Part shown: positions 1 through 64,000 of the stretch, in pieces | How the letters are laid out: each line of letters starts with the position of its first letter | Position numbering within the stretch: the stretch's first letter is position 1 | Made by a program: the position numbers and the translations under genes | NCBI GenBank assembly: GCA_027067575.1 | Contig: JAMOVQ010000142.1 | Coordinates: 7,127-71,126 of the forward strand | DNA from: Thermoanaerobaculia bacterium | GTDB lineage: Bacteria > Acidobacteriota > Thermoanaerobaculia > Thermoanaerobaculales > Sulfomarinibacteraceae | Reading direction: 5' to 3' | Length of the DNA: 64,000 nucleotides | Notes under the pieces: generated by a model | Databases searched by the model: none | What the model was told of the DNA's origin: nothing | The model's input: the letters and a program-made list of their open reading frames with translations, nothing else

Positions 1-484
1 CCAGGGTCGAGGGACCGGCCATGAACGCGGCCTGGGAGAAGGCGATCCCGCTGCCCGCCGTGGCCACCGCGCCGCCGAGGGCGGAGGAACCCCGGAACCC
101 GAGACGCCTCAGGAGGTGCCAGGTCCCCGCGCCCAGAAGGATGTGGTGCAGGAGCAGGAAGAGGGCGAGGGCGACCGGGGGCTCGAACAGGAGGAACAGC
201 GCCGTGAACGGGTAGAGCGCCATGGTGTTCGGGTTGCCGGCCAGCGCCGTTCCGCCGAGGGTCAGGGGGTCCCAGAGCGGGAGGTGCCCCGCGCCGACGG
301 TCCGGGCCCACAACAGCCGCCACCCCAGTTGATGCGACCCGATATCCCGGAGAAACAGCGTCTTCCCTCCGAGGAGCCCCGGGGCGTAGACGGCCACGAG
401 AAGGCCGACGCACGCCACGGTGATCCAGGGAACCGACCGTTCCGGACATCCTTTCCGGGATCCGTTCACCGGAACATGGTACAT
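1..484 (-). CDS. YfhO-like polytopic membrane protein, N-terminal part only (gene continues past the left edge)
   Basis: Absent from the ORF track because no stop lies in the window. The reverse frame from ATG 484 (alternative GTG 469) reads MYHVPVNGSRKGCPERSVPWITVACVGLLVAVYAPGLLGGKTLFLRDIGSHQLGWRLLWARTVGAGHLPLWDPLTLGGTALAGNPNTMALYPFTALFLLF... with no stop down to base 1. It has hydrophobic helices and the same PLxNP...G.P..ANP-type motif as the 4899..6851 product. The YfhO assignment is from memory of that family. Confidence 0.45.
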   Translation of the reverse strand, partial: MYHVPVNGSRKGCPERSVPWITVACVGLLVAVYAPGLLGGKTLFLRDIGSHQLGWRLLWARTVGAGHLPLWDPLTLGGTALAGNPNTMALYPFTALFLLFEPPVALALFLLLHHILLGAGTWHLLRRLGFRGSSALGGAVATAGSGIAFSQAAFMAGPSTL

Positions 485-492
485 CTCTTGCT
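477..492 (+). promoter_or_regulatory. Candidate sigma-54 (-24/-12) promoter upstream of pseudopilin gene 1
   Basis: TGGTAC-atctc-TTGCT has correct GG-N10-GC spacing and two mismatches to TGGCACG-N4-TTGCW at less conserved positions. The GC element lies only about 15 nt before ATG 506, which implies a very short or leaderless mRNA. Confidence 0.35.
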
Positions 493-505
493 GGAACCTT
501 CCCCG

Positions 506-958
506 ATGATACGGCACGAGGGTGGATTCACGCTGATCGAGTTGCTGGTCGTGGTGGCGATCATCGGCATCCTGGCCGCGGTGGCCGTCGCGAACCTCGT
601 CGGTGCCGTCCAACGGGGGCGGCAGAGCCGGACCATGGCCGACATGCGGATCGCGGCGCTGGCCATCGAAGCGTACGAGACCGACCTTTCGGCGTTCCCC
701 CGGGGCTCCGGCACGCTCGAGTCTCTCGCTCCGTACCTGGAACCCACGTACATCAAGAAGGTTCCGGTCAGCGATGGATGGAACCGGCCGCTTCTCTACG
801 ACGGATCGGCGAAGAGCTACACCCTCCTCTCGTGCGGAGGGAACGGCACGGTCGACGCCCCCTGGGGACACGGCCCCACCACGGGGTTCCAGGAAGACAT
901 CGTCTTCGTCGACGGGCAGTTCTTGCAGTGGCCGGAGGGGCTCCAGACGGAAAACTGA
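506..958 (+). CDS. Prepilin-type N-terminal cleavage/methylation protein, GspG-like pseudopilin (150 aa)
   Basis: Internal ATG of track ORF 116..958. The product starts MIRHEGG|FTLIELLVVVAIIGILAAVAVANL, a short leader ending in G, then F-T-L-I-E and a hydrophobic helix. This is followed by RGRQSRTMADMRIAALAIEAYETDLSAFP, which resembles the GspG helix. Paralogous to 1079..1528. Confidence 0.8.
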   Translation: MIRHEGGFTLIELLVVVAIIGILAAVAVANLVGAVQRGRQSRTMADMRIAALAIEAYETDLSAFPRGSGTLESLAPYLEPTYIKKVPVSDGWNRPLLYDGSAKSYTLLSCGGNGTVDAPWGHGPTTGFQEDIVFVDGQFLQWPEGLQTEN

Positions 959-1030
959 CGCAGGACGTCCACACGATCCCCTTCAAGTGACACAGCACGT
1001 CAGATCCTGGGCCGCCCATCTTCATCAAGT

Positions 1031-1046
1031 TGGCACGCGCCTTGCT
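1031..1046 (+). promoter_or_regulatory. Sigma-54 (-24/-12) promoter upstream of pseudopilin gene 2
   Basis: TGGCACG-cgcc-TTGCT matches the TGGCACG-N4-TTGCW consensus exactly. AAAGGAGG (1064..1071) and ATG 1079 follow. Confidence 0.5.
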
Positions 1047-1078
1047 TAGATCCGAGTCGACGAAAGGAGGCCTGTGTT

Positions 1079-1528
1079 ATGAGGAAAGAAAGAGGATTCA
1101 CACTGATCGAGCTGCTGATCGTCGTGGCGATCATCGGCATCATCGCGGCCATCGCCATCCCGAACCTGCTGAACGCCATCAACCGCGGCCGGCAGAAGAG
1201 GACCATGGCGGACATGCGCACCATCGGCACGGCGATCGAGGAGTACTCGGTGGACTACAGCTTCTACCCGAAAGGCGTCGATACCATCACGGCGCTCGTC
1301 AATTATCTGGAACCGACCTACATCAAGAAGGTGGTCCGGAACGATGGCTGGAACAACCCGTTCGATATCGATATCGATACGAGTGGTGCGGACTACACCA
1401 TCATCTCCTACGGGCGGAACCGTACATCCGACGGTGTCAACTTGGGAGATCGTACTACGAGTTTCGATGCGGACATTGCTTTCTCCTCGGGTAGTTTTGT
1501 CCAGTGGCCAGAGGGCGTGCAGAACTAG
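1079..1528 (+). CDS. Prepilin-type N-terminal cleavage/methylation protein, GspG-like pseudopilin paralog (149 aa)
   Basis: MRKERG|FTLIELLIVVAIIGIIAAIAIPNL prepilin signature with a strong SD. The C-terminus FSSGSFVQWPEGVQN parallels FVDGQFLQWPEGLQTEN of the upstream paralog. Locally lower GC than its neighbours. Confidence 0.85.
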   Translation: MRKERGFTLIELLIVVAIIGIIAAIAIPNLLNAINRGRQKRTMADMRTIGTAIEEYSVDYSFYPKGVDTITALVNYLEPTYIKKVVRNDGWNNPFDIDIDTSGADYTIISYGRNRTSDGVNLGDRTTSFDADIAFSSGSFVQWPEGVQN

Positions 1529-1543
1529 TGACCGGTTCTTCGA

Positions 1544-3160
1544 ATGTTTCGATGGCGGCGGAACATCTTGTTCCGCCGCTTTTTCTTGTATCATCGGCCG
1601 ATGGGGCTGATGGTTCTCTCGGTTGCCATACTCTCCGCCTGGTTTCCTCCGGACAGCTTCCCCCTGTCTGGTCCCCTGGTCGGTGCGGGGCTCTTGATGG
1701 CCGCGGCGGGCCTTCGAACGCTGCCCTGGGCCAAGGGGTACGAGAGAATGGTCGGATCCACCGTACCGTTTCTGGGACTTCTGATCGTCGTTTCCGCCGC
1801 CTCCGGATGGTATCGCACCGGGCTCATCGAGGGCGTCCTCCTCTGTGGCAGCGCCATGACCCTGGGGCTCGCAGCATGGCAGTCCGTCGATCGAAAGCAG
1901 CTCGATCACCTCGCTCTGTTCGTTTCCCTTCTCGGATGCTGGGCCGTCGCCCAGGTGCTGTTCGGTTTCGATGCGTCGATCGCGGTGGCAAGCCGCTTGC
2001 CGAATGGTTTTCGGGAGCTCGCGACGGCTCGCCTGGCAAGCCGGCGAGCTTTTGCGGGACTCGCACTCCCCGGCCATCTCGCCGTGGTCCTGGTCTCGGT
2101 GCTCCCGATGCTTCTCGCAGGACTCAAAGCCGGTTCACGACGACGTTGGTTCTGGGGAGTTCTCGTCATCATCGACCTTGGCGGGATCCTGGCGACTCGC
2201 TCCGTCATGGGGTTCTTCCTGGCCATCCTTGTCACCTTCTTGTCCTGGGGGCGACTGCACCTGACCCACCTCGCCTGGATGGCCGCTGCTGCTCTCATGG
2301 CGATCACGTTGATCGTCTCTCTCAGGGGGGACCTCCGAACCCTCACACCGCTCCACCTCCGGATGGACAACTGGCGCACCGCGCTGTGGGTCTGGGAACA
2401 ATCCCCCTTGCTCGGAGTGGGCCCCGGGGGATACGGTCAGGCGGCTCAAGGCATTCCTCATCCCGTTAAATCTGAATCCGCTTACGCGCACAACCTGCCA
2501 CTTCAGGCTCTCGCGGAGCTGGGGCCGACAGGGTTCGTGTTGTCGTTGATCTTCCTGGGCTGGGTCGGCCGGACGGTCCGACGGCTATGGCGAGACGATC
2601 GGGCCCTTGCGCTCTCGGTGGCGGTGTTACCGGTCCATTCCATCGTGGACTTCGCAATCCTCCGGCCCGGGCCCCTCCTCGTATGGTCCGTGCTCGCCGG
2701 TGTGGCATTTCGTGAGAGTCGACCGTCTCTCAGCGTGCCGCTGGGCAGGGTGGGGCGGCGAGTCCTGATCTACGGCACCCTGCTCGGTCTCATCACGATC
2801 ACGTTCCAGTCGGTCTCCGTGCTCACGGAGGAGGTTGCCGAGGCCAACAGCGATGCGGACCTGGCGGCACGGTCCGTGGTTCTGGCCCCGTGGCGTGTCC
2901 GCCCACGATTGACATTAGCGTCGATCGTGCTCCAATCACGGGAGCGGGGAAACCGTGTAGCCGAGGCACTCCATGCAGTCCACGGCGGGCTCCGGATCAC
3001 ACCCCGCTCCGCCGCTTTCGAGCTCACTGCGGCGCAGCTGGAACTGGTTTCGGACGATCCGCTCCAGGCAATGGTTCACGTCCGACGGGCCTGTCACAAC
3101 CGCCCGGGGTGGAAACCTGCCCAGACGCTGTGGAGAACGCTCGCTCAGGAGGCCAGGTGA
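1544..3160 (+). CDS. O-antigen ligase family (Wzy_C-type) polytopic membrane protein
   Basis: Multiple TM helices. The periplasmic-loop motif region reads RMDNWRTALWVWEQSPLLGVGPGGYG...SAYAHNLPLQALAELG, as in WaaL/PglL/PilO-type ligases. The start is uncertain (ATG 1544, or ATG 1601 giving MGLMVLSV). Confidence 0.72.
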   Translation: MFRWRRNILFRRFFLYHRPMGLMVLSVAILSAWFPPDSFPLSGPLVGAGLLMAAAGLRTLPWAKGYERMVGSTVPFLGLLIVVSAASGWYRTGLIEGVLLCGSAMTLGLAAWQSVDRKQLDHLALFVSLLGCWAVAQVLFGFDASIAVASRLPNGFRELATARLASRRAFAGLALPGHLAVVLVSVLPMLLAGLKAGSRRRWFWGVLVIIDLGGILATRSVMGFFLAILVTFLSWGRLHLTHLAWMAAAALMAITLIVSLRGDLRTLTPLHLRMDNWRTALWVWEQSPLLGVGPGGYGQAAQGIPHPVKSESAYAHNLPLQALAELGPTGFVLSLIFLGWVGRTVRRLWRDDRALALSVAVLPVHSIVDFAILRPGPLLVWSVLAGVAFRESRPSLSVPLGRVGRRVLIYGTLLGLITITFQSVSVLTEEVAEANSDADLAARSVVLAPWRVRPRLTLASIVLQSRERGNRVAEALHAVHGGLRITPRSAAFELTAAQLELVSDDPLQAMVHVRRACHNRPGWKPAQTLWRTLAQEAR

Positions 3161-4902
3161 TCCTGCTGGCTGCTGTCTGGATCGGCCTTCTTGGATCGAT
3201 GTGGGCAGCTGGAGGCGCGTTCTATCCTCTCCCGGCTACTCTTGCCGGTGGTGTTGCTGCCGTCCTCTCCGGCATGACGCAGGTCGGCCGGCGGTCCAGC
3301 GTGCAGTTTGAGCTGACGGAACGACTCGTGCTCGCCTGGATCATCCTCGGAGTGTTCCAGGTCACCATCGGGGGAGGTGATCCTTTCGAGGGGTTCAAAC
3401 GGCTCGGCTGGTGGTTGGTAGCGCTATCGGCATGGGTGGCTGCGCGCAGCTTGAAGCGCGTCCCTGGCGAGACACCTCTCTTTCTTGGTCTTGGTGTGGT
3501 CTTGATCCTGGGCGTTCTTGGCGAGGCCTGGGGTCTGGGGTTGCCCCGTGCGGGGGGACTGTTCGAGAACCCCAATCTCGCCGCCATGTTGATGGTTCCG
3601 CTCGTTCCGCTCGCCCTGTCTCGAGAATGGCCGCGGCCCCTGCAATGGGGAATCGGCCTTCTCCTGGTCATGGGTGTCGGGGCCACCGGATCCCGGGCTG
3701 GGTTGCTCGCTCTGGCCGGTCTCGGCATGCTGCTCTTGCCGCGGAAGCTTCGGATTGCCCTCGTGGTGGCCGTTGCAGCACTCCTGATGTGGCGTCTCCT
3801 CGCCGTCTCCGATCCGCTCGCGTGGCGCCGCCCAGCGATCTGGCGCGCCTCCCTTCACGTTGTCGCCGAACACCCCCTTCTTGGGAGCACACCCGGGGCC
3901 TACGATGAGGCAGTGCTTCGCTTTCGCCCACCGGAACCCACGCTGATCGCGCGCTGGACAAAGTATCCAGGAAACGCTGAAAGCACCATCATCCAGGTGC
4001 TTGCGGAGACGGGTGTCCTGGGGTTCAGCCTTCTGTTTGTCGCGGTCGTGGCGTTTTGGAGATCCCTCAAGAACGTTCCTTCCCGACGTCTCCTCCATGC
4101 CACCGTCGTCGCCATGGGAATCTTTGCAACCGTCCACGATCTCCTGGGCCTTCCGGTCGTCCTGTGGTCATGGGCATGGTTTCTGGGACGCCTCGCCTCC
4201 GACGGGGAGCCGGAGCGGTCTGCCGGCGCCAGGAGTAAGAATCCGATGTGCCTTGCCGGTGGACTTGCCGCCGCCCTTCTCCTGATCTGGAGTATGGTTC
4301 TTCCCGAGATCGCCAGGTACCGGTTCGCTGCGGAAGATCCAAGCCGAGGGAAGATCGATCCTCTCTGGGCCGTGCCGTGGAGGGTGACGGCCGAACAGAT
4401 CCTTCACGAGGATTCTTGGAATCGAGGTCGTGCCATTGTGGCGGCGGATGCTGCCGAACGGGCGGTGGCGCTCCACCCAGCGGCTCAGCGGGAGTGGCTG
4501 GTTCTCGGACAGGTCCTGACCCAGGCATATCTCCAAGTCACACCGTATCCGGCAACGGCACGCAGGGCAGCAAGAGCGTACAAGCAGGCGTGCCTGATCG
4601 ATCCTCATGCGCCAGTTGGTTGGCTCCTGGCGGGTCAGCTGGCACGTTCGGTGGGAGATCTCGATCGGGCCATTGCACTGGTCACACGGGCAGTGACCGA
4701 AGAACCGCATTATGTCAAGGGGTGGCTGGCCCTCGCGCGCCTTGAGCTCGACGCAGGTCGGGTGGACGCGGCCCGACGTGCATTCGCCCGGGCTCGAAGA
4801 TCCCGAGAACTTTCCCGGGGACGGATTCTGAGCGCGTATGAGAGGTCTCTCCTGGACGCTCCGCGCTGGCAGTTCCGGCAGCTCGAGGAACAGATCCCAT
4901 GA
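3157..4902 (+). CDS. O-antigen ligase family (Wzy_C-type) membrane protein with C-terminal TPR-like repeats
   Basis: GTG 3157 overlaps the upstream stop (GTGA). TM-rich N-terminal region with GVGATGSRAGLLAL...AIWRASLHVVAEHPLLGSTPGAYD...NAESTIIQVLAETG. The C-terminal helical repeats (HPAAQREWLVLGQVL..., DPHAPVGWLLAGQLARSVGDLDRAIALVTRAV, EPHYVKGWLALARLELDAGR) look TPR-like. The upstream 267 nt of the track ORF is the wrong-frame tail of the previous gene. Confidence 0.7.
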   Translation: MILLAAVWIGLLGSMWAAGGAFYPLPATLAGGVAAVLSGMTQVGRRSSVQFELTERLVLAWIILGVFQVTIGGGDPFEGFKRLGWWLVALSAWVAARSLKRVPGETPLFLGLGVVLILGVLGEAWGLGLPRAGGLFENPNLAAMLMVPLVPLALSREWPRPLQWGIGLLLVMGVGATGSRAGLLALAGLGMLLLPRKLRIALVVAVAALLMWRLLAVSDPLAWRRPAIWRASLHVVAEHPLLGSTPGAYDEAVLRFRPPEPTLIARWTKYPGNAESTIIQVLAETGVLGFSLLFVAVVAFWRSLKNVPSRRLLHATVVAMGIFATVHDLLGLPVVLWSWAWFLGRLASDGEPERSAGARSKNPMCLAGGLAAALLLIWSMVLPEIARYRFAAEDPSRGKIDPLWAVPWRVTAEQILHEDSWNRGRAIVAADAAERAVALHPAAQREWLVLGQVLTQAYLQVTPYPATARRAARAYKQACLIDPHAPVGWLLAGQLARSVGDLDRAIALVTRAVTEEPHYVKGWLALARLELDAGRVDAARRAFARARRSRELSRGRILSAYERSLLDAPRWQFRQLEEQIP

Positions 4903-6851
4903 CGGCCATGCGACGCCCGCTCCGGCTCTGGTGGATCCCCTTCCTGCTGCTCTTCCTGCCTCTGTTCGGCCGCGTCCCCGCCCATCCGGACCTGCCCGGC
5001 TACTTTGCGCCGATCCGGGAGTGGACCGCGGCCTCCGTGCTTCGTGGAACGGTGCCACTCCTCAACCCGTTGAACGGGTGCGGGGAGCCATGGTTCGCCA
5101 ACCCGCAGACGGCACCCCTGGGGCCGCAGAGCTGGCCCTGGCTGCTCCTCCCCGCGCCCTGGGCCCTGACGGCGGAGATCGCGCTCCATCTGGCGTGGCT
5201 CGCCCTGGGGGCCGGCATTCTGGCGCGCCGGCTCGGGGCCGACCGGGTCACCACCGCGGCGGCGGAGGCCGCCGCGTTCCTCGCCCCACCGGTCCTCACC
5301 CTGACCGGCGTGCTCAACAACCTCGAGACCCTCGCCTGGGCGCCGTGGATCGTGCTGGCGTCACGGACCAGGCGTCCGGAGCTGACCCTGCCTGTGGCGG
5401 TGGCCGCCGGGTGGTTCGGAGCGGCTCCGGTGCTCTGGGCTCTGATCCTCGCGGCGGCGCTCCTGACGTCACCGCGAAGGACACGGGCCGCCGCCGGAAT
5501 CGTCCTGGGGATCGGGCTTGCCGCCGTGCAGATCGGACCGTTCCTCGGATGGGTCGCCGGGGGGGACCGTGGCAGAAGCGCGGTTCCCGAGGCGATGGTG
5601 GCGGCGGCGGTCCCGCCGGAGGGCTGGCTCTCCCTCGTCGTGCCCGGGGCCGTCGCCAGCGCCTGGGCCGGGACCGTGTTCCTCGGTGGTGCGCTCCTTG
5701 CCGCTGCCGCAGGCGCCGTTCGCCGGTTTCCCGGGATCGCGGCCGCCGCCGTGGCGCTGGCGGGCCTCGCCACGCTGCCTGCTGTTGGGGGCGGGGCGCT
5801 CTTCCTCGCCCTGACCAGCGGCCTCGTCCGGTATCCGGCCCGGTTCGCCGCCGCCGCCGGCCTTCTCGTCCTCGTGCTGGCCCTCGCCGGCCTCGCACCC
5901 TGGGTCCGGGGCGAGGGCCGCGCCGCCACGGCGGTCGCAGGGGGCCTGACGCTCCTCCTGGCCGGGAGAGTCCCTGACACGGGGACGGTGGGCACGGCGG
6001 TCCTCGGCGGCCTGCTCCTGGCCGCCGCCGTCTGGCCGGGCCGCCGCGGGTTGCGGTGGGCCGCCCTCGGTGTCACCGCCGTCCTTTTCGTGGGCCTCGG
6101 CATCGGCGAGCTCCGCCCCCGGCCGGTGGACGTGCTGCACCCTCGCGGGTGGGAGGAGGCCAGGAGACCGGGCAGGATCTGGAGCCCACTGCCTGGGCCG
6201 GGCCAGCGCCGTTTCCTCGCCCGGAACCCCGGTGCCATGCCGCTCTGGCCGGTCGGGTACACGAACCTCCTGACCGGGGTCCGCCGGGTCGGCACGGAGG
6301 CGCCGGTGACCCTGGCGGCCGTCTCCAGGCTCGAGCGGGACGCCTCGACCGGGCCGGCGGCCCGCTGGTCCGTCGACAGCGCCGCAGGACGGTGGATCGT
6401 CCTGCGGAGGCCATCCCGGACAGGGGGACTCGTTCCCGTGGCCCGCCGTGAGGGGCTCTGGCTTCACGAGAACCCTCACGCGTGGCCCCTGGTCGTGGCC
6501 ACGCGTGAGGTGATCACGGACGGGATGAAGCCCCGCCCGGTTCCGGGGCTTGTCGCCTTCGCCCTGAGGGAGGAAACGGTCACGGTCCACACCCTGCTCG
6601 ACGGGGCCGGGGTCGTCGTGGCCTCCCTGGCGCCGTTGCCGGGCTGGGCCTGGAGGCTCGACGGTAGGCCCATCACTTCGTTCCGGGGACCGTCCGTGTT
6701 ACAACAGGTGCAGGTTCCACCGGGACCGCACCGGCTTGAGGGACGGTATACGGATCCGCTCCTCAAACCGGGCGCCGTGGTCTCGGCCCTCTCGGCCATG
6801 ATGATCCTGGGAATCGCCTTCGGACCCGAAAGACCGGAGCGCCGGACGTGA
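4899..6851 (+). CDS. YfhO-like polytopic membrane protein (putative GT-C type glycosyltransferase)
   Basis: ATGA overlap with the upstream stop. There are about 12 or more predicted TM segments, then a soluble region and a terminal TM. The N-terminal motif GTVPLLNPLNGCGEPWFANPQT resembles the YfhO family and the partial gene at 1..484. Confidence 0.55.
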   Translation: MTAMRRPLRLWWIPFLLLFLPLFGRVPAHPDLPGYFAPIREWTAASVLRGTVPLLNPLNGCGEPWFANPQTAPLGPQSWPWLLLPAPWALTAEIALHLAWLALGAGILARRLGADRVTTAAAEAAAFLAPPVLTLTGVLNNLETLAWAPWIVLASRTRRPELTLPVAVAAGWFGAAPVLWALILAAALLTSPRRTRAAAGIVLGIGLAAVQIGPFLGWVAGGDRGRSAVPEAMVAAAVPPEGWLSLVVPGAVASAWAGTVFLGGALLAAAAGAVRRFPGIAAAAVALAGLATLPAVGGGALFLALTSGLVRYPARFAAAAGLLVLVLALAGLAPWVRGEGRAATAVAGGLTLLLAGRVPDTGTVGTAVLGGLLLAAAVWPGRRGLRWAALGVTAVLFVGLGIGELRPRPVDVLHPRGWEEARRPGRIWSPLPGPGQRRFLARNPGAMPLWPVGYTNLLTGVRRVGTEAPVTLAAVSRLERDASTGPAARWSVDSAAGRWIVLRRPSRTGGLVPVARREGLWLHENPHAWPLVVATREVITDGMKPRPVPGLVAFALREETVTVHTLLDGAGVVVASLAPLPGWAWRLDGRPITSFRGPSVLQQVQVPPGPHRLEGRYTDPLLKPGAVVSALSAMMILGIAFGPERPERRT

Positions 6852-9235
6852 CCGCGCTCCTGCTGTCGCTGTTCTTCCTCTCCGGAGCCTCCTCTCTCGT
6901 CGGGGAGGTCGTGTGGATGCGTCTGCTCGGGCTCGTGGTCGGAAACTCCATGTGGGCAGCGTCCGCCGTGGTCACCGCATGGATGGCGGGCCTCGCAGCC
7001 GGCGCCTGGCTCGGTGGCCGGCTCGCCCGGACGGTTCGCCACCATCTTCGTCTCTACGCCGCCGCCGAGACGGTGGTCGCCCTGTTCTACCTTGCGACGC
7101 TGTCGCTCCTTCCCCGCCTGGAGAGCCTTGCCGCAGGGCTGACCCCGGACCTGTCGGGACACCTCCTGGCTGGACTGAGCGGCCGGTTCCTCCTCTCCGT
7201 CGGTGTGCTCCTCCTGCCCACGACGGCCATGGGGGTCACGCTCCCCCTGCTCGTCGAACGGCTGCGGGGGAACGTCCTCGCCGAACGCGTCGCAGGGCTG
7301 TACGGTGTCAACACGCTGGGAGCGGTGGCGGGGGTGCTGGTCACCGCACACCTCCTCCTGCCACGTCTCGGCGAATCCGGGGCGCTGGCCACCGCGGCGC
7401 TGGCCTGCCTCACCGTCGCGGTGGCCGCCGTACTCCTCGAGGGGAGGCTCCCTCGACCAGCCGGGTCGGCCGCGCCCGTGCGCTCCCGTCCATCGGGCGG
7501 TCCGCTCCGTGCCTACCTGGCGCTGGTTGCGGCCATGGGGTTCGGTGCGCTGGCCGTCGAGATCGTCTGGGTCCGGGTGCTGACGCTCCATCTGGGGTCC
7601 AGGGTGTACGCCTTCGCCCTCATGCTCGCGGTCTACCTCCTGGGAATCGGCATCGGGAGCATCCTGGTCGGCGCCACATCCCGCCACACCGGCGAACCCC
7701 GGCGGTTCCTGGCATGGCTCCAGGCCGGCGTGGCGGTGGCGATCCTGGTGAACCTCGCCGTGCTTGCACGGTTCCAGCCACTCCTGAGCTGGCTCACGGA
7801 GATGCTCCACCTCCACAGGTCGTTCGCGAACGTGCAGGTGATCCAATTTCTCGCGGTGGCCGCCGCGTTCCTTCCGGTGACGACGCTGCTGGGCGCCTCG
7901 TTCCCCCTGGCCGTGGCCGCAGACCCAGGCGTTGGGAGCGGCGGGGAACACACGGGGCGGGTGGCCGCCGCGAACACCCTCGGCGCGATCCTGGGATCCG
8001 TGGCGACGCCCGCCGTGCTCGTCCCCGTCCTGGGCGCCTCGCGATCGTTGCTCCTTCTTGCACTGCTCTCCACCCTGATCGCCCTCACCCTCGGGGGCCG
8101 GCGGGTGGCCGTCCTCATCGCCGGGACGGTCCTCGCCATCGCGGCGGTCTGGATCACGATGCCCCGGGACGCCATACTCCGGGCGGCTCTCGAGGACGGG
8201 GGAGCGTCGGAGGTCGTGGCCCTCGAGGAGAGCCTGACCGCCACGGTGATCGTGAGGCGCTACCACGACGCCCGGGGTGCCTGGTACTCGCTGGAGCTCA
8301 ACGGCGTCAACGTCGCGGGAACCTCGCCGGAGCTGCTCGCCGTCCAGCAGCTCCAGGGACAGATCCCCCTGCTCGAGGCCCGTGACCCGAAGCGGGTGCT
8401 GCACATCGGCTTCGGATCGGGCGGGACGTGCTGGGCCGTCTCGCGCCATCCGGTGGAACGGATCGACGTCGTGGAGATCGCACCCGAGGTGCTCCGGGTC
8501 TCGGACCGCTACTTCGCCGACATCAACCATCACGTCCTCGCGGATCCCAGGGTTCACACCATCATCAACGACGGCCGCAACTACCTCCTGGCGACGGAGA
8601 ACCGGTACGACGTCATCCTCTCTGACTCGATCCACCCCGTGTACGCCGGGAACAGCACCCTCTACACGCTGGAGTACTTCCGGCTGTGCCGGGAACACCT
8701 GGAGCCCGGCGGGGTGGTCTCCATGTGGCTGCCGCTGTACTCGCTCTCGAGGGACAGCTACCTGCGGATCCTCTCCGCGTTCCACCGGGTGTTCCCACGG
8801 ACCGTGGTCTGGTACGACATCGGGGTGCTCAACGAGTTCACTATCGTGACGGGGATGGTGGAGCCGGGACCGGTGTCCCTGCGGTGGCGGGCGCTCGGTG
8901 ACCCGCGACTCCTGGAGTCGCTCCGTATCGCACGAATCCAGGGCGCTGCCGATCTCGAGGCCCGCCTGCTGCTCGACCCGGTGCGGGTTGCCCTGACCTG
9001 CCGCGACGTCCCGCCTCACGTGGACGACCTGCCCGTGGTCGAGTACCGCTCCGGCCGGCTCCTCGACCGCGAGCGGTCATGGCTCGCCAACTTCCGGATG
9101 CTGGCGGCACGGCGCACACGACGCGATCCGTTCGCGGCCGCACCGGTCCCGTGGCCCGAGGCCGCCGCCCTTCGCGACCGGGCGCTGGAGGTCCACTTCC
9201 GTCAGCTCGGGGCGAGGATCCGAGCCTCCCGGTAG
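6848..9235 (+). CDS. Membrane-fused spermidine-synthase-like (class I SAM-dependent transferase fold) protein
   Basis: GTGA overlap with the upstream stop. The N-terminal region of about 440 aa is polytopic. The C-terminal region reads VLHIGFGSGGTCWAV...IDVVEIAPEV...INDGRNYL...YDVILSDSIHP...GGVVSMWLP, typical of the spermidine/spermine synthase fold. Confidence 0.7.
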   Translation: MTALLLSLFFLSGASSLVGEVVWMRLLGLVVGNSMWAASAVVTAWMAGLAAGAWLGGRLARTVRHHLRLYAAAETVVALFYLATLSLLPRLESLAAGLTPDLSGHLLAGLSGRFLLSVGVLLLPTTAMGVTLPLLVERLRGNVLAERVAGLYGVNTLGAVAGVLVTAHLLLPRLGESGALATAALACLTVAVAAVLLEGRLPRPAGSAAPVRSRPSGGPLRAYLALVAAMGFGALAVEIVWVRVLTLHLGSRVYAFALMLAVYLLGIGIGSILVGATSRHTGEPRRFLAWLQAGVAVAILVNLAVLARFQPLLSWLTEMLHLHRSFANVQVIQFLAVAAAFLPVTTLLGASFPLAVAADPGVGSGGEHTGRVAAANTLGAILGSVATPAVLVPVLGASRSLLLLALLSTLIALTLGGRRVAVLIAGTVLAIAAVWITMPRDAILRAALEDGGASEVVALEESLTATVIVRRYHDARGAWYSLELNGVNVAGTSPELLAVQQLQGQIPLLEARDPKRVLHIGFGSGGTCWAVSRHPVERIDVVEIAPEVLRVSDRYFADINHHVLADPRVHTIINDGRNYLLATENRYDVILSDSIHPVYAGNSTLYTLEYFRLCREHLEPGGVVSMWLPLYSLSRDSYLRILSAFHRVFPRTVVWYDIGVLNEFTIVTGMVEPGPVSLRWRALGDPRLLESLRIARIQGAADLEARLLLDPVRVALTCRDVPPHVDDLPVVEYRSGRLLDRERSWLANFRMLAARRTRRDPFAAAPVPWPEAAALRDRALEVHFRQLGARIRASR

Positions 9236-10290
9236 ACAGCGACGAGCGCCTCGGCCACGCGGTCCCACGAGCAGGCTGCCACCCGAGCGCGGCCCGCGTC
9301 GCGGAGACGGCTCGCGAGCGCTTGATCGCTGACGATCCGGCGCACGGCCTCGGCCCACGCCGCCGGGGGGGCCGAGGCGGGGACGTAGAGTGCGGCGCCG
9401 CCCCCGGCCTCGGGGAGCGAGGAGCACGCCGTGACCACGGGGACCGCCCCGTGGGCCATCGCCTCGAGGACCGGCAGTCCGAACCCTTCCCACAGCGAGG
9501 GGAGCACGAGGACTTGCGCCGTCCCATACAGCCGCGCCAACGCCCCGTCGTCCACCGTTCCCGCCACACGGACCCGTTCCGGGCACCGCTCGGCAGCCTC
9601 ACGGATCGCAGGGTGCCCCGACGCGCCACCGGCCACCACGAGGGGCGGCAGGTCCCGCGCCCGGGACCCGCACCACAGACGGGCGAGCAGGTCCACGCGC
9701 TTGTGGGGATCCGGGCCACCCACGTAAAGGACGTGATCCCGGCGTTCGGCCGGCTCTCCCCCGGTGGGCGCCGCCACGCCGTTGGGGACGACGCGGACCC
9801 GGTCCGGCGGGATGCCGAGGCAGTGCACCGCGTCGTGGGCCGTGGACCTGGAGACGGCATGGACCAGCGTCGCCCGCCGGTACGTCTCCAGCCGCTGGAC
9901 CGCACGCCGCCGGACCCTCCCGCTGGGGATCGCGTCCGGATAACGGAGCGGGGTCACGTCGTGGAGCGTCGCCACCACCGGCAAGCCCAGCCCCGGCGGA
10001 ACCCCCCAGGCGGGGAGGTGGAGGACATCGACCGGGTGGCGATCGAGCACCCGCCGCCACACCGGCCGGTCGAACAGGAACGCCCCCCGCGGCGGGTGAG
10101 GAACCCGGACGATCCGCTCCTGGAGACCTTCGAGTGACGGGCCGAGCGGCGCGCCCCGCGGGACGAAGACCACGAGGTCAACGTCGGAGCGACCCGCGAA
10201 GGCGCACACGTGCTCCCGCGCGACCCGGCCAAGACCGCGGTCCGGATCGAGCACCGCCGCGCGGGCGTCGTAGCCGACCGTCAGCACCAT
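9202..10290 (-). CDS. Glycosyltransferase family 4 (GT-B, group 1)
   Basis: C-terminal LPSLWEGFGLPVLEAMAHGAVPVVT...E motif (EX7E-type) and an N-terminal Rossmann half. Convergent with the previous gene, with a 34-nt overlap. Confidence 0.8.
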   Translation of the reverse strand: MVLTVGYDARAAVLDPDRGLGRVAREHVCAFAGRSDVDLVVFVPRGAPLGPSLEGLQERIVRVPHPPRGAFLFDRPVWRRVLDRHPVDVLHLPAWGVPPGLGLPVVATLHDVTPLRYPDAIPSGRVRRRAVQRLETYRRATLVHAVSRSTAHDAVHCLGIPPDRVRVVPNGVAAPTGGEPAERRDHVLYVGGPDPHKRVDLLARLWCGSRARDLPPLVVAGGASGHPAIREAAERCPERVRVAGTVDDGALARLYGTAQVLVLPSLWEGFGLPVLEAMAHGAVPVVTACSSLPEAGGGAALYVPASAPPAAWAEAVRRIVSDQALASRLRDAGRARVAACSWDRVAEALVAVYREARILAPS

Positions 10291-10385
10291 GTCTCAGCAT
10301 ACCGCGCTCCATGACACACCGGTGGTCCCCACCATCCTCACCCGTCACTCCGGGTCTCGACCCGGCATACCCTACGGCCTGACCG

Positions 10386-11447
10386 TCAGCCCGCCGCCAG
10401 CCAGTCCAGGAAGACGTCGGCCCGGCGCAGGTTGAGGATCCGCTCCGCCGGGACCCCCGCGCGGACTGCGATGGCCAGGGCGTACCGGTCGTACTCCAGG
10501 TGCGGCACGGCGTGGGCGTCCGACGCCAGCAGCAGGTCGCACCCGGCCTCGACGGCCAGCCGAGCCAGCTCCCAGTCCAGGTCCTGCCGCCGCGGGAACC
10601 CGTTGATCTCCACGGCGACCCCAGCCTCCGCGCACGCCGCAAACACCCGCTCCCACCGCGCCCGGATCCCCGGCCGGTGCTGGAAGAGCCGGCCTCGCGG
10701 GTGTGCCAGCACATGCACGCCCGGCGACGTGACGGCACGGAGCAGCCGCGCCGTCTGGTCCCGCTCCGGCCCGAGCTCGCGGTGGACAGCCGCGACCACC
10801 ACGTCCAGGGCGTCCCGCTCCACTGCCGGCACGTCCACCGTGCCGTCCTCCAGGATCTCCACCTCGAGCCCCTGGATCAGCAGCAGCTCGTCGCCGTACC
10901 GGTCGTTCCAGCGTCGCAGCCGCCGCCGCTGGAGCCGGACTCCCTCGGCGTCGAGCCCCGAGGCTACCTCGAGGCCCCGGGAGTGGTCCGCGACCACGGC
11001 CCAGAAGGCCCCGCGCCGGTGGCACGCCCGGGCCATGGTCTCCAGCGTCGCGTGACCGTCGGAATCCCGCGTGTGCCAGTGGAACGCGCCGCGGAGCAGC
11101 CCGGGGCGGAGCGGTTCCGGGGCGCCGGCCAGCACACCGTCCACCTCCGCCCGGCTGAGGAACCGTTCCCTGGCCGGCCGCCGGCGCCGGGCCGAACCAC
11201 CGGCCAGCCGCTCCACCGCGGCGGCCAGCGCCCCCTCTCCGGGACACGCCAGCAGCTGGCCCAGCAGCGGTTCGAGCCAGGGCGGCGCCTCGGCGAGAAC
11301 GCGCCGCCGGACCGGCCCCGGCGCGTCCATGGCCGAATACCCCGCCCTGAGCAACGCCAGCCTTCGCTCGCCGGGCGGCTCCCGGTCCGCCAGGCGGAAC
11401 AGCGCCTCGGCCAGCGCGGCGTTACTCGGTGGCGCCGTCCGGGCCAC
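10386..11447 (-). CDS. PHP-domain phosphoesterase (PolX C-terminal-like)
   Basis: FHWHTRDSDGH...ADHS...VAAVH...LAHP...ASDAH histidine/aspartate motifs of the PHP fold. GTG start preceded by GGAGGAGG. Confidence 0.7.
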   Translation of the reverse strand: MARTAPPSNAALAEALFRLADREPPGERRLALLRAGYSAMDAPGPVRRRVLAEAPPWLEPLLGQLLACPGEGALAAAVERLAGGSARRRRPARERFLSRAEVDGVLAGAPEPLRPGLLRGAFHWHTRDSDGHATLETMARACHRRGAFWAVVADHSRGLEVASGLDAEGVRLQRRRLRRWNDRYGDELLLIQGLEVEILEDGTVDVPAVERDALDVVVAAVHRELGPERDQTARLLRAVTSPGVHVLAHPRGRLFQHRPGIRARWERVFAACAEAGVAVEINGFPRRQDLDWELARLAVEAGCDLLLASDAHAVPHLEYDRYALAIAVRAGVPAERILNLRRADVFLDWLAAG

Positions 11448-11991
11448 CGTCCTCCTCCGCGAGCACGAACTCCCACCCGCAGTTGCGCCCCTCGGGAGCG
11501 TCGGGCGGACAGTGGAGGCAGGTGGTCCGGATCCTGGGGTCGACGGTGCGGGCGAAGGTGGAGAACTCGACGATCCCCACGCTCTTGCACGGGAAGTCGG
11601 GGAGCCCCTTCCGCCGGCGCGTCTCCTGGACGCGGCAGGTGTCCATGAAGAACCGCAGGCGCGAGCGGTCCTCGGACCACTCCACGTGCTGCTCGTTGAT
11701 CGCCGCGTACATCCGGAGCTCCAGCGCCCTCTCCAGCGCCTCGAGCCCCCCGCTATCGGGGATCCCGAACGTCCGCTTAATCCGGGCGGCCTCTACCGCG
11801 GCGAACCGCGCCCAGGAGGCGGTGTCCAACTCGATGGCGGTCTCCATCCCGTACCGCTCCTCGGCTGCCAGGAACCAGCACCCGTCGTGGGCCAGCCAGT
11901 TCTTCGCGAACATCTCCACGGCCCGGAGCAGCTCCTCCCGCGACATCCCCTCGAACGCGTTCATCGGCACCTCCCCCGCGGGATCGTACAC
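11422..11991 (-). CDS. Conserved hypothetical cytosolic protein (possibly DUF6125/ATC-hydrolase-like; assignment from memory, unverified)
   Basis: 189-aa ORF with balanced composition (FAKNWLAHDGCWFLAAEERYGMETAIELD...). Cys-containing C-terminus (CKS..., CLHCPPD, CGW). Overlaps the downstream PHP gene by 26 nt. Confidence 0.55.
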   Translation of the reverse strand: MYDPAGEVPMNAFEGMSREELLRAVEMFAKNWLAHDGCWFLAAEERYGMETAIELDTASWARFAAVEAARIKRTFGIPDSGGLEALERALELRMYAAINEQHVEWSEDRSRLRFFMDTCRVQETRRRKGLPDFPCKSVGIVEFSTFARTVDPRIRTTCLHCPPDAPEGRNCGWEFVLAEEDGGPDGATE

Positions 11992-12027
11992 CAGCCGCCA
12001 GGGGACGGCCCCCCGTGCGGGGGGCGG

Positions 12028-14505
12028 TCACTGGGCCACGGGCATGACGTAGGTCGGGTCGCCGGTCCGGTCGTCCACCACCGAGGCGTAGCAGGTCCAG
12101 TGGTCGGGGTTGCCGGACTCCAGCCGGACCACGATCCATGCGTTCTCCACCGACACGCCGCCGAGGCCCATGTCCGTGAAGACGTCGTTGACCTGGCGGA
12201 AGGCGGCACCCGTCGTGTACGACCGGGTCGCCAGCACACTGCCCGAGGGTGACACGATGGAGACGCCGTAGCGCACCTGGCCCGCACTCGTCTGGACGAG
12301 CCCGAGGTTGGTGTGGAACCGGCCGGACACCGAATGGACCAGCGGCAGGGCGTACGACGCCGGCGGCGAACCGGCGAGCGGGATCGCCGGGATCCCCTGG
12401 CCGAACGTCGCCCCGTCCGTGCCGAGGTTGTAGGTCCGGGTCGTCACCACGATCCCCGGTCCGTCCGCCTCAACCAGGAGCAGGCCGCTGGTGGGGTTCA
12501 TGGGCAGGAGCGGATCGTCCAGGTACAGCATCCTCGAGGGGCCGAGGGTAACCGGTTCCGCCAGCACCGTCCCGGGCCACGACTGGCCGCCGGCGACGTA
12601 GTGGACGGTGACCGACCGGTCCGACGATCCGCTGTTGACCACGGCGAGCTCCGTCTTCCAGTTGGACGTCCCGTACCCCGGCGCCGAGGCTGCGGCGGGG
12701 ACGAGCCAGCGGGTCGCGCCGCCACCGCCCGCCCCAACGGTCAGCACGGCCGTGCAGACGTTGTTGGTCTCGTTGGTCTCCGGAACCGTGCCGGATGAGT
12801 CCACCGCCGTCCCGATGAAGTACCGGCCGTCCGGGAGACTCGCGGGCAGGACCAGGTCCATGGAGTCGGTGGAGTCGTACCCCGCCGGCCACCCTCCGCC
12901 GTCCATTGTGGCGAGGGGAGTGTCCCCAGCGTCGAACACGGCGTCGGTGGAGAGAAACGCCTCCCAGACGAACGCCGGGGCAGCCGTCGCCCCCTGGTTC
13001 CTCCAGCGGAAGCTCAGCCGGACGGTGTCCCCGGCGTTCGCATGGTCGGGGGAGACCGAGCACTCCGTTGCCGTCAGGTCGGGAAGGGAGGATGTGGCGA
13101 GGACCGTCAGCGGTGCCGCGACGGCGTTGTTTCCCTCCTCCGTCTCGGCTACGAGGTTCCCGTCGTCGACGGCGACCCCCAGCCAGTAACTCCCCTGGGC
13201 GACGTCCGCGGGGATCGTCACCCGCTGGCCCCACATGGCATCGCCGAACGTGTCGCCACCCGAGAGGGATCCGCTCTCCTGGAAGGTCGCGATCCGGCGG
13301 TCCGACCCGTCGATGGTCGCGTCGGTGGAGAGGTAGACGCCGGTGGAGAACGCCGTTCCCACCGCCCCGCTCCCCCCGACGTGAGCCGAGTACCGGAGAT
13401 CGAGCGCGCCGCCGGCCGCGACGGTGGACGGTGCGGGATCGGCGGAGTCCGCGACGAGGTCGATCCCGGATCCCGAGTCGTAGTACAGCGTGATGGACCA
13501 CTCATCGACGTACGCCGTCTCCACGGCGTACCGGTTGCATCCGCCGATGATGTAGTCGGTGTTCACCCGGCTCCCGTCGTACCGGTGCAAGTGGACGTCG
13601 ACCTGATGGTAGACCGTGTCGCCGGACGAGGTGCCTCCGTACAGGTCGATGGGGTCCGACCAGGCCATTCCCGGCGCGTCCCTGTGCCACATGGCCGCCA
13701 GAAACCGCGAGATGTCGACCGAGTGGTAGACGGTCCACTCGTCCTCGAACTCCGTGACCACCGCATCAGCCGGGGCCGTGGTGATGCTGATCGACGTTCC
13801 GTAGTACACGCCGTCACTGCACAGGTGGTCGGAGAAATCACCGTTCCAACCGTTGCTCCCCGTGACCGAATCCTTGTACGGCGGAACAGCAGCAGAGCGC
13901 ACCGAGGCGTGGATCGCCGACCTTGCCTCCTCCGCCTGGCGCAGCACCGCCTCAAGAGCCGGGTCGCTCTCACCGATCCGCCACCACCCCTCGTGGCCCT
14001 TCTCCAGCGTCGGAAACCGGGCCGCCGCCTCGGGGTCGAGCCGGACGGCGACGCACCGCTCCACGACACCCGCAGACGCCGGACCGATCCCGATCGCACC
14101 CGAGGGATCCCTTCGGATCGAGCGGTTCGCTTGGAGCTCCCGGTCCGGCCGCGATCCCTGCCGGCGGACCGTGATCCGAGACCTCGCTCCGGGGAAAAGC
14201 CCCGACAGGTCGAGAACCAGCCCGACATCGCCCGCCACGGGGACACGCGCCCTCCACACGGCGCCTTCCTTCCGCCACCACAGGTCGGCCCCGCCGGGGG
14301 CCTCCGCCCCGGCCGGCAGAAGGAGCTCCACGGTGTCCCCCGCCTCGAGCTCCGGCAGCCGCACGATCACGGCGTCCGCCGAGGTCACGCTCCCGACCTC
14401 CGGCGCCACGGGCCTCCTGACGGCGGACGCCGCCGGCAGGACGGTCGCCACAACGAACGACAACACGACGAGACGAACGGTCCAGCGGTGCGCGATCATC
14501 GACAT
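12028..14505 (-). CDS. Secreted multidomain protein: signal peptide, unassigned N-terminal region, two CARDB-like domains, C-terminal shared ~230-aa domain
   Basis: Start at ATG 14505 (MSMIAHRWTVRLVVLSFVVATVLPAASA) behind GGAAGGGGG. CARDB-like segments: DL..DSADPAPSTVAAGGALDLRYSAHVGG...GNNA and PDLTATECSVSPDHANAGDTVRLSFRWRNQGA...TNETNNV. The C-terminal 229 aa (12031..12717) is homologous to domains in the 16946, 57124 and 59210 genes. Confidence 0.7.
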   Translation of the reverse strand: MSMIAHRWTVRLVVLSFVVATVLPAASAVRRPVAPEVGSVTSADAVIVRLPELEAGDTVELLLPAGAEAPGGADLWWRKEGAVWRARVPVAGDVGLVLDLSGLFPGARSRITVRRQGSRPDRELQANRSIRRDPSGAIGIGPASAGVVERCVAVRLDPEAAARFPTLEKGHEGWWRIGESDPALEAVLRQAEEARSAIHASVRSAAVPPYKDSVTGSNGWNGDFSDHLCSDGVYYGTSISITTAPADAVVTEFEDEWTVYHSVDISRFLAAMWHRDAPGMAWSDPIDLYGGTSSGDTVYHQVDVHLHRYDGSRVNTDYIIGGCNRYAVETAYVDEWSITLYYDSGSGIDLVADSADPAPSTVAAGGALDLRYSAHVGGSGAVGTAFSTGVYLSTDATIDGSDRRIATFQESGSLSGGDTFGDAMWGQRVTIPADVAQGSYWLGVAVDDGNLVAETEEGNNAVAAPLTVLATSSLPDLTATECSVSPDHANAGDTVRLSFRWRNQGATAAPAFVWEAFLSTDAVFDAGDTPLATMDGGGWPAGYDSTDSMDLVLPASLPDGRYFIGTAVDSSGTVPETNETNNVCTAVLTVGAGGGGATRWLVPAAASAPGYGTSNWKTELAVVNSGSSDRSVTVHYVAGGQSWPGTVLAEPVTLGPSRMLYLDDPLLPMNPTSGLLLVEADGPGIVVTTRTYNLGTDGATFGQGIPAIPLAGSPPASYALPLVHSVSGRFHTNLGLVQTSAGQVRYGVSIVSPSGSVLATRSYTTGAAFRQVNDVFTDMGLGGVSVENAWIVVRLESGNPDHWTCYASVVDDRTGDPTYVMPVAQ

Positions 14506-14639
14506 TGTCCCCCTTCCACGGGCTGTGACTCCCCGACTATGCCCCACCCCGCCTCCCGGCCGCAACCCCGGCGGCGGCGAAACCCGGCCGGAAACGGAAA
14601 ACCCGCCGGCGGGACAGCGACCCCACCTCCTGCGCGACG

Positions 14640-14840
14640 GAGGCGAGCGAAGCGGCCCGCCGGAACCCCCCGGCAGGCGAGCGAAGCGACGCCGCTCCTC
14701 ACCGCCGGGGACAGACGAAGAATCAAACAGCGTCCCTTCCCCCGAGACGGGCAACGCGAGACTCGGCGTCGGCCCCCGAGAAGGCCAGGAAACAGACAGT
14801 GTCCCCTTCCCCCAAGGCGAGCGAAGCGACGCCGTCCCCC
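14640..14840. repeat. Intergenic modular repeats: GGCGAGCGAAGCG(A/G)C x3 and ACAG(C/T)GTCCC(C)TTCCCCC x2
   Basis: GGCGAGCGAAGCG occurs at 14642, 14676 and 14816; the last two are identical 18-mers 140 bp apart. ACAGCGTCCCTTCCCCC lies near 14727 and ACAGTGTCCCCTTCCCCC near 14796. The reverse complement of the latter shares GAAGGGGACACT with the 18.5-kb repeat. Confidence 0.6.
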
Positions 14841-14859
14841 GTCCCCCCCGCCCTCGGAA

Positions 14860-15040
14860 GATCCGGGGAGGCGGGGCGGGTTCGTCGCGAGGGGTCCGAG
14901 ACGGGGTGAGCCGTGGATGCACGCGCCGGGTGAGCGAGCGAGGCGTAGCCCGGCTACGCCGCAGCGAGCGAGCCCAAGCGGGCGCCGCGGATCGCCCCGT
15001 ATCGGACCCCGCAGCAGAACCCGCCCCGCCTCCCCGGATC
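14860..15040. repeat. 181-bp imperfect palindromic element with 24-bp perfect terminal inverted repeats (MITE/REP-like or long terminator hairpin)
   Basis: GATCCGGGGAGGCGGGGCGGGTTC (14860..14883) is the exact reverse complement of GAACCCGCCCCGCCTCCCCGGATC (15017..15040). The arms between them stay largely complementary (GGGGTCCGA-ACGGGG...). The centre is the hairpin GGCGTAG-cccgg-CTACGCC. The right arm overlaps the glnA stop codon (15039..15041). Confidence 0.6.
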
Positions 15041-16370
15041 AATAGCGATCGAGGTACCGCTCGCGCTCCCACGGGTGGATCACCTGGATGTACTCCGCCC
15101 ACTCCTTCCGCTTGTTGTAGAGGAAGTGCTGGAAGATGTGCTCGCCGAGCGCCTCGCGCAGCACGGCGTCCCGCTCCAGGAAATCCAGCGCCTCCGCGAG
15201 GTTGGCCGGGAGCTGCCGGATCCTCAGGCGGCGCTTCTCACGCTCGCTCATGGTGAAGATGTTCTTGTTCACCGGCTCGCCGCAGTCCATGCCGGCCTCG
15301 ATCCCGTCGAGGCCGGAGGCCATCATGACGGCCAGCGCCAGGTACGGGTTGCACGACGGGTCCGGGACGCGGACCTCGCACCGGGTCCCCTCGCCGCGCC
15401 GGGCCGGGACCCGGATCATCGGCGAGCGGTTCTTCTCGGACCAGGCGACGTTGACCGGCGCCTCGAAGCCGGGAACGAGCCGCTTGTACGAGTTGACGAG
15501 CGGGTTCGTGACGGCGACGAACGCCCGGGCGTGGGTCAGCAGGCCCCCGATGTAGTTGCGGGCGACCTTCGAGAGCTCCCATTCGCCGTCGGGGTCCCAG
15601 AACGCGTTCTCGCCGTCCAGGGTGAACAGCGACTGGTGGGTGTGCATCCCCGAGCCGTTCATCCCCGCCAGCGGCTTGGGCATGAAGGTGGCGTGGAGCC
15701 CGTGCATCAGCGCGACCTTCTTGACCACGAACCGGAACGTGACGATGTTGTCCGCCGTGGTCACGGCGTCGGCGTACTTGAAATCGATCTCGTGCTGGCC
15801 CGGCGCCACCTCGTGGTGCGCCGCCTCCACCTCGTACCCCATCGCCTCGAGCACCAGCGTGATGTCCCGCCGCGCTTCCTCGCCCTGGTCCCGCGGGCTG
15901 AGGTCGAAGTACCCGCCCGTGTCGTGGGTCTGGGGGATGGGCTCCCCCTCGCCGTTGCGCTGGAACAGGAAGAACTCGGCCTCCGGCCCGGCCATCATCC
16001 GGTACCCCATGGAACGGGCCCGCTCCACCACCCGCTTGAGCGCGGTCCGTGGGCAGCCCGGGAACGGCGTCCCGTCCGGGTTGGCGATGTCGCAGATCAG
16101 CCGCCCCACCCGGCCGTGCTCGGTCTCCCAAGGGAAGACGCCGAAGGTGTCGAGGTCGGGCACGAGCAGCATGTCCGACTCCTCGATCCGTGTGAACCCC
16201 TCGATGGACGAGCCATCGAACATGATCTGTCCGTCCAGCGCCTTCTCGAACTGGCTCCGGGGCACCTCGACGTTCTTGATGATCCCGTCGATGTCCGTGA
16301 ACTGCAGCCTGAGGAAATGGACCCGCTCCTCCTTGCAGCGGGCCAGGATGTCTGGGATGCGATGGGGCAT
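15039..16370 (-). CDS. glnA: Glutamine synthetase, type I
   Basis: MPHRIPDILARCKEERVHFLRLQFTDIDGIIKNVEVP...FDGSSIEGF...GPEAEFFLF...NGSGMHTHQSL...SYKRLVPGFEAP...NRSPMIRVP is a full-length GS-I signature. ATG 16370 lies 7 nt after AGGAGG; the track start 16376 is an upstream TTG. Confidence 0.95.
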   Translation of the reverse strand: MPHRIPDILARCKEERVHFLRLQFTDIDGIIKNVEVPRSQFEKALDGQIMFDGSSIEGFTRIEESDMLLVPDLDTFGVFPWETEHGRVGRLICDIANPDGTPFPGCPRTALKRVVERARSMGYRMMAGPEAEFFLFQRNGEGEPIPQTHDTGGYFDLSPRDQGEEARRDITLVLEAMGYEVEAAHHEVAPGQHEIDFKYADAVTTADNIVTFRFVVKKVALMHGLHATFMPKPLAGMNGSGMHTHQSLFTLDGENAFWDPDGEWELSKVARNYIGGLLTHARAFVAVTNPLVNSYKRLVPGFEAPVNVAWSEKNRSPMIRVPARRGEGTRCEVRVPDPSCNPYLALAVMMASGLDGIEAGMDCGEPVNKNIFTMSEREKRRLRIRQLPANLAEALDFLERDAVLREALGEHIFQHFLYNKRKEWAEYIQVIHPWERERYLDRY

Positions 16371-16399
16371 GTGCAACCTCCTTCGTGCTCGATGCGCAC

Positions 16400-16428
16400 G
16401 TTATAGGGGTGCAATCTGCCGCTGTCAA
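16400..16428 (-). promoter_or_regulatory. Sigma-70-type promoter for glnA
   Basis: The minus strand reads TTGACA-17 nt-TATAAC (plus-strand tgtcaa 16423..16428 and gttata 16400..16405), about 30 nt upstream of the glnA start. Confidence 0.5.
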
Positions 16429-16610
16429 GCCCCAAACGATACTTTCATGGCCTCAATCGTGCAGAATGTCGCACACTCAACGATCACTGCACCATCCTGC
16501 CGTTCGTTCCCGGGAGCCGGATCCAACCACGAGCCGGCCACTCCCCGCACCGGCAGCCCGGCGCTCAAACCGGACATCACCGAGGATCCTGACCGACCCC
16601 GGTGAAGATC

Positions 16611-16738
16611 GGGACTGTCCCCAGACGCATCACGACACAAGGAGTGTCCCTTTTCAAGCAACGCACCCCCGCCCGATGCCCCCCTCACCCGCTCACCCAG
16701 GGACCAGCAAAGCGATGTCCCGGCTCACGTCCCAGAAC
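16611..16738. repeat. Intergenic repeat module (GGGACTGTCCCC, GGAGTGTCCC, CAGGGACCAGCAAAGCGATGTCCCGGCTCACGTCCCAGAAC)
   Basis: Same module as at 23191..23233 and 23326..23368 (CAGGGACGAGCGAAGCGATGTYCCGACTGGCGYCTCRGAGAAC), and the same GGGA-NNN-TCCC cores as in other spacers. Confidence 0.55.
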
Positions 16739-16945
16739 ACCCCAGCCCCTGGCGCCGAGGAGCTCGGCGTGGAGCTCGACGAGCACATCGCCTTCGTCCG
16801 TGACGCCATGGCGGGGATCGCCGCCAAGCTCGAGCTGCCGCCGGCGGAGTGACGCCCGTCCCCCGCGGCGCGGGTGATCCAGACCACGGCGGCGACCGCC
16901 GGGCCGTGGCATACTCGTTCCATCACACTTGGTGGAGGACGGACC

Positions 16946-18412
16946 ATGACCGGACGGATGGCGGCGTTCGTGCTGGCGGTGGCGACGGCGGCCCCGGGGG
17001 CCGCCCAGGTGCTGTGGATCCCCGCGGCGGCCCACGTCGGGGGGTACGCAGGGACGAACTGGCGGACCGACGTCGAGCTCAGGAACCCCGGCGGCGCGCC
17101 GGCCCGGGTCCGCATCGAGGCGTTCGCCCGCAGCGCCTCCGGGGCCGACCCCGTGGAGACCTCCGTCACGGTGCCCGCCAACGCGGCTGTGCGGCTGCCC
17201 GACATCCTGGCCTCACGGTTCGGGATGGACGGCGTGGCCGCGCTCCGGCTGACGCCGCTGGACGGGGCGGTCCTCGCGACGAGCCGTACCTACAACGAGA
17301 CGCCCGACGGGACGTACGGCCAGTTCGTCCCCGCCGTGCCGGAGACCGCCGCGTTCGGCCCCGGGGAGACGGCTGAGCTGATCGGCCTCTCCCAGTCGGC
17401 GTCCGGCGATGAGGGGTACCGGACGAACCTCGGCATCGTGGAGACCTCCGGGTGCGGCACGGTGGTGACGGTTGCGCTCCACGACGCCTCCGGGACCGAA
17501 ACCGGCCGGTTCGACCAGGCGCTGGGCCCGTACGGCTCGGTGCAGATCGACCGGGTGTTCCGGCGGGGCTCGCCGGGGGCCGTGGAGGACGGGTTCATCA
17601 CGGTGACCGTGGGGACCGACTGCGGCGCCGTGGTGCCGTACGCCTCGGTGGTGGACAACCGGACCGGCGACGCGATCCTGGTCCCGGCCCAGCCGCGCCC
17701 CGCCACGGCCGGGGCGATCGTCGCGGACCACGAAGCCGCGGACGCTTTCGACGCCATCCCCGCGGACCGGTTCGACGCCATCCGGGAGCGGTTCGGGCGG
17801 ATCCTGTACGGCCACACATCCCACGGCAGCCAGATCGTCACGGGCCTCGGGATGCTCGAGGCCGAGGACGGCGAGACCTGGGCCATGCCCTCCATCGACG
17901 AGATCTCCGCCGACCTCGGCCACCAGGGCGACCTCGGGTGGGTCGACATCACCCGGGACCGGCTCGGCACCGACGGCGCGGGGTACGGCATGGTGGTCTG
18001 GTCGTGGTGCGGCGGCATGTCGGACAACACCCCGGAGGGGGTCCAGGCGTACCTGGACGCCATGGCCGCGCTGGAGGCCGACTACCCGGGGATCGTCTTC
18101 GTGTACATGACGGGCCACCTGGACGGGACCGGCCCGGAGGGGACGCTTCGCCGCAACAACGACCAGGTGCGCGACTGGTGCCGGGAGCGCGGCCGGGTCC
18201 TGTTCGACTTCGCCGACATCGAGCGGTGGGACCCCGACGGCGTGGAGCACCCGTGGGACTCGGACGCCTGCGAGTGGTGCGCCGACTGGTGCGCCGGCCA
18301 CGACTGCCCCGACTGCGGCTCCTGCGCCCACTCCCACTGTTTCAACTGCTGGCGCAAGGGCCGGGCGTTCTGGTGGCTGCTCGACCGCGCCGCGGCGTCC
18401 CGCCCGCGCTGA
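16946..18412 (+). CDS. Secreted protein: signal peptide, shared ~230-aa domain (N-terminal), unassigned catalytic-looking domain, Cys-rich tail
   Basis: ATG 16946 lies 7 nt after GGAGG. Signal peptide MTGRMAAFVLAVATAAPGAAQ. Residues 22-250 (17009..17695) are homologous to 12031..12717. The C-terminal half has YGHTSHGSQ, WSWCGGMSDN and VFVYMTGHLDG, and ends in CEWCADWCAGHDCPDCGSCAHSHCFNCW. Confidence 0.65.
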   Translation: MTGRMAAFVLAVATAAPGAAQVLWIPAAAHVGGYAGTNWRTDVELRNPGGAPARVRIEAFARSASGADPVETSVTVPANAAVRLPDILASRFGMDGVAALRLTPLDGAVLATSRTYNETPDGTYGQFVPAVPETAAFGPGETAELIGLSQSASGDEGYRTNLGIVETSGCGTVVTVALHDASGTETGRFDQALGPYGSVQIDRVFRRGSPGAVEDGFITVTVGTDCGAVVPYASVVDNRTGDAILVPAQPRPATAGAIVADHEAADAFDAIPADRFDAIRERFGRILYGHTSHGSQIVTGLGMLEAEDGETWAMPSIDEISADLGHQGDLGWVDITRDRLGTDGAGYGMVVWSWCGGMSDNTPEGVQAYLDAMAALEADYPGIVFVYMTGHLDGTGPEGTLRRNNDQVRDWCRERGRVLFDFADIERWDPDGVEHPWDSDACEWCADWCAGHDCPDCGSCAHSHCFNCWRKGRAFWWLLDRAAASRPR

Positions 18413-18463
18413 CAGGCCCGCCGCTGGGAGCGATGGCCCTCCCGGCCAACTCATCACAAAAAT

Positions 18464-18575
18464 GGGACACTCCCTTACTATCTGAGACTCCGTCGCGATG
18501 GAGGCGGGGTGTCCTCCGCAGAGAGAAGGGGACACTCCCTTTTACTTTGAGACGGCGTCGCGACAGGCTGCGCGG
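18464..18575. repeat. Tandem intergenic repeat, about 66-bp period (GGGACACTCCCTT-ACT-TGAGAC-CGTCGCGA)
   Basis: GGGACACTCCC occurs at 18464 and 18529. Both copies are followed by CTT(A/TT)ACT(AT/T)(C)TGAGAC(TC/GG)CGTCGCGA. Confidence 0.6.
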
Positions 18576-18657
18576 CGTCTCCCGGCAAGCGTGGACACGG
18601 AGGGCTGCCGACGCGGTGTCCCGGCGCCGGGGGCCGGGGTGGTTCCGGGACGCGGTC

Positions 18658-19884
18658 TCAGCCGGGGAACGACTCCAGCACCCCGAGGACGCGGTCGATG
18701 TCGGCGGGGGTGTGGGCGGCGTTGACCTGGAACCGGATCGTCTCGTCGCCCTTCGGCACCACGGGGAAGGTCAGCCCCACCACGAGCACGCCGTCGTCGA
18801 AGAAGTACCGGACGAGCGCGCGGGTGCGCGCCGTGTCCCGGACGAGGAGCGGCACCACGGGGTGCGGGCCGGGAATCGACTCCCACCCGAGCTCCGTGAT
18901 CCCCTCGCGGAACCGGCGGGTGCGGTCCAGGAGGTTGGCCAGGCGCTCCCGGCCCTCCTCGCCGTCCGTCAGGTCCACGGCCACCTTCGCCGCCGCGGCG
19001 TCGGCCACCGAGAGCGGGTTGGTGTAGATGTAGGTGTCGGCCTTCTGGCGGATCGCCTCCACAACGGCCTCACTGGCCGCCACGAACCCGCCGTTGACGC
19101 CGAACGCCTTGCCGAAGGTACCCACGACGATGTCGGCCCGCGCGCCGGTGTGCTCCTCGGTGCCGCGCCCCGTGGCGCCGTAGGCGCCGATCCCGTGGCT
19201 GTCGTCCACCACCGTGACGAGCCCCTCGGGCCAACGGTCGCGGTACGGCGCGCAGGCGGCGTCGATCGCGGCCAGCGGCGCGTTGTCGCCGCGCATGGAG
19301 AAGATCCCGTCGAAGATGACGATCACGCGATCGATCCCCTCGGGCACGCCCTCGAGGCACTGCTTCAGGTCGTCCACGTCGTTGTGGCGGAAGATCGCCT
19401 TGTTCTCCCGCGGCACGGCGGCGATCCGCATGGCGCGGATGATCGAGTTGTGGTTGAGCTCGTCGCCGATCCAGAACGTCTGCTTCGACGAGATCGCCAG
19501 CGCCAGGCCGAGGTTGGCCGTGTACGCCGAGTTGAAGATCCGGGCGGCGGGGCGCCCCATGAACGCGGCGATCCGCTCCTCGAGCTCGACGTGGTGGACG
19601 AAGGTGCCATCGATGAACCGCACGGCGCCGGGACCGACGCCGAAGTCGCGGGTGGCGCGGTCCGCCGCCTCGATCAGCGCCGGGTGGTTCGAGAGCGACA
19701 GGTACGAGTTGGAGTTCATCCGAATGAACTCCCGGTCCACCCCGCGGAGCCGGTACCGCGGTCCCCGCTCGCCCTCCGGCGGCAGGTAGCCGGTGATTAC
19801 CCGTTCGGGCGCCTTGGCCCGGCCCTCGGCCTCCAGTGCCTCCACCTCGCGAAGCAGTGCGGCATCGAGTCTCTCGAGCGTCAC
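18658..19884 (-). CDS. PLP-dependent alpha-oxoamine synthase (2-amino-3-ketobutyrate CoA ligase / 8-amino-7-oxononanoate synthase family)
   Basis: 408 aa from GTG 19884 (GGGAGG 6 nt upstream). Motifs: NSNSYLSLSNHP, DDSHGIGAYGATGRG and the lysine motif GTFGKAFG. The upstream part of track ORF 18658..21204 is a read-through of the serS antisense/out-of-frame region. Confidence 0.85.
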   Translation of the reverse strand: MTLERLDAALLREVEALEAEGRAKAPERVITGYLPPEGERGPRYRLRGVDREFIRMNSNSYLSLSNHPALIEAADRATRDFGVGPGAVRFIDGTFVHHVELEERIAAFMGRPAARIFNSAYTANLGLALAISSKQTFWIGDELNHNSIIRAMRIAAVPRENKAIFRHNDVDDLKQCLEGVPEGIDRVIVIFDGIFSMRGDNAPLAAIDAACAPYRDRWPEGLVTVVDDSHGIGAYGATGRGTEEHTGARADIVVGTFGKAFGVNGGFVAASEAVVEAIRQKADTYIYTNPLSVADAAAAKVAVDLTDGEEGRERLANLLDRTRRFREGITELGWESIPGPHPVVPLLVRDTARTRALVRYFFDDGVLVVGLTFPVVPKGDETIRFQVNAAHTPADIDRVLGVLESFPG

Positions 19885-19937
19885 GGTGCACCTCCCTTGG
19901 ACGGGGGAAAGGGTACCACTGCCGAGGAGGCACCCGT

Positions 19938-21221
19938 TCAGCCCTCCGGCTGGATGACCTCCCGGCCGCCCATGTGCGGGCGCAGTGCCTCGGGGATCAC
20001 CACGCTGCCGTCGGGCTGCTGGTAGTTCTCGAGCAACGCCACCAGGGTGCGGCCGACGGCCAGGCCGGAGCCGTTGAGGGTGTGGAGGTGGCGCGGCTTG
20101 CCGCTCTCGCCGCGGTACCGGAGGTTGGCGCGGCGGGCCTGGAAGTCGGTGAAGCAGGAGCAGGAGGAGATCTCGCGGTACCGGCCCTGGCCGGGCAGCC
20201 ACACCTCGAGGTCGTACGTCTTGGCCGCGGAGAACCCCACGTCGCCGGAGCAGAGCGTGACCACGCGGTACGGCAGCCCCAGCGCCTGGAGCACGGCCTC
20301 CGCATGACCGGTCAGCTCCTCCAGGGCGTCCCAGGAGCGTTCGGGCTCCACGAGCTGGACGAGCTCGACCTTGTGGAACTGGTGCTGCCGGATCAGGCCC
20401 CGGACGTCCTTCCCGTAGGAGCCGGCCTCGGCCCTGAAGCACGGCGTGAACGCACAGTACCGGACGGGGAGGGCGTCGGCGGGCAGCACCTCGTCCCGGT
20501 GGAGGTTCGTCACGGGCACCTCGGCCGTGGGCACGAGGTACAGGTCGTGGCCCTCCACGTGGAACAGGTCGTCGGCGAACTTGGGCAGCTGCCCGGTCCC
20601 CGTCAGGCTGGCCGCGTTGACCAGGTACGGCGGGAGGATCTCCGTGTAGCCGTGGTGTTCCACGTGCAGGTCGAGCATGAACCGGACGAGGGCTCGCTCC
20701 AGCGCGGCCCCGGCTCCCCGGAGCACGGCGAACCGCGCCCCGGCCACCTTCGCCGCGCGTTCGAAGTCCAGGATTCCCAGCGCCGGCCCCAGGTCCCAGT
20801 GGGCCTTCGGCTCGAAGGCGAACGCCGGGGGCTCGCCCCACCGGCGCTCCTCGCGGTTGGCGGACTCGTCGGGGCCGTCGGGCACCGTCTCGTGGAGCAT
20901 GTTCGGCAACGTCAGCTCGAGCCGCGCCACCTCGGCGTCGAGCTCCCGGTCCCGGGCCTCGAGCGCCTTGATCTGCTCCCCAAGCTCGGCCATCCGGACC
21001 TTGGCCGCCTCGGCCTCCTCGCGCCGGCCCTCCCGGAACAGCTGGCCGATCGCCTTGGACCCGGCGTTGCGCTCGGCCTTGAGCTCGTCGAGCTCGCTCC
21101 GGACGCGGCGCCAGGCCGCGTCGGCCTCGAGCAGCCGGTCGAGCGGTGCCTCGGTCCGCCGGGCCGCCAGGTTGGCCCGCACGGCGTCGGGGTCGTTGCG
21201 CCACAGCGATCTCGGCAGCAT
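19938..21221 (-). CDS. serS: Seryl-tRNA synthetase
   Basis: N-terminal coiled-coil arm, then class II motifs ([15 protein letters not shown]..., [48 protein letters not shown]). Confidence 0.95.
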
Positions 21222-21222
21222 C

Positions 21223-22983
21223 TCAGCCCTCCTTCCCCGCGGGGCGAACGCCGAGCTCGGCGAGCTGGTCCGGGTCCACGTCCGCCGGTGCGCCGGTCAG
21301 CAGACAGGAGCCGGAGGTCGTCTTGGGGAAGGCGATGACGTCCCGGATCGAGTCACGGCCCGCCATCAGCATGACGATCCGGTCGAGGCCCAGGGCGATC
21401 CCGCCGTGGGGCGGCACGCCGTACCGGAACGCCTCGAGCAGGAACCCGAACCGGGCCCTCGCCTCCTCCTCGCCGATCCCCAGGGCGGCGAACATCCGCC
21501 GCTGGACCTCGGCCGAGTGGATCCGGATCGATCCTCCGCCGAGCTCCGAGCCGTCCATCACCACGTCGTACGCGCGGGCGCGGACGGCGCCGGGATCGGT
21601 CTCCAGGCGGACCACGTCCCCGGGGCGCGGCGCGGTGAACGGGTGGTGCATGGCGTAGAACCGGCCGTCCTCCTCGTTCCACTCGAGCAGCGGGAAGTCC
21701 GTGACCCACAGGAAGTCGTGGCGTCCCTCGGGGATCAGGTCCCGCTCCCGGGCAATGTGGAGGCGGAGGGCGCCCAGGGCGGCGTGGACCACCTTCCCGG
21801 CACCCGCGACGATCAGGAGGAGATCGCCCTCGCCGGCGCCCGCGGCGTCGAGGAACCGCAGCACGCCGTCTTCCCCGAGCGCCTTGCGGGCCGGGGAGGC
21901 CACGCTGTCCGCCGTCCGCTTCATCCACAGCACCCCTGCGGCGCCGTGGGGGCGGACCACCTCGTTGAGGCCGTCGAGCTGCTTGCGCGACAGTGCCGCG
22001 CCGCCGGGCAGGACGATCCCCTTGACGCGGCCTTCGGCGGCGGCGGCCTCGAGTACCCGGAACCCGCAGCCGGGGGCCAGGTGGCCCAGCTCCACGAGCT
22101 CCAGGCCGAACCGGGTGTCCGGCCGGTCCGAGCCATACCGCTCCATCGCCTCGTCGTAGGTCATCCTGGGGAACCGCTCCGGGGGCTCGATCCCCGCCAG
22201 CGGGAAGATCCGGGCGAACAGCCCCTCGATCAGCCCGAAGACGTCCTCCTCCTCGATGAACGAGGCCTCCACGTCGATCTGGGTGAACTCGGGCTGGCGG
22301 TCGGCCCGGAGGTCCTCGTCGCGGAAGCAGCGGGCGATCTGGACGTACCGGCCGATCCCGGCCACCTGGAGGAGCTGCTTGAACAGCTGGGGCGACTGGG
22401 GCAGGGCGTACCACGAACCCCGGTGGATCCGGGAGGGCACCAGGAAGTCCCGGGCCCCCTCTGGAGTGGAGCGGGTCAGGATCGGCGTCTCCACCTCGAC
22501 GAACCCCATCTCGTCGAAGTAGCGGCGCGCCTCCATCACCAGCCGGTGGCGCAGGAGCAGGTTCGCCGTCATCTCCGGACGGCGGAGGTCCAGATACCGG
22601 TGGGTTAGGCGCAGCTCCTCGGAGGCGTTGGTCCCGTCCTCCACCTGGAACGGCGGCGTCTCCGACTCGGTCAGGAGCTCCATCGCCGTCACCCGCACCT
22701 CGATCTCCCCGGTAGGCAGGTCGGGGTTCGTCTGCCCCTCGGCCCGCGGCCGGACCGTGCCCTCGATCCGGACCACGTCCTCCGGCGACAGCCGCTCGCC
22801 CTCGGCCAGCATCTCGCTCTCGAAGACGAGCTGCACGATCCCCGTCCGGTCCCGGAGGTCCGCGAACACGAGCCCCCCGAGGTCCCGCCGCCGCCGGATC
22901 CACCCGGCGAGCTCCACCGTCTCGCCCACGTTCTCCGCCCGCAGGCTCCCGCACCACGGACGCTCCCACGCCGATCGTCTCAT
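21223..22983 (-). CDS. aspS: Aspartyl-tRNA synthetase (bacterial type, with GAD insertion)
   Basis: ATG 22983 behind [54 protein letters not shown] (OB fold), then [31 protein letters not shown] and [12 protein letters not shown]. 586 aa. Confidence 0.95.
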
Positions 22984-23123
22984 CCGACCCTCCACGCCCC
23001 CTCCGGGGCACACGGAGAGTACCGGGAACCACCCCCTCCGTAAACCCGTACCGCCCGGACCCTCCCGCAGCGCCAGCTCTCTCCATCCGTTCCCCGCGCC
23101 CACACGGGCCCGGTCGAGATGAA

Positions 23124-23532
23124 GAGTGTCCCTGCTCCCGTTCGGACGAAACGAGGTCGCCCCACCTGATACCCCACTCACCCACCAACCCAGGGACGAG
23201 CGAAGCGATGTCCCGACTGGCGCCTCAGAGAACCACCGACCTTCACAATCGGGAGTGTCCCCAACCCGACCGACCCCCCAGCCGAAACGAGCCCCCCCGC
23301 CTGGTACCCCGCTCCCCCACCCGCCCAGGGACGAGCGAAGCGATGTTCCGACTGGCGTCTCGGAGAACAAGGTCCATCACGATCGGGACTGTCCCCACAA
23401 CGGAGCCCTCCGCCATCCAGCGATCGAGCGCCCCACGAGGAACGGGCCGGCGTGGGGGTGGGGGCGGTCCGGGGACGGAGGCGAGGGCAAGCCCCGGGCC
23501 GGCCGCCGGTTCGCCTCCAGGGGAGTGTCCCC
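23124..23532. repeat. Repeat-filled spacer: two tandem ~135-bp units plus extra GGGAGTGTCCCC cores
   Basis: CAGGGACGAGCGAAGCGATGTCCCGACTGGCGCCTCAGAGAAC (23191..23233) and CAGGGACGAGCGAAGCGATGTTCCGACTGGCGTCTCGGAGAAC (23326..23368). Each is followed by ATCGGGA(G/C)TGTCCCCA (23251, 23385). Further cores occur at 23124 and 23521, and the hairpin GGAGGCGA-N26-TCGCCTCC at 23477..23518. Confidence 0.65.
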
Positions 23533-23558
23533 TCGGGGTTCCCCGCGCGGGCCGTGGG

Positions 23559-23968
23559 TCAGGAGCGGGAGGTGCGGGAGGCGACCTGGAGGCGGGTGAC
23601 GGCGAGCTGGAGGCGGGCGCGCATCCGGTCGAGCTCGGCGGCGTCGGCCGTCTTCAGCGCTTCCTCCATCTCCCGGCGCTCCCGTTCGGCGGCCTCCACG
23701 TCGATCTCGCCCGGCGCCTCCGCGCCCTCGGCGAGCACGGTGACGCGGTCGGGCATGATCTCCGCGAATCCACCGCGGATCGCCAGGTACGCCTCGGCTC
23801 GGTCGCGTCGGTACATCAGCTCGCCGATCCCAAGTTTCGTCAGGAGCGGCGTATGCCCGGGGAGCACGCCCAGCGCACCAAGGACGCCCGGCAGCTCCAC
23901 GAAATCCGCGTCCACCGACAGCACCAGACGGGTCCGCGTCACGACATCGAGATGGACCGTCTCGGCCA

Positions 23969-23969
<1 letters not shown>
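23559..23969 (-). CDS. atpC: F1 ATP synthase epsilon subunit
   Basis: MAETVHLDVVTRTRLVLSVDADFVELPGVLGALGVLPGHTPLLTKL... has typical epsilon N-terminal beta-sandwich motifs. ATG 23969 overlaps the atpD stop by 1 nt (TGATG). Confidence 0.9.
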
Positions 23970-25432
<1,463 letters not shown>

Positions 25433-26297
25433 TTACGCCTCCGAGCCGAGCGCCTCGGCGCCGGCCACGATCTCCAGGATCTCCTTGGTGATGGCCGCCT
25501 GACGGGTCCGGTTGTAGACCAGCGTCAGATGGTCGATCATCTCGTCCGCGTTCTTGGTCGCCGCGTCCATGGCGGTCATCCGTGCGGCCTGCTCTGCCGC
25601 CGCGGAGTCGTACAGCGCACGCTGGGTCTGGATCGCCACGTGCCGCGGCAGAAGCTCCGAAAGCAGCGCCTCCGCCGAGGGCTCGTACAGGTAGTCGATG
25701 CCGCCGGCCTCGTCCTCCGCCTCCACTGCCGCGGGCGGCTCGATGGGCAGCAGCCGCTCGAGCACGATCTCGTGCCGGATGATGCTGAGGAACCGGTTGT
25801 ACAGCAGGTACACCTCGTCCACCTGGCCGGAGTCGAACGCCGTGACGAACATCTCGGCCAGCCGCGGGCCATCCTCGGCGGTCAGCTGGGACATGGTTTC
25901 GCGCTCGGCGTGGACCACGTGCCAGTCCCGCTTCCCGAAGTGGTCTGCGGCCTTCTTGCCGATGGCGACGATCTCGACCCCGGGCCACCCCTTCTCGGAG
26001 AGCACGTGTTCCGCCTCCCGGAGGAGATTCGAGTTGAAGGCGCCGCACAGCCCCTTGTCGCCGGAGACCACCACGAGCCAGACGTTCCGGACCTCCCGCT
26101 CCTCGAGCAGCGGATGGGTGTGCTCCGTGCGCGCCGCCAGGTTCTGAAGGACGCGCTGCAGCGTGTCCGCGTACGGCCGGGCCGCGGTGATCCGCTCCTG
26201 GGCCCGGCGCAGCTTGGCCGCGGCGACCATCTTCATCGCCTTGGTGATCTGCTGGGTCCCCTTGACCGAGCGGATCCGCCGCTTGAGATCGCGGGCG

Positions 26298-26305
<8 letters not shown>
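25433..26305 (-). CDS. atpG: F1 ATP synthase gamma subunit
   Basis: (M)[35 protein letters not shown]...[18 protein letters not shown] start 7 nt after GGAGG. Overlaps the atpA 3' end by 8 nt. Confidence 0.92.
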
Positions 26306-27836
<1,531 letters not shown>

Positions 27837-27853
27837 CGTCCCTCAGTCGTCGC

Positions 27854-28402
27854 TCACTCGAGCCCGGCGGCCGTGCGGCGAAGCCGCTCCAGCTGTCCGA
27901 GCGCGGAACCGTCCACCACGCGCGAGCCCACCCGGGCGCGGAACCCGGCCAACAGCGCGTCGTTGGTCGAGAACGAGGCCACCACGGCGGCCCCGAACGC
28001 CTTGCTCAGCGTGTCCACGATCGTCCTTCGTGTCACATCGTCCACCGTGCCCGGAACCTCCACGGCCGCCCGGACACGCCCGAGCCTGCGGTCCACCAGC
28101 TCGGCGTACGCCTCGGCGATGGCGCCGAGGTGGCGGAGCCGGTACTGGCGCTGCACCACGAGCACGAACCGCCGCACCACGTCGTGGACCCCGGCCCGGT
28201 CGAGGATGGCCCCAAGCAGCGCCTCCTTGCGCTCCTGCGTGATCGCGGGCGTCACCATCATGCGGCCGAGCTCCGGCACGGCGCCGAACGCCCGCGCCAG
28301 CTCCAGGAGCTCGGCCTGGATCGGCTCCATGGCGTCCGGCTCGGTGTCGGCCACGAGCCCGAGCAACGCCTTGGCGTACGGCATGGCGGAGAACCGTCCC
28401 AT
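27854..28402 (-). CDS. atpH: F1 ATP synthase delta (OSCP) subunit
   Basis: ATG 28402 (MGRFSAMPYAKALLGLV...) lies 1 nt after the atpF stop. 182 aa. The position between atpF and atpA and the C-terminal LLAGFRARVGSRVVDGSALGQLERL fit delta. Confidence 0.85.
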   Translation of the reverse strand: MGRFSAMPYAKALLGLVADTEPDAMEPIQAELLELARAFGAVPELGRMMVTPAITQERKEALLGAILDRAGVHDVVRRFVLVVQRQYRLRHLGAIAEAYAELVDRRLGRVRAAVEVPGTVDDVTRRTIVDTLSKAFGAAVVASFSTNDALLAGFRARVGSRVVDGSALGQLERLRRTAAGLE

Positions 28403-28403
28403 C

Positions 28404-28979
28404 TCAGCTCCCTCCCTCGCCGCTGGAGGCCAGCGCGGCCAGGCTCCGCTCGAGGATCCGCTTCCGGTCCTCGTCGGTGGTCTCGCGCTCGAGCAGCTCC
28501 TTCGCCAGCTCCGCCGCAAGGGTCGCCGTGTCGGCCACGAGCTGCTGGCGGACCTCGGCCTGACGCCGGCCGATCTCCGAGGCGACCTTCTCCACGAACC
28601 GGGCGGCCTCCTCCTCGGCGAGCGCACGGATCCGCTCGGCTTCCTTGCGGCCGGCCACCTCGGCCTGTTCGCGCATCTCCTGGACCTCGCGCTCCACGGC
28701 CTCGAGCCGCTCGACGACCTGCTGCCGGAGCGACTCGGCCTCGGCGAGCTTCTTCCGGGCAGCCTCGAGCTCCTGCTGGATCCCCGCCCGCCGCTCTTCG
28801 AGGAACCGGGTGATGGGCCGCCCGACATACCGGGCGAGCAGGACCAGGAACACCACGAGGTTGAGTGTCAGCCACAGCGGCCGTGGAATCCCGAAGAACG
28901 TGGTGCTCTCCTCCGCCGCCAGCGCCACGGCCGGCGTCAGCGCAACGCCGATCGCCGCAATCCAGGCAACCCGTCTCAC
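28404..28979 (-). CDS. atpF: F0 ATP synthase subunit b
   Basis: Single N-terminal TM (PRPLWLTLNLVVFLVLLARYV) followed by a long charged helix. The GTG start overlaps the upstream stop (GTGA). Confidence 0.85.
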   Translation of the reverse strand: MRRVAWIAAIGVALTPAVALAAEESTTFFGIPRPLWLTLNLVVFLVLLARYVGRPITRFLEERRAGIQQELEAARKKLAEAESLRQQVVERLEAVEREVQEMREQAEVAGRKEAERIRALAEEEAARFVEKVASEIGRRQAEVRQQLVADTATLAAELAKELLERETTDEDRKRILERSLAALASSGEGGS

Positions 28980-29410
28980 GACGCCACCTCCCGGCCCAGC
29001 ACCCGCCCGGCCATCAGGGCGGCGAGCTTCCCCGCCTCGCGCCGGAGCGCCTCACGGGCCTGCTCGGCATCCTTCTCGAGCTCTGCCAGGGCGGCCTGGA
29101 GCCGTGCGTGGGCCTCGGCACGGGCCGCCTCGAGCCGCTTCTGTCGCTCCGCCTCCGCTTCGGCCCGCAGCGCCTCCCGCCGCTTTGCTGCCTCCCGGGC
29201 CGCCTGCTCCAGCTCCGCCTCGAGCCTCTGCGTGGCCGAGAGGTACTCCTCGTGCTTGCTCGACCACTGGGCCTCGGCGTCGTCGACCCGCTTCCTGCGG
29301 GCCTCCACCACGGCGGTGACCGGACGCAGGAGGAACCGGTTGACGATCCAGTACGCCACCCAGAAGCAGGCCATGATGTAGAGAAGGGAGTAGTCTGGAA
29401 AGATGCTCAT
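28976..29410 (-). CDS. F0 ATP synthase subunit b' (second b-type subunit)
   Basis: N-terminal TM (LLYIMACFWVAYWIVNRFLL), then an Ala/Glu/Arg-rich helix. Lies directly upstream of atpF. Confidence 0.7.
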   Translation of the reverse strand: MSIFPDYSLLYIMACFWVAYWIVNRFLLRPVTAVVEARRKRVDDAEAQWSSKHEEYLSATQRLEAELEQAAREAAKRREALRAEAEAERQKRLEAARAEAHARLQAALAELEKDAEQAREALRREAGKLAALMAGRVLGREVAS

Positions 29411-29480
29411 CAGCTGCTCCGGAGCCCACCGCTCCCGTTTCGTTCAGGGCGACCGACGGTACCAGGGACGGCGGGCCGGG

Positions 29481-29909
29481 TCAAGATCCCGCCCCCTCCT
29501 CGCGCCGGGCCGAGGAGCCCTTCCGTCCCTCGCTCCCATCTCCGGTGCCGGGCGCCTTCCTCCCGGAACCCGCGGCAGCGCCCATGGTGACCTTGCCCTC
29601 GAAGAAGGCGCCGTCCTCCATGACGACGGTCGGGGCCGTGATGTCCGCCCAGACCTTCGCGCCGGCGTGGAGGACGACCCGGTCGCTGGCCACGATCGTT
29701 CCCTTGACCGTCCCGCCGATCAGGCACCGGCCGACGGAGATCGTTCCCTCGATGGAGCCCTGCTCGCCGACCAGCAGCTCCGCCTTGGAGGTGACGGTCC
29801 CCTCGAGGCGGCCGTCGAGCCGGAACGCGCTGGAGAACTCGAGCTCCCCGCGGATGGTGCAGCCGGGGTCGAGGAACCCGTTGAGGGTGTCACTGTTCTG
29901 GCGTGCCAT
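29481..29909 (-). CDS. Bactofilin (DUF583-type polymer-forming cytoskeletal protein)
   Basis: Beta-helical repeat pattern IRGELEFSSAFRLDGRLEGTVTSKAELLVGEQGSIEGTISVGRCLIGGTVKGTIVASDRVVLHAGAKVWADI with a disordered Gly/Ser/Arg tail. ATG lies behind GGGAGG. Overlaps the parB 3' end by 20 nt. Confidence 0.85.
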   Translation of the reverse strand: MARQNSDTLNGFLDPGCTIRGELEFSSAFRLDGRLEGTVTSKAELLVGEQGSIEGTISVGRCLIGGTVKGTIVASDRVVLHAGAKVWADITAPTVVMEDGAFFEGKVTMGAAAGSGRKAPGTGDGSEGRKGSSARREEGAGS

Positions 29910-30762
29910 CGGTACCTCCCATCAGCGCGTCGTAGACCCGTTGCAGCTCCTCGGTGGTGCCGCACGTGATGACGATCCGGCCGCCCCGCTTCCGGGTCTC
30001 GATCCGGACCCTGGCACCGAGCCGCAACGCCAGCCGGTCCTCGGCAGCACGGACGTTGGGGTCGGGGGCCGGACGCGACCGCCTCGGGCGGGGCCGCTCC
30101 GGCTCCCGCACCTCGGCCGCCCGCCGCTCGAGCTCCCGGACGCTCATCCCCGTGGCCGCGGCCCGTTCGGCCCACCGGACCCGCTCGTCCTCCGGCAGTG
30201 CCAGGATCGCCCGGGCGTGGCCGGCGGTCAGGCGGCCGTCCTCCACCATCGACTGGACGGCCTCCGGGAGCTTGAGAAGGCGCAGCGCGTTGGCCACGGT
30301 ACTCCGGTCCACGCCGACCCGCGAGGCGATCTCGGCCTGGGTCAGCCCCAGCTCCGCGCGGAGCTGCTCGTACGCCCGGGCCTCCTCCAGCGGTGAGAGG
30401 TCCCGCCGCTGGAGGTTCTCCACCAGGGCGAGTTCGATCTCTTCCTGCCGGTCCAGCCGTTCGCGGATGACGACGGGGACGGCCTCGAGCCCCGCGAGCC
30501 GCGCCGCCCGGAGGCGCCGCTCCCCGGCGATCAGCACGTAGGCGCCATCCCCAGCCTCGGACACCAGGAGCGGCTGGAGGATCCCGTGGGTCCGGATCGA
30601 CGCCGCCAGCTCCTCGAGGGCCGCCTCGTCGAACCGCGTCCTGGGCTGTCCAGGGTTCGGGCGGATCGACCCGACCGGGACGGTGGTCAGCCCGGACCGC
30701 GCCTTCGGCGTGTCGGGGATCAGGGCCTTGAGCCCGCGGCCGAGCGCCTGCTTACGCGCCAC
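29890..30762 (-). CDS. parB: Chromosome partitioning protein ParB (Spo0J)
   Basis: GTG 30762 behind GGAGG. (V)ARKQALGRGLKALIP...IRPNPGQPRTRFDEAALEELAASIRTHGILQPLLV...IAGERRLRAA with an HTH (LTQAEIASRVGVDRSTVANALRLL). Confidence 0.9.
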   Translation of the reverse strand: MARKQALGRGLKALIPDTPKARSGLTTVPVGSIRPNPGQPRTRFDEAALEELAASIRTHGILQPLLVSEAGDGAYVLIAGERRLRAARLAGLEAVPVVIRERLDRQEEIELALVENLQRRDLSPLEEARAYEQLRAELGLTQAEIASRVGVDRSTVANALRLLKLPEAVQSMVEDGRLTAGHARAILALPEDERVRWAERAAATGMSVRELERRAAEVREPERPRPRRSRPAPDPNVRAAEDRLALRLGARVRIETRKRGGRIVITCGTTEELQRVYDALMGGTDGTPEQ

Positions 30763-31543
30763 GGCGCAGCCTCCTGCCCCGCTCCAGCAGCTCCCGGCCC
30801 AGCGCCAGGTACGCCCGGGACCCCCGGCAGCGGAGATCGTAGGCGTGCACCGGCATCCCGTACGACGGAGCCTCCGCCAGGCGGACGTTGCGGGGGACCA
30901 CGGTCTCGAACACCTGCTCACCGAACACCGACCGCACCTCCTCCACGACCTGCCGCGCCAGGTTCGTCCGCTCGTCGTACATGGTCAGCACCACGCCCTC
31001 GATCTCGAGCGACGGGTTGAGGTACCGGCGCACCTGCTCGATGGTCCCCATCAGGTCGGAGACGCCCTCCAGCGCAAAGTATTCGCACTGGATCGGCACG
31101 AGCACGGAGTCCGCCGCCGCCAGGGCGTTGACCGTCAGCAGGCCGAGGGACGGCGGGCAGTCGACGAAGATCCACTCGGGCCCGGAGAACCCCTCCAGGG
31201 CGTCCCGGAGCCGGAACTCCCGTCCCATCATGCCCACGAGCTCCACCTCGGCCCCGGCGAGGTCCGCCGTGGACGGTGCCAGGGAGAGGTGCGGGAACCG
31301 CGTCGGGACGGCGACGTCGGCCAGCCCGGCGTCCCCCCGGAGCAGGTCGTAGGTGGTCGGTCGGCCCGCCTCGACCTCCACCCCGGCCCCCGAGGTGCAG
31401 TTCGCCTGGGGGTCGAGGTCCACGAGGAGCGTCGGGCGCTCGAACGCCGCAAGGGCCGCGCCGAGGTTGACCACGGTAGTGGTCTTCCCGACGCCGCCCT
31501 TCTGGTTGGCCACGGCGACAGTACGTGGTTTCACGTGAAACAT
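30752..31543 (-). CDS. parA: Chromosome partitioning ATPase ParA (Soj)
   Basis: ATG 31543. MFHVKPRTVAVANQKGGVGKTTTVVNLG is the deviant Walker A. Also DLDPQAN and IFVDCPPSLG. 263 aa. Confidence 0.92.
   Translation of the reverse strand: MFHVKPRTVAVANQKGGVGKTTTVVNLGAALAAFERPTLLVDLDPQANCTSGAGVEVEAGRPTTYDLLRGDAGLADVAVPTRFPHLSLAPSTADLAGAEVELVGMMGREFRLRDALEGFSGPEWIFVDCPPSLGLLTVNALAAADSVLVPIQCEYFALEGVSDLMGTIEQVRRYLNPSLEIEGVVLTMYDERTNLARQVVEEVRSVFGEQVFETVVPRNVRLAEAPSYGMPVHAYDLRCRGSRAYLALGRELLERGRRLRRGA
31527..31542. promoter_or_regulatory. parS centromere-like site (15/16 match)
   Basis: GGTTTCACGTGAAACA versus consensus TGTTNCACGTGAAACA. Lies in the rsmG 3' end / parA 5' end overlap. Confidence 0.65.
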
Positions 31544-32133
31544 CGCTCCAAACGCGCCAGGAAACCCTCGTCCAGGGTCGGCAGCGGGGAGCTTACCACA
31601 CGCCACCCCCCGGCCCGCCGCAGGCGATCGAGCTCGGCGCGCCCGACCCAGAGCAGGACCCGCCCGCCGGGCCCCAGCACGCCCCTGGCCCAGTCCAGGA
31701 GCGCATCGTGCCGGCCCAGTGCCCGGGCGGTGATCGCCGCGACGCCGTCCGGAACTTCGAGGTTCTCGAACCGCGACCGGGCGACCTGTGCGTCGAGTCC
31801 GAGCTCTCGGACCACGGTCCGGAGGAACGCCCACCGTTTCTGCCGCGGCTCCACCAGCAGCCCGCGCCACTCCGGCCGCGCCAGGAGGAGCGGCACCCCC
31901 GGCAGCCCCGCCCCGGACCCAACGTCCACCAGCAGCCCCAGCCCGTCCGGGAGGTGTGGCGCCCCGGCCAGCGCGTCGAGGAGGTGCCGCCGCACGAGCT
32001 CCTCCGCGGTCCGGTACCGGACGAGGTTGTGGACCCGCGCCCACCGCTCGAGCAGCGCCACGTACGCCTCGAGCCGGCCCGCCAGCGGCTCCGCCACCCC
32101 TGCCGCCGCCAGCGCCTCCCGGACGCCCGTCAT
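31531..32133 (-). CDS. rsmG: 16S rRNA (guanine527-N7)-methyltransferase RsmG (GidB)
   Basis: LLERWARVHNLV..., VDVGSGAGLPGVPLLLARPE SAM motif. 200 aa, in the gidA-gidB-parAB context. Confidence 0.9.
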   Translation of the reverse strand: MTGVREALAAAGVAEPLAGRLEAYVALLERWARVHNLVRYRTAEELVRRHLLDALAGAPHLPDGLGLLVDVGSGAGLPGVPLLLARPEWRGLLVEPRQKRWAFLRTVVRELGLDAQVARSRFENLEVPDGVAAITARALGRHDALLDWARGVLGPGGRVLLWVGRAELDRLRRAGGWRVVSSPLPTLDEGFLARLERCFT

Positions 32134-34004
32134 GCGGCGCCCTCCCCCGCCCGGCCCACCGCCGCAGCGAGGATCGCCATGGCCGCCGGCGTCATCCCGG
32201 GGATGCGCTCGGCCTCACCCAGCGTCCGCGGCCGGTACCGCCGGAGCTGCTCCACGACCTCCCGGGACAGGCCGGGGACCCCCCGGGGGTCGAACCCCTC
32301 GGGCACCGCCACGTGGGCAAGCCTGCGGAGGCGCTCCGAGTCGCGCCGCGCGCGTTCGAGGTACCCGGCGTACCGCGTCCGGTACGCCACGATCTCCCGG
32401 TCCTCGGGGGGCAGTGCCGTGAGCGGCGGCGCCAGGGCGATCACCGCGTCGAGGGGCACGTCCTGCCGCCGGACGAGGTCGGCCCACGTCACCGGCCGCC
32501 CGGGCTCCACGCCGAGCCGCTCCCGGAGCGCCCGGCGGGCTTCCGGATCGGCCCCCGCCCGCTCCGACTCCAGCCGCTCCCGGGCCTCGCGCCGCGCAGC
32601 CCACCGCCGGTGTTCCACGTGAAACACCCGCTCCGGGACGAGGCCGAACCGGACCCCGGTCTCCATCAGGCGCTCCCGGGCCGAGTCGGTCCCGAGCAGC
32701 AGCCGGTGCTCCGATCGGGAGGTGAACATCCGGTACGGCTCCGTGTGCTCCCGGTGCACCAGGTCGTCCACGAGCACCCCGATGTACCCCTCGTGCCGCC
32801 CCGGCACCCACGGCGCCTCGCCCCGCAGCCTCAGCACGGCGTTGATCCCCGCCACCAATCCCTGGGCCGCCGCCTCCTCGTACCCCGAGGTCCCAACCAC
32901 CTGCCCGGCCACCCACAGCCCCGGGACGCCGTGCACGGCCAGGTCCCGCTCGAGCTGCCCCGGCGCCAGGACGTCGTACTCCACGGCGTACCCGTACCGG
33001 AGCACCCGCGCCCGTTCGAGCCCGGGAACCCGCCGCAGGATGGCGTCCTGCACGTCCTCCGGCAGGCTCGTGGAGAGCCCGTTGACGTACATGCTCTCCC
33101 CGCCCAGCGTCTCGGGCTCGACGAACAGGGTGTGCTCCTCGTGGTGCGGGAACCGGACAACCTTGTCCTCGATGGAGGGGCAGTACCGCGGACCCGTACC
33201 CTCGATCACCCCGGAAAACAGGGGGGACCGGTCGAGGTTGTCCCGGATCACCGCCGCCACGGCGGGAGGCGTCCTGGTGATCCAGCACGGCTCCCGGTTG
33301 ACGACCCGTCCGGTCCGCCACGAGAACGGCCGGGGGTCGGGGTCGCCCTCCTGCCGCTCCATCGCGCCGTAGTCCAGGGAGTCCCGGTGCAGGCGGGGCG
33401 GCGTGCCGGTCTTGTACCGGCGAAGCGCGAGCCCGAGCCGCTCGAGGGCGGCGCTCAGCCTGCCCGCCGGGGGCTCGCCGTACCGCCCCCCCTCCCGCCG
33501 GTCGCTCCCAGTATGGAGGAGGCCCCTGAGGAACGTGCCCGTCGTCACCACCACCGCGCGGGCTGCGATCCGCGTCCCGCCGGCCAGCACCACGCCCTCC
33601 ACGGCACCGTCGCCGGCGAGCAGGTCCACCACCTCGCCCTCCACGAGATCGATCCTGGGAACGCCCCCGAGCAGGCGCCGCATCAGCACCGTGTACCGCG
33701 CCTTGTCGCACTGGGCGCGGGGGCCCCGGACCGCCGGGCCCCGGGAGAGGTTGAGCGTCCGGAACTGGATCCCCGCCCGGTCCGCCGCCCACCCCTGGAC
33801 GCCCCCGAGCGCGTCGATCTCCACCACGAGGTGGCCCTTGCCGATCCCGCCGATCGCCGGGTTGCACGGCATCTCCGCGACCTTCCGGGCGTCGAGGGTC
33901 GCCACGGCCACATCGAGCCCCATCCTGGCCGCCGCCAGCGCCGCCTCACACCCCGCGTGCCCGGCGCCGACCACCACGAGATCGTACCGCCCGGCCACCG
34001 TCAC
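32130..34004 (-). CDS. mnmG: tRNA uridine 5-carboxymethylaminomethyl modification enzyme MnmG (GidA)
   Basis: GTG 34004 overlaps the mnmE stop (GTGA). YDLVVVGAGHAGCEAALAAARMG, MPCNPAIGGIGKGHLVVEIDALGG, GPRYCPSIEDK, AGQVVGTSGYEEAAAQG. 624 aa. Confidence 0.95.
   Translation of the reverse strand: MTVAGRYDLVVVGAGHAGCEAALAAARMGLDVAVATLDARKVAEMPCNPAIGGIGKGHLVVEIDALGGVQGWAADRAGIQFRTLNLSRGPAVRGPRAQCDKARYTVLMRRLLGGVPRIDLVEGEVVDLLAGDGAVEGVVLAGGTRIAARAVVVTTGTFLRGLLHTGSDRREGGRYGEPPAGRLSAALERLGLALRRYKTGTPPRLHRDSLDYGAMERQEGDPDPRPFSWRTGRVVNREPCWITRTPPAVAAVIRDNLDRSPLFSGVIEGTGPRYCPSIEDKVVRFPHHEEHTLFVEPETLGGESMYVNGLSTSLPEDVQDAILRRVPGLERARVLRYGYAVEYDVLAPGQLERDLAVHGVPGLWVAGQVVGTSGYEEAAAQGLVAGINAVLRLRGEAPWVPGRHEGYIGVLVDDLVHREHTEPYRMFTSRSEHRLLLGTDSARERLMETGVRFGLVPERVFHVEHRRWAARREARERLESERAGADPEARRALRERLGVEPGRPVTWADLVRRQDVPLDAVIALAPPLTALPPEDREIVAYRTRYAGYLERARRDSERLRRLAHVAVPEGFDPRGVPGLSREVVEQLRRYRPRTLGEAERIPGMTPAAMAILAAAVGRAGEGAA
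32611..32626. promoter_or_regulatory. parS centromere-like site (16/16 match to TGTTNCACGTGAAACA)
   Basis: TGTTCCACGTGAAACA lies inside the mnmG coding sequence. Confidence 0.7.
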
Positions 34005-35341
34005 TTCCCCAGGCAGAACGTCGAGAAGATCCTGTCGAGCACGGCCTCCTCGTCCACCGGCGCCACCACGCCCTCCAAGACGGCCGCCGCCCGCCGCAGC
34101 GCCTCGGCGAGGAGCTCCGGTGCCTCCCGGGGCGCCCGGCGGAGGATCCCCGCGGCCTTTGCGGCCGCCGCTGCGGCGCGGACCGAGAGCAGCCCCTCGC
34201 CCGCCGTGTCGGGCAGGAGCCGGACGACGTGGTGCGCCAGCGCCTCCCGGACCGCGCCCACCCCCTCGCCCGTGGCCGGGTTCGCCGGGATCCACCCGTC
34301 CCGCACGGCCCCGGGCGCCAAGTCGAGCCGGCTGAGCACGCGGATCACGGGGGTTGCCCGGGGGAGCTTGGGAAGGCGGGCCTCCGGAAGGTCGGCGCCC
34401 TGGACGAGGAGCACGAGGTCGGCGTCCGCCAGCGCCTCCGCGGTCCGGCGGACCCCCTCGGCCTCCAGCGGATCGGCGGGGATGCCGAGCCCCGCGGTGT
34501 CCACGAGCACCACGGCCCGCCCCTCGAGGGCGATCTGAGCCTCCACCGTGTCCCGGGTCGTCCCGGGCCGTGGCGAGACGATCGCCCGGGTGGACTCAAT
34601 CAACCTATTGAAAAGGCTACTCTTGCCAGCGTTCGGCGGGCCGGCGACCACGGCGCGGACGGCTCCACGGAGCACGGCGGGGGAGCCTCCGGCCCGCGCC
34701 ATGGCGTCCAGCCGGCCGACCAGCGAGCCGATCTCCCCCTCCACCGAGGCCGGATCGTACCCGAGCTCCTGATCGGCGAAGTCCAGCGCCCCCTCCACCG
34801 AGGCCATCAGGCCGATCAGTGCGTCGCGGACCGCCGCAACGCGCCTCGCGCCCTCCCCCGAAGCGCGCGCCGCGGCCGCACGGGCCTGCCACCGGGTCTC
34901 GGCCCGGACGAGCTCCCCGATCGCCTCGGCCTCCTCGAGTGCCATCTTGCCGTTGGCCACCGCCCGGCGCGTGAACTCACCAGGCAGGGCCCGCCGCGCA
35001 CCGGCGGCCGCCATGGCATCCAGCGCCCGCTCCACGAGCCACGGCGAGCCGTGGACGATCAGCTCCACCATGTCCTCGCCCGTGAAGCTTCGCGGTTGCC
35101 GGTACGGGATGGCCACGGCCCGGTCGGCAACGCCGTCCACATCCATCGCAATGAGAACGGCCCGCCAGGGCTCCGCCGGCTCCCACCGCGGGGCGACGGC
35201 ACGGACCACGTCCCACGCCCGCGCCCCGCTGACCCGGATCACCGCCAGCGCGCCGGTGCCGGGCGGCGTGGCCCGGGCGACGATGGTGTCCTCACCACCG
35301 GCGAGGACGGATGACAACCCGCTTGAAGAAGCCCGTACCAT
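34001..35341 (-). CDS. mnmE: tRNA modification GTPase MnmE (TrmE)
   Basis: DTIVARATPPGTGALAVIRVSG, GPPNAGKSSLFNRL (G1), DTAG and the C-terminal CLGK. The start is uncertain: ATG 35341 chosen, with alternatives GTG 35392 and TTG 35317. All three overlap the jag 3' end. Confidence 0.9.
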   Translation of the reverse strand: MVRASSSGLSSVLAGGEDTIVARATPPGTGALAVIRVSGARAWDVVRAVAPRWEPAEPWRAVLIAMDVDGVADRAVAIPYRQPRSFTGEDMVELIVHGSPWLVERALDAMAAAGARRALPGEFTRRAVANGKMALEEAEAIGELVRAETRWQARAAAARASGEGARRVAAVRDALIGLMASVEGALDFADQELGYDPASVEGEIGSLVGRLDAMARAGGSPAVLRGAVRAVVAGPPNAGKSSLFNRLIESTRAIVSPRPGTTRDTVEAQIALEGRAVVLVDTAGLGIPADPLEAEGVRRTAEALADADLVLLVQGADLPEARLPKLPRATPVIRVLSRLDLAPGAVRDGWIPANPATGEGVGAVREALAHHVVRLLPDTAGEGLLSVRAAAAAAKAAGILRRAPREAPELLAEALRRAAAVLEGVVAPVDEEAVLDRIFSTFCLGK

Positions 35342-35882
35342 CGGAGTCGGTCTCCACCCGATCGTCGTCGGCCAGGGCCACGTGGACCTCACGGCGGGCC
35401 GCCGGGGTCATGGGCTCGAGCCGCACGGGCCGGCGGGTCGCCACAGCCCGGTCCGCCTCCCGGCGGGCGAGGCGGGCGAGCCGTTCCCGCCGGGCCGCCT
35501 TGAACCCCGCGCTGTCCAGCCGCACCGCGGGGTGCTCGCCGAGGCGGGCATCGAGGACCCGGTTTGACAGGTACTGGAGTGCGTCCAACGCCTCGCCGCC
35601 GCACCGTGTCAGGAGACCGGTGTCCGCGCCTGCCAGCTCACCGTGGAGTGCGTCGTTCTCCGAGGTCAGCTCCGTCGCAATCTCCATGCCGCCGGCGGTG
35701 AATACCCGGCGGAGGAACAGACCGAGAACCGCCTGGGGATCGACGGTGGCCTCGACGACCACCCGGTCTCCGGTCTCCTCGAGGACCTGGTACGCCAGCT
35801 CCTCGTGACCGCACCCCAGCTCGCCGGCCGCGGCGTCGAGCGCCGCCGTGAGCGTCGGAGCCTCGTACCTCCGTTCAGTCAC
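35292..35882 (-). CDS. jag: Jag/KhpB-type RNA-binding protein (Jag_N, KH, R3H)
   Basis: GTG 35882 overlaps the yidC stop (GTGA). C-terminal R3H region LEPMTPAARREVHVALADDDRVETDSDGTGFFKRVVIRP. Conserved position after yidC. Confidence 0.8.
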   Translation of the reverse strand: MTERRYEAPTLTAALDAAAGELGCGHEELAYQVLEETGDRVVVEATVDPQAVLGLFLRRVFTAGGMEIATELTSENDALHGELAGADTGLLTRCGGEALDALQYLSNRVLDARLGEHPAVRLDSAGFKAARRERLARLARREADRAVATRRPVRLEPMTPAARREVHVALADDDRVETDSDGTGFFKRVVIRPRRW

Positions 35883-37585
35883 TTCGCCCTCGCCTTCCTC
35901 CGGGGCTGCCGCCGCTCGCCCATCAGGAAGAAGGTGACCTCCTGCTGGATGATCGTCAGTACGTTGTTGACGAGCCAGTACAGCACGAGCCCCGCCGGGA
36001 ACCCCATGAACATGAACCCGAAGATGAACGGCATCATCCGGAACATCTTCTGCTGCTGAGGATCGCCCGTCTGAGGCGCCAGCTTCTGCTGGAGCCACAT
36101 GGTGAACGTCATCAGCACCGGCGTGACGTAGTACGGATCCTTCGCCGAGAGGTCGGTGATCCAGAGGATGAACGGTGCATGCCGGAGCTCGATGGCGTGG
36201 GCGAACAGGGTGTACAGCGCCCAGAGGATTGGCAGCTGGATCAGCACCGGAAGGCATCCGCCCATGGGGTTGACGCCCTCGACCCTGTACAGCTCCATGA
36301 TCTCCTGGTTCATCTTCGCCCGGGCCGCAGGATCCTTCTTGGCCTTCTTGTACTTCTCCTGGATCGCCTTGATCTTCGGCTGGATCTTCTGCATCTTCCG
36401 CATGGACACCGTCGAGGTGTGCATCAACGGGAACAGCACGATCCGGATCAGGACCGTCAGCAGGATGATTGCGACGCCCCAGTTGCCGGCCCAGCCGTGG
36501 ATCCACCGGAGTGCCTTGAGAAAGAGGACGGAGATCGGGTGAAAGATCCCGAAGTGGAGTGTCCGCTCCACCCCCTGGTCGACGGTCTGGAGAAGGTCGT
36601 ACTCCTTCGGTGCAGCAAAGAACGCCGTCTTCAGCCGCCCATCCTTGGGGACGGCGGCGAGCCGGAGGATCGTCTCTTCCTTCTTCTTCGACCCCTCCGG
36701 AGCCGGCACCGAGTACGGCGCAATCTCGAGCCGGGCCACCGGCGCCTTAGGCCGGAAGACCATCAGGAAATAGGTGTCCTCGAAGCCGAAGTACCGCAGG
36801 GAGGCGGCGTCGATGCTCTGGGCCTTCTTGACCTTTCCCCTGTGGATCCTCTCGGGCTTGTCCTCTCCCCCGATGACCACGTCACCCCAGGTTGAGAACC
36901 TGTTCTCACGCTCCTTAGGACCGATATTCCGCATCCCGCTCCCGAGACCCACAGGGGCCCCCCGGAACGTTCCATGCTCTTCCACGGTGATCTCGACGGT
37001 GTACGGCTCCTGGCCGAGGGAGACGGTCTTGAGAACCGAGTTGCCGGCCCCATCCGACCACTCGAGCCGGACGGAATCCTCGCCGCGCTCCATCGCGTAC
37101 AGCCTCGTATCAGGCTCGCCACCGACCAGAAGCTGCAACGGGAGCAACCGCCCCTCGATGTCGATGTCCTGCACGAGCTCCAGGGGCCGGCCCTCGTCGT
37201 CGTCGTACCGCTTGAGGACGATCGACTGCACGGCGGCCCCGCTGGTCGTCAGGACCATCCGGAACTGGTCCGTCTCCAGGACCGCCGTTTCCTGCCGGTC
37301 ACCGTGGACCGGTTCCCCCACCGGTTCCACGGTCTCCCCTCCTTCGAGGTTTTCCGCCGGCATCGGTGTCTCCCCGCCCGGTTCACGAGCCTCCTCGCCG
37401 CCTGCTGCCGCTGACCCGCCGGCCTCCCCGGCCTCGTCCGCCACCGTATCCGCCGTTCCTGGCTGCTCCGAAACCGTCTCTGGAGCCGGCACGTTCACCG
37501 GCTTCGGGGGAAACACCATGGTCCACAGTCCGATGATCGCGGCGGAGATTGCAAAGGCCAGCAGCAGGCGCTTTTCCATCGACAT
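35879..37585 (-). CDS. yidC: Membrane protein insertase YidC (long periplasmic-domain form)
   Basis: ATG 37585 (MSMEKRLLLAFAISAAIIGLW). The C-terminal conserved core reads GNWGVAIILLTVLIRIVLFPL...MQKIQPKIKAIQEKYK...GVNPMGGCLPVLIQLPILWALY... with a basic tail. Confidence 0.92.
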   Translation of the reverse strand: MSMEKRLLLAFAISAAIIGLWTMVFPPKPVNVPAPETVSEQPGTADTVADEAGEAGGSAAAGGEEAREPGGETPMPAENLEGGETVEPVGEPVHGDRQETAVLETDQFRMVLTTSGAAVQSIVLKRYDDDEGRPLELVQDIDIEGRLLPLQLLVGGEPDTRLYAMERGEDSVRLEWSDGAGNSVLKTVSLGQEPYTVEITVEEHGTFRGAPVGLGSGMRNIGPKERENRFSTWGDVVIGGEDKPERIHRGKVKKAQSIDAASLRYFGFEDTYFLMVFRPKAPVARLEIAPYSVPAPEGSKKKEETILRLAAVPKDGRLKTAFFAAPKEYDLLQTVDQGVERTLHFGIFHPISVLFLKALRWIHGWAGNWGVAIILLTVLIRIVLFPLMHTSTVSMRKMQKIQPKIKAIQEKYKKAKKDPAARAKMNQEIMELYRVEGVNPMGGCLPVLIQLPILWALYTLFAHAIELRHAPFILWITDLSAKDPYYVTPVLMTFTMWLQQKLAPQTGDPQQQKMFRMMPFIFGFMFMGFPAGLVLYWLVNNVLTIIQQEVTFFLMGERRQPRRKARAK

Positions 37586-37614
37586 CCTCGTCACCTTCCT
37601 CCCGTCGGCGAAAC

Positions 37615-37845
37615 CTACGGTACCGGATCGTGGCCGCCCGGGTGAAGCGGGTGACACCGCGCGACCCGGCGCAATCCCATCCAGCCACCCTTCACGAGGC
37701 CGTACCGTTCGATCGCCTCCGCGGCGTACTCCGAGCACGTCGGCGTGAATCGGCACGCTGGTGGCAGCAACGGTGAGACCGCCTTCTTGTAGAGGGTCAA
37801 CGCTCCGTGCGCGAACCGCGCCGGGACCGAAGGACTCTCACACAC
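37615..37845 (-). CDS. yidD: Membrane protein insertion efficiency factor YidD
   Basis: [62 protein letters not shown] 37845 chosen. The alternative TTG 37800 would overlap the rnpA stop as TTGA. Confidence 0.8.
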
Positions 37846-38123
37846 CGTTCGAACTCCCGCTCGAGCTCGCTCCACGGTGCACCGTCCAGACCCCGGCGGG
37901 CATTGAGTACCACATCGAGGCCGAGGCCACGGAGGTACCTCCTCGCCAGGACACGCAGACGGCGTTTGCACCGGTTCCGGACGACAGCGTTTCCCACCTT
38001 TCGCGACGCGGTGATTCCGTAGCGGGTTTCCTTACCGCCCCGTGCGGCAAACATGACAAACCACCGGGAGGCGACTCGAGTCCCCTCCCGGTAGATCCGG
38101 CGGTACTCGGCCGACCGCCGCAC
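37797..38123 (-). CDS. rnpA: Ribonuclease P protein component
   Basis: GTG 38123 gives [30 protein letters not shown]...[21 protein letters not shown] (RNR motif). 108 aa. The track ORF extends upstream across rpmH in another frame. Confidence 0.8.
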
Positions 38124-38152
38124 TCGTCCGGGCTCCGGATCACCGGAGCTCC

Positions 38153-38287
38153 TCAGACGCTGAGACGCTTGCGCCCCTTGGCCCGGCGGGCCTTGAGCAC
38201 ACGCCGGCCGCCCCGTGTCCGCATCCGGACCCGGAAGCCGTGAGTCTTCCTCCTGCGGCGGTTGTTGGGCTGAAATGTTCTCTTCAT
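38153..38287 (-). CDS. rpmH: 50S ribosomal protein L34
   Basis: Below the track's 60-aa cutoff. The reverse strand encodes [44 protein letters not shown] followed by a stop. Confidence 0.95.
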
Positions 38288-38321
38288 CGTGCATCACGCT
38301 CCTGTTTCGTTCGGGCGCCGA

Positions 38322-38350
38322 ACCCTATCGCAACGGACGACTTGTGTCAA
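38322..38350 (-). promoter_or_regulatory. Sigma-70-type promoter for rpmH-rnpA operon
   Basis: The minus strand reads TTGACA-17 nt-TAGGGT (plus-strand tgtcaa 38345..38350 and acccta 38322..38327). A GTTCGG-cgc-CCGAAC hairpin lies in the leader. Confidence 0.45.
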
Positions 38351-38416
38351 GCGTGCCGGGGCTTCCCTGACACCCGCCCGTTCACCCCACAGGCTGTGCT
38401 ACGCTTTCACATTGCG

Positions 38417-39706
38417 ATGGAAGACCGCTGGTCACAGCTCGCCCCGGACATCCGGCAGCTCCTCGGTGAGGAAGAGTACGAGACGTGGATCGCCCCGCTT
38501 CAGGTCGTTTCCGAGGCGCCCCGGTCGATCACGGTGGGCTCGGAAAACGCCATCGTGCTCGAGTGGGTCCGGGACCACTATCTCCACGATATCGAGACCG
38601 TCGCGCGGAGCCGGTTCGGCCGGGACTTCCAGCTGCTGATCGACAACGGTTCCACGAGCGGTGAGTCATCGACGATCCAACCCGCAAACCCGCTGCCGTT
38701 CGCCATGAACCCTGCGTTCACCTTCGAGCGGTTCGTCGTCGGACCATCGAACCAGTTCGCAGCAGCAGCAGCCGAGGCGGTTGCGGACCAACCTGGACGT
38801 TCGTACAACCCCCTGTTCCTCTATGGTGGATCCGGCCTCGGAAAGACGCACCTATTGCACGCCATCGCCCACAGGGTCCACGCCCGGCACCCGGAGCTCA
38901 GAGTCGAGTACCTGACGACGGAGCAGTTCGTCAACGACCTGATCAACTGTATCCGGCGCAAGAAGATGGAGGAGTTCCGGGACCGGTTCCGCCACCTCGA
39001 CGTGCTGCTACTCGACGACATCCAGTTCATCTCCGGCAAGGAACGAACCCAGGAAGAGTTCTTTCATACCTTCAACACGCTCCAGTCCGCCGACCGTCAG
39101 GTGGTCTTCACCTCCGACTCGAGACCCGCCGACCTCCCAGGCCTCGAGGAACGCCTGCGCTCAAGGTTCCTCCAGGGACTCCTGGCCGACATCCAACCTC
39201 CGGACCTCGAAACCCGCTGCGCGATCCTTCGCGAGAAGGCCCGGGCCGCTGGGTGGGAGCTCCCCGAGGAAGTCGTCCTGTTCATCGCGCGGCGCGTCCA
39301 GAAGAACGTTCGCGAACTCGAGGGCTGCCTCAACCGGACCATCGCCTACGCTCAGCTGACGAACCTCCCGGTCACCGTCGAGCTTGTTCGCAAGGCGCTC
39401 TCCGAGCTCCTTCCGGAGGAGCGGGAGCTGACCCCCGCCGAGATCATCCGGTTCGTCGCCCATCACTATGGCGTCCGGGTCGCCGACCTCAAGGGACGGT
39501 CGAACCGCCGCTCGATCTCCCTCCCACGCCAGGTCGCCATGTACCTCGTCCGGAAGATTCTCGGCCTGAGCTACCCGGACATCGGCCGCCTGTTCTCGAA
39601 GCACCATTCCACAGCGATCTACGCCGTGGAAAACATCGAGAAACAAAGACAATCCAACCCAGATTTCGACGCGACGCTCACATCGTTCGTCGATCATTTC
39701 CACTGA
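38417..39706 (+). CDS. dnaA: Chromosomal replication initiator DnaA
   Basis: ATG 38417 (MEDRWSQLAPDIRQLLGEEEYETWIAPL). YNPLFLYGGSGLGKTHLLHAI Walker A, LLLDDIQF, the box VII region, and the C-terminal HTH SLPRQVAMYLVRKILGLSYPDIGRLFSKHHSTAIYA. 429 aa. Confidence 0.95.
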   Translation: MEDRWSQLAPDIRQLLGEEEYETWIAPLQVVSEAPRSITVGSENAIVLEWVRDHYLHDIETVARSRFGRDFQLLIDNGSTSGESSTIQPANPLPFAMNPAFTFERFVVGPSNQFAAAAAEAVADQPGRSYNPLFLYGGSGLGKTHLLHAIAHRVHARHPELRVEYLTTEQFVNDLINCIRRKKMEEFRDRFRHLDVLLLDDIQFISGKERTQEEFFHTFNTLQSADRQVVFTSDSRPADLPGLEERLRSRFLQGLLADIQPPDLETRCAILREKARAAGWELPEEVVLFIARRVQKNVRELEGCLNRTIAYAQLTNLPVTVELVRKALSELLPEERELTPAEIIRFVAHHYGVRVADLKGRSNRRSISLPRQVAMYLVRKILGLSYPDIGRLFSKHHSTAIYAVENIEKQRQSNPDFDATLTSFVDHFH

Positions 39707-39900
39707 GGTTGTGAAATGCCCGTCCCTTCCACAACCGTTCACAGCCGACCCACAACACTTTCCACAGGAGTCTGCTCGCTCAAGTCTCGACTCAGCAGAA
39801 CCATGGGAAAGAATGCACAGACCGACAGGCCTCGACGACGATGACTATCTGTAGTATATTTCTTTTCGTCATAGACTTAGATGCCTCCGAGGAGCTGTGA
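39707..39900. other. Candidate oriC (DnaA-box cluster plus AT-rich unwinding element) in the dnaA-dnaN spacer
   Basis: Four same-orientation boxes: CCTTCCACA (39725), CGTTCACAG (39736), GACCCACAA (39748) and CTTTCCACA (39758; 7/9 to TTATCCACA). Their CACA cores are spaced 10, 11 and 12 bp apart. About 80 bp downstream lies the only strongly AT-rich run I noticed, ATGACTATCTGTAGTATATTTCTTTTCGTCATAGACTTAGAT (39841..39882). Confidence 0.55.
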
Positions 39901-41004
39901 ATGGATCTAAAACTCCACCAAAGTGACGTCCTCCGAGAGCTTTCCCTCGTCCATGGTGTTGTGGAACGCCGGAGCCCCATCCCGATCCTCGCCAACATCC
40001 TTCTTGAGGCCAGCGGGGACCGCCTCCGGCTGACCGCCACGGATCTCGACATGACCGTCATGACGTCATGCCCCGCGGAGGTGCGGGCCGAGGGCCGGCT
40101 GACCGTGGCGAGTACGGTGTTCCAGGAGCTCGTTCGAAACCTCCCAGAGGAGGAGTTCACCGTCAGGCTCGACGGGGAGGGCGTGATCATCTCGAGCGGC
40201 CGGTTCACTTCCAGGATGGCGATCCTCGACGCCGGGGAGTTTCCCACGGTGCCGGAGGAGCCTCCGGATGACGGTTTTCCAGTCTCGCTCCCGCTGCTCC
40301 AGACGATGTTCTCGCGCGTCGCCTTCGCCATCACGAAGGAGGATCCAAAGTTCCAGCTCAACGGAGCGTTGATCCGTTTTCTCCCAGGAGAGCTCGAGAT
40401 CGCCGCGACGGACGGGCACCGTCTTGCTGTGGTTCGCGCCCGAACGGAGGGTAGCGATCCGCCGTTCGAGCGCCAGCTGTTTCCGAGGAAGCTTCTGGCC
40501 GAGTTCTCCCGGTTCGATGGGGAGCACGTGCTGCTGTCGGTCCATGAGAACCACGTCGGGTTCCGGATGGGATCCCGTTCACTGATCTCGAGAATCGTCG
40601 ATCTTCGGTTCCCGCAGTACGAGAAGGTCATCGTCCGGGACAACCCGCACCGGGCTCGGGTCGGCCGTCAGGAACTCCTGACGGCGCTCCGGCGGGTCAG
40701 CCTCCTCGCCCACGAGAAGGCTCGTGGGGTGCGGTTCCGGTTTGGCACCGATGGCGAACTGACGCTGGTCTCCATCGGCCAGGAGCTGGGTACGGCGGAG
40801 GAGGTTCTGGCCGTCGACTACCAGGGAGCGCCCATCGATATGGCGCTCAACGCGATGTACGTGATCGACGTCCTCAATGTGCTGGAAACGGATCAGGTTG
40901 AGATCCAGCTGAAGGATGCAGCCACCCAGTGCGTCATCGTGCCCGTGGACGATGACGGGCGCCTCGAGGAGTACATCTACGTGGTCATGCCCATGCGGGT
41001 CTGA
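39901..41004 (+). CDS. dnaN: DNA polymerase III beta sliding clamp
   Basis: 367 aa with a three-domain clamp pattern (LANILLEASGDRLRLTATDLDMT..., ATDGHRLA..., PMRV C-terminus). Canonical position after dnaA. Confidence 0.95.
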   Translation: MDLKLHQSDVLRELSLVHGVVERRSPIPILANILLEASGDRLRLTATDLDMTVMTSCPAEVRAEGRLTVASTVFQELVRNLPEEEFTVRLDGEGVIISSGRFTSRMAILDAGEFPTVPEEPPDDGFPVSLPLLQTMFSRVAFAITKEDPKFQLNGALIRFLPGELEIAATDGHRLAVVRARTEGSDPPFERQLFPRKLLAEFSRFDGEHVLLSVHENHVGFRMGSRSLISRIVDLRFPQYEKVIVRDNPHRARVGRQELLTALRRVSLLAHEKARGVRFRFGTDGELTLVSIGQELGTAEEVLAVDYQGAPIDMALNAMYVIDVLNVLETDQVEIQLKDAATQCVIVPVDDDGRLEEYIYVVMPMRV

Positions 41005-41009
41005 ACACG

Positions 41010-42131
41010 GTGCATCTTGAGTCGCTCGAGACCACGGGTTTCCGGAACCTCCGGAACGGCGCGGTCCAGTTCGGTCCGGGCTGGAACCTCGTGCTCGGAG
41101 CGAACGGCCAGGGCAAGACGAACCTTCTGGAGGCGATCACTGTCCTCGGGACGCTCCGGTCGTTTCGTACGCAGAACCTCCGCCGGGCCGTCCGCCACGG
41201 AGAACGCCGGTTCGTCCTCCGCGGTCTGTTCCGGACGGGTAATCTGGCAAGGGAGCTCGCCATGGAGCTCACCTTCGGTCCGGCCCCCAGGAGGCGGCTC
41301 CTGCTCGATGGTTCAGCCGTCGAGCCACGCCGGTATCTCCAGACCGTCCGGGTCGCGGTCCTGACCGGGAGGCGGGAGAACATCGTCTCCGGAGAGCCGC
41401 GGATCCGGAGGGCGTTCCTCGACCGGCTCGTCTTCCAGCTCCGGCCGGCGATGTTCGACGTCCTTCGCGCCTACCGGAGGCTCCTCGCCCAGCGGAACGC
41501 GTGGCTTCGCTCCGGCGGATCGTCCTCGGAGGCCGACGTCTGGGAGTCGGTCCTGGCGCGGGAGGCGGCGACCATCGTTGTGGCGAGGCGGCAGGTGGTC
41601 GCCCGGCTCGAACCCGTCTTCCGAGAGCTGATCCGGGAGGTCGGTGCCGGACGGCTCCCCGAGGTCGGGCTGTCGTACCGTGCCGAGAGCTGGCTTCCCG
41701 CGGGGGAGGCCGCCGCCGAGCTGGCGGAAAAGTATGGAATGATGTATCATTCGGCGCGTGAAAGGGATGGAAGGCTGGGTTTTACAGGGTATGGACCCCA
41801 CCGCCACGACCTGCAGGTGACAGCGGAGGGTCGCCCGGCAGCGGAAAATCTGAGTGCTGGCCAGGCAAGGCTCGTCGCGGCGGTTCTCAGGCTTGCGGCG
41901 GTGGAGCTTGTCGAGGGGAAGACTCCTCCCGACGGGCCGGGGATCGTTGTGATGGACGACGCCGATTCAGAGCTCGATCCGGAGGCGTTCCGGGCCCTGC
42001 TCACACGGGTCGGCAGGGGACGCCAGGTGATCCTTTCCAGTCCCAGGGAAGCGGAGGTCCGGAGCGCCGTGGCCACGGGAACGGTGCTCCGGGTGCTCGA
42101 CGGAGCCGTCCTTGGCGGACGCGGAGACTGA
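41010..42131 (+). CDS. recF: DNA replication and repair protein RecF
   Basis: GTG start. FRNLRNGAVQFGPGWNLVLGANGQGKTNLLEAI Walker A, the signature SAGQARLVAAVLRLA, and Walker B VVMDDADSELD. Confidence 0.92.
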   Translation: MHLESLETTGFRNLRNGAVQFGPGWNLVLGANGQGKTNLLEAITVLGTLRSFRTQNLRRAVRHGERRFVLRGLFRTGNLARELAMELTFGPAPRRRLLLDGSAVEPRRYLQTVRVAVLTGRRENIVSGEPRIRRAFLDRLVFQLRPAMFDVLRAYRRLLAQRNAWLRSGGSSSEADVWESVLAREAATIVVARRQVVARLEPVFRELIREVGAGRLPEVGLSYRAESWLPAGEAAAELAEKYGMMYHSARERDGRLGFTGYGPHRHDLQVTAEGRPAAENLSAGQARLVAAVLRLAAVELVEGKTPPDGPGIVVMDDADSELDPEAFRALLTRVGRGRQVILSSPREAEVRSAVATGTVLRVLDGAVLGGRGD

Positions 42132-47037
<4,906 letters not shown>

Positions 47038-47044
47038 CGGAAGG

Positions 47045-47614
47045 ATGCCCGTGGACGATCACACCCGGATCCCGCCCCGCGCCGTGGTCCACCAGGAGGG
47101 GGTCGTCGCCCTGCTCGCCGTCGCCGGGCTCGGGTTGCGCGACGGGACCCCGCTGACCGGCCTCGCGCCCCGCGGCGGCCTTGTCGCCGGTCTCGGCGCG
47201 GGCCTTCTGGCGGCCCTCGTCCTCTCGGCCGCGCTTTGGGGCCTGGAACGTTCCGGGGTACCCGGGATGGCCCGGCTGGTTGCGTGGCAACGGCGGCTCG
47301 TCTCCGGGTGGGGACCGGCCGAGGCGATGGCCGTGGCCGTCTTCTCCGGCCTCGCCGAAGAGGCATTCGTCCGGGCGCTGCTCCAGCCGTGGATCGGGCT
47401 CGTTCCCGCTGCCCTGGTGTTCGGGCTCCTCCACCTTCCACCCTCGCGGGAGGCGTGGTTCTGGCCGGTGATGGCGTTCGGCCTGGGGATCGCGCTGGGC
47501 CTCGTCTTCGCCCGGTGGGGGTACCCGGCCGCGGCGGCGGCCCACGCCGGGATCAACGCCCTCGGCTTCCTCCGGCTCCTCCGGGGGGGTGCCGGAGACG
47601 GTACCGGGGTGTAG
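47045..47614 (+). CDS. CPBP family intramembrane glutamic endopeptidase (CAAX protease-like)
   Basis: ATG 47045 behind GGAAGG. TM-rich, with the EE..R motif ([13 protein letters not shown]), FGLLH and HAGIN motifs. Confidence 0.75.
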
Positions 47615-47648
47615 AATGAGCCCGCGCGTCCGCGCGCGGGGAGGATCC

Positions 47649-48536
47649 ATGCGTTTCGACGACGAGCAGTTCCGCGTCAAGGTCGGGCTGGCCGAGATGC
47701 TCAAGGGTGGCGTGATCATGGACGTGACGACGGCCGAGCAGGCGAAGATCGCCGAGGAGGCCGGGGCCGCGGCGGTCATGGCGCTCGAGCGCGTGCCGGC
47801 GGACATCCGTGCCGAGGGCGGCGTGGCCCGGATGGCGCCCGTGGAGAAGATCCAGGAGATCCAGGAGGCCGTCTCGATCCCGGTGATGGCCAAGTGCCGG
47901 ATCGGCCACGTGGCCGAGGCCAGGATCCTCGAGGCGCTGGAGGTGGACTTCATCGACGAGAGCGAGGTCCTGACCCCGGCGGACGAGGAGAACCACGTGG
48001 CCAAGCACGGCTTCAAGGTGCCGTTCGTCTGCGGGTGCCGCAACCTGGGCGAGGCGCTGCGCCGGATCGGCGAGGGCGCGGCGATGATCCGCACCAAGGG
48101 CGAGGCGGGCTCCGGGAACATCGTCGAAGCCGTCCGGCACCTGAGGACCGTCCAGCGCCAGATCAGGACGCTGACGATCCTCGACGAGCACGAGCTGATG
48201 GCGGAGGCCAAGGCGCTCCAGGCGCCGTACGAGCTCGTCCGGTGGGTCGCGGAGAACGGCCGGCTGCCCGTCCCGAACTTCGCCGCCGGCGGCGTCGCCA
48301 CGCCCGCCGACGCCGCGCTGTGCATGATGCTCGGCGCCGAGTCGGTGTTCGTCGGGTCGGGGATCTTCAAGTCGTCCGACCCGGCGCCCAGGGCGCGGGC
48401 GATCGTCCAGGCCGTTACCCACTGGCAGGACCCGGCCCGGCTCGCCGAGCTCTCGAAGGGCCTCGGGGACCCCATGTCCGGGCTCGACGTGGCGAAGCTG
48501 TCGCCGGAGGAGATGCTGTCCCGCCGGGGATGGTGA
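47649..48536 (+). CDS. pdxS: Pyridoxal 5'-phosphate synthase lyase subunit PdxS
   Basis: ATG 47649 behind [52 protein letters not shown]...[10 protein letters not shown]...[11 protein letters not shown]...GEAGSGN. 295 aa. Confidence 0.95.
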
Positions 48537-49108
48537 TGCGGGTCGGCGTCCTCGCCCTCCAGGGCGATTTCGAGGCCCACGCCGCGGCGCTCGGGCGGCT
48601 GGGGGTCGAGGCCGTTCCGGTCCGGACGGCCGAGGGGCTCGAGGGCGTCGACGCCCTCGTGCTCCCCGGAGGGGAGTCCACCACCATGCTCCGGCTGATG
48701 GCGGTGGAGGGCCTCGACGGCGCCATCGCCGCACGGGTGCGCGCCGGGATGCCGGTGCTGGCCACCTGCGCCGGCGTGGTCCTCCTGGCGCGGGAGGTCA
48801 ACCCGGACCAGCCCTCCCTCGGGCTGCTCGACGTCGCGGTCCGGCGCAACGCCTACGGCCGGCAGGTGGCGTCGGCGGTGGTGCCCGTGCGGCTCGCACC
48901 GGCCCTCGGCGAACCGCCCGGGATGGAGGGCGTCTTCATCCGCGCGCCGCGGATCACCCGGACCGGCCCCGGCGTCGAGCCGCTGGGCTGGCGGGACGGT
49001 GATCCCGTCCTCGTGCGGCAGGATCGGATCGTCGCCGCGACGTTCCACCCGGAGCTGACCGCCGATTCCAGGGTCCACCGGCTCCTGCTCGAGACGGCCC
49101 GTGCCTGA
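48536..49108 (+). CDS. pdxT: Pyridoxal 5'-phosphate synthase glutaminase subunit PdxT
   Basis: [15 protein letters not shown]...LVLPGGESTT...LATCAG (Cys nucleophile)...RNAYGRQ...FIRAP...ATFHPELT. ATG 48536 overlaps the pdxS stop (TGATG); alternative ATG 48530. Confidence 0.9.
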   Translation: MRVGVLALQGDFEAHAAALGRLGVEAVPVRTAEGLEGVDALVLPGGESTTMLRLMAVEGLDGAIAARVRAGMPVLATCAGVVLLAREVNPDQPSLGLLDVAVRRNAYGRQVASAVVPVRLAPALGEPPGMEGVFIRAPRITRTGPGVEPLGWRDGDPVLVRQDRIVAATFHPELTADSRVHRLLLETARA

Positions 49109-50054
49109 CAGTTCCCTCCTGGCCGCCCTCGGGCTCCCGCCCCGCCCCGCTCCCGGTCAGGCCGTGCGGGCCGTGGCGCTCCGCGTGCCGGTGGTGCTCG
49201 GCGGGCGGACCGGTGCCCCGCGGAGCCCAGGGGAGACGGCGGCCGCGCGGGACGGCGCGACCCCGGCCGAGGCCGCGGCGCTGCTCGCCGCCCTGCTCCC
49301 TGGGGCCAGTGTCCGGGATGCCGGGTCCGGGATGCCGCGGGTGGAGGCCTCGAGCGGTGTCACCGGACCCGGGATCCCGGTCCTCGCCGTCCCAACGCCC
49401 GTGGATGGCCCGGACGGGCCGTACCGGTCCGCCCCTTCCGGCGTCGAACGGGAACGCGGCGGCGTCTGGGAGCGGTTCGACACGGGCCTTCCCGAGAACG
49501 GCCCCGGGCTCCTCCTGTTCACGCCCGAGGCCCGCTGGGTGATCGCGGGGGGGCGGGCCGTGGTGGAGGATCCGTTCTCGACGGTGACGGCGGCGCTTCC
49601 CCGCCACCGCGCCGAGGCGCTCCTCGTGCGGAGGCTCCGGTTCGCCCCGGGGATCCTCGAGCGCACCGGCCCGGAGGCGGAGGCCCCGGCGCCCCCAGCG
49701 CTCGAGGTGGCGCGGCACGCCGCCCTGCTCGAGGGGGCGCCGTGGGACGATCCGGCTCGCCTCCTCGGCGCACGGGAGGGCGTGGAACGGGTCGAGGGCA
49801 CCGGGTCGCGGCTCGTCCTGGAGCTCGTCACGGGCGACCGGGCCGTGTTCGAGATCGAAGCGACCGGCGGCTGCTGGCGCGCGCGGCTCGTGGAGGGCGC
49901 CTTCCCGGCCGCCGCCGCCTGGGCCGAACGCGACGGGAAGCGCATCCGGTACGGCTGGCGCCCCGCCCCGGACCTCGACCCCCTCGACCCCGCCACCCGC
50001 GCCCGCCTCGCCTTCGACCTCCTCTCCGACCTGATCCGCCTCGCCGGGACATAG
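49101..50054 (+). CDS. Hypothetical protein (317 aa), translationally overlapped with pdxT
   Basis: GTG 49101 overlaps the pdxT 3' end by 8 nt. Composition is balanced (D, E, F and W present), unlike the Arg/Ser/Pro-rich antisense ORF 49157..50215. I recognise no motif. Confidence 0.45.
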   Translation: MPDSSLLAALGLPPRPAPGQAVRAVALRVPVVLGGRTGAPRSPGETAAARDGATPAEAAALLAALLPGASVRDAGSGMPRVEASSGVTGPGIPVLAVPTPVDGPDGPYRSAPSGVERERGGVWERFDTGLPENGPGLLLFTPEARWVIAGGRAVVEDPFSTVTAALPRHRAEALLVRRLRFAPGILERTGPEAEAPAPPALEVARHAALLEGAPWDDPARLLGAREGVERVEGTGSRLVLELVTGDRAVFEIEATGGCWRARLVEGAFPAAAAWAERDGKRIRYGWRPAPDLDPLDPATRARLAFDLLSDLIRLAGT

Positions 50055-50230
50055 GGACACTGTTTTTCTTCGGAGGGAAGGGACCAACGGTCCTCTCGTC
50101 CCCCCGGAGCCGGCGGGGGATGGATAGTCTTCGGCGGACGAGGGACCCTGTCCTTTCCGGCGGACCCGACCGGGGAGGGGACACTCCCCGACGCTTCCGC
50201 CCGGGCAGGGGACACTCCCCGCGCTTGCCC
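50054..50230. repeat. Intergenic repeats with GGGACACT cores, including a 31-bp tandem duplication
   Basis: GGGACACTG at 50054 and the variant GGGACCCTGTCC near 50142. GGGGACACTCCCCGACGCTTCCGCCC (50177) is followed by GGGGACACTCCCCGCGCTTGCCC (50208). Confidence 0.6.
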
Positions 50231-50263
50231 ACGGTCGAAGTGCCGTGTGCGGGGGCCGTGCGC

Positions 50264-51352
50264 TCAGGGAACGTCGTGGGCGGAGGGACCTTTTTCGCGC
50301 AGGCCGAGGGCGAGCCTCGCGGCGGCCCACGCCACGAGGAGGCCCACGAGGCCGTCCACCATGTAGTGCCACCCCGTCGCCACGGAACAGAACCAGGTCG
50401 CCAGGGTCATGGCGAGGAACAGGGGGGCCCACCGGCTGCCGATCCTCCTGGCCCAGAGCCAGAGGTAGGCGTGGGTCGCGACGTGCAGGCTTGGCATGGC
50501 GGCGATGCCGTACTCCTGGACGATGTGCCGGGTCTGGCCGGAGACGACGGCGAGGTAGTTCTTCAGCAGCGCGGCCTGGAGGGCGGCCGCGAAGGGGAAG
50601 ACGCCGGCGACCTCCTGCCAGAGCGATCTCGTGAAGAAGACCGGGCCGAGCACGGGGAACGCGACGTATAGGAGGGCGCCCGCACCCCACAGCACGATCC
50701 AGCCCGCGGCGAAAGAGGAACGGTTCCGCGGCGAGGGATCGGCCAGGTACCAGGCGGCGAAGACGACGAACAGCGTGACGAACGAGTAGTAGTACTGGTC
50801 GATGGCCGGGCCAAGCCACCGCGGGCCTTGGCTCAAGATGGTGACGAGGAAGACGTTTGGGTCGATGCCGAGGCAGAGCGCCCGGTCCAGGGCCGCCATC
50901 GCCGCGTCCCAGCGCGCCTCGTTGATCAGCGGGACGTGGACCTTGAGCGTCGTGTAGCCGGCGACCAGCGCGGTCATCAGCAGCAGGACGCCGGCCATGT
51001 CGACGAGCTGGGGCCACCGCGGGAGGCGCCGGGTGACGATGGAACGCAGGACGAGCACCGCGACGAAGAACCGGGTCATGATCCACAGGTAGCGGGGGGA
51101 GGAGGCCCACATGGGGAACTCGCTGCCGGTCAGGTGGACGGCGGCCGTTCCGGCGATCACAACCAGAGCGACGGTCGAGGCGGCGACGGCGCCCGCCGGG
51201 CCGATCCATGCGCGGATCCAGGCCGTGGTGGCCTCCGCTCCGGCCCCTTCCGTTGCCCCGCCGCCATCGGCGACCGGGTCTTCCGGTCCTCCGTTCGGTG
51301 GAGTGGCTCGGGGGAGGTCTTCGCCGGCAGGCATCGGGGGCGAGTCTAGCAT
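50264..51352 (-). CDS. PAP2-superfamily polytopic membrane protein (AUR1/sphingolipid-synthase-like PAP2_C type)
   Basis: Multiple TM helices. The C-terminal motifs AAMPSLHVATH and GWHYMVDG resemble the SxH / HxxxD phosphatidic-acid-phosphatase type 2 signature. Confidence 0.65.
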   Translation of the reverse strand: MLDSPPMPAGEDLPRATPPNGGPEDPVADGGGATEGAGAEATTAWIRAWIGPAGAVAASTVALVVIAGTAAVHLTGSEFPMWASSPRYLWIMTRFFVAVLVLRSIVTRRLPRWPQLVDMAGVLLLMTALVAGYTTLKVHVPLINEARWDAAMAALDRALCLGIDPNVFLVTILSQGPRWLGPAIDQYYYSFVTLFVVFAAWYLADPSPRNRSSFAAGWIVLWGAGALLYVAFPVLGPVFFTRSLWQEVAGVFPFAAALQAALLKNYLAVVSGQTRHIVQEYGIAAMPSLHVATHAYLWLWARRIGSRWAPLFLAMTLATWFCSVATGWHYMVDGLVGLLVAWAAARLALGLREKGPSAHDVP

Positions 51353-51407
51353 CGCCGGTGGTTCCGGACCCTCGGGTCTCCACCACGGCCGGACGTGGCC
51401 GCCGTCC

Positions 51408-52187
51408 TCAGAACGTGTAGGTGCGGCCCTGGACGAGTTCCTCCACGGGGTGGGGGAAGGAGGTGTCCGCGATCTCCTCGCGGAGGCGGTCCACGTACGG
51501 GGGCTTGAAGTGGTAGAGGTAGACGGGCACCTCCCGGCGGAGCTTGGCGAGCTCGTTCCGGAGGAGGCGGGGCGTCAGGTGCCGGGCGACCCGGGCGATC
51601 GCCTCCTCCTCCGAGGGGAAGGAGCACTCGACGATCACGGCCCGGAGATCCCGAGCCCCGTTGGCGAGCTCCCAGATCCGGTCGGTGGGGCCGGTGTCCG
51701 AGGTGAAGACGATGGACGAGCCGCCCTGCCGCAGCAGGAACCCGACGGTGGGAACCACGTGGTCCACGGCGACGGGCGAGACCTCGAGGTCGCCGCCCTC
51801 GAGCCCTGTGACGACAAACGGCCGCTCCTCCTCGACCTCCTCGAACCGGACGATCGGGTAGAGGTGGTTCGGGATCCGGGTGAAGTCCGGCCATGTGTCG
51901 TTGTTGAACACCGCCCTCCGGAGCCTGCCGAGCACGGAGCCCGTGGAGTGGATCGTCACGGAGCTCTTGTGGGTCCCGAAGACGTTCTCGATCAGGAACG
52001 GCAGCGAGGAGGTGTGGTCCATGTGGGAGTGGGAGATCAGGACGTGCCGGATCCGCCGCTGCTCCTCGAGCGAGAGCGCCTGGGTCGTGGAGCCCGCATC
52101 CACCGCCACGACCCCGTCCACGAGGAACGACGTCATCCTGCAGTCGGGGGAGGAGCCGCCGAAGCTGCCGAGCACCGTGAGCTTCAC
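51408..52187 (-). CDS. MBL-fold metallo-hydrolase (class II 3',5'-cyclic-nucleotide phosphodiesterase-like)
   Basis: GTG start. LISHSHMDH metal-binding motif, further D and H residues (VAVDHV, FTSDTG, LYHF). 259 aa. Confidence 0.75.
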   Translation of the reverse strand: MKLTVLGSFGGSSPDCRMTSFLVDGVVAVDAGSTTQALSLEEQRRIRHVLISHSHMDHTSSLPFLIENVFGTHKSSVTIHSTGSVLGRLRRAVFNNDTWPDFTRIPNHLYPIVRFEEVEEERPFVVTGLEGGDLEVSPVAVDHVVPTVGFLLRQGGSSIVFTSDTGPTDRIWELANGARDLRAVIVECSFPSEEEAIARVARHLTPRLLRNELAKLRREVPVYLYHFKPPYVDRLREEIADTSFPHPVEELVQGRTYTF

Positions 52188-52236
52188 GGAAACAGTATAC
52201 CCGGTGCGCGCCGGCGGGTCGGGGTAGGATGGTGAC

Positions 52237-53286
52237 GTGGATCATCCCGGTGCGGATGCGCTCGAGCGGCTCGCCCTCGTGCTGGCCGGCGCCCCGGCCG
52301 CGGTGAGGCGTGCTCTGGCGGCGGTGGGCCCCGACCCGTCGCCGTTCGACCGGCTGGCCTCGGAGGGGTTCGCCGCCGTGGTCCGGGCGGCCCGGCCGTT
52401 GCTGCGCGCCGAGGTCCCGGCGGTGCTCGAGCGGGTCGGGGCGGCGGGCTGGCGGTGGGCCGTTCCGGGCACGCCCGGGTACCCGGCGGGCGTTTCGGCG
52501 CTTTCCGATCCCCCACTCGGGTTGTTCGTCCGTGGGACGGTCCCCGAGGCACCAGGGGCGGCGGTTGTGGGTTCCCGCCGGGCCACGCCGTACGGGCGCC
52601 AGGTCGGGCGGCTGCTCGGCGAGGCGCTCGCGGCGGCCGGGGTGCCCGTGGTGTCCGGGATGGCGCGAGGGGTGGACGCCGCGGCACACGAGGGCGCCCT
52701 GGCGGGGGGCGGCCCGACCGTGGCCGTCTGGGGCGCCGGGCCGGACCGCGTCTACCCGCCGGAGCACGGGCCGCTGGCGGAGGCGATCGTCGATGGCGGC
52801 GGGGCGCTGGTTACGGAGTTCCCGCCGGGGACCCCCCCGAGGCCGCACCACTTTCCCCGGAGGAACCGGATCATTGTCGGGCTCGCGCGGGCCGTCGTGG
52901 TGGTGGAGGCCCGCGCCCGGTCCGGCGCGCTCAACACGGCCCGCCAGGCGCTGGACGAGGGCCGGGAGGTCTGGGCCGTGCCGGGTAGCATCCTGTCGGA
53001 GCTCTCCGTCGGGCCCAACGCCCTGATCCGGATGGGGGCCCGTCCGCTCCTCGTGCCAGACGAGCTCATCCGGGAGCTCGGGAGGCGGCCCGCCGTACCG
53101 GAGGGCGCCGGGGCGGACCCGCCGTCGCCGGTGCTCGACGCCATCCCCTCCGGGCGGTCGCTGCCCCCGGACGCCATCGCTGCCGCGGCCGGGCTGCCCG
53201 TCGGGGAGGTGCTGACGGCGCTGCTGACCCTCGAGCTCGAGGGCCGGGTCGAGCGCCTGCCCGACGGCAGCTACGCCCGCCGCTGA
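52237..53286 (+). CDS. dprA: DNA-processing protein DprA (Smf)
   Basis: PPLGLFVRG...AVVGSRRATPYGRQV...VVSGMARGVDAAAHEGAL...TVAVWGAGPDRVYPPEH...FPRRNRIIVGLARAVVVVEA...SGALNTA, with a C-terminal winged-helix-like region. Confidence 0.88.
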   Translation: MDHPGADALERLALVLAGAPAAVRRALAAVGPDPSPFDRLASEGFAAVVRAARPLLRAEVPAVLERVGAAGWRWAVPGTPGYPAGVSALSDPPLGLFVRGTVPEAPGAAVVGSRRATPYGRQVGRLLGEALAAAGVPVVSGMARGVDAAAHEGALAGGGPTVAVWGAGPDRVYPPEHGPLAEAIVDGGGALVTEFPPGTPPRPHHFPRRNRIIVGLARAVVVVEARARSGALNTARQALDEGREVWAVPGSILSELSVGPNALIRMGARPLLVPDELIRELGRRPAVPEGAGADPPSPVLDAIPSGRSLPPDAIAAAAGLPVGEVLTALLTLELEGRVERLPDGSYARR

Positions 53287-53337
53287 CCCTGCCGCGGCGG
53301 TTGTGCTAGGGTGAGCCGCCTGAGTGGAGGGAATGGG

Positions 53338-55617
53338 ATGGCGCGAAAGCTCGTGATCGTGGAGTCTCCGGCGAAGGCCCGGACCATCGGGAAGTTCCTA
53401 GGCAAGGAGTTCTCGGTCAAGGCCTCGGTGGGGCACATCCGGGACCTGCCGAAGAGCTCCCTCGGGGTGGACGAGGCCCACGGGTACGAGCCCGAGTACG
53501 TCGTGCTCCCCGAGAAGAAGAAGGTCGTGGAGGAGCTTCGGAAGGCGGCGAGGTCGGCGGAGGAGGTCTACATCGCCACCGACCCGGACCGCGAGGGCGA
53601 GGCGATCTGCTGGCACGTCCAGGAGGTGCTCCGGAGCACGAAGAAGCCGTTCCACCGCGTGGAGTTCCACGAGATCACGAAGCGGGCGGTGCGCCAGGCG
53701 ATGGAGAGCCCGCGCCAGGTGGACATGAACCGCGTCAACGCCCAGCAGGCCCGCCGGGTCATCGACCGGCTGATGGGGTACCGGATCTCCCCGCTCCTGT
53801 GGGAGAAGGTCAAGCGGGGGCTCTCCGCCGGCCGCGTCCAGTCGGTGGCGCTCAAGATGATCTGCGACCGCGAGGCGGAGATCGAGGCGTTCGTCCCCGA
53901 GGAGTACTGGATCGTGGACGCGAAGGTCCGCGCCGCCGCGCCGCCGCCGTTCGCCCTCAGGCTGGCGAAGCGCGACGGGAAGAAGTGGCGCCCGGGCAAC
54001 GCCGAGGAGGCCGAGGCCGTGGCCGCGGCGATCCGGAACGCAGAGCTGGCCGTGACGCGGGCCACCCGGAAGACGAGCCGGCAGAAACCGAAACCGCCGT
54101 TCATCACCTCCCACCTGCAGCAGGAGGCGTCCCGCCGGCTCCGGATGCCCGTCCGCAAGACGATGCAGGTCGCCCAGCGGCTGTACGAGGGCGTCGACCT
54201 CGGCGGCCGCGGCACCGTGGGCCTGATCACCTACATGCGGACCGACTCGTTCCGGGTCGCCGACGAGGCGCTCGACGCCGCCCGCGCCCTGATCGCCCGG
54301 CAGTGGGGCGAGACGGCGCTGCCGGCGAAGCCCAACCGGTACCGGTCCAGGGCCTCGGCGCAGGACGCCCACGAGGCGATCCGGCCGACGGACCCCACCC
54401 TGACCCCGGACGACGTGGCGCCGTACCTCTCCTCCGACCAGCTCCGGCTCTACCGGCTGATCTGGGAGCGGTTCATCGCCTCCCAGATGACCCCCGCCGT
54501 GTTCGACGTCACCCAGCTCGAGGTCCAGGTCGGGCCGTACACCCTGGCCGCCACCGGCAAGGTGCTCCGGGACCCCGGGTTCCTCCGGGTCTGGAAGGAC
54601 GCGAAGGAGGGCGACGGTGAGGGCGCGCTGCCCGCCGGGCTCGAGGGGGGAACGCCCCTCGAGCTGGAGAAGGTCGAGCTCGAGCAGAAGTTCACCCAGC
54701 CCCCGGCGCGGTACAACGAGGCGTCGCTCGTCAAGGCGCTGGAGGAGAACGGGATCGGCCGGCCCTCGACCTACGCCAGCATCATCGCAACCCTCTCCAG
54801 CCGGGACTACGTGGTCCGGGAGAAGGGGACGTTCCGGCCCACGGCGCTGGGACGCCTGGTGGCCCGGCTCCTGGTCGGCTCCTTCGCCGACATCGTCAAC
54901 GAGCGGTACACGGCGAGCCTGGAGGAGCAGCTCGACCGGGTCGCCGCGGGCGAGGAGGACTGGCGCGCGACGGTTCAGCGGTTCGCGGAGGAGCTGGGGC
55001 GGGACCTGGAGCGTGCGAAGAAGGAGATGGAGCAGGTCAAGGGGAAGGGGATCCCCACCGACGAGACCTGCCCCGAGTGCGGCGCGCCCCTCGTGATGAA
55101 GTTCGGCCGGTACGGCGAGTTCCTCGCCTGCTCCCGGTACCCCGACTGCCGGTACACCCGGGACGTGGGCGAGAAGGAGGGGGCGGACGAGGCCGGGGAG
55201 GCGGAGGGAGCCGAGGCGCCGGCCTGCCCCGAGTGCGAGGCGCCGATGGTCCAGAAACGGTCGCGGTTCGGCCTGTTCTGGGCGTGCAGCCGGTACCCGG
55301 AGTGCAAGGGGACCCGCCCCATCGGGAAGAAGGCGCTGCCGAAGCCCGAGCCCACCGGTGTCTCCTGCCCCATGGAGGGGTGCGGCGGGGAGCTGATGGC
55401 GAAGAAGTCGCGGCGGGGCACGACGTTCTACGCCTGCAACCGGTACCCGAAGTGCACCTTCGCCATGCCGAACCCGCCCGTGCCGACACCGTGCCCGGAG
55501 TGCGGCTTCCCCGTCATGGGGCTCAAGGTGACCAAGCGGCGCGGCCGTGAGCTCGTCTGCCCGGTCAAGACGTGCGGGCACCGGATGCCCGCGCCGGAGG
55601 AGCCGTCGGAGGGGTGA
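53338..55617 (+). CDS. topA: DNA topoisomerase I (type IA) with four C-terminal zinc ribbons
   Basis: ATG 53338 lies 8 nt after GGAGG. MARKLVIVESPAKARTIGKFLG (Toprim), IATDPDREGEAI and the active-site region ITYMRTDS. C4 motifs: CPECGAP...CSRYPDC, CPECEAP...CSRYPEC, CPMEGCGG...CNRYPKC and CPECGFP...CPVKTC. Confidence 0.95.
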   Translation: MARKLVIVESPAKARTIGKFLGKEFSVKASVGHIRDLPKSSLGVDEAHGYEPEYVVLPEKKKVVEELRKAARSAEEVYIATDPDREGEAICWHVQEVLRSTKKPFHRVEFHEITKRAVRQAMESPRQVDMNRVNAQQARRVIDRLMGYRISPLLWEKVKRGLSAGRVQSVALKMICDREAEIEAFVPEEYWIVDAKVRAAAPPPFALRLAKRDGKKWRPGNAEEAEAVAAAIRNAELAVTRATRKTSRQKPKPPFITSHLQQEASRRLRMPVRKTMQVAQRLYEGVDLGGRGTVGLITYMRTDSFRVADEALDAARALIARQWGETALPAKPNRYRSRASAQDAHEAIRPTDPTLTPDDVAPYLSSDQLRLYRLIWERFIASQMTPAVFDVTQLEVQVGPYTLAATGKVLRDPGFLRVWKDAKEGDGEGALPAGLEGGTPLELEKVELEQKFTQPPARYNEASLVKALEENGIGRPSTYASIIATLSSRDYVVREKGTFRPTALGRLVARLLVGSFADIVNERYTASLEEQLDRVAAGEEDWRATVQRFAEELGRDLERAKKEMEQVKGKGIPTDETCPECGAPLVMKFGRYGEFLACSRYPDCRYTRDVGEKEGADEAGEAEGAEAPACPECEAPMVQKRSRFGLFWACSRYPECKGTRPIGKKALPKPEPTGVSCPMEGCGGELMAKKSRRGTTFYACNRYPKCTFAMPNPPVPTPCPECGFPVMGLKVTKRRGRELVCPVKTCGHRMPAPEEPSEG

Positions 55618-56945
55618 CGGCGCCGGTGCTCGTGGTCGGGGGCGGCCTCGCCGGCTCCGAGGCCGCGTGGCAGCTCGCGGAGGCGGGCATCCCGGTCCGG
55701 CTCGTGGAGATGCGGCCCGTCCGCACCACCCCCGTCCACCCCGGGGACCGCCTCGCCGAGCTCGTCTGCTCCAACTCGCTCCGCGGCGACAGCCCCACCA
55801 ACGCCGTGGGCTTGCTCAAGCGGGAGATGGAGGCGCTCGACTCGCTGATCGTCCGGTGCGCCCGGGCCACGGCCGTTCCCGCGGGCGGGGCGCTCGCGGT
55901 GGACCGCGGCCGGTTCGCCGGACTCGTCACCCGCACGCTGGAGGAGCACCCGCTCGTCACCGTGGAGCGCGCCGAGGTGACGGCGCTGCCCGAGGGGCCC
56001 GCCATCGTCGCCACCGGGCCGCTGACCTCCGAGGCGCTCCACCGTTCGCTCGAGGCGGTGCTCGGGGAGGGGTCGCTGGCGTTCTACGACGCCGTGGCGC
56101 CCATCGTCGCCGCCGACTCGCTGGACATGGACCGGCTGTTCGCCGCCTCCCGGTACGGCAGGGGCGACGCGGACTACCTCAACGCGCCGCTGGACCGCGA
56201 GGCGTACGAGCGGTTCGTCGCCGCCCTGCTCGGCGCCGGGCAGGTCCCGCTCCGGGAGTTCGAGGCCGACGCCGTCTTCTTCGAGGGGTGCCTCCCCATC
56301 GAGGAGATGGCGCGCCGCGGCCCGGACACCCTGCGGTACGGCCCGATGAAGCCCGTTGGGCTCGTGGACCCGAGGACGGGGCAGCGGCCGTGGGCCGTGG
56401 TCCAGCTCCGGCAGGACGACCTGGCGGCGGAGCACTGGAACCTCGTGGGGTTCCAGACGCGGATGCGCCAGGGTGAGCAGCGGAGGGTGTTCCGGATGAT
56501 CCCGGGCCTGGAGAACGCCCGGTTCGTGCGGTACGGGATGATCCACCGCAACACCTACGTCAACGCCCCCGCCCACCTGGACGCCGGCCTCCGGCTCCGG
56601 GCCCGTCCGGCCGTGCGGCTCGCCGGGCAGATGACCGGGGTGGAGGGGTACGTGGAGTCGGCGGCCACCGGGCTGCTCGCGGGCCGGTTCCTGGCCGCGG
56701 AGCTGGCCGGCCGTCCCCTGTCCCCACCGCCCCGGACCACCGCCCTCGGCGGCCTGGTCCGCCACCTGACCGAACGGCCCGCGTCGCGGTTCGAGCCGTC
56801 CAACGTCACGTGGGGGCTCATCGCCTGCCCGCCGGAGCTGCGGACCGTCCGGCCCAAGGCCGCGCGGCGCGAGGCGATGGCGGCGGCGGCCGTCGAGGCC
56901 GTCCGGCGCTGGGCCCTGGGCGCTACAGCCTCCTCCGGCCGCTGA
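55614..56945 (+). CDS. trmFO: Methylenetetrahydrofolate--tRNA-(uracil54-C5)-methyltransferase TrmFO
   Basis: GTG 55614 overlaps the topA stop (GTGA). VLVVGGGLAGSEAAWQLA, LVCSNSLR, GCLPIEEMARRGPDTLRYGPMKP, AGQMTGVEGYVESAATG. 443 aa. Confidence 0.92.
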   Translation: MTAPVLVVGGGLAGSEAAWQLAEAGIPVRLVEMRPVRTTPVHPGDRLAELVCSNSLRGDSPTNAVGLLKREMEALDSLIVRCARATAVPAGGALAVDRGRFAGLVTRTLEEHPLVTVERAEVTALPEGPAIVATGPLTSEALHRSLEAVLGEGSLAFYDAVAPIVAADSLDMDRLFAASRYGRGDADYLNAPLDREAYERFVAALLGAGQVPLREFEADAVFFEGCLPIEEMARRGPDTLRYGPMKPVGLVDPRTGQRPWAVVQLRQDDLAAEHWNLVGFQTRMRQGEQRRVFRMIPGLENARFVRYGMIHRNTYVNAPAHLDAGLRLRARPAVRLAGQMTGVEGYVESAATGLLAGRFLAAELAGRPLSPPPRTTALGGLVRHLTERPASRFEPSNVTWGLIACPPELRTVRPKAARREAMAAAAVEAVRRWALGATASSGR

Positions 56946-57123
56946 CGGACCCCCGGAGCGGCGTTCGGCGGACGCGAACCGGCGCTCTCCGGCGGGGCCG
57001 TCCGGGACATGAATGGACCCGGGGCCGGGATTGTCGCGTTCGGACACGATCCTGTCGCTCTTTACCATGGATGGACGCTCCTCCGGGGTGGATACTGTCG
57101 ACAGAAAAGGAAGGAGCAGGACG

Positions 57124-59109
57124 ATGGGAAACATGCGAGGCGTGTGCGCGATGGTCGTCGGGATCGTGGTCGGGCTCTCCGTCGCTGCCGGAGCCCTGGC
57201 GTCCTTCCCCGGGACGGACGTCTTCGTCCCCTCGGTGGGGCATGGGGCGGGCTCGGGCGGGTCCCAGTGGCGGACGACGCTCTGGATCTTCAATCCCGGT
57301 GAGGCCGGGGCCAACTGCCGGATCGAGCTTCTGATGCGTGGGGGGAGCAACCCAGAGCCGGCCGGGGCCTTCAACCTCACCGTGGGGCCGGGCGACACCG
57401 TCCGGTTCGACGACGCGGTGTGGGCGCTGTTCGGGGTCGAGGGGTACGGCGCGCTCCGGGTGACCTCCAGCGCCGAGGTCGTGGTCAACTCCCGGATCTT
57501 CAACCAGGAAGGGGACGATATCGCGGATACCCAGGGCCAGTTCTTCCCGGCGATCCCTGCCGGTTTCTCCATTGGGCCGGGGGAGACCACGGACATCCTG
57601 GGAGTCGACCAGGCGGGCGATGGAGCCTTCCGGTACAACTTCGGGATCGTGGAGACCTCTGGCCACGACATCGTCGTGGAGGCGACCCTGCTCGACGGCG
57701 AGGGCAACGCGCTGGGCGGCAAGGCGTACACCCTGGGGCCGTTCGGGGTCATGCAGGTCAACGTCTCGGACCTCGGGACCGGAACCCATCCGACGGCGAA
57801 CGGCCGGATCCACGTCTTCCTCCGTCCCGAGAGCGAGGGCTCGGCCATCGTCTTCGGTTCCGGGATCGCCAACGCCTCCCAGGATCCATCGACCTTCGAG
57901 ATGACCATGGATGCCACCGGTGGCGGGACGGGTGGCGACCTGTCGTTGCCCTACCGGGGAACGGGCAGCTCCTCCGGCTCCCTGTTCGCGGTGGAGAACA
58001 CGGGCTCCGGCACGGCGGTCGAGGGCCGGTCGGACGGCGGCACCGGGGTCCTGGCCGACACGGATTCCGGCAGCGCGGTTCGAGCCAGGGCGTCGTCGAC
58101 CTCGGGAGCGGCGATCCAGGCCGAGAACACCGCCCGCGGAATCTCCGTCGCCATCGCGGCCGAGCGCGGCGTCGACGTCGAGTGCTCGGAGTGTACGGCG
58201 GTCAAGGGCGTGTCGGAGATCGCCCTCGGGGGGTTCTTCTCGAGCACCAACGGCAAGGGGCTGCGCGTCAGCAGCACAAACAACATCGGGATCGACGTCA
58301 GCAGCACCAGCAACACCGGGATCGACGCCACGGTGTCCGGCGGGAATCCCGCCGTTCTCGGGAAGAACCTTGGAGACGGCGCGGCCGCTTCGTTCTACGC
58401 CGCGGACTACTACGCCGTGTTCGCCAGGTCGGACTCGGCGTACGAGCCGGCGGTCGAGGGCCGGGGGTTTGTTGGAGGGGTCTACGGTAAGGCGTATGAG
58501 GAGGGCTGTGCCGGGGTGCTGGGCCTCAACGAGTACGATGGAGGGTACGGAATCTGGGGTTACGCGGGAATCAGATCCCTGGCGGGGCACTTCACGGGGG
58601 ACGTGGAGGTCTTCGGATCGCTGACCAAGAGCAGCGGATCGTTCAAGATCGACCACCCGCTGGATCCGGAGCACAAGTACCTCTACCACTCGTTCGTCGA
58701 GTCCCCCGACATGATGAACATCTACAACGGCAATGTTGTGACGGACGCGTCCGGTTACGCGACGGTCACCCTGCCGGACTGGTTCGAGGCGCTCAACCGG
58801 GATTTCCGGTACCAGCTGACCGTGATCGGCGGGGGCGACCAGTGGGCGCTGGCGCGGGTTGCCCGGAAGATCGAGGACAACACCTTCGTCATCCAGACCA
58901 GCGCGCCGTACGTCGAGGTCTCCTGGCAGGTGACGGGGATCCGCCACGACCCGTGGGCGGAGGCCCACCGGATCCCGGTCGAGGAGGAGAAACCCGAGGC
59001 GGAGCAGGACCACTACATCCACCCCGAGCTCTACGGCGCCACGGTCCGGGAGAGCGTCGAGGCCGGGCGGAATCCGGCGTTCATGGAACGGATCCTGCAA
59101 GATCGGTAG
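57124..59109 (+). CDS. Secreted protein: signal peptide, shared ~230-aa domain (N-terminal), Gly/Ser-rich beta-helix-like repeats, conserved C-terminal domain
   Basis: ATG 57124 behind GGAAGGAG. Signal peptide MGNMRGVCAMVVGIVVGLSVAAGALA. Residues 31-260 (57214..57903) are homologous to 17009..17695. The middle has short repeats (GTAVEGRSDGGTGVLADTDSGSAVRA..., VSSTNNIGIDVSSTSNTGIDA). The C-terminal region reads GSFKIDHPLDPEHKYLYHSFVESPDMMNIYNG...DFRYQLTVIG...VSWQVTGIRHD. Confidence 0.65.
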   Translation: MGNMRGVCAMVVGIVVGLSVAAGALASFPGTDVFVPSVGHGAGSGGSQWRTTLWIFNPGEAGANCRIELLMRGGSNPEPAGAFNLTVGPGDTVRFDDAVWALFGVEGYGALRVTSSAEVVVNSRIFNQEGDDIADTQGQFFPAIPAGFSIGPGETTDILGVDQAGDGAFRYNFGIVETSGHDIVVEATLLDGEGNALGGKAYTLGPFGVMQVNVSDLGTGTHPTANGRIHVFLRPESEGSAIVFGSGIANASQDPSTFEMTMDATGGGTGGDLSLPYRGTGSSSGSLFAVENTGSGTAVEGRSDGGTGVLADTDSGSAVRARASSTSGAAIQAENTARGISVAIAAERGVDVECSECTAVKGVSEIALGGFFSSTNGKGLRVSSTNNIGIDVSSTSNTGIDATVSGGNPAVLGKNLGDGAAASFYAADYYAVFARSDSAYEPAVEGRGFVGGVYGKAYEEGCAGVLGLNEYDGGYGIWGYAGIRSLAGHFTGDVEVFGSLTKSSGSFKIDHPLDPEHKYLYHSFVESPDMMNIYNGNVVTDASGYATVTLPDWFEALNRDFRYQLTVIGGGDQWALARVARKIEDNTFVIQTSAPYVEVSWQVTGIRHDPWAEAHRIPVEEEKPEAEQDHYIHPELYGATVRESVEAGRNPAFMERILQDR

Positions 59110-59209
59110 GTGCGGCACCGGCAGGGAGGGGGGTGTGCCGGGGACCCTTGGCGGGCCCGGGGGGCGGTGGTAGAGTTCCGGCGCACACTTCATCGAAGGG
59201 GGGATCACC

Positions 59210-60610
59210 ATGTACCGCAACCGCTCCGTCCGTCCGTTCGCGCACGCCGTGTCGGGGCCGCTCGCGGTGGCTGCCCTGGCGCTGTCGTTCCTGGCGCTGG
59301 CCGGCGCCCCGCCCGCCTCGGCCGAGACGTTCACCGTCGATGCCATCAGGTCGGAGTTCGGCTCCATCGACTTGGGCCTCGGCGAGACGTCGTTCTGCTG
59401 GTACTTCGGCGAGAACATCGCCAGGGACGGGACCGAAGTTCTGGCGGCGGGGTTCGACCTGTCGTTCCTGCCGCCCGGGACCGTCGTCAACGGCGCGACG
59501 CTGTCCATCATCCTCACCAACGGAAACGGGAACCCGACGTCGCTCGGCGCGCTGGAGGCCGCGGTGCTGCGCCCGTTCTCCATCTCGGCCCCGGGCGCCC
59601 CGTACGTGGAGCCCCGGTGGGCCACGGCCGAGGCCTGGCCCGCCGTGACGCTGGCCGACCCCGTCCCCGCCGGAGGGGGGACGTTCTCCGGCGACATCAC
59701 GGACGCCGTCCGCCAGTGGTTGGGGGCGGACCACGAGGGCGACCCCGGCCGGCTGATCGTCCGGTTCTGGCTCGACGGCGCCCCGAACGGCGACGATGCC
59801 CTGGACCGGTGGCGGACCCACTTCCCGCCGCGGCTCCGGCTCGACGTGACGCTCCCCGACCCCATCGCCAGCCGGCCCGTCGACCGGCACGAGATCCACG
59901 TGCTCCCCGTGGCCGCGTCCAACGACGGGCTCGCCGGGACGCGGTGGGTCACCGAGCTCTCCCTCCGGAGCACGGTGCTCGACCACCCGATCGCCGTCTG
60001 GCTCTACTACACGCCCTCGGGCGTCTCCGGTATGGACACCTTCCAGGTCCGGCGGATCGACCTCGCCCCGGAGACGACGCGCACCTTCGATGACCTGCTG
60101 CCGGAGCTGTTCGGCGTCGGAGGCCAGAAGGGGTGGGTCGAGCTGTTCTTCTCGAGTCCCGGTGTGGAGGCCGTGGGCCGAATCGCCAACGTTGGCGGCG
60201 AGGGGACCTACGGGCAGACCGTCGGGCTCCAGGGCTGGGAGACGGCCGCCTCGACCCTGGGATGCGGGTACCGTACCTCGGTCTACCGGACCATCCCCGG
60301 CGTCCGGCTGGACGCCGCCAGCCGGAACAACCTCGGGTTCGTCAACGTGACGCCCATCCCCGCCACGGTGCGCGTGGAGATCCGCCGCCCGGACGGGAGC
60401 ACATCCGTGTCGCTCGACGTCCCGGTCCCGCCCATGGGGCACGTCCAGCTCCGCAGGCTGACCGACCTCGCACCGGAGCTCGCCGGCTACGGCGCCACCG
60501 CCGTCTCCTTCCACCCGGACTGGCCCGACTCCGGTGACGTCACCGTCTTCGGCTACCTCTCCCGCGTGGACGAGACCACCGGCGACGCCGTCTTCGTCCC
60601 GGGGCGGTGA
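59210..60610 (+). CDS. Secreted protein: signal peptide, unassigned N-terminal domain, shared ~230-aa domain (C-terminal)
   Basis: ATG 59210 behind GAAGGGGGG. Signal peptide with an ASA|ET cleavage site. The C-terminal 239 aa (59891..60607) is homologous to 12031..12717 (LPVAAS..GLAGTRWVTEL...GTYGQT...NNLGFVN...SRVDETTGDAVFVP). Confidence 0.6.
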   Translation: MYRNRSVRPFAHAVSGPLAVAALALSFLALAGAPPASAETFTVDAIRSEFGSIDLGLGETSFCWYFGENIARDGTEVLAAGFDLSFLPPGTVVNGATLSIILTNGNGNPTSLGALEAAVLRPFSISAPGAPYVEPRWATAEAWPAVTLADPVPAGGGTFSGDITDAVRQWLGADHEGDPGRLIVRFWLDGAPNGDDALDRWRTHFPPRLRLDVTLPDPIASRPVDRHEIHVLPVAASNDGLAGTRWVTELSLRSTVLDHPIAVWLYYTPSGVSGMDTFQVRRIDLAPETTRTFDDLLPELFGVGGQKGWVELFFSSPGVEAVGRIANVGGEGTYGQTVGLQGWETAASTLGCGYRTSVYRTIPGVRLDAASRNNLGFVNVTPIPATVRVEIRRPDGSTSVSLDVPVPPMGHVQLRRLTDLAPELAGYGATAVSFHPDWPDSGDVTVFGYLSRVDETTGDAVFVPGR

Positions 60611-60856
60611 GGGGGGGCTTTCGAGACCGGAGCGGCTCCGGCGCTCGAACCATCCGCCTGCCGGTGTGACCGGCACGGGATCCGGCACCCCGGTGATCCC
60701 GGACGGCCGCCGGCGGGCACCCGGCGGGGGGAGCCCTCGTGTGAGAGGGTGCCTGGGAGGCGAAACGGCGCCGGTCCAGGCCCGCGGCTGCCGTGCGGAT
60801 CCCCTCGCGAGGCCCTGGGCCGCCGGTGTTCGACGGCCGACACCGCGGAGGCGCCG

Positions 60857-61135
60857 TTACCGGCGGTACACCGACCGCCGATGGGCCACGCGCAGGACCG
60901 TCACGAGGATCCGCTCACCGTCGAAGCCGTAGATCACGCGGTAGCTTCCCACCCGGAGGCGCCGGAGCCCCCTCCACTCCCCGGACAGGACCGAACCGGC
61001 CAGCGGGTCGGCCCGAAGCCCCTCCACCGCGGCGACGACCCGTTCCCGTGCCCTCCGCGGAAGGGCCCGGAGCTCCTTGACGGCACGCCGTTCCCACAGG
61101 ATCTCCGGCGGGTGGGACGGACCATCCGCTCTCAC
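60857..61135 (-). CDS. Type II toxin, RelE/ParE family
   Basis: GTG 61135 overlaps the antitoxin stop (GTGA). ILWERRAVKELRALPRRARERVVAAVEGLRADP...LRRLRVGSYRVIYGFDGERILVTVLRVAHRRSVY is the typical RelE/ParE pattern. 92 aa. Confidence 0.8.
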   Translation of the reverse strand: MRADGPSHPPEILWERRAVKELRALPRRARERVVAAVEGLRADPLAGSVLSGEWRGLRRLRVGSYRVIYGFDGERILVTVLRVAHRRSVYRR

Positions 61136-61350
61136 TCGAGCCCCAAGTCGTCCTTGACCTGCTCGTGGTCCACCCACTCCGCGCCGGGATCGCGAAGGCG
61201 AGCCAGGGCGATCTCCAGATCGTCCCGCTCGGCCAGGTAGAGCTCCAGCGCCTCGACGATGAACGAGCTCTTCGACCGCCGGGTCTCCCGGGCGAGCGCC
61301 TCCAGCCTCTCGGCGATCTCCTCCGGCAACCGGATCGACTGAACGGCCAT
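61132..61350 (-). CDS. Type II antitoxin, ribbon-helix-helix (CopG/RelB-like)
   Basis: ATG 61350 directly behind AGGAGG. MAVQSIRLPEEIAERLEALARETRRSKSSFIVEALELYL is an RHH fold signature. 72 aa, upstream of the toxin. Confidence 0.8.
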   Translation of the reverse strand: MAVQSIRLPEEIAERLEALARETRRSKSSFIVEALELYLAERDDLEIALARLRDPGAEWVDHEQVKDDLGLE

Positions 61351-61620
61351 GTCACCTCCTGTAATGAATGTACTCCATCGACGACAACCCACCAACCCAT
61401 GCCGCCCCACGCTGTGGCAGAATGGCTCCACGTCCACACCACGAACCCGTTCACGCGGAGGACGAGGAGGTGCACGAGGCATGAGCAAACGGAGCCAGAA
61501 GCCGTCACCGGAGGGCGTGGCCAGGGCGATCCTTCCCCTGGCCGGGCTGCGGCCGGTGTTGTCCTCCCCGTTCGTTCCTCTCTCGCTCTGCACCGTATCC
61601 GTCTCACCGGGAGCTCAAGG

Positions 61621-64000
61621 ATGAGCGGTTTCGAAGTAATCGTCGCAAAGTGGATCGTTGACAAGCTTGCCGACGAAGCCTGGCAGTTGATGAAGGAAGT
61701 CTTCCAGACGGCAAGGAAGGCGGTTCGTGAGAAGGAGAAGGCAGAGGAGCGCGGGGAGAAGCTCGCGGCGGTGCTCGAGGAGGCTCTGGAAGACGCGGAG
61801 AAGGCGATGGGTAAGAAGCGTTCACTTCTTCCAACGAATCTTGCGCTTCGTGTCCGGGAGTACCTTCTGACCTGCGTCCTGTTGGACAGCGGTAAGAAAG
61901 TATCGGCTGCCGCAACCCCTGGGGTCGGCAAGGCGAAGGCATCCGAGTTATTGCAACCGCTCCGTGACCTGTTCAACGTCGCTGCCGATGCCGATGTGGC
62001 GCATCGCTGGGCGGACGCCTACACCAAGTTTGTCATGGTCACGGGAATCGAGCCTGCGGACATGCGTTCCGAGGTGAGGCCCGCCCTCGAGCTCTATTTC
62101 CTCGAGCTATCCCGCTGCGTTCAGGACGGGTTGCTCCGGGCGTTCGGCCAAGAGATGACCCCCGCGGCTCTCGAGCGGATCAAGGTTGCTCAGGAGGATA
62201 CCGTCGCGGCGATCGACCGCTTGGGCACCTCGTTGACGGAAACCCTGGAAACCGTTGTCAGGCAGGCGACGGACGCCATGGTCACCGCCCTGAAGGCGAG
62301 CGACGATTCGCAGGAAACGGTTCTCGGATCGGTGATCGAGGATCCCGACGAGCTCAGGGAGCAATCACGGTGCTATGCCGCGCTTCTGCTCGGTCGGGAG
62401 GGATCACCGATCGAACGCCCGTTGCACAGGAGGATCCGCGAAGTCCTCGGTGGGTTCGGCGTCACGTTCCCCCACGTTGGTCAGCTGTACGTGGTCTCTT
62501 CCGTGGAGCGGCTCGAACGGGGACGACCGGCGGGTGACGAGAGCGTCGAAGGCACGCTCCCGAGGCTCGAATCGTCCACCCCCGGAGAGCCGACGGCTCC
62601 CGAGACCGTGCCAGGTCTGTGGTCCTTCCTCGGACACCGCTGCGTTGCCGTGACCGGGGCGCCGGGTTCCGGCAAGACCATGGAGCTGTGTGCGCTGGGC
62701 CGCTCGCTGGCCTCGAAGCTCGAGGATGGCACGGGCTGGCTGGTACCGCTCTACATCCGGCTCTCGCCACGATCGGGGTCCCTCAAGTCGGAGATGCAGA
62801 AGGCCTCCCACGGGTACGGCAACCTCGTGGCCTCTGCGCTGGCCGGCCGTGAGGGCATGAGTCTCCTCCTGCTCCTCGACGGTTTCGACGAGGCCGGGAA
62901 AGAGGTCGGCCGGAGCATTCTCGAATCGCTGGCTCGACTGCTCGCATCCTGCCCGCGGACGGCGGCCGTCCTTGCGGGGCGCCACCAGTGCGCGCCGCTC
63001 TGGAGGGATCTCGGTCCCCGGCTCGGGCCGGTGCTCGAGCTGCAACCGTTCGACTCCGGCCAGCAGGTGGCGCTCGTCCGGCAGTTGTGTGCCGCTGTCG
63101 ATCCGGAGAGGTGCCGGCGCAATCAAGAAGAGGTCCGGCAGGCAGTCGAGTCCGTGATCCACGGGGGCCGGTTCCTCCTCGGAACGGCGGAGCTGTCCAC
63201 GTTCCTCAGGACGCCGTTGTACCTGACCCTCTACGTGGCCGTGGCCCTCCTCGAGGACGACGAGCCCCCGGTCACGCTCGCGGAGCTGATGCGCCGGTTC
63301 GTCCACAGGATCGTCCGTGCGGCGATGACGGCGCGGGAAATCGAACATCCGGATGAGATGGCGAGGGTGTTTCTGGAGGTCGTGGAAGCACTGTCTGGAG
63401 AGGGCTCGTGGCTGAGCGGAGGGGTGCTGAAGGAGATTGACAGACTGGACGTTGCACGGCTCGCCCGCGAGAACATGCGCTTTCGCACGGCAGCACGCTT
63501 GGAGCACGAAGATCCGGAACCCCTTGCCGCCGGCCTCATGGTGGCCAGCGGCCTGTTCGAGGGAAAGGGGACCGAGGGGGAAGGTCCGTGGACCTTCTCG
63601 CTCTACCCGTTCCAGGAGTACTTCGCCACGCGAGGGCTGCTACGGGTGGTCAAGAGCAAAGGTGGGGATAGGGCCGAAGCTCTTCTCGACGGACTTTCCC
63701 ATGCCGTCTGGAGCGCGGACCTGCCGCGTCACCTGGCCTCCTTGGTGGTCAGCGACATGGATCTTGGCCTCGCCTCCTCCGATCGACGGCAACTGATCCA
63801 GGGGCTCGTCAGACACCTGTCCGTCACGGTGCAACACGGCCCGGGGCAAGCCGTTTCGCCGGATCTCAACCTGTTCCTCGCTCTCCGCGATTCCATCGTG
63901 GCCATCGATTCCGACCTGGAAAGGTGGGCCGAGGATCGGGCGGAAGGTTTCCTCGAGAAATATGCAAATGACCCTGTCGTCAGGCAGTTCGAGGACAACG
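61621..64000 (+). CDS. NACHT/STAND NTPase with unassigned ~340-aa helical N-terminal domain (3' end beyond the window)
   Basis: Not in the ORF track because there is no stop before 64000. ATG 61621, and I saw no in-frame stop over at least 793 codons. Walker A VAVTGAPGSGKT (62656..62679), Walker B LLLLLDGFDEAG (about 62861..62892), then RTAAVLAGRHQ and LELQPFDSGQQVALVRQL as in NACHT modules. The first ~500 nt have visibly lower GC (31 of the first 60 nt are G/C). Confidence 0.8.
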   Translation, partial: MSGFEVIVAKWIVDKLADEAWQLMKEVFQTARKAVREKEKAEERGEKLAAVLEEALEDAEKAMGKKRSLLPTNLALRVREYLLTCVLLDSGKKVSAAATPGVGKAKASELLQPLRDLFNVAADADVAHRWADAYTKFVMVTGIEPADMRSEVRPALELYFLELSRCVQDGLLRAFGQEMTPAALERIKVAQEDTVAAIDRLGTSLTETLETVVRQATDAMVTALKASDDSQETVLGSVIEDPDELREQSRCYAALLLGREGSPIERPLHRRIREVLGGFGVTFPHVGQLYVVSSVERLERGRPAGDESVEGTLPRLESSTPGEPTAPETVPGLWSFLGHRCVAVTGAPGSGKTMELCALGRSLASKLEDGTGWLVPLYIRLSPRSGSLKSEMQKASHGYGNLVASALAGREGMSLLLLLDGFDEAGKEVGRSILESLARLLASCPRTAAVLAGRHQCAPLWRDLGPRLGPVLELQPFDSGQQVALVRQLCAAVDPERCRRNQEEVRQAVESVIHGGRFLLGTAELSTFLRTPLYLTLYVAVALLEDDEPPVTLAELMRRFVHRIVRAAMTAREIEHPDEMARVFLEVVEALSGEGSWLSGGVLKEIDRLDVARLARENMRFRTAARLEHEDPEPLAAGLMVASGLFEGKGTEGEGPWTFSLYPFQEYFATRGLLRVVKSKGGDRAEALLDGLSHAVWSADLPRHLASLVVSDMDLGLASSDRRQLIQGLVRHLSVTVQHGPGQAVSPDLNLFLALRDSIVAIDSDLERWAEDRAEGFLEKYANDPVVRQFEDN

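Follow-up and report, generated by a model that had tools for sequence, protein, structure and literature searches.

The first 10,290 positions of the 64-kb window (the whole stretch of DNA analysed, from an uncultured Thermoanaerobaculia acidobacterium) most likely contain a pilin-glycosylation locus with a new make-up, and O-glycosylation of a type IV pilin is judged, from gene content and conservation, a little better than an even bet as its function. The locus includes two prepilin genes, two Wzy_C paralogues, two YfhO-like GT-C proteins, a membrane/spermidine-synthase fusion and a GT4 glycosyltransferase, and every gene named in an earlier, sequence-only reading of this DNA lies where that reading placed it. 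The 4-nt overlaps that it described are present at the WzyC1/WzyC2, WzyC2/P650 and P650/SpdS junctions, but not between pil2 and WzyC1, which are separated by a 72-nt gap containing an intrinsic terminator. As it also reported, no secretin, assembly ATPase or prepilin peptidase was found among the window genes scanned. Wzm/Wzt, a flippase and an Und-P-sugar synthase are likewise absent from the window, and are supplied from relatives' loci in the scheme below.

The two prepilins, pil1 (506–958, + strand; 150 aa) and pil2 (1079–1528, + strand; 149 aa), are 55% identical, each carry a GspG-like domain and both exceed the Pfam N_methyl and T2SSG cut-offs (35.6 and 26.8 bits respectively for pil1); pil2, a conserved major pilin-like protein, also has NCBIfam matches. 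It begins with a class III signal peptide (MRKERG/FTLIELL) and has a GspG-like globular domain, with residues 7–123 matching the GspG structure 5wda (E 3e-10) and a further match to Thermus PilA5 (E 1.7e-5). The family alignment shows a family-specific C-terminus (G.F..WPEG.Q) that ends variously in QTD, QRE, QN or QDDG with no conserved terminal Ser/Thr, whereas TfpO and TfpM require a C-terminal Ser/Thr. The pil1 gene is restricted to a sub-clade formed by the window and the related loci L002, L024 and L026, each of which also has the adjacent second YfhO-like gene, Left779; the second pilin and the second YfhO-like gene were gained in the same sub-clade.

Gene pil2 is predicted to form a transcription unit of its own, bounded by a sigma-54 promoter and a strong terminator that are both conserved in relatives. 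The promoter element (1031–1046, + strand; TGGCACGCGCCTTGCT) lies 48 nt before the pil2 ATG and is the sole match in the window, where 0.01 are expected. Of 32 pil2-type genes, 30 keep it at 44–54 nt upstream, and these 30 sites account for all but two of the 32 matches across 1.35 Mb of related loci. A candidate -24/-12 element for pil1 (477–492, + strand; TGGTACATCTCTTGCT), identified by consensus match only, differs from that of pil2 at one position; it falls within the 21-nt gap between the divergent genes and the Left779 gene's 5′ end, and is also present upstream of the pil1-type genes in L002 and L024. The terminator 3′ of pil2 (1554–1589, + strand) is formed by a 12-bp stem with a 3-nt loop, followed by a TTTTTCTTG tail (MFE -28.6 kcal/mol, z -2.5), and an equivalent hairpin and T-run follow 24 of 26 pil2-type genes, with differing stem sequences. 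Its position favours an ATG at 1601 rather than 1544 as the WzyC1 start, and because only ~20 nt then separate the terminator from the start codon, the Wzy_C genes likely depend on read-through.

WzyC1 (1601–3160, + strand) is a PglL-like Wzy_C protein and a candidate pilin O-oligosaccharyltransferase. Its Pfam Wzy_C score of 28.6 bits is slightly below the 31.7 cut-off, and PF04932 is present in the precomputed annotation of all 22 of its homologues. It has about 13 TM helices followed by a C-terminal TPR-like domain, and R242, R254, N257, H297 and D350 are invariant. The family profile matches the PDB entry 9rmk ('Oligosaccharyltransferase') with E 2.4e-10, the match covering both the catalytic loop and the C-terminal domain, but the WaaL ligase 7tpg only with E 0.07. 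H297 aligns with H349 of 9rmk; P269, G272 and G274 with P313, G316 and G318 of PglL; and H346 and D350 with PglL H400 and E404. In PglL, R224, R298 and H349 are essential, and G316, G318, H400 and E404 are specific to PglL proteins (Schulz et al., PMC3643930). TfpM, a pilin-specific OTase (pilin-specific OTases are reviewed in PMC9829042), is the only membrane-domain NCBIfam model touched by the WzyC1 family (12 of 22 members), although PglL and TfpM are matched only weakly, far under the family cut-offs. By profile and by its conserved catalytic residues WzyC1 is thus nearer the PglL oligosaccharyltransferase than the WaaL ligase, whereas by structure WaaL is on top: with an AF2 model of pLDDT 89.8, the best Foldseek match in the PDB copy searched is 7tpg, and 9rmk is not in the result list.

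WzyC2 (3157–4902, + strand) is a divergent Wzy_C paralogue (Pfam Wzy_C, 38.3 bits) with a clear TPR tail (TPR_19). It is 23% identical to WzyC1, and homology is clear only when profile is compared with profile (hhalign probability 99.5%, E 2e-22, with AHNLPLE aligned to AESTPL); the two are ancient paralogues. No PDB sequence match was found for its membrane domain, even at E 10. The sequence-only reading called both proteins ligases; WzyC1 keeps the loop residues R242, R254 and H297, whereas WzyC2 has an invariant Glu (E275) in place of the catalytic His, such that only WzyC1 looks catalytically canonical.

All 29 Thermoanaerobaculia genome loci whose upstream flank is long enough to place the pilin keep the order pilin-WzyC1-WzyC2, the pilin standing immediately ahead of WzyC1, although WzyC1 identity across these loci is only 32–42%; none of them is a generic glycan cluster lacking a pilin. 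Look-ups from the pilin side again gave a pilin followed by Wzy_C (3/3). Among metagenomes, family profiles find a downstream Wzy_C gene in 29 of 39 loci whose pilin is 57% identical or more, and find none in the other ten. Pfam searches of the downstream ORF in seven of these ten (all except L079, L083 and L101) identify unrelated proteins in five (a phosphodiesterase, MacB/FtsX, OmpA, PepSY and, for L063, a group II intron insertion); L061 gives no more than a weak PMT_2 match, and L108 gives no match. A Wzy_C gene may still lie past the end of the available sequence in L079 (750 nt downstream) and L063. The linkage of pilin and Wzy_C genes is frequent, not obligate. The earlier proposal that the Wzy_C genes behind the pilins are pilin O-glycosylation enzymes is partly supported: its core agrees with the WzyC1 catalytic residues and the 29/29 linkage, and it needs revision on the His of WzyC2, the pseudopilin label and the strictness of the linkage.

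In relatives, a lipoprotein gene and a Wzm/Wzt glycan exporter are located just upstream, at a position past the end of the present contig, and the system would accordingly extend beyond the window. On a rival reading, the Wzy_C pair would be WaaL-type lipid A-core ligases of a conserved O-polysaccharide block (lipoprotein, Wzm and Wzt through to the ligases and glycosyltransferases) and the pilin an independent transcription unit there by descent. The ABC-transporter pathway requires a ligase, the best structural match to WzyC1 in the PDB copy searched is a WaaL, and the pilin gene has its own promoter and terminator. Moreover, a PDF-FeS-PyrRedox-SLT-RsmI-PBP-Wzm-Wzt-pilin-WzyC1-WzyC2 block, including functionally unconnected genes, is inherited whole in most Thermoanaerobaculia loci; since the conserved order takes in unrelated housekeeping genes upstream (def, Fe-S, rsmI, SLT), part of the gene-order conservation is simple inheritance. 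Together with the related pilins that have no neighbouring Wzy_C gene, this is the chief caveat to the glycosylation reading. In L046, L056, L079 and L083, Wzt adjoins the pilin and family profiles find no downstream Wzy_C gene. However, the profile match and PglL-specific residues of WzyC1 argue against this reading, as does its large C-terminal TPR-like domain, a feature of TfpO, PglL and TfpW that reaches past the 403-residue solved WaaL. The interval between terminator and WzyC1 is also too short for a promoter, and the pilin-WzyC1-WzyC2 triad recurs in a second context without Wzm/Wzt (YfhO-like, L3_532-like, pilin, WzyC1, WzyC2; L041 and 22 metagenome loci). A WaaL-type function is fairly unlikely.

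The sequence-only reading described the prepilins as pseudopilins. With its sigma-54 promoter and terminator, the pilin gene is laid out like that of a major type IV pilin (pilA), and PilT-like ATPases, an ordinary T4P context, adjoin more distant pilin family members; the pil1 and pil2 products are thus probably not T2SS pseudopilins, and the label is probably wrong. Both observations also count against a role in polysaccharide secretion, in which a short (pseudo)pilus, with T4P/T2SS machinery encoded elsewhere, would push or carry a Wzm/Wzt-exported polymer through a secretin. The GspG-like pilin does sit between glycan-export and glycan-transfer genes, and (pseudo)pilus-driven polysaccharide secretion has been proposed for the cyanobacterial hps locus, which contains pseudopilins. 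T2SS/T4P-type secretins are also reported to be tied to slime secretion (bioRxiv 10.1101/2022.03.08.483542). Yet the locus has one major-type pilin and no minor pseudopilins, and the PglL-like transferases behind the pilin would be left unexplained, making such a role improbable. It is very improbable that the two Wzy_C proteins are neither ligases nor oligosaccharyltransferases but act as Wzy-type polymerases for a polysaccharide made by the Wzx/Wzy-dependent route: Pfam Wzy_C includes polymerases besides ligases and L002 has a Wzx-type flippase gene (Polysacc_synt) a few genes downstream, but a flippase or chain-length regulator is absent from the window and from most related loci, the ABC-transporter pathway that forms the conserved partner needs no polymerase, and PglL and TfpM-type transferases give the sole informative sequence matches.

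P650 (4899–6851, + strand) is a 650-aa polytopic protein for which 11 TM helices are predicted, together with a beta-rich periplasmic domain and a TM helix at the C-terminus; D31 of P650, after TM1, is invariant. Left779 is represented by its 5′ part (1–484, - strand), cut by the window edge; the gene as read on the source contig (L001:2-2338(-)) encodes 779 aa or more, and Pfam and NCBIfam searches give no match. The label 'YfhO-like', previously given to both, stands by remote homology, though a direct Pfam YfhO match was found for neither: PF09586 is matched by 9 of 19 P650 family members, a 41%-identical homologue is named 'YfhO family protein' by NCBI, and the AF2 model of P650 (pLDDT 88) has ArnT, AftD, AftA, AglB and STT3 as top PDB matches, pointing to a GT-C fold. 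The Left779 and P650 families are homologous over 615 columns (hhalign probability 100%, E 3.4e-40), including an RD motif after TM1. Streptococcal YfhO-family GT-C enzymes O-glycosylate extracytoplasmic proteins (PMC12041528).

SpdS (6848–9235, + strand; 795 aa) is a fused MFS/spermidine-synthase-like protein (NF037959, 126.5 bits against a cut-off of 40; Pfam Spermine_synth, E 4e-24) whose aminopropyltransferase signature residues are unlike those of Thermus SpeE. It is a recurrent accessory gene, found in the same position in L024, L026, L030, L040, L044, L047, L069 and L074. The convergent GT4 gene (9202–10290, - strand; Pfam Glyco_trans_1_4, Glycos_transf_1 and Glyco_transf_4) overlaps SpdS by 34 nt at its 3′ end and has equally placed orthologues in L002, L024, L026 and L040.

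Beyond the gene content, folds, conserved residues, promoter and terminator signals and conserved linkage shown above, the acceptor, the donor pathway and the role of each enzyme are proposed as follows. The GspG-fold prepilin pil2, which has pil1 as its paralogue, would be strongly expressed from its own sigma-54 promoter, and the terminator would pass a minor fraction of transcripts into WzyC1-WzyC2-P650-SpdS, such that the modifying enzymes are co-produced with the pilin in smaller amounts. A glycan would be assembled on undecaprenyl pyrophosphate by cytoplasmic glycosyltransferases, here GT4, and cross the inner membrane via the Wzm/Wzt exporter. At the periplasmic face WzyC1 would transfer it en bloc to a pilin Ser or Thr, with its TPR-like domain binding the pilin. 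WzyC2, which keeps the Arg residues predicted to bind the lipid pyrophosphate, may be a non-canonical partner or a second transferase with a different acceptor, and P650 and Left779 may transfer single sugars, taken from undecaprenyl-phosphate donors, to the pilin or its glycan.

In the described systems, tfpO and the GT-C gene tfpW come right downstream of pilA, and pilin glycosylation depends on TfpW (bioRxiv 10.1101/2020.04.19.049825). The membrane enzymes encoded right behind the main pilin gene here are of the same kinds as those with which Pseudomonas and Neisseria attach sugars to their pilins, and the present locus would be a new variation on the pilA-tfpO and pilA-tfpW theme.

The window begins at position 1855 of a metagenome contig of 67 kb (ENA ERZ27262658, k141_815644), has a G+C content of ~70%, and represents the chromosomal origin region, as it carries dnaA, dnaN, recF, gyrB, gyrA, parB, gidA/gidB, yidC and ATP synthase genes. 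All of the genes that the sequence-only reading had listed for the segment 1–10290 are present. The first is Left779, the 5′ portion of a gene for a large polytopic protein, transcribed leftwards (484–1, minus strand) and extending to at least 779 aa on the contig. It is followed by a series of plus-strand genes: the two prepilin genes pil1 (506–958) and pil2 (1079–1528), the two Wzy_C-family membrane protein genes WzyC1 (1601–3160) and WzyC2 (3157–4902), P650 (4899–6851) encoding a GT-C protein, and SpdS (6848–9235) encoding a fused membrane/spermidine-synthase-like protein. A GT4 glycosyltransferase gene (9202–10290, minus strand) is convergent with these. The 4-nt start/stop overlaps reported earlier are found at the WzyC1/WzyC2, WzyC2/P650 and P650/SpdS junctions, but pil2 and WzyC1 do not overlap.

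Third-position G+C is 0.65–0.77 in pil1, pil2, WzyC1 and WzyC2 and 0.85–0.97 in most other genes of the window. In comparison with the related locus L002, the locus lies on the other side of a PHP-domain gene, and its orientation relative to that gene is inverted. The low third-position G+C and the flipped placement suggest a rearrangement or a different evolutionary history of segment 1–4900. Elsewhere the window encodes a 1024-aa CARDB-domain protein (12028–15102), long ORFs without a Pfam match (743, 698 and 466 aa, at 46847–49078 and 57013–60610) and a large NACHT-domain protein (61165–63999) that continues past the right edge.

Both pilins have class III signal peptides (MRKERG followed by FTLIELLIVVAIIG in pil2, and MIRHEGG followed by FTLIELLVVVAIIG in pil1), with the Gly at −1, Phe at +1, Glu at +5 and subsequent hydrophobic N-terminal helix by which type IV pilins and pseudopilins are recognized. 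They match Pfam N_methyl with 40.5 bits (pil2) and 35.6 bits (pil1) against a cut-off of 21.2, and are 55% identical to each other. Their earlier description as GspG-like is correct at the level of the fold, as Pfam T2SSG is above cut-off in both and the globular domain aligns with PDB 5wda over residues 7–123 (E 3e-10); the Thermus narrow-pilus subunit PilA5 is also among the PDB matches. However, membership of the type II secretion GspG family is rejected, because the two pilins score 63.0 and 75.8 bits with NCBIfam TIGR01710 (GspG), under the equivalog cut-off of 88.85, and no T2SS genes were found among the window genes scanned. Also unlike GspG, they are situated outside a gsp operon, have their own sigma-54 element (with a terminator in the case of pil2) and an extra conserved C-terminal motif (G.F..WPEG.Q), and have relatives adjoining PilT-like ATPases. 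Proteins annotated as 'type II secretion protein G' in Thermoanaerobaculia are thus more likely to be major pilins.

An alignment of 30 pilin family members shows ~40 nearly invariant N-terminal residues and, near the C-terminus, invariant D.DI and G.F..[WYF]PEG[VIL]Q motifs. A Thr a few residues before D.DI is also invariant and is preceded by a Ser/Thr-rich loop of variable length. The residues beyond the final motif Gln vary (QN, QTEN, QTD, QRE, QDDG), and glycosylation at the C-terminal pilin residue, as in TfpO and TfpM systems, is rejected because these last residues are not conserved. The candidate acceptor pilin is small and cysteine-free.

The signals surrounding pil2 are those of a major pilin gene. 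A candidate sigma-54 promoter element, TGGCACGCGCCTTGCT, is located at 1031–1046, 48 nt 5′ of the pil2 ATG, and has the −24 GG and −12 GC, correctly spaced 5′ of a pilin gene, that are expected of pilA-type promoters; it is the sole match in the 64-kb window (0.01 expected). The same element recurs in 30 of 32 related loci, 44–54 nt 5′ of the pil2-type gene, and these sites constitute 30 of the 32 matches in the 1.35 Mb of those loci. With a slightly looser pattern, 49 of 55 matches in 816 kb of metagenome loci are before pilin genes. A strong intrinsic terminator comprising a GC-rich 12-bp hairpin and a T-run is located directly 3′ of pil2 (1554–1589), and an equivalent follows 24 of 26 pil2-type genes, with stem sequences that vary among loci; the stems show compensatory changes. 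A sigma-54-like element with one mismatch is present at 477–492, in the 21-nt divergent gap between pil1 and Left779; pil1 lacks a terminator. Major type IV pilin (pilA) genes typically have a sigma-54 promoter in front and a terminator behind, and the arrangement at pil2 resembles that of pilA-pilO, in which the pilin promoter is sigma-54-dependent and a terminator limits expression of the downstream gene. Because only ~20 nt lie between the terminator and the ATG at 1601, this start is favoured for WzyC1 over that at 1544, and as the gap leaves no space for a separate promoter, WzyC1 and the genes downstream most simply require read-through from the pilin promoter.

A word-indexed protein search identified few homologues of WzyC1 (22 proteins, 27–43% identity). 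WzyC1 is slightly below the Pfam Wzy_C cut-off (28.6 versus 31.7 bits), and PF04932 is matched by all 22 homologues. Wzy_C enzymes are characterized by a domain match together with Arg, Arg and His residues in a periplasmic loop (R215, R288 and H338 of E. coli WaaL; R224, R298 and H349 of PglL), and the corresponding R242, R254 and H297 are invariant in the WzyC1 family, as are N257, P269, G272, G274, E306 and D350, among others. A PDB search with the single WzyC1 sequence gave no match, and PglL is reached by the family profile only. This profile aligns with PDB 9rmk ('Oligosaccharyltransferase', 610 aa; E 2.4e-10) over a stretch that starts at the catalytic loop and takes in the C-terminal helical domain, placing H297 at H349, P269, G272 and G274 at P313, G316 and G318, and H346 and D350 at H400 and E404. 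Since its numbering fits the essential PglL residues R224, R298 and H349 (Schulz et al., PMC3643930), 9rmk is probably PglL or a close homologue; the literature match for the code 9RMK is an unrelated paper.

Neisseria PglL (PglO), a general O-oligosaccharyltransferase, is therefore probably the best sequence match of WzyC1 among solved structures, sharing the Arg, Arg, His set and the equivalents of G316, G318, H400 and E404, which Schulz et al. give as specific to PglL. It differs in that identity is low, the N-terminal half of WzyC1 lacks a significant alignment, PglL P406 has no WzyC1 equivalent, and Pfam PglL_A is not matched. The pilin oligosaccharyltransferase TfpM is the only membrane-domain NCBIfam model matched by the WzyC1 family (12 of 22 members, E ~1e-5), at scores of ~24 bits against a cut-off of 600. 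The AF2 model of WzyC1 (pLDDT 89.8) combines a WaaL-like membrane domain with a C-terminal TPR-like helical domain, and its first-ranked Foldseek PDB hit is WaaL (7tpg). The C-terminal domain is probably periplasmic, judging from the number of helices and from positive charges ahead of the final transmembrane helix. A WaaL-type LPS ligase block, in which the pilin gene would be a passenger, carries the most weight among the alternatives to a role in pilin modification, and WaaL is the best structural match of the model in the Foldseek search; at the level of sequence, however, the WzyC1 family profile matches 7tpg with an E of only 0.07.

WzyC2 is a paralogue of WzyC1 (459 aligned columns, hhalign probability 99.5%, E 2e-22) and is above the Pfam Wzy_C cut-off with 38.3 bits. 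The sequence-only reading had taken both proteins as Wzy_C ligases; the catalytic loop is complete in WzyC1, but in WzyC2 the two Arg are retained (R213, R225) while the position of the catalytic His is occupied by Glu (E275, in AEST), which is invariant in 22 of 22 family members. WzyC2 might serve as a partner without catalytic activity, or might be an enzyme whose chemistry is altered. PDB searches with full-length WzyC2 are dominated by TPR proteins, and its membrane domain alone has no PDB sequence match even at E 10. The region of the PglL Q178/N180 motif is unaligned between WzyC1 and 9rmk, and a profile alignment of the two paralogues indicates that the position probably reads PGH in WzyC1; the matching NPN is found in WzyC2 only, where it is invariant.

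The assignment of P650 and Left779 as YfhO-like GT-C proteins relies on family-level scans, structure prediction and profile–profile comparison, as direct Pfam and NCBIfam scans of the two proteins give nothing useful, with no Pfam YfhO match and a marginal match to the PgfM2 C-terminus (E 0.005). Evidence for the YfhO label that they had been given is therefore indirect: 9 of 19 P650-family members match Pfam YfhO (PF09586; best E 2.4e-10), and a homologue 41% identical to P650 is named 'YfhO family protein' by NCBI. The AF2 model of P650 (pLDDT 88, pTM 0.87) has ArnT, AftD, AftA, AglB and STT3, all GT-C enzymes, as its top PDB matches. The Left779 and P650 families align over 615 columns (E 3.4e-40), including an invariant RD after the first transmembrane helix, in which D31 of P650 and D47 of Left779 would provide the acidic residue of the first extracytoplasmic loop that, with a YfhO model match and a GT-C fold, marks this family. 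An acidic residue at this position is shared with the streptococcal YfhO-family enzymes PgtC2 and PgfM1 and with TfpW of P. aeruginosa group IV, although P650 and Left779, unlike the PgtC2/PgfM1 family, are below the Pfam YfhO threshold. P650 (650 aa) further resembles TfpW (646 aa) as a large GT-C membrane enzyme encoded beside a pilin gene; P650 and Left779 have a beta-rich C-terminal domain and a terminal transmembrane helix, whereas TfpW has a TPR domain instead. Neither an Und-P-sugar synthase nor a GtrA-type flippase gene is present in the window.

SpdS matches NF037959 (fused MFS/spermidine synthase) with 126.5 bits, relative to a subfamily cut-off of 40. Compared with Thermus SpeE (1uir), its catalytic domain (8285–8947) has GFGSGG in place of GGGEG, EIA in place of DID and DSIHP in place of DLTDP, at what are presumably cofactor- and amine-binding positions. 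With these three motifs altered, aminopropyl transfer is not assured, and SpdS is possibly no aminopropyltransferase. The gene is nevertheless found in eight further loci (L024, L026, L030, L040, L044, L047, L069, L074), immediately 3′ of WzyC2 or P650.

Scanning genomes with the WzyC1 alignment identified 33 loci. Nearly all belong to Acidobacteriota MAGs with the labels Thermoanaerobaculia, Thermoanaerobaculales, Sulfomarinibacteraceae or 'Holophagae'; two are labelled otherwise, as 'Deltaproteobacteria' (L010) and 'archaeon' (L037). A pil2-type pilin gene is directly before WzyC1 in all 29 loci with enough upstream flank, and WzyC2 follows WzyC1 in every locus whose contig continues. P650 follows in roughly half of the loci. 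Relatives encode, upstream of the pilin gene, a Peripla_BP_6 lipoprotein with the lipobox LAGC, the ABC-2 permease Wzm and an ATPase that carries a glycan-binding Wzt_C domain and together with the permease forms an ABC-transporter glycan exporter. The LivK/Peripla_BP_6-type lipoprotein gene is always directly before Wzm/Wzt (L002:1453–4671, with equivalents in L003–L040), and this pairing of a substrate-binding-protein fold with an exporter is unusual. Left779 and pil1, which occur together in the window, are located together between Wzt and pil2 in L002, L024 and L026, and their divergent arrangement is also seen in a few metagenome loci such as L069. By synteny with these four loci, the lipoprotein and Wzm/Wzt genes of this genome should lie just past the left contig end.

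The glycan genes 3′ of WzyC2 are variable and include GT2, GT4, methyltransferase and NeuB genes and a second Wzm/Wzt pair. The second pair is divergent, lies a few kb 3′ of WzyC2 in L008, L021 and L022, and is 28–41% identical to the first; L004 has a second Wzt alone (51% identity). The organisms with these four loci would thus run two ABC-transporter glycan pathways from one region. That the pilin participates in polysaccharide secretion is the alternative of second weight; it would accord with the exporter genes upstream of the pilin.

The conserved order upstream extends over def, an Fe-S protein gene, a pyridine-nucleotide oxidoreductase gene, an SLT transglycosylase gene and rsmI. It is therefore partly a matter of plain vertical inheritance and was down-weighted as functional evidence, and more weight is placed on the second genomic context, the reciprocal scan from the pilin side and the promoter/terminator layout. 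Look-ups of pilins 61–65% identical to pil2 show a Wzy_C gene following in three of three, and a metagenome scan from the pilin side yielded 80 profile-annotated loci. The second common context, found in 22 metagenome loci and L041, contains a YfhO-like gene, a gene of the L3_532-like polytopic family, pilin, WzyC1 and WzyC2, without Wzm/Wzt. Among metagenome loci with at least 700 nt downstream, a Wzy_C gene (identified with family profiles) follows 29 of 39 pilins of at least 57% identity and one of nine more distant pilins. The pilin linkage proposed earlier is hence invariable in the genome loci with enough upstream flank but incomplete among close metagenome pilins. In seven of the ten exceptions (all but L079, L083 and L101) the downstream ORF was compared with Pfam: it encodes a phosphodiesterase (L046), a MacB/FtsX permease (L056), a PepSY protein (L091), an OmpA-family protein (L096), or a group II intron reverse transcriptase/maturase inserted directly 3′ of tandem pilin genes (L063, 1831–3303), and has a weak PMT_2 match only in L061 and no Pfam match in L108. 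More distant pilins (52–54% identity) in L119 and L123 adjoin a PilT-like T2SSE ATPase gene, a setting that is ordinary for type IV pili; a zinc-ribbon gene is also present there in L123, and L104 has the same two neighbouring ORFs by sequence. Pilin and Wzy_C genes are thus strongly but facultatively associated, in two or more distinct neighbourhoods, as is typical of the accessory genes of Pseudomonas pilins.

The polytopic family of the second context (~530–600 aa; e.g. L003:8215–9813, L041:2149–3960 and many metagenome loci within L052–L109) has no match in Pfam or NCBIfam scans. Its members in L003 and L041 share 28% identity over 514 aa. In L003 the gene separates pilin from WzyC1, and in the soil-type context it is flanked by the YfhO-like gene and pilin.

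The closest known systems include P. aeruginosa group I pilA-tfpO (pilO) and the pilin-specific O-oligosaccharyltransferases TfpO, TfpM and PglS of Moraxellaceae, which have a polytopic Wzy_C enzyme with a C-terminal periplasmic domain encoded directly 3′ of the modified pilin and in the same orientation. Whereas pilA-tfpO is found in Gammaproteobacteria, the locus here is from Acidobacteriota, and its pilin has a GspG-like globular domain without the disulfide-bonded D-region and without the conserved C-terminal Ser/Thr acceptor of the pilA-tfpO and TfpM systems. There are also two paralogous Wzy_C genes here, one with the His-to-Glu change, and the neighbouring glycan pathway is of the ABC-transporter type (Wzm/Wzt) and not Wzx/Wzy; that WzyC1 and WzyC2 are themselves Wzy-type polymerases carries the least weight of the three alternatives.

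Pilin O-glycosylation is the most economical reading of the locus. It is suggested by the position of a PglL/TfpO-like WzyC1 gene after a pilin gene with predicted transcriptional coupling; many PglL homologues likewise adjoin pilin genes (Schulz et al. 2013, PMC3643930). It is also consistent with the adjoining GT-C enzymes, as YfhO-family members transfer single sugars from Und-P donors onto Ser/Thr of extracytoplasmic proteins (PMC12041528), and with the precedent of TfpW, a GT-C enzyme acting on the pilin whose gene precedes tfpW (bioRxiv 10.1101/2020.04.19.049825). In this reading Wzm/Wzt would serve as the donor pathway, and the acceptor would be a Ser or Thr of the pilin. It is also conceivable, but improbable, that a pilin O-oligosaccharyltransferase is made up of WzyC1 and WzyC2 as two obligate subunits and would load full-length ABC-exported polysaccharide onto a dedicated sigma-54-controlled pilin, with the pilus fibre as a scaffold for surface-polysaccharide display or export. 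This draws on the split of catalytic motifs (His in WzyC1, the PglL-like NPN in WzyC2) and the TPR domains in both proteins; if true, this way of displaying glycans would have no described counterpart in any bacterium.

No description of this locus was found in the literature searched (Thermoanaerobaculia pilins, YfhO–pilin, and pseudopilin glycosylation). A pilin gene followed by that of its glycosylating enzyme is already well known (PMC9829042; PMC3643930; bioRxiv 10.1101/2020.04.19.049825), and the novelty here lies in the phylum, the GspG fold of the pilin, the conserved pairing of a His-bearing with a Glu-bearing Wzy_C paralogue, the YfhO-like companion genes and the ABC-transporter partner. 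Transferases that link glycans to pilins are tools for bioconjugate vaccines (PMC9829042), and it would be useful to have a new source of such enzymes in a distant lineage whose acceptor pilin is small and lacks cysteine and whose transferases may prefer long chains. The conserved His/Glu pair also lends itself to studying how Wzy_C enzymes apportion the binding of donor and acceptor. What is known of pilin O-glycosylation comes almost entirely from a few pathogens among the proteobacteria. If pilin O-glycosylation is the function of the locus, it would be extended to the Acidobacteriota, with a set of enzymes not seen together before: a PglL-like transferase, its conserved His-to-Glu paralogue, one or two YfhO-like GT-C enzymes and, in relatives, an ABC-transporter glycan pathway.

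Follow-up and report, generated by a model that had tools for sequence, protein, structure and literature searches.

Four segments of the window, meaning the whole 64,000-nucleotide stretch of DNA that was analysed, are copies of one module of about 230 residues, and this module is built from two homologous 8-stranded beta-sandwiches of about 113 residues each, arranged in tandem as a dyad. [quoted passage not shown] The best explanation overall, held with moderate confidence, is that the module is an ASRAH-type dyad and an exported, non-catalytic unit for ligand binding or targeting, probably directed at glycan. The family to which it belongs is very large and has no Pfam or NCBIfam model of its own.

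Module copies and the genes that carry them

The four genes and their module copies are located in the window as follows, with E values and model positions referring to a family profile built without any window sequence.

57124..59109, + strand: gene A, ORF of 661 aa, start codon checked, same start called in an independent assembly; signal peptide, double beta-sandwich module, Gly/Ser-rich repetitive region, conserved C-terminal region
57124..57201, + strand: predicted Sec signal peptide of gene A, read from the translation, with cleavage after MGNMRGVCAMVVGIVVGLSVAAGALA and before SF
57214..57903, + strand: module copy A (two ASRT-like beta-sandwich units), N-terminal; E 6e-39, model 7-243
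59210..60610, + strand: gene B, ORF of 466 aa, exact protein present in a public assembly; signal peptide, weakly DNRLRE-like N-terminal region, module at the extreme C terminus
59210..59323, + strand: predicted Sec signal peptide of gene B, read from the translation, with cleavage after ...ALAGAPPASA and before ET
59891..60607, + strand: module copy B, extending to the protein's final residue; E 5e-33, model 13-248
12028..14505, - strand: gene C, ORF of about 825 aa, start MSMIAHRW; signal peptide, unassigned region, two CARDB stretches, module at the extreme C terminus
12031..12717, - strand: module copy C, C-terminal; E 1e-50, model 9-249
16946..18412, + strand: gene D, ORF of 488 aa, start checked; signal peptide, module, C-terminal region with weak SGNH-esterase similarity, Cys-rich tail
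17009..17695, + strand: module copy D; E 2e-80
17009..17347, + strand: first beta-sandwich unit of copy D, 113 aa, 8 strands, modelled alone

The first-pass annotation, made from the sequence alone, had described four copies of about 230 aa at the above coordinates, and all four were recovered by the window-free profile (E 2e-80 to 5e-33); a six-frame scan of the window detected no fifth copy. The annotation had also taken E > 1e-3 as failure of a pairwise alignment. In BLASTP comparisons of the translated segments, five pairs were significant at this level (A-D, 1.5e-37; C-D, 1.1e-18; A-C, 5.4e-17; B-D, 1.1e-12; B-C, 1.3e-6), and A-B, at 0.031, was not. The adjacent copies, which had been said to align with each other, are thus the least similar pair, and are joined to one family via C and D. 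Copy B is the most divergent of the four, and copy D, which is nearest the family consensus, was chosen for the structure models. The motifs listed in the annotation are present, in degenerate form in B and, for the C-terminal motif, in A.

Placement of the module within signal-peptide proteins is shuffled as described earlier, with the module near the N terminus of proteins A and D and at the C terminus of proteins B and C. Read from the translations, the N terminus of each of the four proteins has an n-region, an h-region and an AxA-type site, and export by the Sec pathway is predicted for all of them. The window copies gave no significant match to Pfam-A or NCBIfam, in agreement with the statement that no named family could be assigned. 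The whole of gene A was without a match in Pfam, NCBIfam or PDB sequences, its C-terminal region included, to which no family could be assigned. The N-terminal region of gene B matched DNRLRE_dom at E 0.005 and 16.9 bits, under the cutoff of 34. CARDB was matched by gene C in two stretches (Pfam search, E 1.2e-15; best stretch about 12751..13083), and the C-terminal region of gene D was weakly similar to the esterase TesA (4jgg, E 0.019).

Fold and remote relatives

The module had been described as a single domain that could not be placed. The AlphaFold2 model of the whole module (copy D; pLDDT 95.1, pTM 0.91) contains two strand blocks of the same pattern, the N and C halves align in register over 85 columns by hhalign (E 3.8e-5), and a single unit of copy D modelled alone folds into 8 strands (pLDDT 94.9). 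When this unit was compared with the PDB using Foldseek, the best match was TM1070 (1nc7; E 1.6e-4, probability 1.0), which aligned at full length over 113-116 columns with a TMq of 0.70-0.72 and a TMt of 0.68-0.70. The next matches were the ASRT chains 2ii7, 2ii8, 2ii9 and 2iia, with probabilities mostly of 0.97-1.0 and TMq mostly of 0.45-0.56, and among the matches listed none beyond TM1070 and ASRT exceeded a TMq of 0.45.

RbmA is a double FnIII biofilm scaffold protein. It was the top Foldseek match of the whole two-unit model (E 1.1e-4), with TM 0.19-0.26 and rmsd 17-19 Å, and on account of this low TM and high rmsd it was rejected as a specific structural relative, the match reflecting nothing more specific than two sandwiches in a generic arrangement. 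The module might instead serve oligomerisation or scaffolding, the paired units associating with one another or with further copies into multimeric or matrix-like assemblies of secreted proteins, similar to the scaffold role of RbmA, with no specific small ligand. We consider this unlikely. It is in line with the RbmA match, with the tetrameric state of both TM1070 and ASRT and the occurrence of secreted ASRAH members always as dyads or tetrads (PMC2739507), and with the presence of two adjacent modules, i.e. four units, in 114 of the 150 top representatives of the family. The generic nature of the RbmA match argues against it, and near-invariant R, D, N, T and Q residues, polar and of surface type, at equivalent positions of the two units suit a defined binding site better than a packing surface, although an interface between units could likewise conserve them.

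The ASRAH superfamily, which is predicted to be sugar-binding, was defined on ASRT and TM1070 by De Souza, Iyer and Aravind (2009, PMC2739507) and comprises Anabaena ASRT (2ii7), Thermotoga TM1070 (1nc7) and the Pfam family ASRT/DUF1362. The module resembles its members in the size and strand number of the unit, with TM1070 (TM 0.70) and ASRT as the only specific structural matches, and resembles the secreted families in that its units are paired, often as two adjacent pairs. Unlike ASRT and TM1070, it is predicted to be extracellular, has many different fusion partners and is without detectable sequence similarity to either protein: Pfam ASRT was absent at E<=1 in all 78 members scanned, and when the whole module or a single unit was run as a profile against PDB sequences, neither 1nc7 nor 2ii7 came up, nor anything else of relevance. 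Because a sequence-level match to ASRT or TM1070 is lacking, the link to ASRAH rests on one Foldseek search with modest E values (about 1e-4) and on the bridge that DUF5719 provides. Acidobacteriota are absent from the species listed in the supplement of the 2009 paper.

DUF5719 is the Pfam model nearest to the module and the only one with recurrent matches on it. Its gathering cutoff of 26.2 bits was reached by none of the window copies. Copy D alone scored 16.2 bits (E 0.006; residues 11-63 on model positions 57-109) and the near-full-length protein D 11 bits (E 0.23; 33-265 on model positions 57-273 of 319); A, B and C had no match at E<=1. Among the relatives, P0255 passed the cutoff with 31.3 bits (483-627 on model 62-195, inside the copy at 442-702), P0225 scored 21.0 bits (518-595 on model 60-135, inside the copy at 473-732), and P0181 scored 24.2 bits, the start of its copy being aligned instead from model position 170 onward. 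The matches fall on the module; for D, P0225 and P0255 they are also colinear with its beginning. In two scans, just 5 of 78 and 4 of 46 members of the family showed any DUF5719 match.

[quoted passage not shown] We infer that DUF5719 is this family, and coverage of model positions 57-273 of 319 by the module fits two units with flanking extensions. Unlike the actinobacterial lipoproteins, none of the four window proteins, as translated, carries a lipobox cysteine at its cleavage site. Flanking extensions are lacking too: in A and D the module begins 1-5 residues past the point of predicted cleavage, and in B and C it runs to the very C terminus, so that no extension follows it there. A glycosyltransferase/WhiB context was not seen among the recurrent neighbour families, taken without Pfam annotation.

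Family size, distribution and architectures

At 50% identity the family comprises 9,479 cluster representatives at E<=1e-3 and 3,542 at E<=1e-30. The best 79 genome loci all lie in metagenome-assembled genomes (MAGs) of Acidobacteriota, with several loci per genome and up to 6 of the best 80 in one MAG, and the named relatives seen were all uncultured Acidobacteriota of the classes Thermoanaerobaculia and Holophagae. The lineage expansion proposed by the first-pass annotation is therefore upheld. Both classes are known in this analysis from MAGs only, and no relative carries a functional name; since the module occurs in thousands of secreted proteins and has no usable Pfam or NCBIfam model, all of these are annotated as hypothetical. 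A dedicated profile would improve the annotation of these genomes.

Partner domains include PKD, LVIVD, CARDB, GH5/GH39/GH42-like, GDSL lipase, PPC and FGE-sulfatase domains, as well as Kelch, LRR, M6 protease, thioredoxin-like and esterase domains. In P0253 and P0255, a glycoside hydrolase is followed by an Ig-like region and two modules. Every carrier inspected looks secreted. The module is N-terminal in 57 of the 150 top representatives and ends the protein exactly in 71, as it does in B and C.

These C-terminal placements and the apparent secretion of all inspected carriers would be compatible with a sorting or anchoring function, in which the module, once recognised by export or attachment machinery, would fix its cargo to the outer cell surface. 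We regard this as decidedly doubtful, and nothing found here supports the cell-surface anchoring suggested earlier. An obligate C-terminal position is contradicted by A, D and the 57 representatives in which the module stands directly after the signal peptide, and we know of no C-terminal sorting signal, such as the type IX secretion C-terminal domain, with such N-terminal placement. At about 230 residues, and often doubled, the module is far above the size of known sorting tags; P0179 and P0004 have a C-terminal hydrophobic, basic tail of their own after it; and no secretion or attachment genes recur beside the module genes.

Conserved residues and proposed ligand binding

Over 419 domain copies, the invariant residues in copy D numbering are W18, D21, R93, T94, N96, G104, Q105, R138, N140, G142, S213, D216, N217 and D221, with conservation of 98% for R93 and 99% each for Q105, R138, D216 and D221. 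The second strand reads W18-R-T-D-h-x-h-x-N26-P-G in the N unit and [FY]137-R-T-N-h-G-h-h-N145 in the C unit, and its outward-facing R and D/N are nearly invariant, as are other polar residues within SRT[YF]N, GT[YF]GQ and ASVVDNxxGD. W18, present in 100% of the copies, follows a polar residue and begins strand 2 of the model. N26, with the following P-G, is N in 74% of copies, among them A, C and D, and is absent from B; N145 is found in 85% and is E in D.

In ASRAH domains, a Trp after a polar residue marks the start of strand 1, a nearly invariant Asn closes strand 2 before a tight turn, and ASRT has the signature SHEshChhN (PMC2739507). The second strand of the module, a 9-residue element with a terminal Asn and a tight turn after it, would resemble this signature if the strands are equivalent. 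It would then differ from ASRT in having R and D/N where ASRT has the ligand-contacting His and Cys, and from ASRAH in general in the place of the invariant Trp, which in the model opens strand 2 and not strand 1; strand 1 begins with an aromatic residue in somewhat more than half of the copies (Y 45%, F 10%), and with W in C and D. From strand order and spacing, strand 2 of the module is proposed to correspond to the ligand-cleft strand of TM1070, and under this presumed strand equivalence its spacing fits S24..N32 of that protein.

Following its export by the Sec pathway, the module would bind a ligand without catalysis and would keep the enzyme or adhesin domains fused to it in place there, as carbohydrate-binding modules (CBMs) do. 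The putative binding face lies on strand 2 of both units, and the polar residues of the three motifs above may contribute the rest of the site, possibly where the two units meet. This agrees with the earlier guess of ligand binding, to which the fold evidence also points. The same polar invariants could alternatively form an active or metal site, for example together with a fused selenocysteine thioredoxin-like domain, a catalytic or redox role that we consider highly improbable. Their very strong conservation and the fusion to a U-x-x-C thioredoxin-like domain in many close relatives would favour it, but the module is a plain beta-sandwich, none of its specific structural relatives is an enzyme, many unrelated catalytic partners supply their own chemistry, and no enzyme family was matched in Pfam, NCBIfam or PDB sequences.

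For the binding role, the ligand is most probably either a carbohydrate polymer or a glycan of the cell surface. Many partner domains are of types common in secreted proteins that act on glycans or serve adhesion, and these point in this direction; against glycan, the partners are highly varied and some (Kelch, LRR, thioredoxin-like) have no glycan link, and given this variety another ligand or a scaffold role could apply. The gene neighbourhoods contained no glycan-specific signal. Like CBMs, CARDB and PKD, the module consists of beta-sandwich units that are often tandem or terminal on secreted glycoside hydrolases, esterases and proteases. Unlike CBMs, this putative binder has, judged at the level of the fold, the strand topology of ASRT, which has been set apart from CBM4 and beta-galactosidase-type sandwiches (PMC2739507), and no CBM-type Pfam family matched it in sequence. 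Placement with ASRT and DUF5719 gives the module a testable function, the binding of a ligand that is probably a glycan, and defined residues to mutate.

A more far-reaching and rather improbable extension is a surface-display or substrate-targeting system, so far confined to Acidobacteriota, in which dozens of different secreted enzymes and adhesins per genome would share one common ligand and so be brought to one location. This ligand could be an envelope polymer of the cell itself or a glycan abundant in the environment, and among the proteins so targeted there could be a secreted selenocysteine thiol oxidoreductase that has so far gone unannotated.

As a separate observation, the module is fused to the U-x-x-C domain in many of its close relatives, and many of the apparently stand-alone homologs are truncated selenoproteins; a dedicated profile would reveal the same of many "271-aa" database entries.

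Four homologous segments in the window

The four segments named in the first-pass annotation as copies of one unnamed secreted domain of about 230 aa (copy A, 57214..57903; B, 59891..60607; C, 12031..12717; D, 17009..17695) were located inside four long ORFs of the window, the G+C content of which is 70%.

57124..59109, plus strand: gene A, 661 aa, with an identical start in the independent public assembly Logan SRR7968104
59210..60610, plus strand: gene B, 466 aa
12028..14505, minus strand: gene C, about 825 aa
16946..18412, plus strand: gene D, 488 aa

Pairwise BLASTP of the translated segments gave significant alignments for five of the six pairs (A-D, E 1.5e-37; C-D, E 1.1e-18; A-C, E 5.4e-17; B-D, E 1.1e-12; B-C, E 1.3e-6), and only the adjacent pair A-B was not significant (E 0.031). 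A profile built from 74 homologs with the window sequences excluded, searched with Z set to 1e6, matched all four segments over nearly its full length (D, E 2e-80; C, E 1e-50; A, E 6e-39; B, E 5e-33). The homology of the four segments was confirmed by these five pairs and by the profile; mutual alignment at E below 1e-3 held for every pair except A-B. No fifth copy was detected in a six-frame scan of the window. In all four proteins the N terminus runs from basic to hydrophobic residues and then to an AxA-type site, which suggests that each protein starts with a Sec signal peptide and is exported.

The module genes lie dispersed between core housekeeping genes instead of forming an island. The following additional features were observed in the window, those of the replication and ATP synthase clusters being named from their translations.

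1079..1528, plus strand: small ORF with a type IV pilin or pseudopilin N-terminal motif (MRKERGFTLIELLIVVAIIGIIAAIAIPNLL)
23559..29410: ATP synthase operon
38240..47037: replication-origin-type cluster of dnaA-, dnaN-, recF-, gyrB-, and gyrA-like ORFs
60857..61135 and 61132..61350, both minus strand: ParE-type toxin and ribbon-helix-helix antitoxin genes directly downstream of gene B, with ParE_toxin and RHH_1 recorded as Pfam labels on the identical contig

Internal duplication, conserved residues, and fold

Copy D was modelled with AlphaFold2 using a 78-sequence alignment, and the resulting all-beta model (pLDDT 95.1, pTM 0.91) consists of two consecutive blocks whose strand patterns agree. 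When the profiles of the N-terminal and C-terminal halves were aligned with each other, they were in register over 85 columns (E 3.8e-5), pairing WRTD with FRTN and SRTYN with SVVDN. Two copies of a unit of about 113 residues, the result of an internal duplication, therefore make up the domain of about 230 aa; when modelled alone, the unit forms eight strands (pLDDT 94.9).

Conservation of module positions in 419 copies from 270 proteins, numbered on copy D
W18: 100%
D21: 96%
N26: 74%
R93: 98%
T94: 98%
N96: 94%
G104: 100%
Q105: 99%
R138: 99%
N140: 98%
G142: 95%
N145: 85%
S213: 94%
D216: 99%
N217: 95%
D221: 99%

Strand 2 of each unit comprises nine residues, of which the fifth and seventh are hydrophobic and the last is an Asn preceding a turn; its sequence is W-R-T-D-h-x-h-x-N-P-G in the N-terminal unit and [FY]-R-T-N-h-G-h-h-N in the C-terminal unit. 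The near-invariant R and D/N occupy alternate, outward-facing positions of this strand.

Structure comparisons were performed using Foldseek. With the whole two-unit model all matches had low TM values (RbmA, SGBP-B, birnavirus VP2, and others), since the orientation between the units differs, and they were set aside as uninformative; RbmA and SGBP-B are proteins of two sandwiches, and TM1070 of Thermotoga was also matched over half the length. When one unit was used, the three best matches were chains of TM1070 (1nc7; E 1.6e-4 to 2.5e-4, prob 1.0, TM 0.68-0.72, 113-116 aligned columns). [quoted passage not shown]

The ASRAH superfamily, defined by ASRT and TM1070, comprises eight-stranded sandwiches with a cleft lined by strand 2, which has the signature SHEshChhN and a conserved Asn at its end (De Souza, Iyer and Aravind, Biol Direct 2009, PMC2739507). 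Judging from strand order and spacing, strand 2 of the module would correspond to the ligand strand of TM1070 (W18..N26 against S24..N32) and would contribute the binding face. The secreted ASRAH families always occur as dyads or tetrads, the dyads as a lipoprotein of actinobacteria extended at both the N and the C terminus and the tetrads fused to an amidase in Chloroflexi (PMC2739507); compared with these, the module is a dyad that is usually doubled to give four units. Such a four-unit arrangement, together with the tetramers formed by relatives, would also suit a self-associating scaffold, a role that we regard as unlikely and that explains the invariant polar residues less well.

Family assignment, architectures, and proposed function

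For none of the four proteins did the module give a significant Pfam-A or NCBIfam match, PHROGs gave no match, and neither the whole-module profile nor the one-unit profile found anything for it among PDB sequences. The module has no significant match to a characterised family, and the first-pass annotation stands in this respect. The only Pfam model recurring on it was DUF5719 (PF18986, function unknown), to positions 57-273 of which residues 33-265 of protein D aligned with E 0.23, the D domain alone scoring 16.2 bits (E 0.006). DUF5719 matches were found in 5 of 78 and 4 of 46 relatives, all located ones falling within a module copy; the homologous proteins P0225 and P0181 scored 21 and 24.2 bits, and P0255, at 31.3 bits, exceeded the curated cutoff of 26.2 bits. 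On these grounds the module family is a remote relative of DUF5719, although the window copies are not captured by that model. The module accounts for positions 57-273 of the 319 in the model, a mapping that makes DUF5719 a putative equivalent of the published actinobacterial dyad with its flanking extensions (PMC2739507); a literature search for DUF5719 found nothing. The precomputed label PF25839.1, present on the homolog P0003 only, was not reproduced by a Pfam scan of that protein at E<=0.1.

Searching 1.84 billion cluster representatives exhaustively with the profile retrieved 9,479 proteins at E<=1e-3, 3,542 of them at E<=1e-30. The module does not represent a categorically new kind; it forms a new and very large family among the extracellular beta-sandwich binding modules of ASRT/DUF5719 type, and one that current models serve poorly. 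Two adjacent modules were present in 114 of the top 150 representatives, a ranking that favours multi-copy proteins. The module formed the exact C-terminal end in 71 of these 150 and lay near the N terminus, at the start, in 57. Its frequent position at the extreme C terminus would fit a sorting or anchoring domain, a role made quite doubtful by the N-terminal position, which is just as common, by the module's large size, and by the lack of linked machinery; a C-terminal anchor tail after the module was clear in one case among 270 proteins.

The partner domains are of types found in secreted proteins. PKD was present in 15 of 46 relatives, and further partners were LVIVD and other beta-propellers, CARDB, FGE-sulfatase, Big_1/invasin, LRR, PPC, fn3, GH5/GH39/GH42-like domains, GDSL lipase, Kelch, FG-GAP, and M6 metalloprotease. 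In the homologous proteins P0253 and P0255 a glycoside hydrolase is followed by an Ig-like region and two C-terminal modules, which is the classic arrangement of a carbohydrate-binding module. The interpretation towards which we lean, with little more than even confidence, is that the module is exported and, as an ASRT-like double sandwich with no catalytic role, binds a ligand (most probably a glycan) and targets the attached domains by bringing them to it.

Within the window, protein C carries a CARDB match (E 1.2e-15) and protein B a sub-threshold DNRLRE-like stretch. The non-module parts of all four proteins matched nothing among PDB sequences except for the C-terminal part of D (17696..18412, about 238 aa), which weakly matched the SGNH esterase TesA (4jgg, E 0.019) and ends in a Cys-rich tail (CEWCADWCAGHDCPDCGSCAHSHCFNCW); this part is possibly an esterase domain that carries a metal or disulfide cluster. 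The C-terminal part of A (58600..59106) is a conserved-looking region (…SFKIDHPLDPEHKYLYHSFVESPDMMNIYNGNV…) after a Gly/Ser-rich repetitive stretch, with no Pfam, NCBIfam, or PDB sequence match and a sole weak match to the uncharacterised phrog_24674 (E 0.036).

Probably truncated relatives and genomic neighbourhood

Of the 120 best database matches, 68 have lengths of 250-292 residues and appear to consist of a signal peptide and module only. Six of these were inspected and share the conserved end tail (R)LVVFE[AS][FL]xRxG. In five related loci with homologs annotated at about 271 aa (L043:4662, L045:6643, L050:4064, L065:6748, and L078:6748) this tail is followed by an in-frame TGA as the "stop". 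A conserved continuation lies beyond it; in four loci the next stop comes after 199 residues, and in L050 the continuation reaches the end of the contig. The aligned codon in a sixth locus (L063:5054) is TGC (Cys), giving a U/C-P-x-C motif. In four of the five TGA loci a G+C-rich hairpin with the conserved core GCGCC-GGGAC-GGCGC lies about 14-16 nt 3' of this codon, L045 having a shorter variant. The continuation weakly resembles glutaredoxin and thioredoxin at the CxxC site (Pfam Glutaredoxin, E 0.0099). The short entries are probably truncated, unannotated secreted selenoproteins in which the module is fused to a thioredoxin-fold domain; none occurs in the window, and a literature search for Thermoanaerobaculia and selenoproteins found nothing. 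A catalytic or redox role for the module itself is considered highly improbable.

When one genome per GTDB species was scanned with a single motif, 346 loci were obtained, the best 79 of which were all from Acidobacteriota MAGs (Thermoanaerobaculia and Holophagae), with up to 6 of the top loci in a single genome and no relative more than 55% identical to copy D. At least two domain genes lay within about 12 kb in 10 of 70 loci with a called domain gene. Gene-neighbour clustering of the 79 related loci identified a Ser/Thr kinase, a possible sensor-type protein, and an ABC transporter as recurrent families, which were judged probably to reflect synteny among related genomes and not a functional link. 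A large Ser/Thr protein-kinase-like gene was situated less than 6 kb from module genes in 13 of the 79 loci (e.g., L010:6026-8770, minus strand), and an ABC transporter pair was found near module genes in 7.

Follow-up and report, generated by a model that had tools for sequence, protein, structure and literature searches.

Proteins of the C-type-lectin (CLec)/FGE-sulfatase fold are the scaffold that diversity-generating retroelements (DGRs) hypermutate. Among bacterial proteins, the DGR-diversified NLR-like ones come closest to an antigen receptor that varies somatically and is coupled to a switch of cell fate. Such NACHT-CLec proteins form a class known from earlier computational work (Kaur 2020, Kibby 2022/23, Doré 2024). 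Their architecture, including uncharacterized N-terminal extensions, degenerate loci and in-trans diversification, is set out by Kaur et al. (PMC7159879), by Doré et al. (PMC10907252) and in the accessible part of Kibby et al. The nearest described examples are the STAND-CLec targets of clade 5D DGRs, such as Thiohalocapsa PB-PSB1 DGR 3 (Doré et al., PNAS 2024, PMC10907252), which combine a central NACHT/STAND module, a single C-terminal CLec domain containing the variable region (VR), and an N-terminal extension with no characterized domain. The 'antigen receptor type' of bacterial NACHT protein, which carries a C-terminal FGS domain, is likewise described in the accessible part of Kibby et al. 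(bioRxiv 10.1101/2022.07.19.500537). The bNACHT proteins tested there carry LRR, HEAT, TM or short C-terminal domains, with no FGS-type protein among those in that part of the source, and the surveyed portions of the three studies (Kaur 2020, Kibby 2022/23, Doré 2024) report no experiments on STAND-CLec proteins. The validated Avs/bNACHT anti-phage STAND proteins share the logic of an N-terminal effector, a STAND NTPase and a C-terminal sensor. Mtd of Bordetella phage and TvpA of Treponema denticola are also built on the FGE-sulfatase/CLec scaffold and carry the VR at their very C-terminal end (Kaur et al. 2020, PMC7159879).

In the window, by which we mean the whole 64,000-nt stretch of DNA analysed here, the last gene is cut short by the edge. 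We consider it likely that this gene belongs with the DGR-diversified STAND-CLec 'antigen sensors', a class already described, in which case the locus is a compact, intact example of a DGR-type NLR-like sensor gene. The protein has three parts, namely a helical N-terminal module, a NACHT STAND NTPase, and a linker followed by a C-terminal FGE-sulfatase/CLec domain. The portions that lie within the window are as follows.

61621 to 64000, + strand: 5′ 2,380 nt of the NACHT-CLec gene (aa 1–793 of 1143), from the open frame, the P0001 match, L023 and L022
61621 to 62310, + strand: near-orphan all-helical N-terminal module, a putative effector or adaptor (aa 1–230), from an exhaustive phmmer search and an AF2 model
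62311 to 62637, + strand: pre-NACHT linker (aa 231–339), from alignment A2, motif coordinates and low pLDDT
62638 to 63087, + strand: NACHT NTPase domain (aa 340–489), from Pfam PF05729
63088 to 63969, + strand: helical and winged-helix part of the STAND module (aa 490–783), from the AF2 secondary-structure order and Foldseek
63970 to 64000, + strand: start (DPVVRQFEDN...) of the C-terminal linker and FGE-sulfatase/CLec module, which paralogous DGR targets also have; the remainder lies outside the window

The frame runs from 61621 to 64000 on the + strand for 793 codons without a stop. Its length alone is no evidence, because the 70% GC window also holds antisense ORFs of 829 and 1016 aa. That this frame is a gene, as the original prediction took it to be, is borne out by Pfam PF05729, by the codon-position GC (GC3 0.78 > GC1 0.70 > GC2 0.45) and by a database protein, P0001, that is 100% identical over 100% of the query. 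P0001 is the full protein of 1143 aa, encoded on a 96,395-bp contig, and through it the gene could be extended beyond the window, as had been proposed, to an expected end at window-equivalent position 65052. The Logan contig L023, 100% identical to the window, adds 314 nt to the frame. The sensor, predicted to lie outside the window, does so: the C-terminal CLec domain occupies aa 893–1138 of P0001 (FGE-sulfatase, C-type-lectin fold, PF03781, E = 1.3e-38). The proposed patch of low GC stands in part. G or C does account for 31 of the first 60 nt, and the GC3 of the gene (0.78) is clearly atypical against 0.85–0.975 in eight neighbouring genes. Overall GC (0.646 for the gene and 0.626 for its N-terminal part, against 0.702 for the window) reaches a z of only about −1.7 to −1.9, with 4–7% of equal-sized windows as low. 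Scans for tRNAs, promoters and terminators near the locus found nothing.

The gene encodes a genuine NLR-like NACHT/STAND NTPase. PF05729 matches aa 340–489 with 33.3 bits in the window fragment and 32.1 bits in P0001 (gathering cutoff 26.7), and the motifs that had been read from the letters are all in place: a Walker A sequence, GAPGSGKT (aa 346–353, 62656–62679), that fits the P-loop GxxxxGK[ST]; a Walker B sequence, LLLLLDGFDE (aa 415–424, 62863–62892); a sensor-like R in VLAGRHQ (aa 450–456); and LxPF in LELQPFD (aa 472–478). The DGFDE segment (aa 420–424, 62878–62892) fits D[GAS]hDE, given in the accessible part of Kibby et al. (bioRxiv 10.1101/2022.07.19.500537) as the signature after Walker B that defines NACHT. 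AF2 predicts, at low confidence, a P-loop core followed by a helical domain and then by helices with a beta-hairpin. When a low-confidence model of the NACHT region (mean pLDDT 54) was compared with the PDB by Foldseek, the 17 best matches were all NACHT NLRs (NLRC4, NAIP5, NLRP7/9/14), followed by Cdc6/ORC; the NLR matches had E values from 8e-8 to 2e-5 over 435–503 aligned columns, at 12–17% identity and a TM of about 0.24. These animal proteins differ in using LRR sensors and CARD, PYD or BIR effectors.

The C-terminal domain and the genomic setting of the relatives are what place the gene among the antigen sensors. The best sequence matches of the CLec domain in the PDB are CalU17, PorK/GldK, SUMF2 and FGE, and the same search gave no match to TvpA or Mtd. 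P0001 aa 781–1143 is 52–56% identical to both targets of the relative L001 (56/52%), and the identity of the CLec domain to other proven DGR targets (51% for L024, 42% for L026 and 35% for L027), compared with about 30% to generic FGE proteins, roughly follows the relatedness of the reverse transcriptases (RTs). The N-terminal and NACHT part of the L001 paralog has no significant match in the window. Both other carriers of the N-terminal module, P0002 and P0124, are proven DGR targets with a template repeat (TR) and VRs. The P0002 gene lies downstream of Avd-RT-TR in L001 (TR 9708–9820; VRs 8085–8197 and 13421–13533), with mismatches almost all at TR adenines, and the P0124 gene lies upstream of Avd-RT-TR in L030 (TR 6099–6211; VRs 4481–4593 and 9553–9665), with 37 of 39 mismatches at TR adenines. 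The TRs of the relatives are AAC-rich and their substitutions adenine-specific, as for DGR variable proteins of the Mtd/TvpA type. All known carriers of the N-terminal module (three of three loci) sit in DGR cassettes, and because of this and the CLec domain at the C terminus we assign the gene to the FGS-type antigen-receptor NACHT, or STAND-CLec, category. Of the two findings that the original prediction had set against itself, placement in a described NACHT category was therefore obtained, and a match of the N terminus to a known effector was not.

The likeness to the Thiohalocapsa PB-PSB1 DGR 3 type is one of target architecture and extends to the organization of the relatives. L001 and L030 have two-target cassettes of the clade 5D type (target-Avd-RT-TR-target), in which two STAND/KAP NTPase-CLec targets flank Avd-RT-TR; L026 shows signs of one, and KAP-NTPase variants of the target occur in the sister loci L024, L026 and L030. 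The visible parts of such a cassette in the window lineage are the first target and an Avd stump. This reduction of the DGR is one difference from the clade 5D type, for which degenerate loci lacking machinery have also been reported (Doré et al., PMC10907252); the other is the N-terminal module, which forms a near-orphan family of its own, known from three carriers. Mtd and TvpA are surface or tail-fibre binding proteins, whereas the protein here is fused to an intracellular-type signalling NTPase, with no signal peptide or TM segment apparent by eye.

The original prediction had regarded the gene as an acquired defence gene in a typical context, next to a RelE/ParE-RHH pair. The pair itself was correctly recognized, as Pfam and NCBIfam both agree.

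61132 to 61350, − strand: RHH (RelB/CopG-like) antitoxin, neighbour (Pfam RHH_1, E = 6.6e-9; gene call transferred from L022)
60857 to 61135, − strand: ParE/RelE-family toxin, neighbour (Pfam ParE_toxin, E = 2.7e-12, and TIGR02385 RelE_StbE; gene call transferred from L022)

The antitoxin matches the NCBIfam RelB-like model with E = 8.8e-13, just under the model cutoff (48.3 vs 50 bits), and the toxin gene overlaps the antitoxin stop by 4 nt. Toxin-antitoxin genes are not conserved beside family members: a ParE/RHH pair is found in the window, none beside P0002 in L001, and in L030 a BrnT/CopG pair, not related to it, some 6 kb beyond the 3′ end of the target with the N-terminal module. The adjacency looks incidental, and the ParE/RHH pair is probably not part of the NACHT-CLec system. 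That this is an acquired defence gene remains plausible, but the pair is not a family trait and PADLOC is empty. The original prediction missed the link to a retroelement, which lies out of sight from within the window; where a STAND gene is cut off at the edge of a window, such a link may go unnoticed. The synteny comparison of the locus covered near-identical strains only. The PADLOC and Foldseek checks that had been advised gave no matching PADLOC model (nothing at E ≤ 0.1 with the window fragment as query, and nothing at E ≤ 0.01 with P0001, P0002 or the L001 paralog) and no Foldseek match for the N terminus.

The same evidence bears on whether this is simply a stand-alone anti-phage gene of the bNACHT/Avs type, with a fixed germline sensor and an N-terminal effector, acquired with the toxin-antitoxin pair and unconnected to any retroelement. 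Its NACHT core, its GC3 below that of its neighbours, the pair alongside and the lack of intact DGR machinery at the locus are all as such an account would have them. Set beside the validated Avs/bNACHT proteins, the protein has a lectin-fold sensor in place of TPR-like repeats and an N terminus that is not a recognizable nuclease, protease, TIR or Sir2. Against the stand-alone account are the CLec/FGE fold of the sensor, the lack of a matching PADLOC model, the varying type of toxin-antitoxin pair, the DGR cassettes around all three family members, an Avd stump directly downstream, and a P0001 VR that fits adenine-only mutagenesis of the sister TRs. Taken together, these make that account very unlikely.

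Evidence that a DGR may have written the sensor comes from the VR-equivalent of P0001, some 38 residues at the end of the CLec domain (aa 1104–1141, window-equivalent 64930–65043). VR residues were compared with the codons of sister TRs under an adenine-only test (38 residues, at the protein level for the P0001 VR). Of the 38, 23–24 are identical, 8–9 reachable and 5–7 unreachable, and proven VRs set against a heterologous sister TR have 5 of 38 unreachable. Adenine-only changes in sister TRs thus account for the P0001 VR no less well than for proven VRs, and we infer that a DGR wrote it. The second allele of the gene, P0003, has 16 of 38 VR residues unreachable from sister TRs, a poor fit that suggests either decay or a different template.

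What is left of the retroelement can be seen in L022, which carries a whole allele of the gene and differs from the window at 24 positions in 12,380 nt, none of them between 59727 and 64000. Directly past the stop codon it encodes PPVAVQKCYDLVLYLLQRIEK, the N terminus of the DGR accessory protein bAvd, and the same bAvd stump is present as P0125 on the window's own 96,395-bp contig. The stump has 49–56 aa (a 49-aa ORF), compared with 108–153 aa for intact Avd; its frame is broken after QRIEK at the same codon in two strains, and the junction QRIEK/LLAADRAARRR-stop follows both alleles. A collinear DVLEN match to Avd in another frame (E = 0.18, not significant) hints at the loss of ~23 nt and a consequent shift of frame. 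The window contains neither an RT nor an Avd, the 120 best relatives of the L001 RT include none on a contig of 96,395 bp, and a scan of metagenomes found generic FGE-sulfatase proteins only (~30% identity), with no RT or Avd beside them; a scan of viral sequences with the gene was empty. Genome contigs searched with a peptide and with an exact 60-mer yielded no match either, and neither P0001 nor P0125 nor the 106-aa ParE ORF is recorded as an exact product. P0005/P0006 (77% to the RT of L001) and P0017 (with the same four source tags) were considered as window-lineage RTs and rejected: their loci carry other targets, and compared with the L022 tail they share only short segments of 69–96% nucleotide identity (L024–L026) or none (L027–L029).

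The retroelement at the window locus is degenerate. Because both strains have the Avd frame interrupted in the same way and the search for an RT was negative, diversification at present would have to come from a DGR in trans. It is possible, if less than probable, that just this occurs, with an intact DGR elsewhere in the genome rewriting the VR and the Avd stump being the scar of a cassette duplication. Degenerate loci with remote targets diversified in trans are reported for Thiohalocapsa (Doré et al., PMC10907252), the P0001 VR is no less compatible with a TR than proven VRs are, and the ORF of 1143 aa is intact. Active loci also share the 3′ VR end and the pyrimidine-rich segment that follows (A3). 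The RT relatives with matching source tags, on the other side, belong to other lineages, and the P0003 VR is strongly diverged from sister TRs. The conservation at the 3′ end takes the form of ...GTTTCCGCTGTTTCCGGGATGT in L022 (IMH-like) and a pyrimidine-rich segment common to the L001 and L026 VR flanks. A perfect 10-bp inverted repeat after the VR in L022 (13467–13476 / 13497–13506) is not claimed as a conserved hairpin, because it overlaps the Avd ribosome-binding site and by eye is not conserved in L001 (A3).

A bleaker view of the same remains is that the retroelement is dead, leaving a sensor that is fixed or wearing away and a gene that is turning into a pseudogene. The Avd broken at one point in two strains, the missing RT and the departure of the P0003 VR from the templated pattern would agree with it, as would the P0124-type family member in L030, in which an in-frame TAG falls between the two Walker motifs (three assemblies). 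We think such decay improbable, as both alleles retain an intact ORF of 1143–1149 aa with a CLec match of E = 1e-35 to 1e-38, all NACHT motifs are intact, and the strains show zero differences in the first 2,694 nt.

Against that identity, the lectin domains of the two strains are only 58% identical, and the visible variation between strains reads as a wholesale swap of the CLec cassette. An assembly chimera between P0001 and P0003, arising from a jump between two paralogous CLec modules, could in principle give the same picture: in this clade a DGR cassette holds two targets whose CLec modules resemble each other, and L023 stops exactly at the point of divergence, aa 898. The unusual junction shared by both alleles argues that they occupy one locus, and the segment duplicated behind the second L001 target is far shorter, ending before that portion of Avd. 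We doubt the artefact. If the swap is real, two alleles with the same N-terminal and NACHT part and very different lectins form a natural comparison that could be used to map ligand specificity.

As an antigen sensor, the protein would be expected to work in three stages. A DGR reverse transcriptase would copy the TR with errors at adenines and write the copy into the VR, altering the ligand-binding face of the CLec domain. By analogy with NLR, Avs and bNACHT proteins, a ligand on this domain might then free the NACHT module for NTP binding and oligomerization, and the oligomers would gather the N-terminal helical modules, which would themselves be the effector or would recruit one. An immune role may be supposed as well. 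A receptor for kin/non-kin recognition (het-like allorecognition) or signalling ('regulatory pathway tuning'), whose lectin reads a self or environmental ligand, is an unlikely alternative. Kin recognition is raised by Doré et al. (PMC10907252), regulatory roles for cyanobacterial DGR targets are proposed in the accessible part of Vallota-Eastman et al., and the occurrence of two widely differing CLec alleles, with all else the same, resembles allorecognition polymorphism. The neighbours of the relatives, namely R-M genes and a patatin phospholipase that matches a PADLOC effector model, lean instead toward defence.

The putative effector or adaptor is the N-terminal module. The original description of some 340 helical residues with no recognizable motif is correct as to the lack of a known domain, and as to helical character for about aa 1–227, with aa 228–335 modelled at low confidence. 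An exhaustive phmmer search with the N-terminal ~335 aa against 1.84 billion protein representatives found P0001, P0002 and P0124 as the only carriers, and the module has no match in Pfam, PHROG, PADLOC, NCBIfam, PDB sequences, PDB folds or BFVD. The first helix and a LEDAEK stretch look reminiscent of a coiled-coil NLR (Rx_N/MADA-like), HeLo or Death-like domain. This idea was rejected, as permissive Pfam scans of the three homologs gave nothing and PDB phmmer, Foldseek against the PDB (best E = 1, TM < 0.25) and Foldseek against BFVD lent no support. As an output module that appears exclusive to such sensors, it is a candidate for learning what triggered receptors do. We advance only as a speculation, and a rather doubtful one, that it represents a new effector/adaptor class for hypermutable NLR-like sensors at a locus with a second, recombinational layer of sensor diversification, in which a ~1-kb CLec-VR-Avd-5′ cassette may be replaced between strains with nucleotide-identical flanks even after the local retroelement has decayed. 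The AF2 model of the module is all-alpha, with a pLDDT of 70–89 for about aa 40–220, and in the linker that follows, the motifs IEDPxEL (62335–62355) and LHRRIREV (62422–62445) are kept in all three family members.

The gene that runs off the 3' edge of the window probably encodes a NACHT protein whose sensor, a domain of C-type-lectin fold (CLec), is of the kind acted upon by diversity-generating retroelements (DGRs), and the local retroelement appears to have decayed. The gene and the toxin-antitoxin pair that adjoins it upstream are located as follows.

60857-61135, minus strand: ParE/RelE toxin
61132-61350, minus strand: RHH antitoxin
61621-64000, plus strand: NACHT-CLec gene, 5' part (open frame, PF05729, match to P0001, the full-length database version of the protein)

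As originally predicted, the frame from 61621 contains no stop before the end of the window, a length of 793 codons. By itself this is weak evidence: at 70% GC, the window also has open frames of 829 and 1016 aa in the antisense direction. The frame is supported independently by a Pfam NACHT match (PF05729, 33.3 bits where the gathering cutoff is 26.7, aa 340-489), by a codon-position GC pattern typical of coding sequence (GC3 0.78 > GC1 0.70 > GC2 0.45), and by 100% identity to P0001 across 100% of the query. The predicted motifs GAPGSGKT (62656-62679) and LLLLLDGFDE (62863-62892) were located, together with VLAGRHQ and LELQPFD, and DGFDE fits the D[GAS]hDE signature by which Kibby et al. (bioRxiv 10.1101/2022.07.19.500537) tell NACHT from other STAND NTPases. 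An AlphaFold model of aa 330-793 has low confidence (mean pLDDT 54); run through Foldseek against the PDB, it nevertheless has NLRC4, NAIP5 and NLRP7/9/14 as its 17 best matches (E 8e-8 to 2e-5). The observation of a truncated NACHT gene is thus confirmed. Very long antisense ORFs at 53398-55581, 55428-57917 and 56923-59973 (all minus strand; 727, 829 and 1016 aa) lie over real genes and are artefacts that the 70% GC content produces; they caution against relying on ORF length by itself in this window.

Among 5.8 billion proteins, the window protein has only two matches: P0001, which is the same protein complete (1143 aa, on a 96,395-bp contig) and extends the gene to full length at the protein level, and P0002 (1191 aa), 46% identical. 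The sensor had been expected to lie outside the window, and it does: the window stops after codon 793, and the C terminus of P0001 is an FGE-sulfatase domain (PF03781, aa 893-1138, E=1.3e-38), also C-terminal in P0002. This domain has the CLec fold, a scaffold hypermutated by DGRs (Kaur et al. 2020, PMC7159879; Doré et al. 2024, PMC10907252). The C-terminal module of P0001 is 52-56% identical to the targets of L001, the P0002 locus, and 51, 42 and 35% identical to those of the sister DGR loci L024, L026 and L027, respectively; for generic metagenome FGE proteins, the value is about 30%. In formylglycine-generating enzyme, the two catalytic cysteines lie in the stretch equivalent to that between 'GGS' and 'VRCA' of P0001. 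Because there is no cysteine between these motifs in P0001, its CLec domain is a putative binding module rather than an enzyme.

The relatives are embedded in recognizable DGR cassettes. In L001, the order is NACHT-FGE paralog, the DGR accessory gene bAvd, reverse transcriptase (RT) and P0002, and a 113-nt repeat occurs in three copies, two at target 3' ends (8085-8197 and 13421-13533) and one immediately downstream of the RT (9708-9820). At the sites where the two target copies diverge, the post-RT copy has AAC codons, and because the aligned mismatches are A-to-N almost without exception, it is assigned as the template repeat (TR) and the target copies as variable repeats (VRs). The locus of P0124, another carrier of the N-terminal module, is ordered N-terminal-family target, bAvd, RT, TR and KAP-NTPase-FGE target (L030 coordinates):

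6099-6211: TR
4481-4593 and 9553-9665: VRs, with 37 of 39 mismatches at TR adenines

All three known carriers of the N-terminal module (P0001, P0002 and P0124) are therefore DGR targets or lie within DGR cassettes. The sister DGRs, whose RTs share 65-77% identity with that of L001, have KAP-NTPase-FGE or DUF4062-NACHT-FGE targets, and adenine-specific TR/VR pairs are also found in L026 and L027.

Several features of these cassettes merit description. In L030, the N-terminal-family target is interrupted by an in-frame TAG (L030:2380-2500, also in L031 and L032), which falls after Walker A and before Walker B (...FAREL*DAVGRHGDLIASALAGRAGMSLVILLDGLDEAG). The same 398-aa product is called in three independent assemblies, tblastn continues past the stop without changing frame, and the non-adenine sites of the VR still equal the TR with one exception; candidate readings are a pseudogene, a split gene and a read-through stop. 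The L001 cassette is flanked by genes for a patatin-like phospholipase (3724-4536, minus strand), which matches PADLOC 'Effector/Phospholipase' models (E=2.7e-11), and XhoI/Eco57I-type restriction-modification (13698-16276, minus strand). These surroundings are defence-island-like, and the phospholipase could act as a separate effector of the local STAND-CLec sensors. In L027, a 124-nt direct repeat (1854-1977 and 10906-11029, 99% identical) surrounds a block of DUF4062-NACHT-FGE target, Avd, RT and GIY-YIG and may mark the ends of a mobile unit carrying the cassette. In L026, ~70 nt after the VR are repeated upstream of Avd (1-70 and 5029-5098, 96% identical), with a parallel in L001 (8068-8262 versus 13404-13598, 92%); in this DGR clade, each target copy carries the post-VR segment along with it.

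Two further assemblies cover the window's own locus. L023 (Logan) is identical to the window over 52447-64000, continues for 314 nt and ends at codon 898. L022 (ENA) differs at 24 positions over 12,380 nt, none after 59726, and contains a whole second allele, P0003 (1149 aa), and a further 256 nt beyond it. The sequence encoded immediately 3' of the stop codon in L022, MKEEEGGMTRGDRGAPKPPASPTAPPVAVQKCYDLVLYLLQRIEK, matches the bAvd N terminus of L001, L024 and L026; the frame then leaves Avd and stops (...LLAADRAARRR*). The only protein found with this stump as probe was P0125 (49 aa); it is encoded on the window's own 96,395-bp contig and has the same junction, ...QRIEKLLAADRAARRR. The break is therefore real and common to both strains. 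Another frame has a collinear 'DVLEN' match to Avd that points to a small deletion and frameshift rather than clean loss, though at E=0.18 it is not significant. The 64-kb window encodes no RT or Avd, and among the 120 best relatives of the L001 RT there is none on a contig of 96,395 bp; the local DGR therefore looks degenerate. Just 3' of the gene's stop codon, L022 has a perfect 10-bp inverted repeat, CTTCCTCCTT / AAGGAGGAAG (13467-13476 / 13497-13506, 20-nt loop), the 3' arm of which is the Shine-Dalgarno-like sequence at the stump's start codon; inspection by eye shows no conservation in L001. Of the window-L022 differences, 21 of 24 fall in two patches (51796-51822, within an MBL-fold gene, and 52311-52446, in the 5' part of dprA), leaving 3 SNPs in the other ~11.5 kb, which looks like a small recombination import.

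The two alleles share all 898 N-terminal residues, with 0 nucleotide differences in the first 2,694 nt, and then diverge to 58.5% identity in the CLec domain and 28% in the VR block. Six of the first 19 residues of the Avd stumps differ and identity then resumes, which gives a divergent tract of ~1 kb (CLec, VR and Avd 5' end), both edges of which lie within sequences conserved among paralogous DGR targets. We read this as probable recombinational replacement of the sensor cassette. The alternative is an assembly chimera: L023 ends exactly at the breakpoint, which shows that the assembly graph branches at this place, but the unusual downstream junction common to both alleles speaks against it. 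Whether a DGR wrote the VR of P0001 was approached by proxy, asking which of 38 residues could be reached from the aligned sister-TR codon by adenine changes alone; protein residues were compared with TRs of L030 and L001. Proven VRs have 1 unreachable residue of 38 against their own TR and 5 against a heterologous sister TR. P0001 has 5 against the L030 TR and 7 against that of L001, and because these counts are near those of proven VRs on a heterologous TR, its VR looks templated, the test being supportive rather than proof. With the same TRs, P0003 has 16; its VR looks decayed, or copied from a different template.

The N-terminal 335 aa were matched only by P0001, P0002 and P0124 (29% identical) in an exhaustive search of 1.84 billion representative proteins. 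The predicted helical character of ~340 aa holds for a model built on a 3-sequence alignment, all-helical with pLDDT 70-89 about aa 40-220, but not with confidence from aa 228, where pLDDT falls below 50. The N terminus went unrecognized in every search run, namely Pfam (with permissive scans of all three homologs as well), PHROGs, PADLOC, NCBIfam, the PDB searched by sequence and with Foldseek (best E=1) and BFVD. That it is a putative effector or adaptor is suggested only by where it sits in the three-part NLR arrangement. A likeness to coiled-coil NLR N termini found no support in sequence and fold searches.

The gene belongs to an already described class of NACHT proteins with FGE/CLec sensors. 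Kibby et al. name two 'antigen receptor-type' sensors for bacterial NACHT proteins; FGS-type C termini are one of them and are 'in several cases likely' diversified by the DGR RT. Kaur et al. linked FGS domains in conflict systems to DGRs, and a 2026 survey places FGE-sulfatase-like sensors among prokaryotic STANDs. Clade 5D DGRs have two targets with a central NACHT, nSTAND1 or KAP NTPase and a single CLec, many with uncharacterized N-terminal extensions, and degenerate loci plus diversification in trans have been described (Doré et al.). The window gene resembles clade 5D targets in its NACHT, single CLec and N-terminal extension without a characterized domain, and its locus resembles the degenerate ones in its reduced retroelement, here an Avd stump. 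What sets it apart is its near-orphan N-terminal family, together with the Avd stump and the CLec swap between two alleles. The original interpretation is supported in part: a NACHT/STAND protein with an unmatched N terminus stands, but the sensor is probably a DGR-type CLec and the class is not new. We infer an immune function for the protein.

The suggestion of an acquired defence gene fared less evenly. The compositional argument holds in part: the first 60 nt do contain 31 G/C, and the gene, at 0.646 GC, falls below the window as a whole (0.702; z about -1.7). GC3 is the clearer signal (0.78 versus 0.85-0.975 in eight neighbouring genes). P0002 is likewise low in its own host (0.77 versus 0.88-0.92), near the value of the adjoining restriction-modification genes, and this common feature fits accessory or mobile status. 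The predicted RelE/ParE-RHH pair is present, but comparison with L001 and L030 revealed no conserved partnership. Between trmFO and this pair lie large proteins of 661 and 466 aa (57124-59109 and 59210-60610) with no Pfam match; with GC3 of 0.90 and 0.955, they resemble native host genes. Where the L022 overlap begins, a partial MBL-fold gene (51621-52187, minus strand) matches Anti-Pycsar_Apyc1, Lactamase_B and PDEase_II in Pfam and is probably a housekeeping MBL-fold hydrolase.
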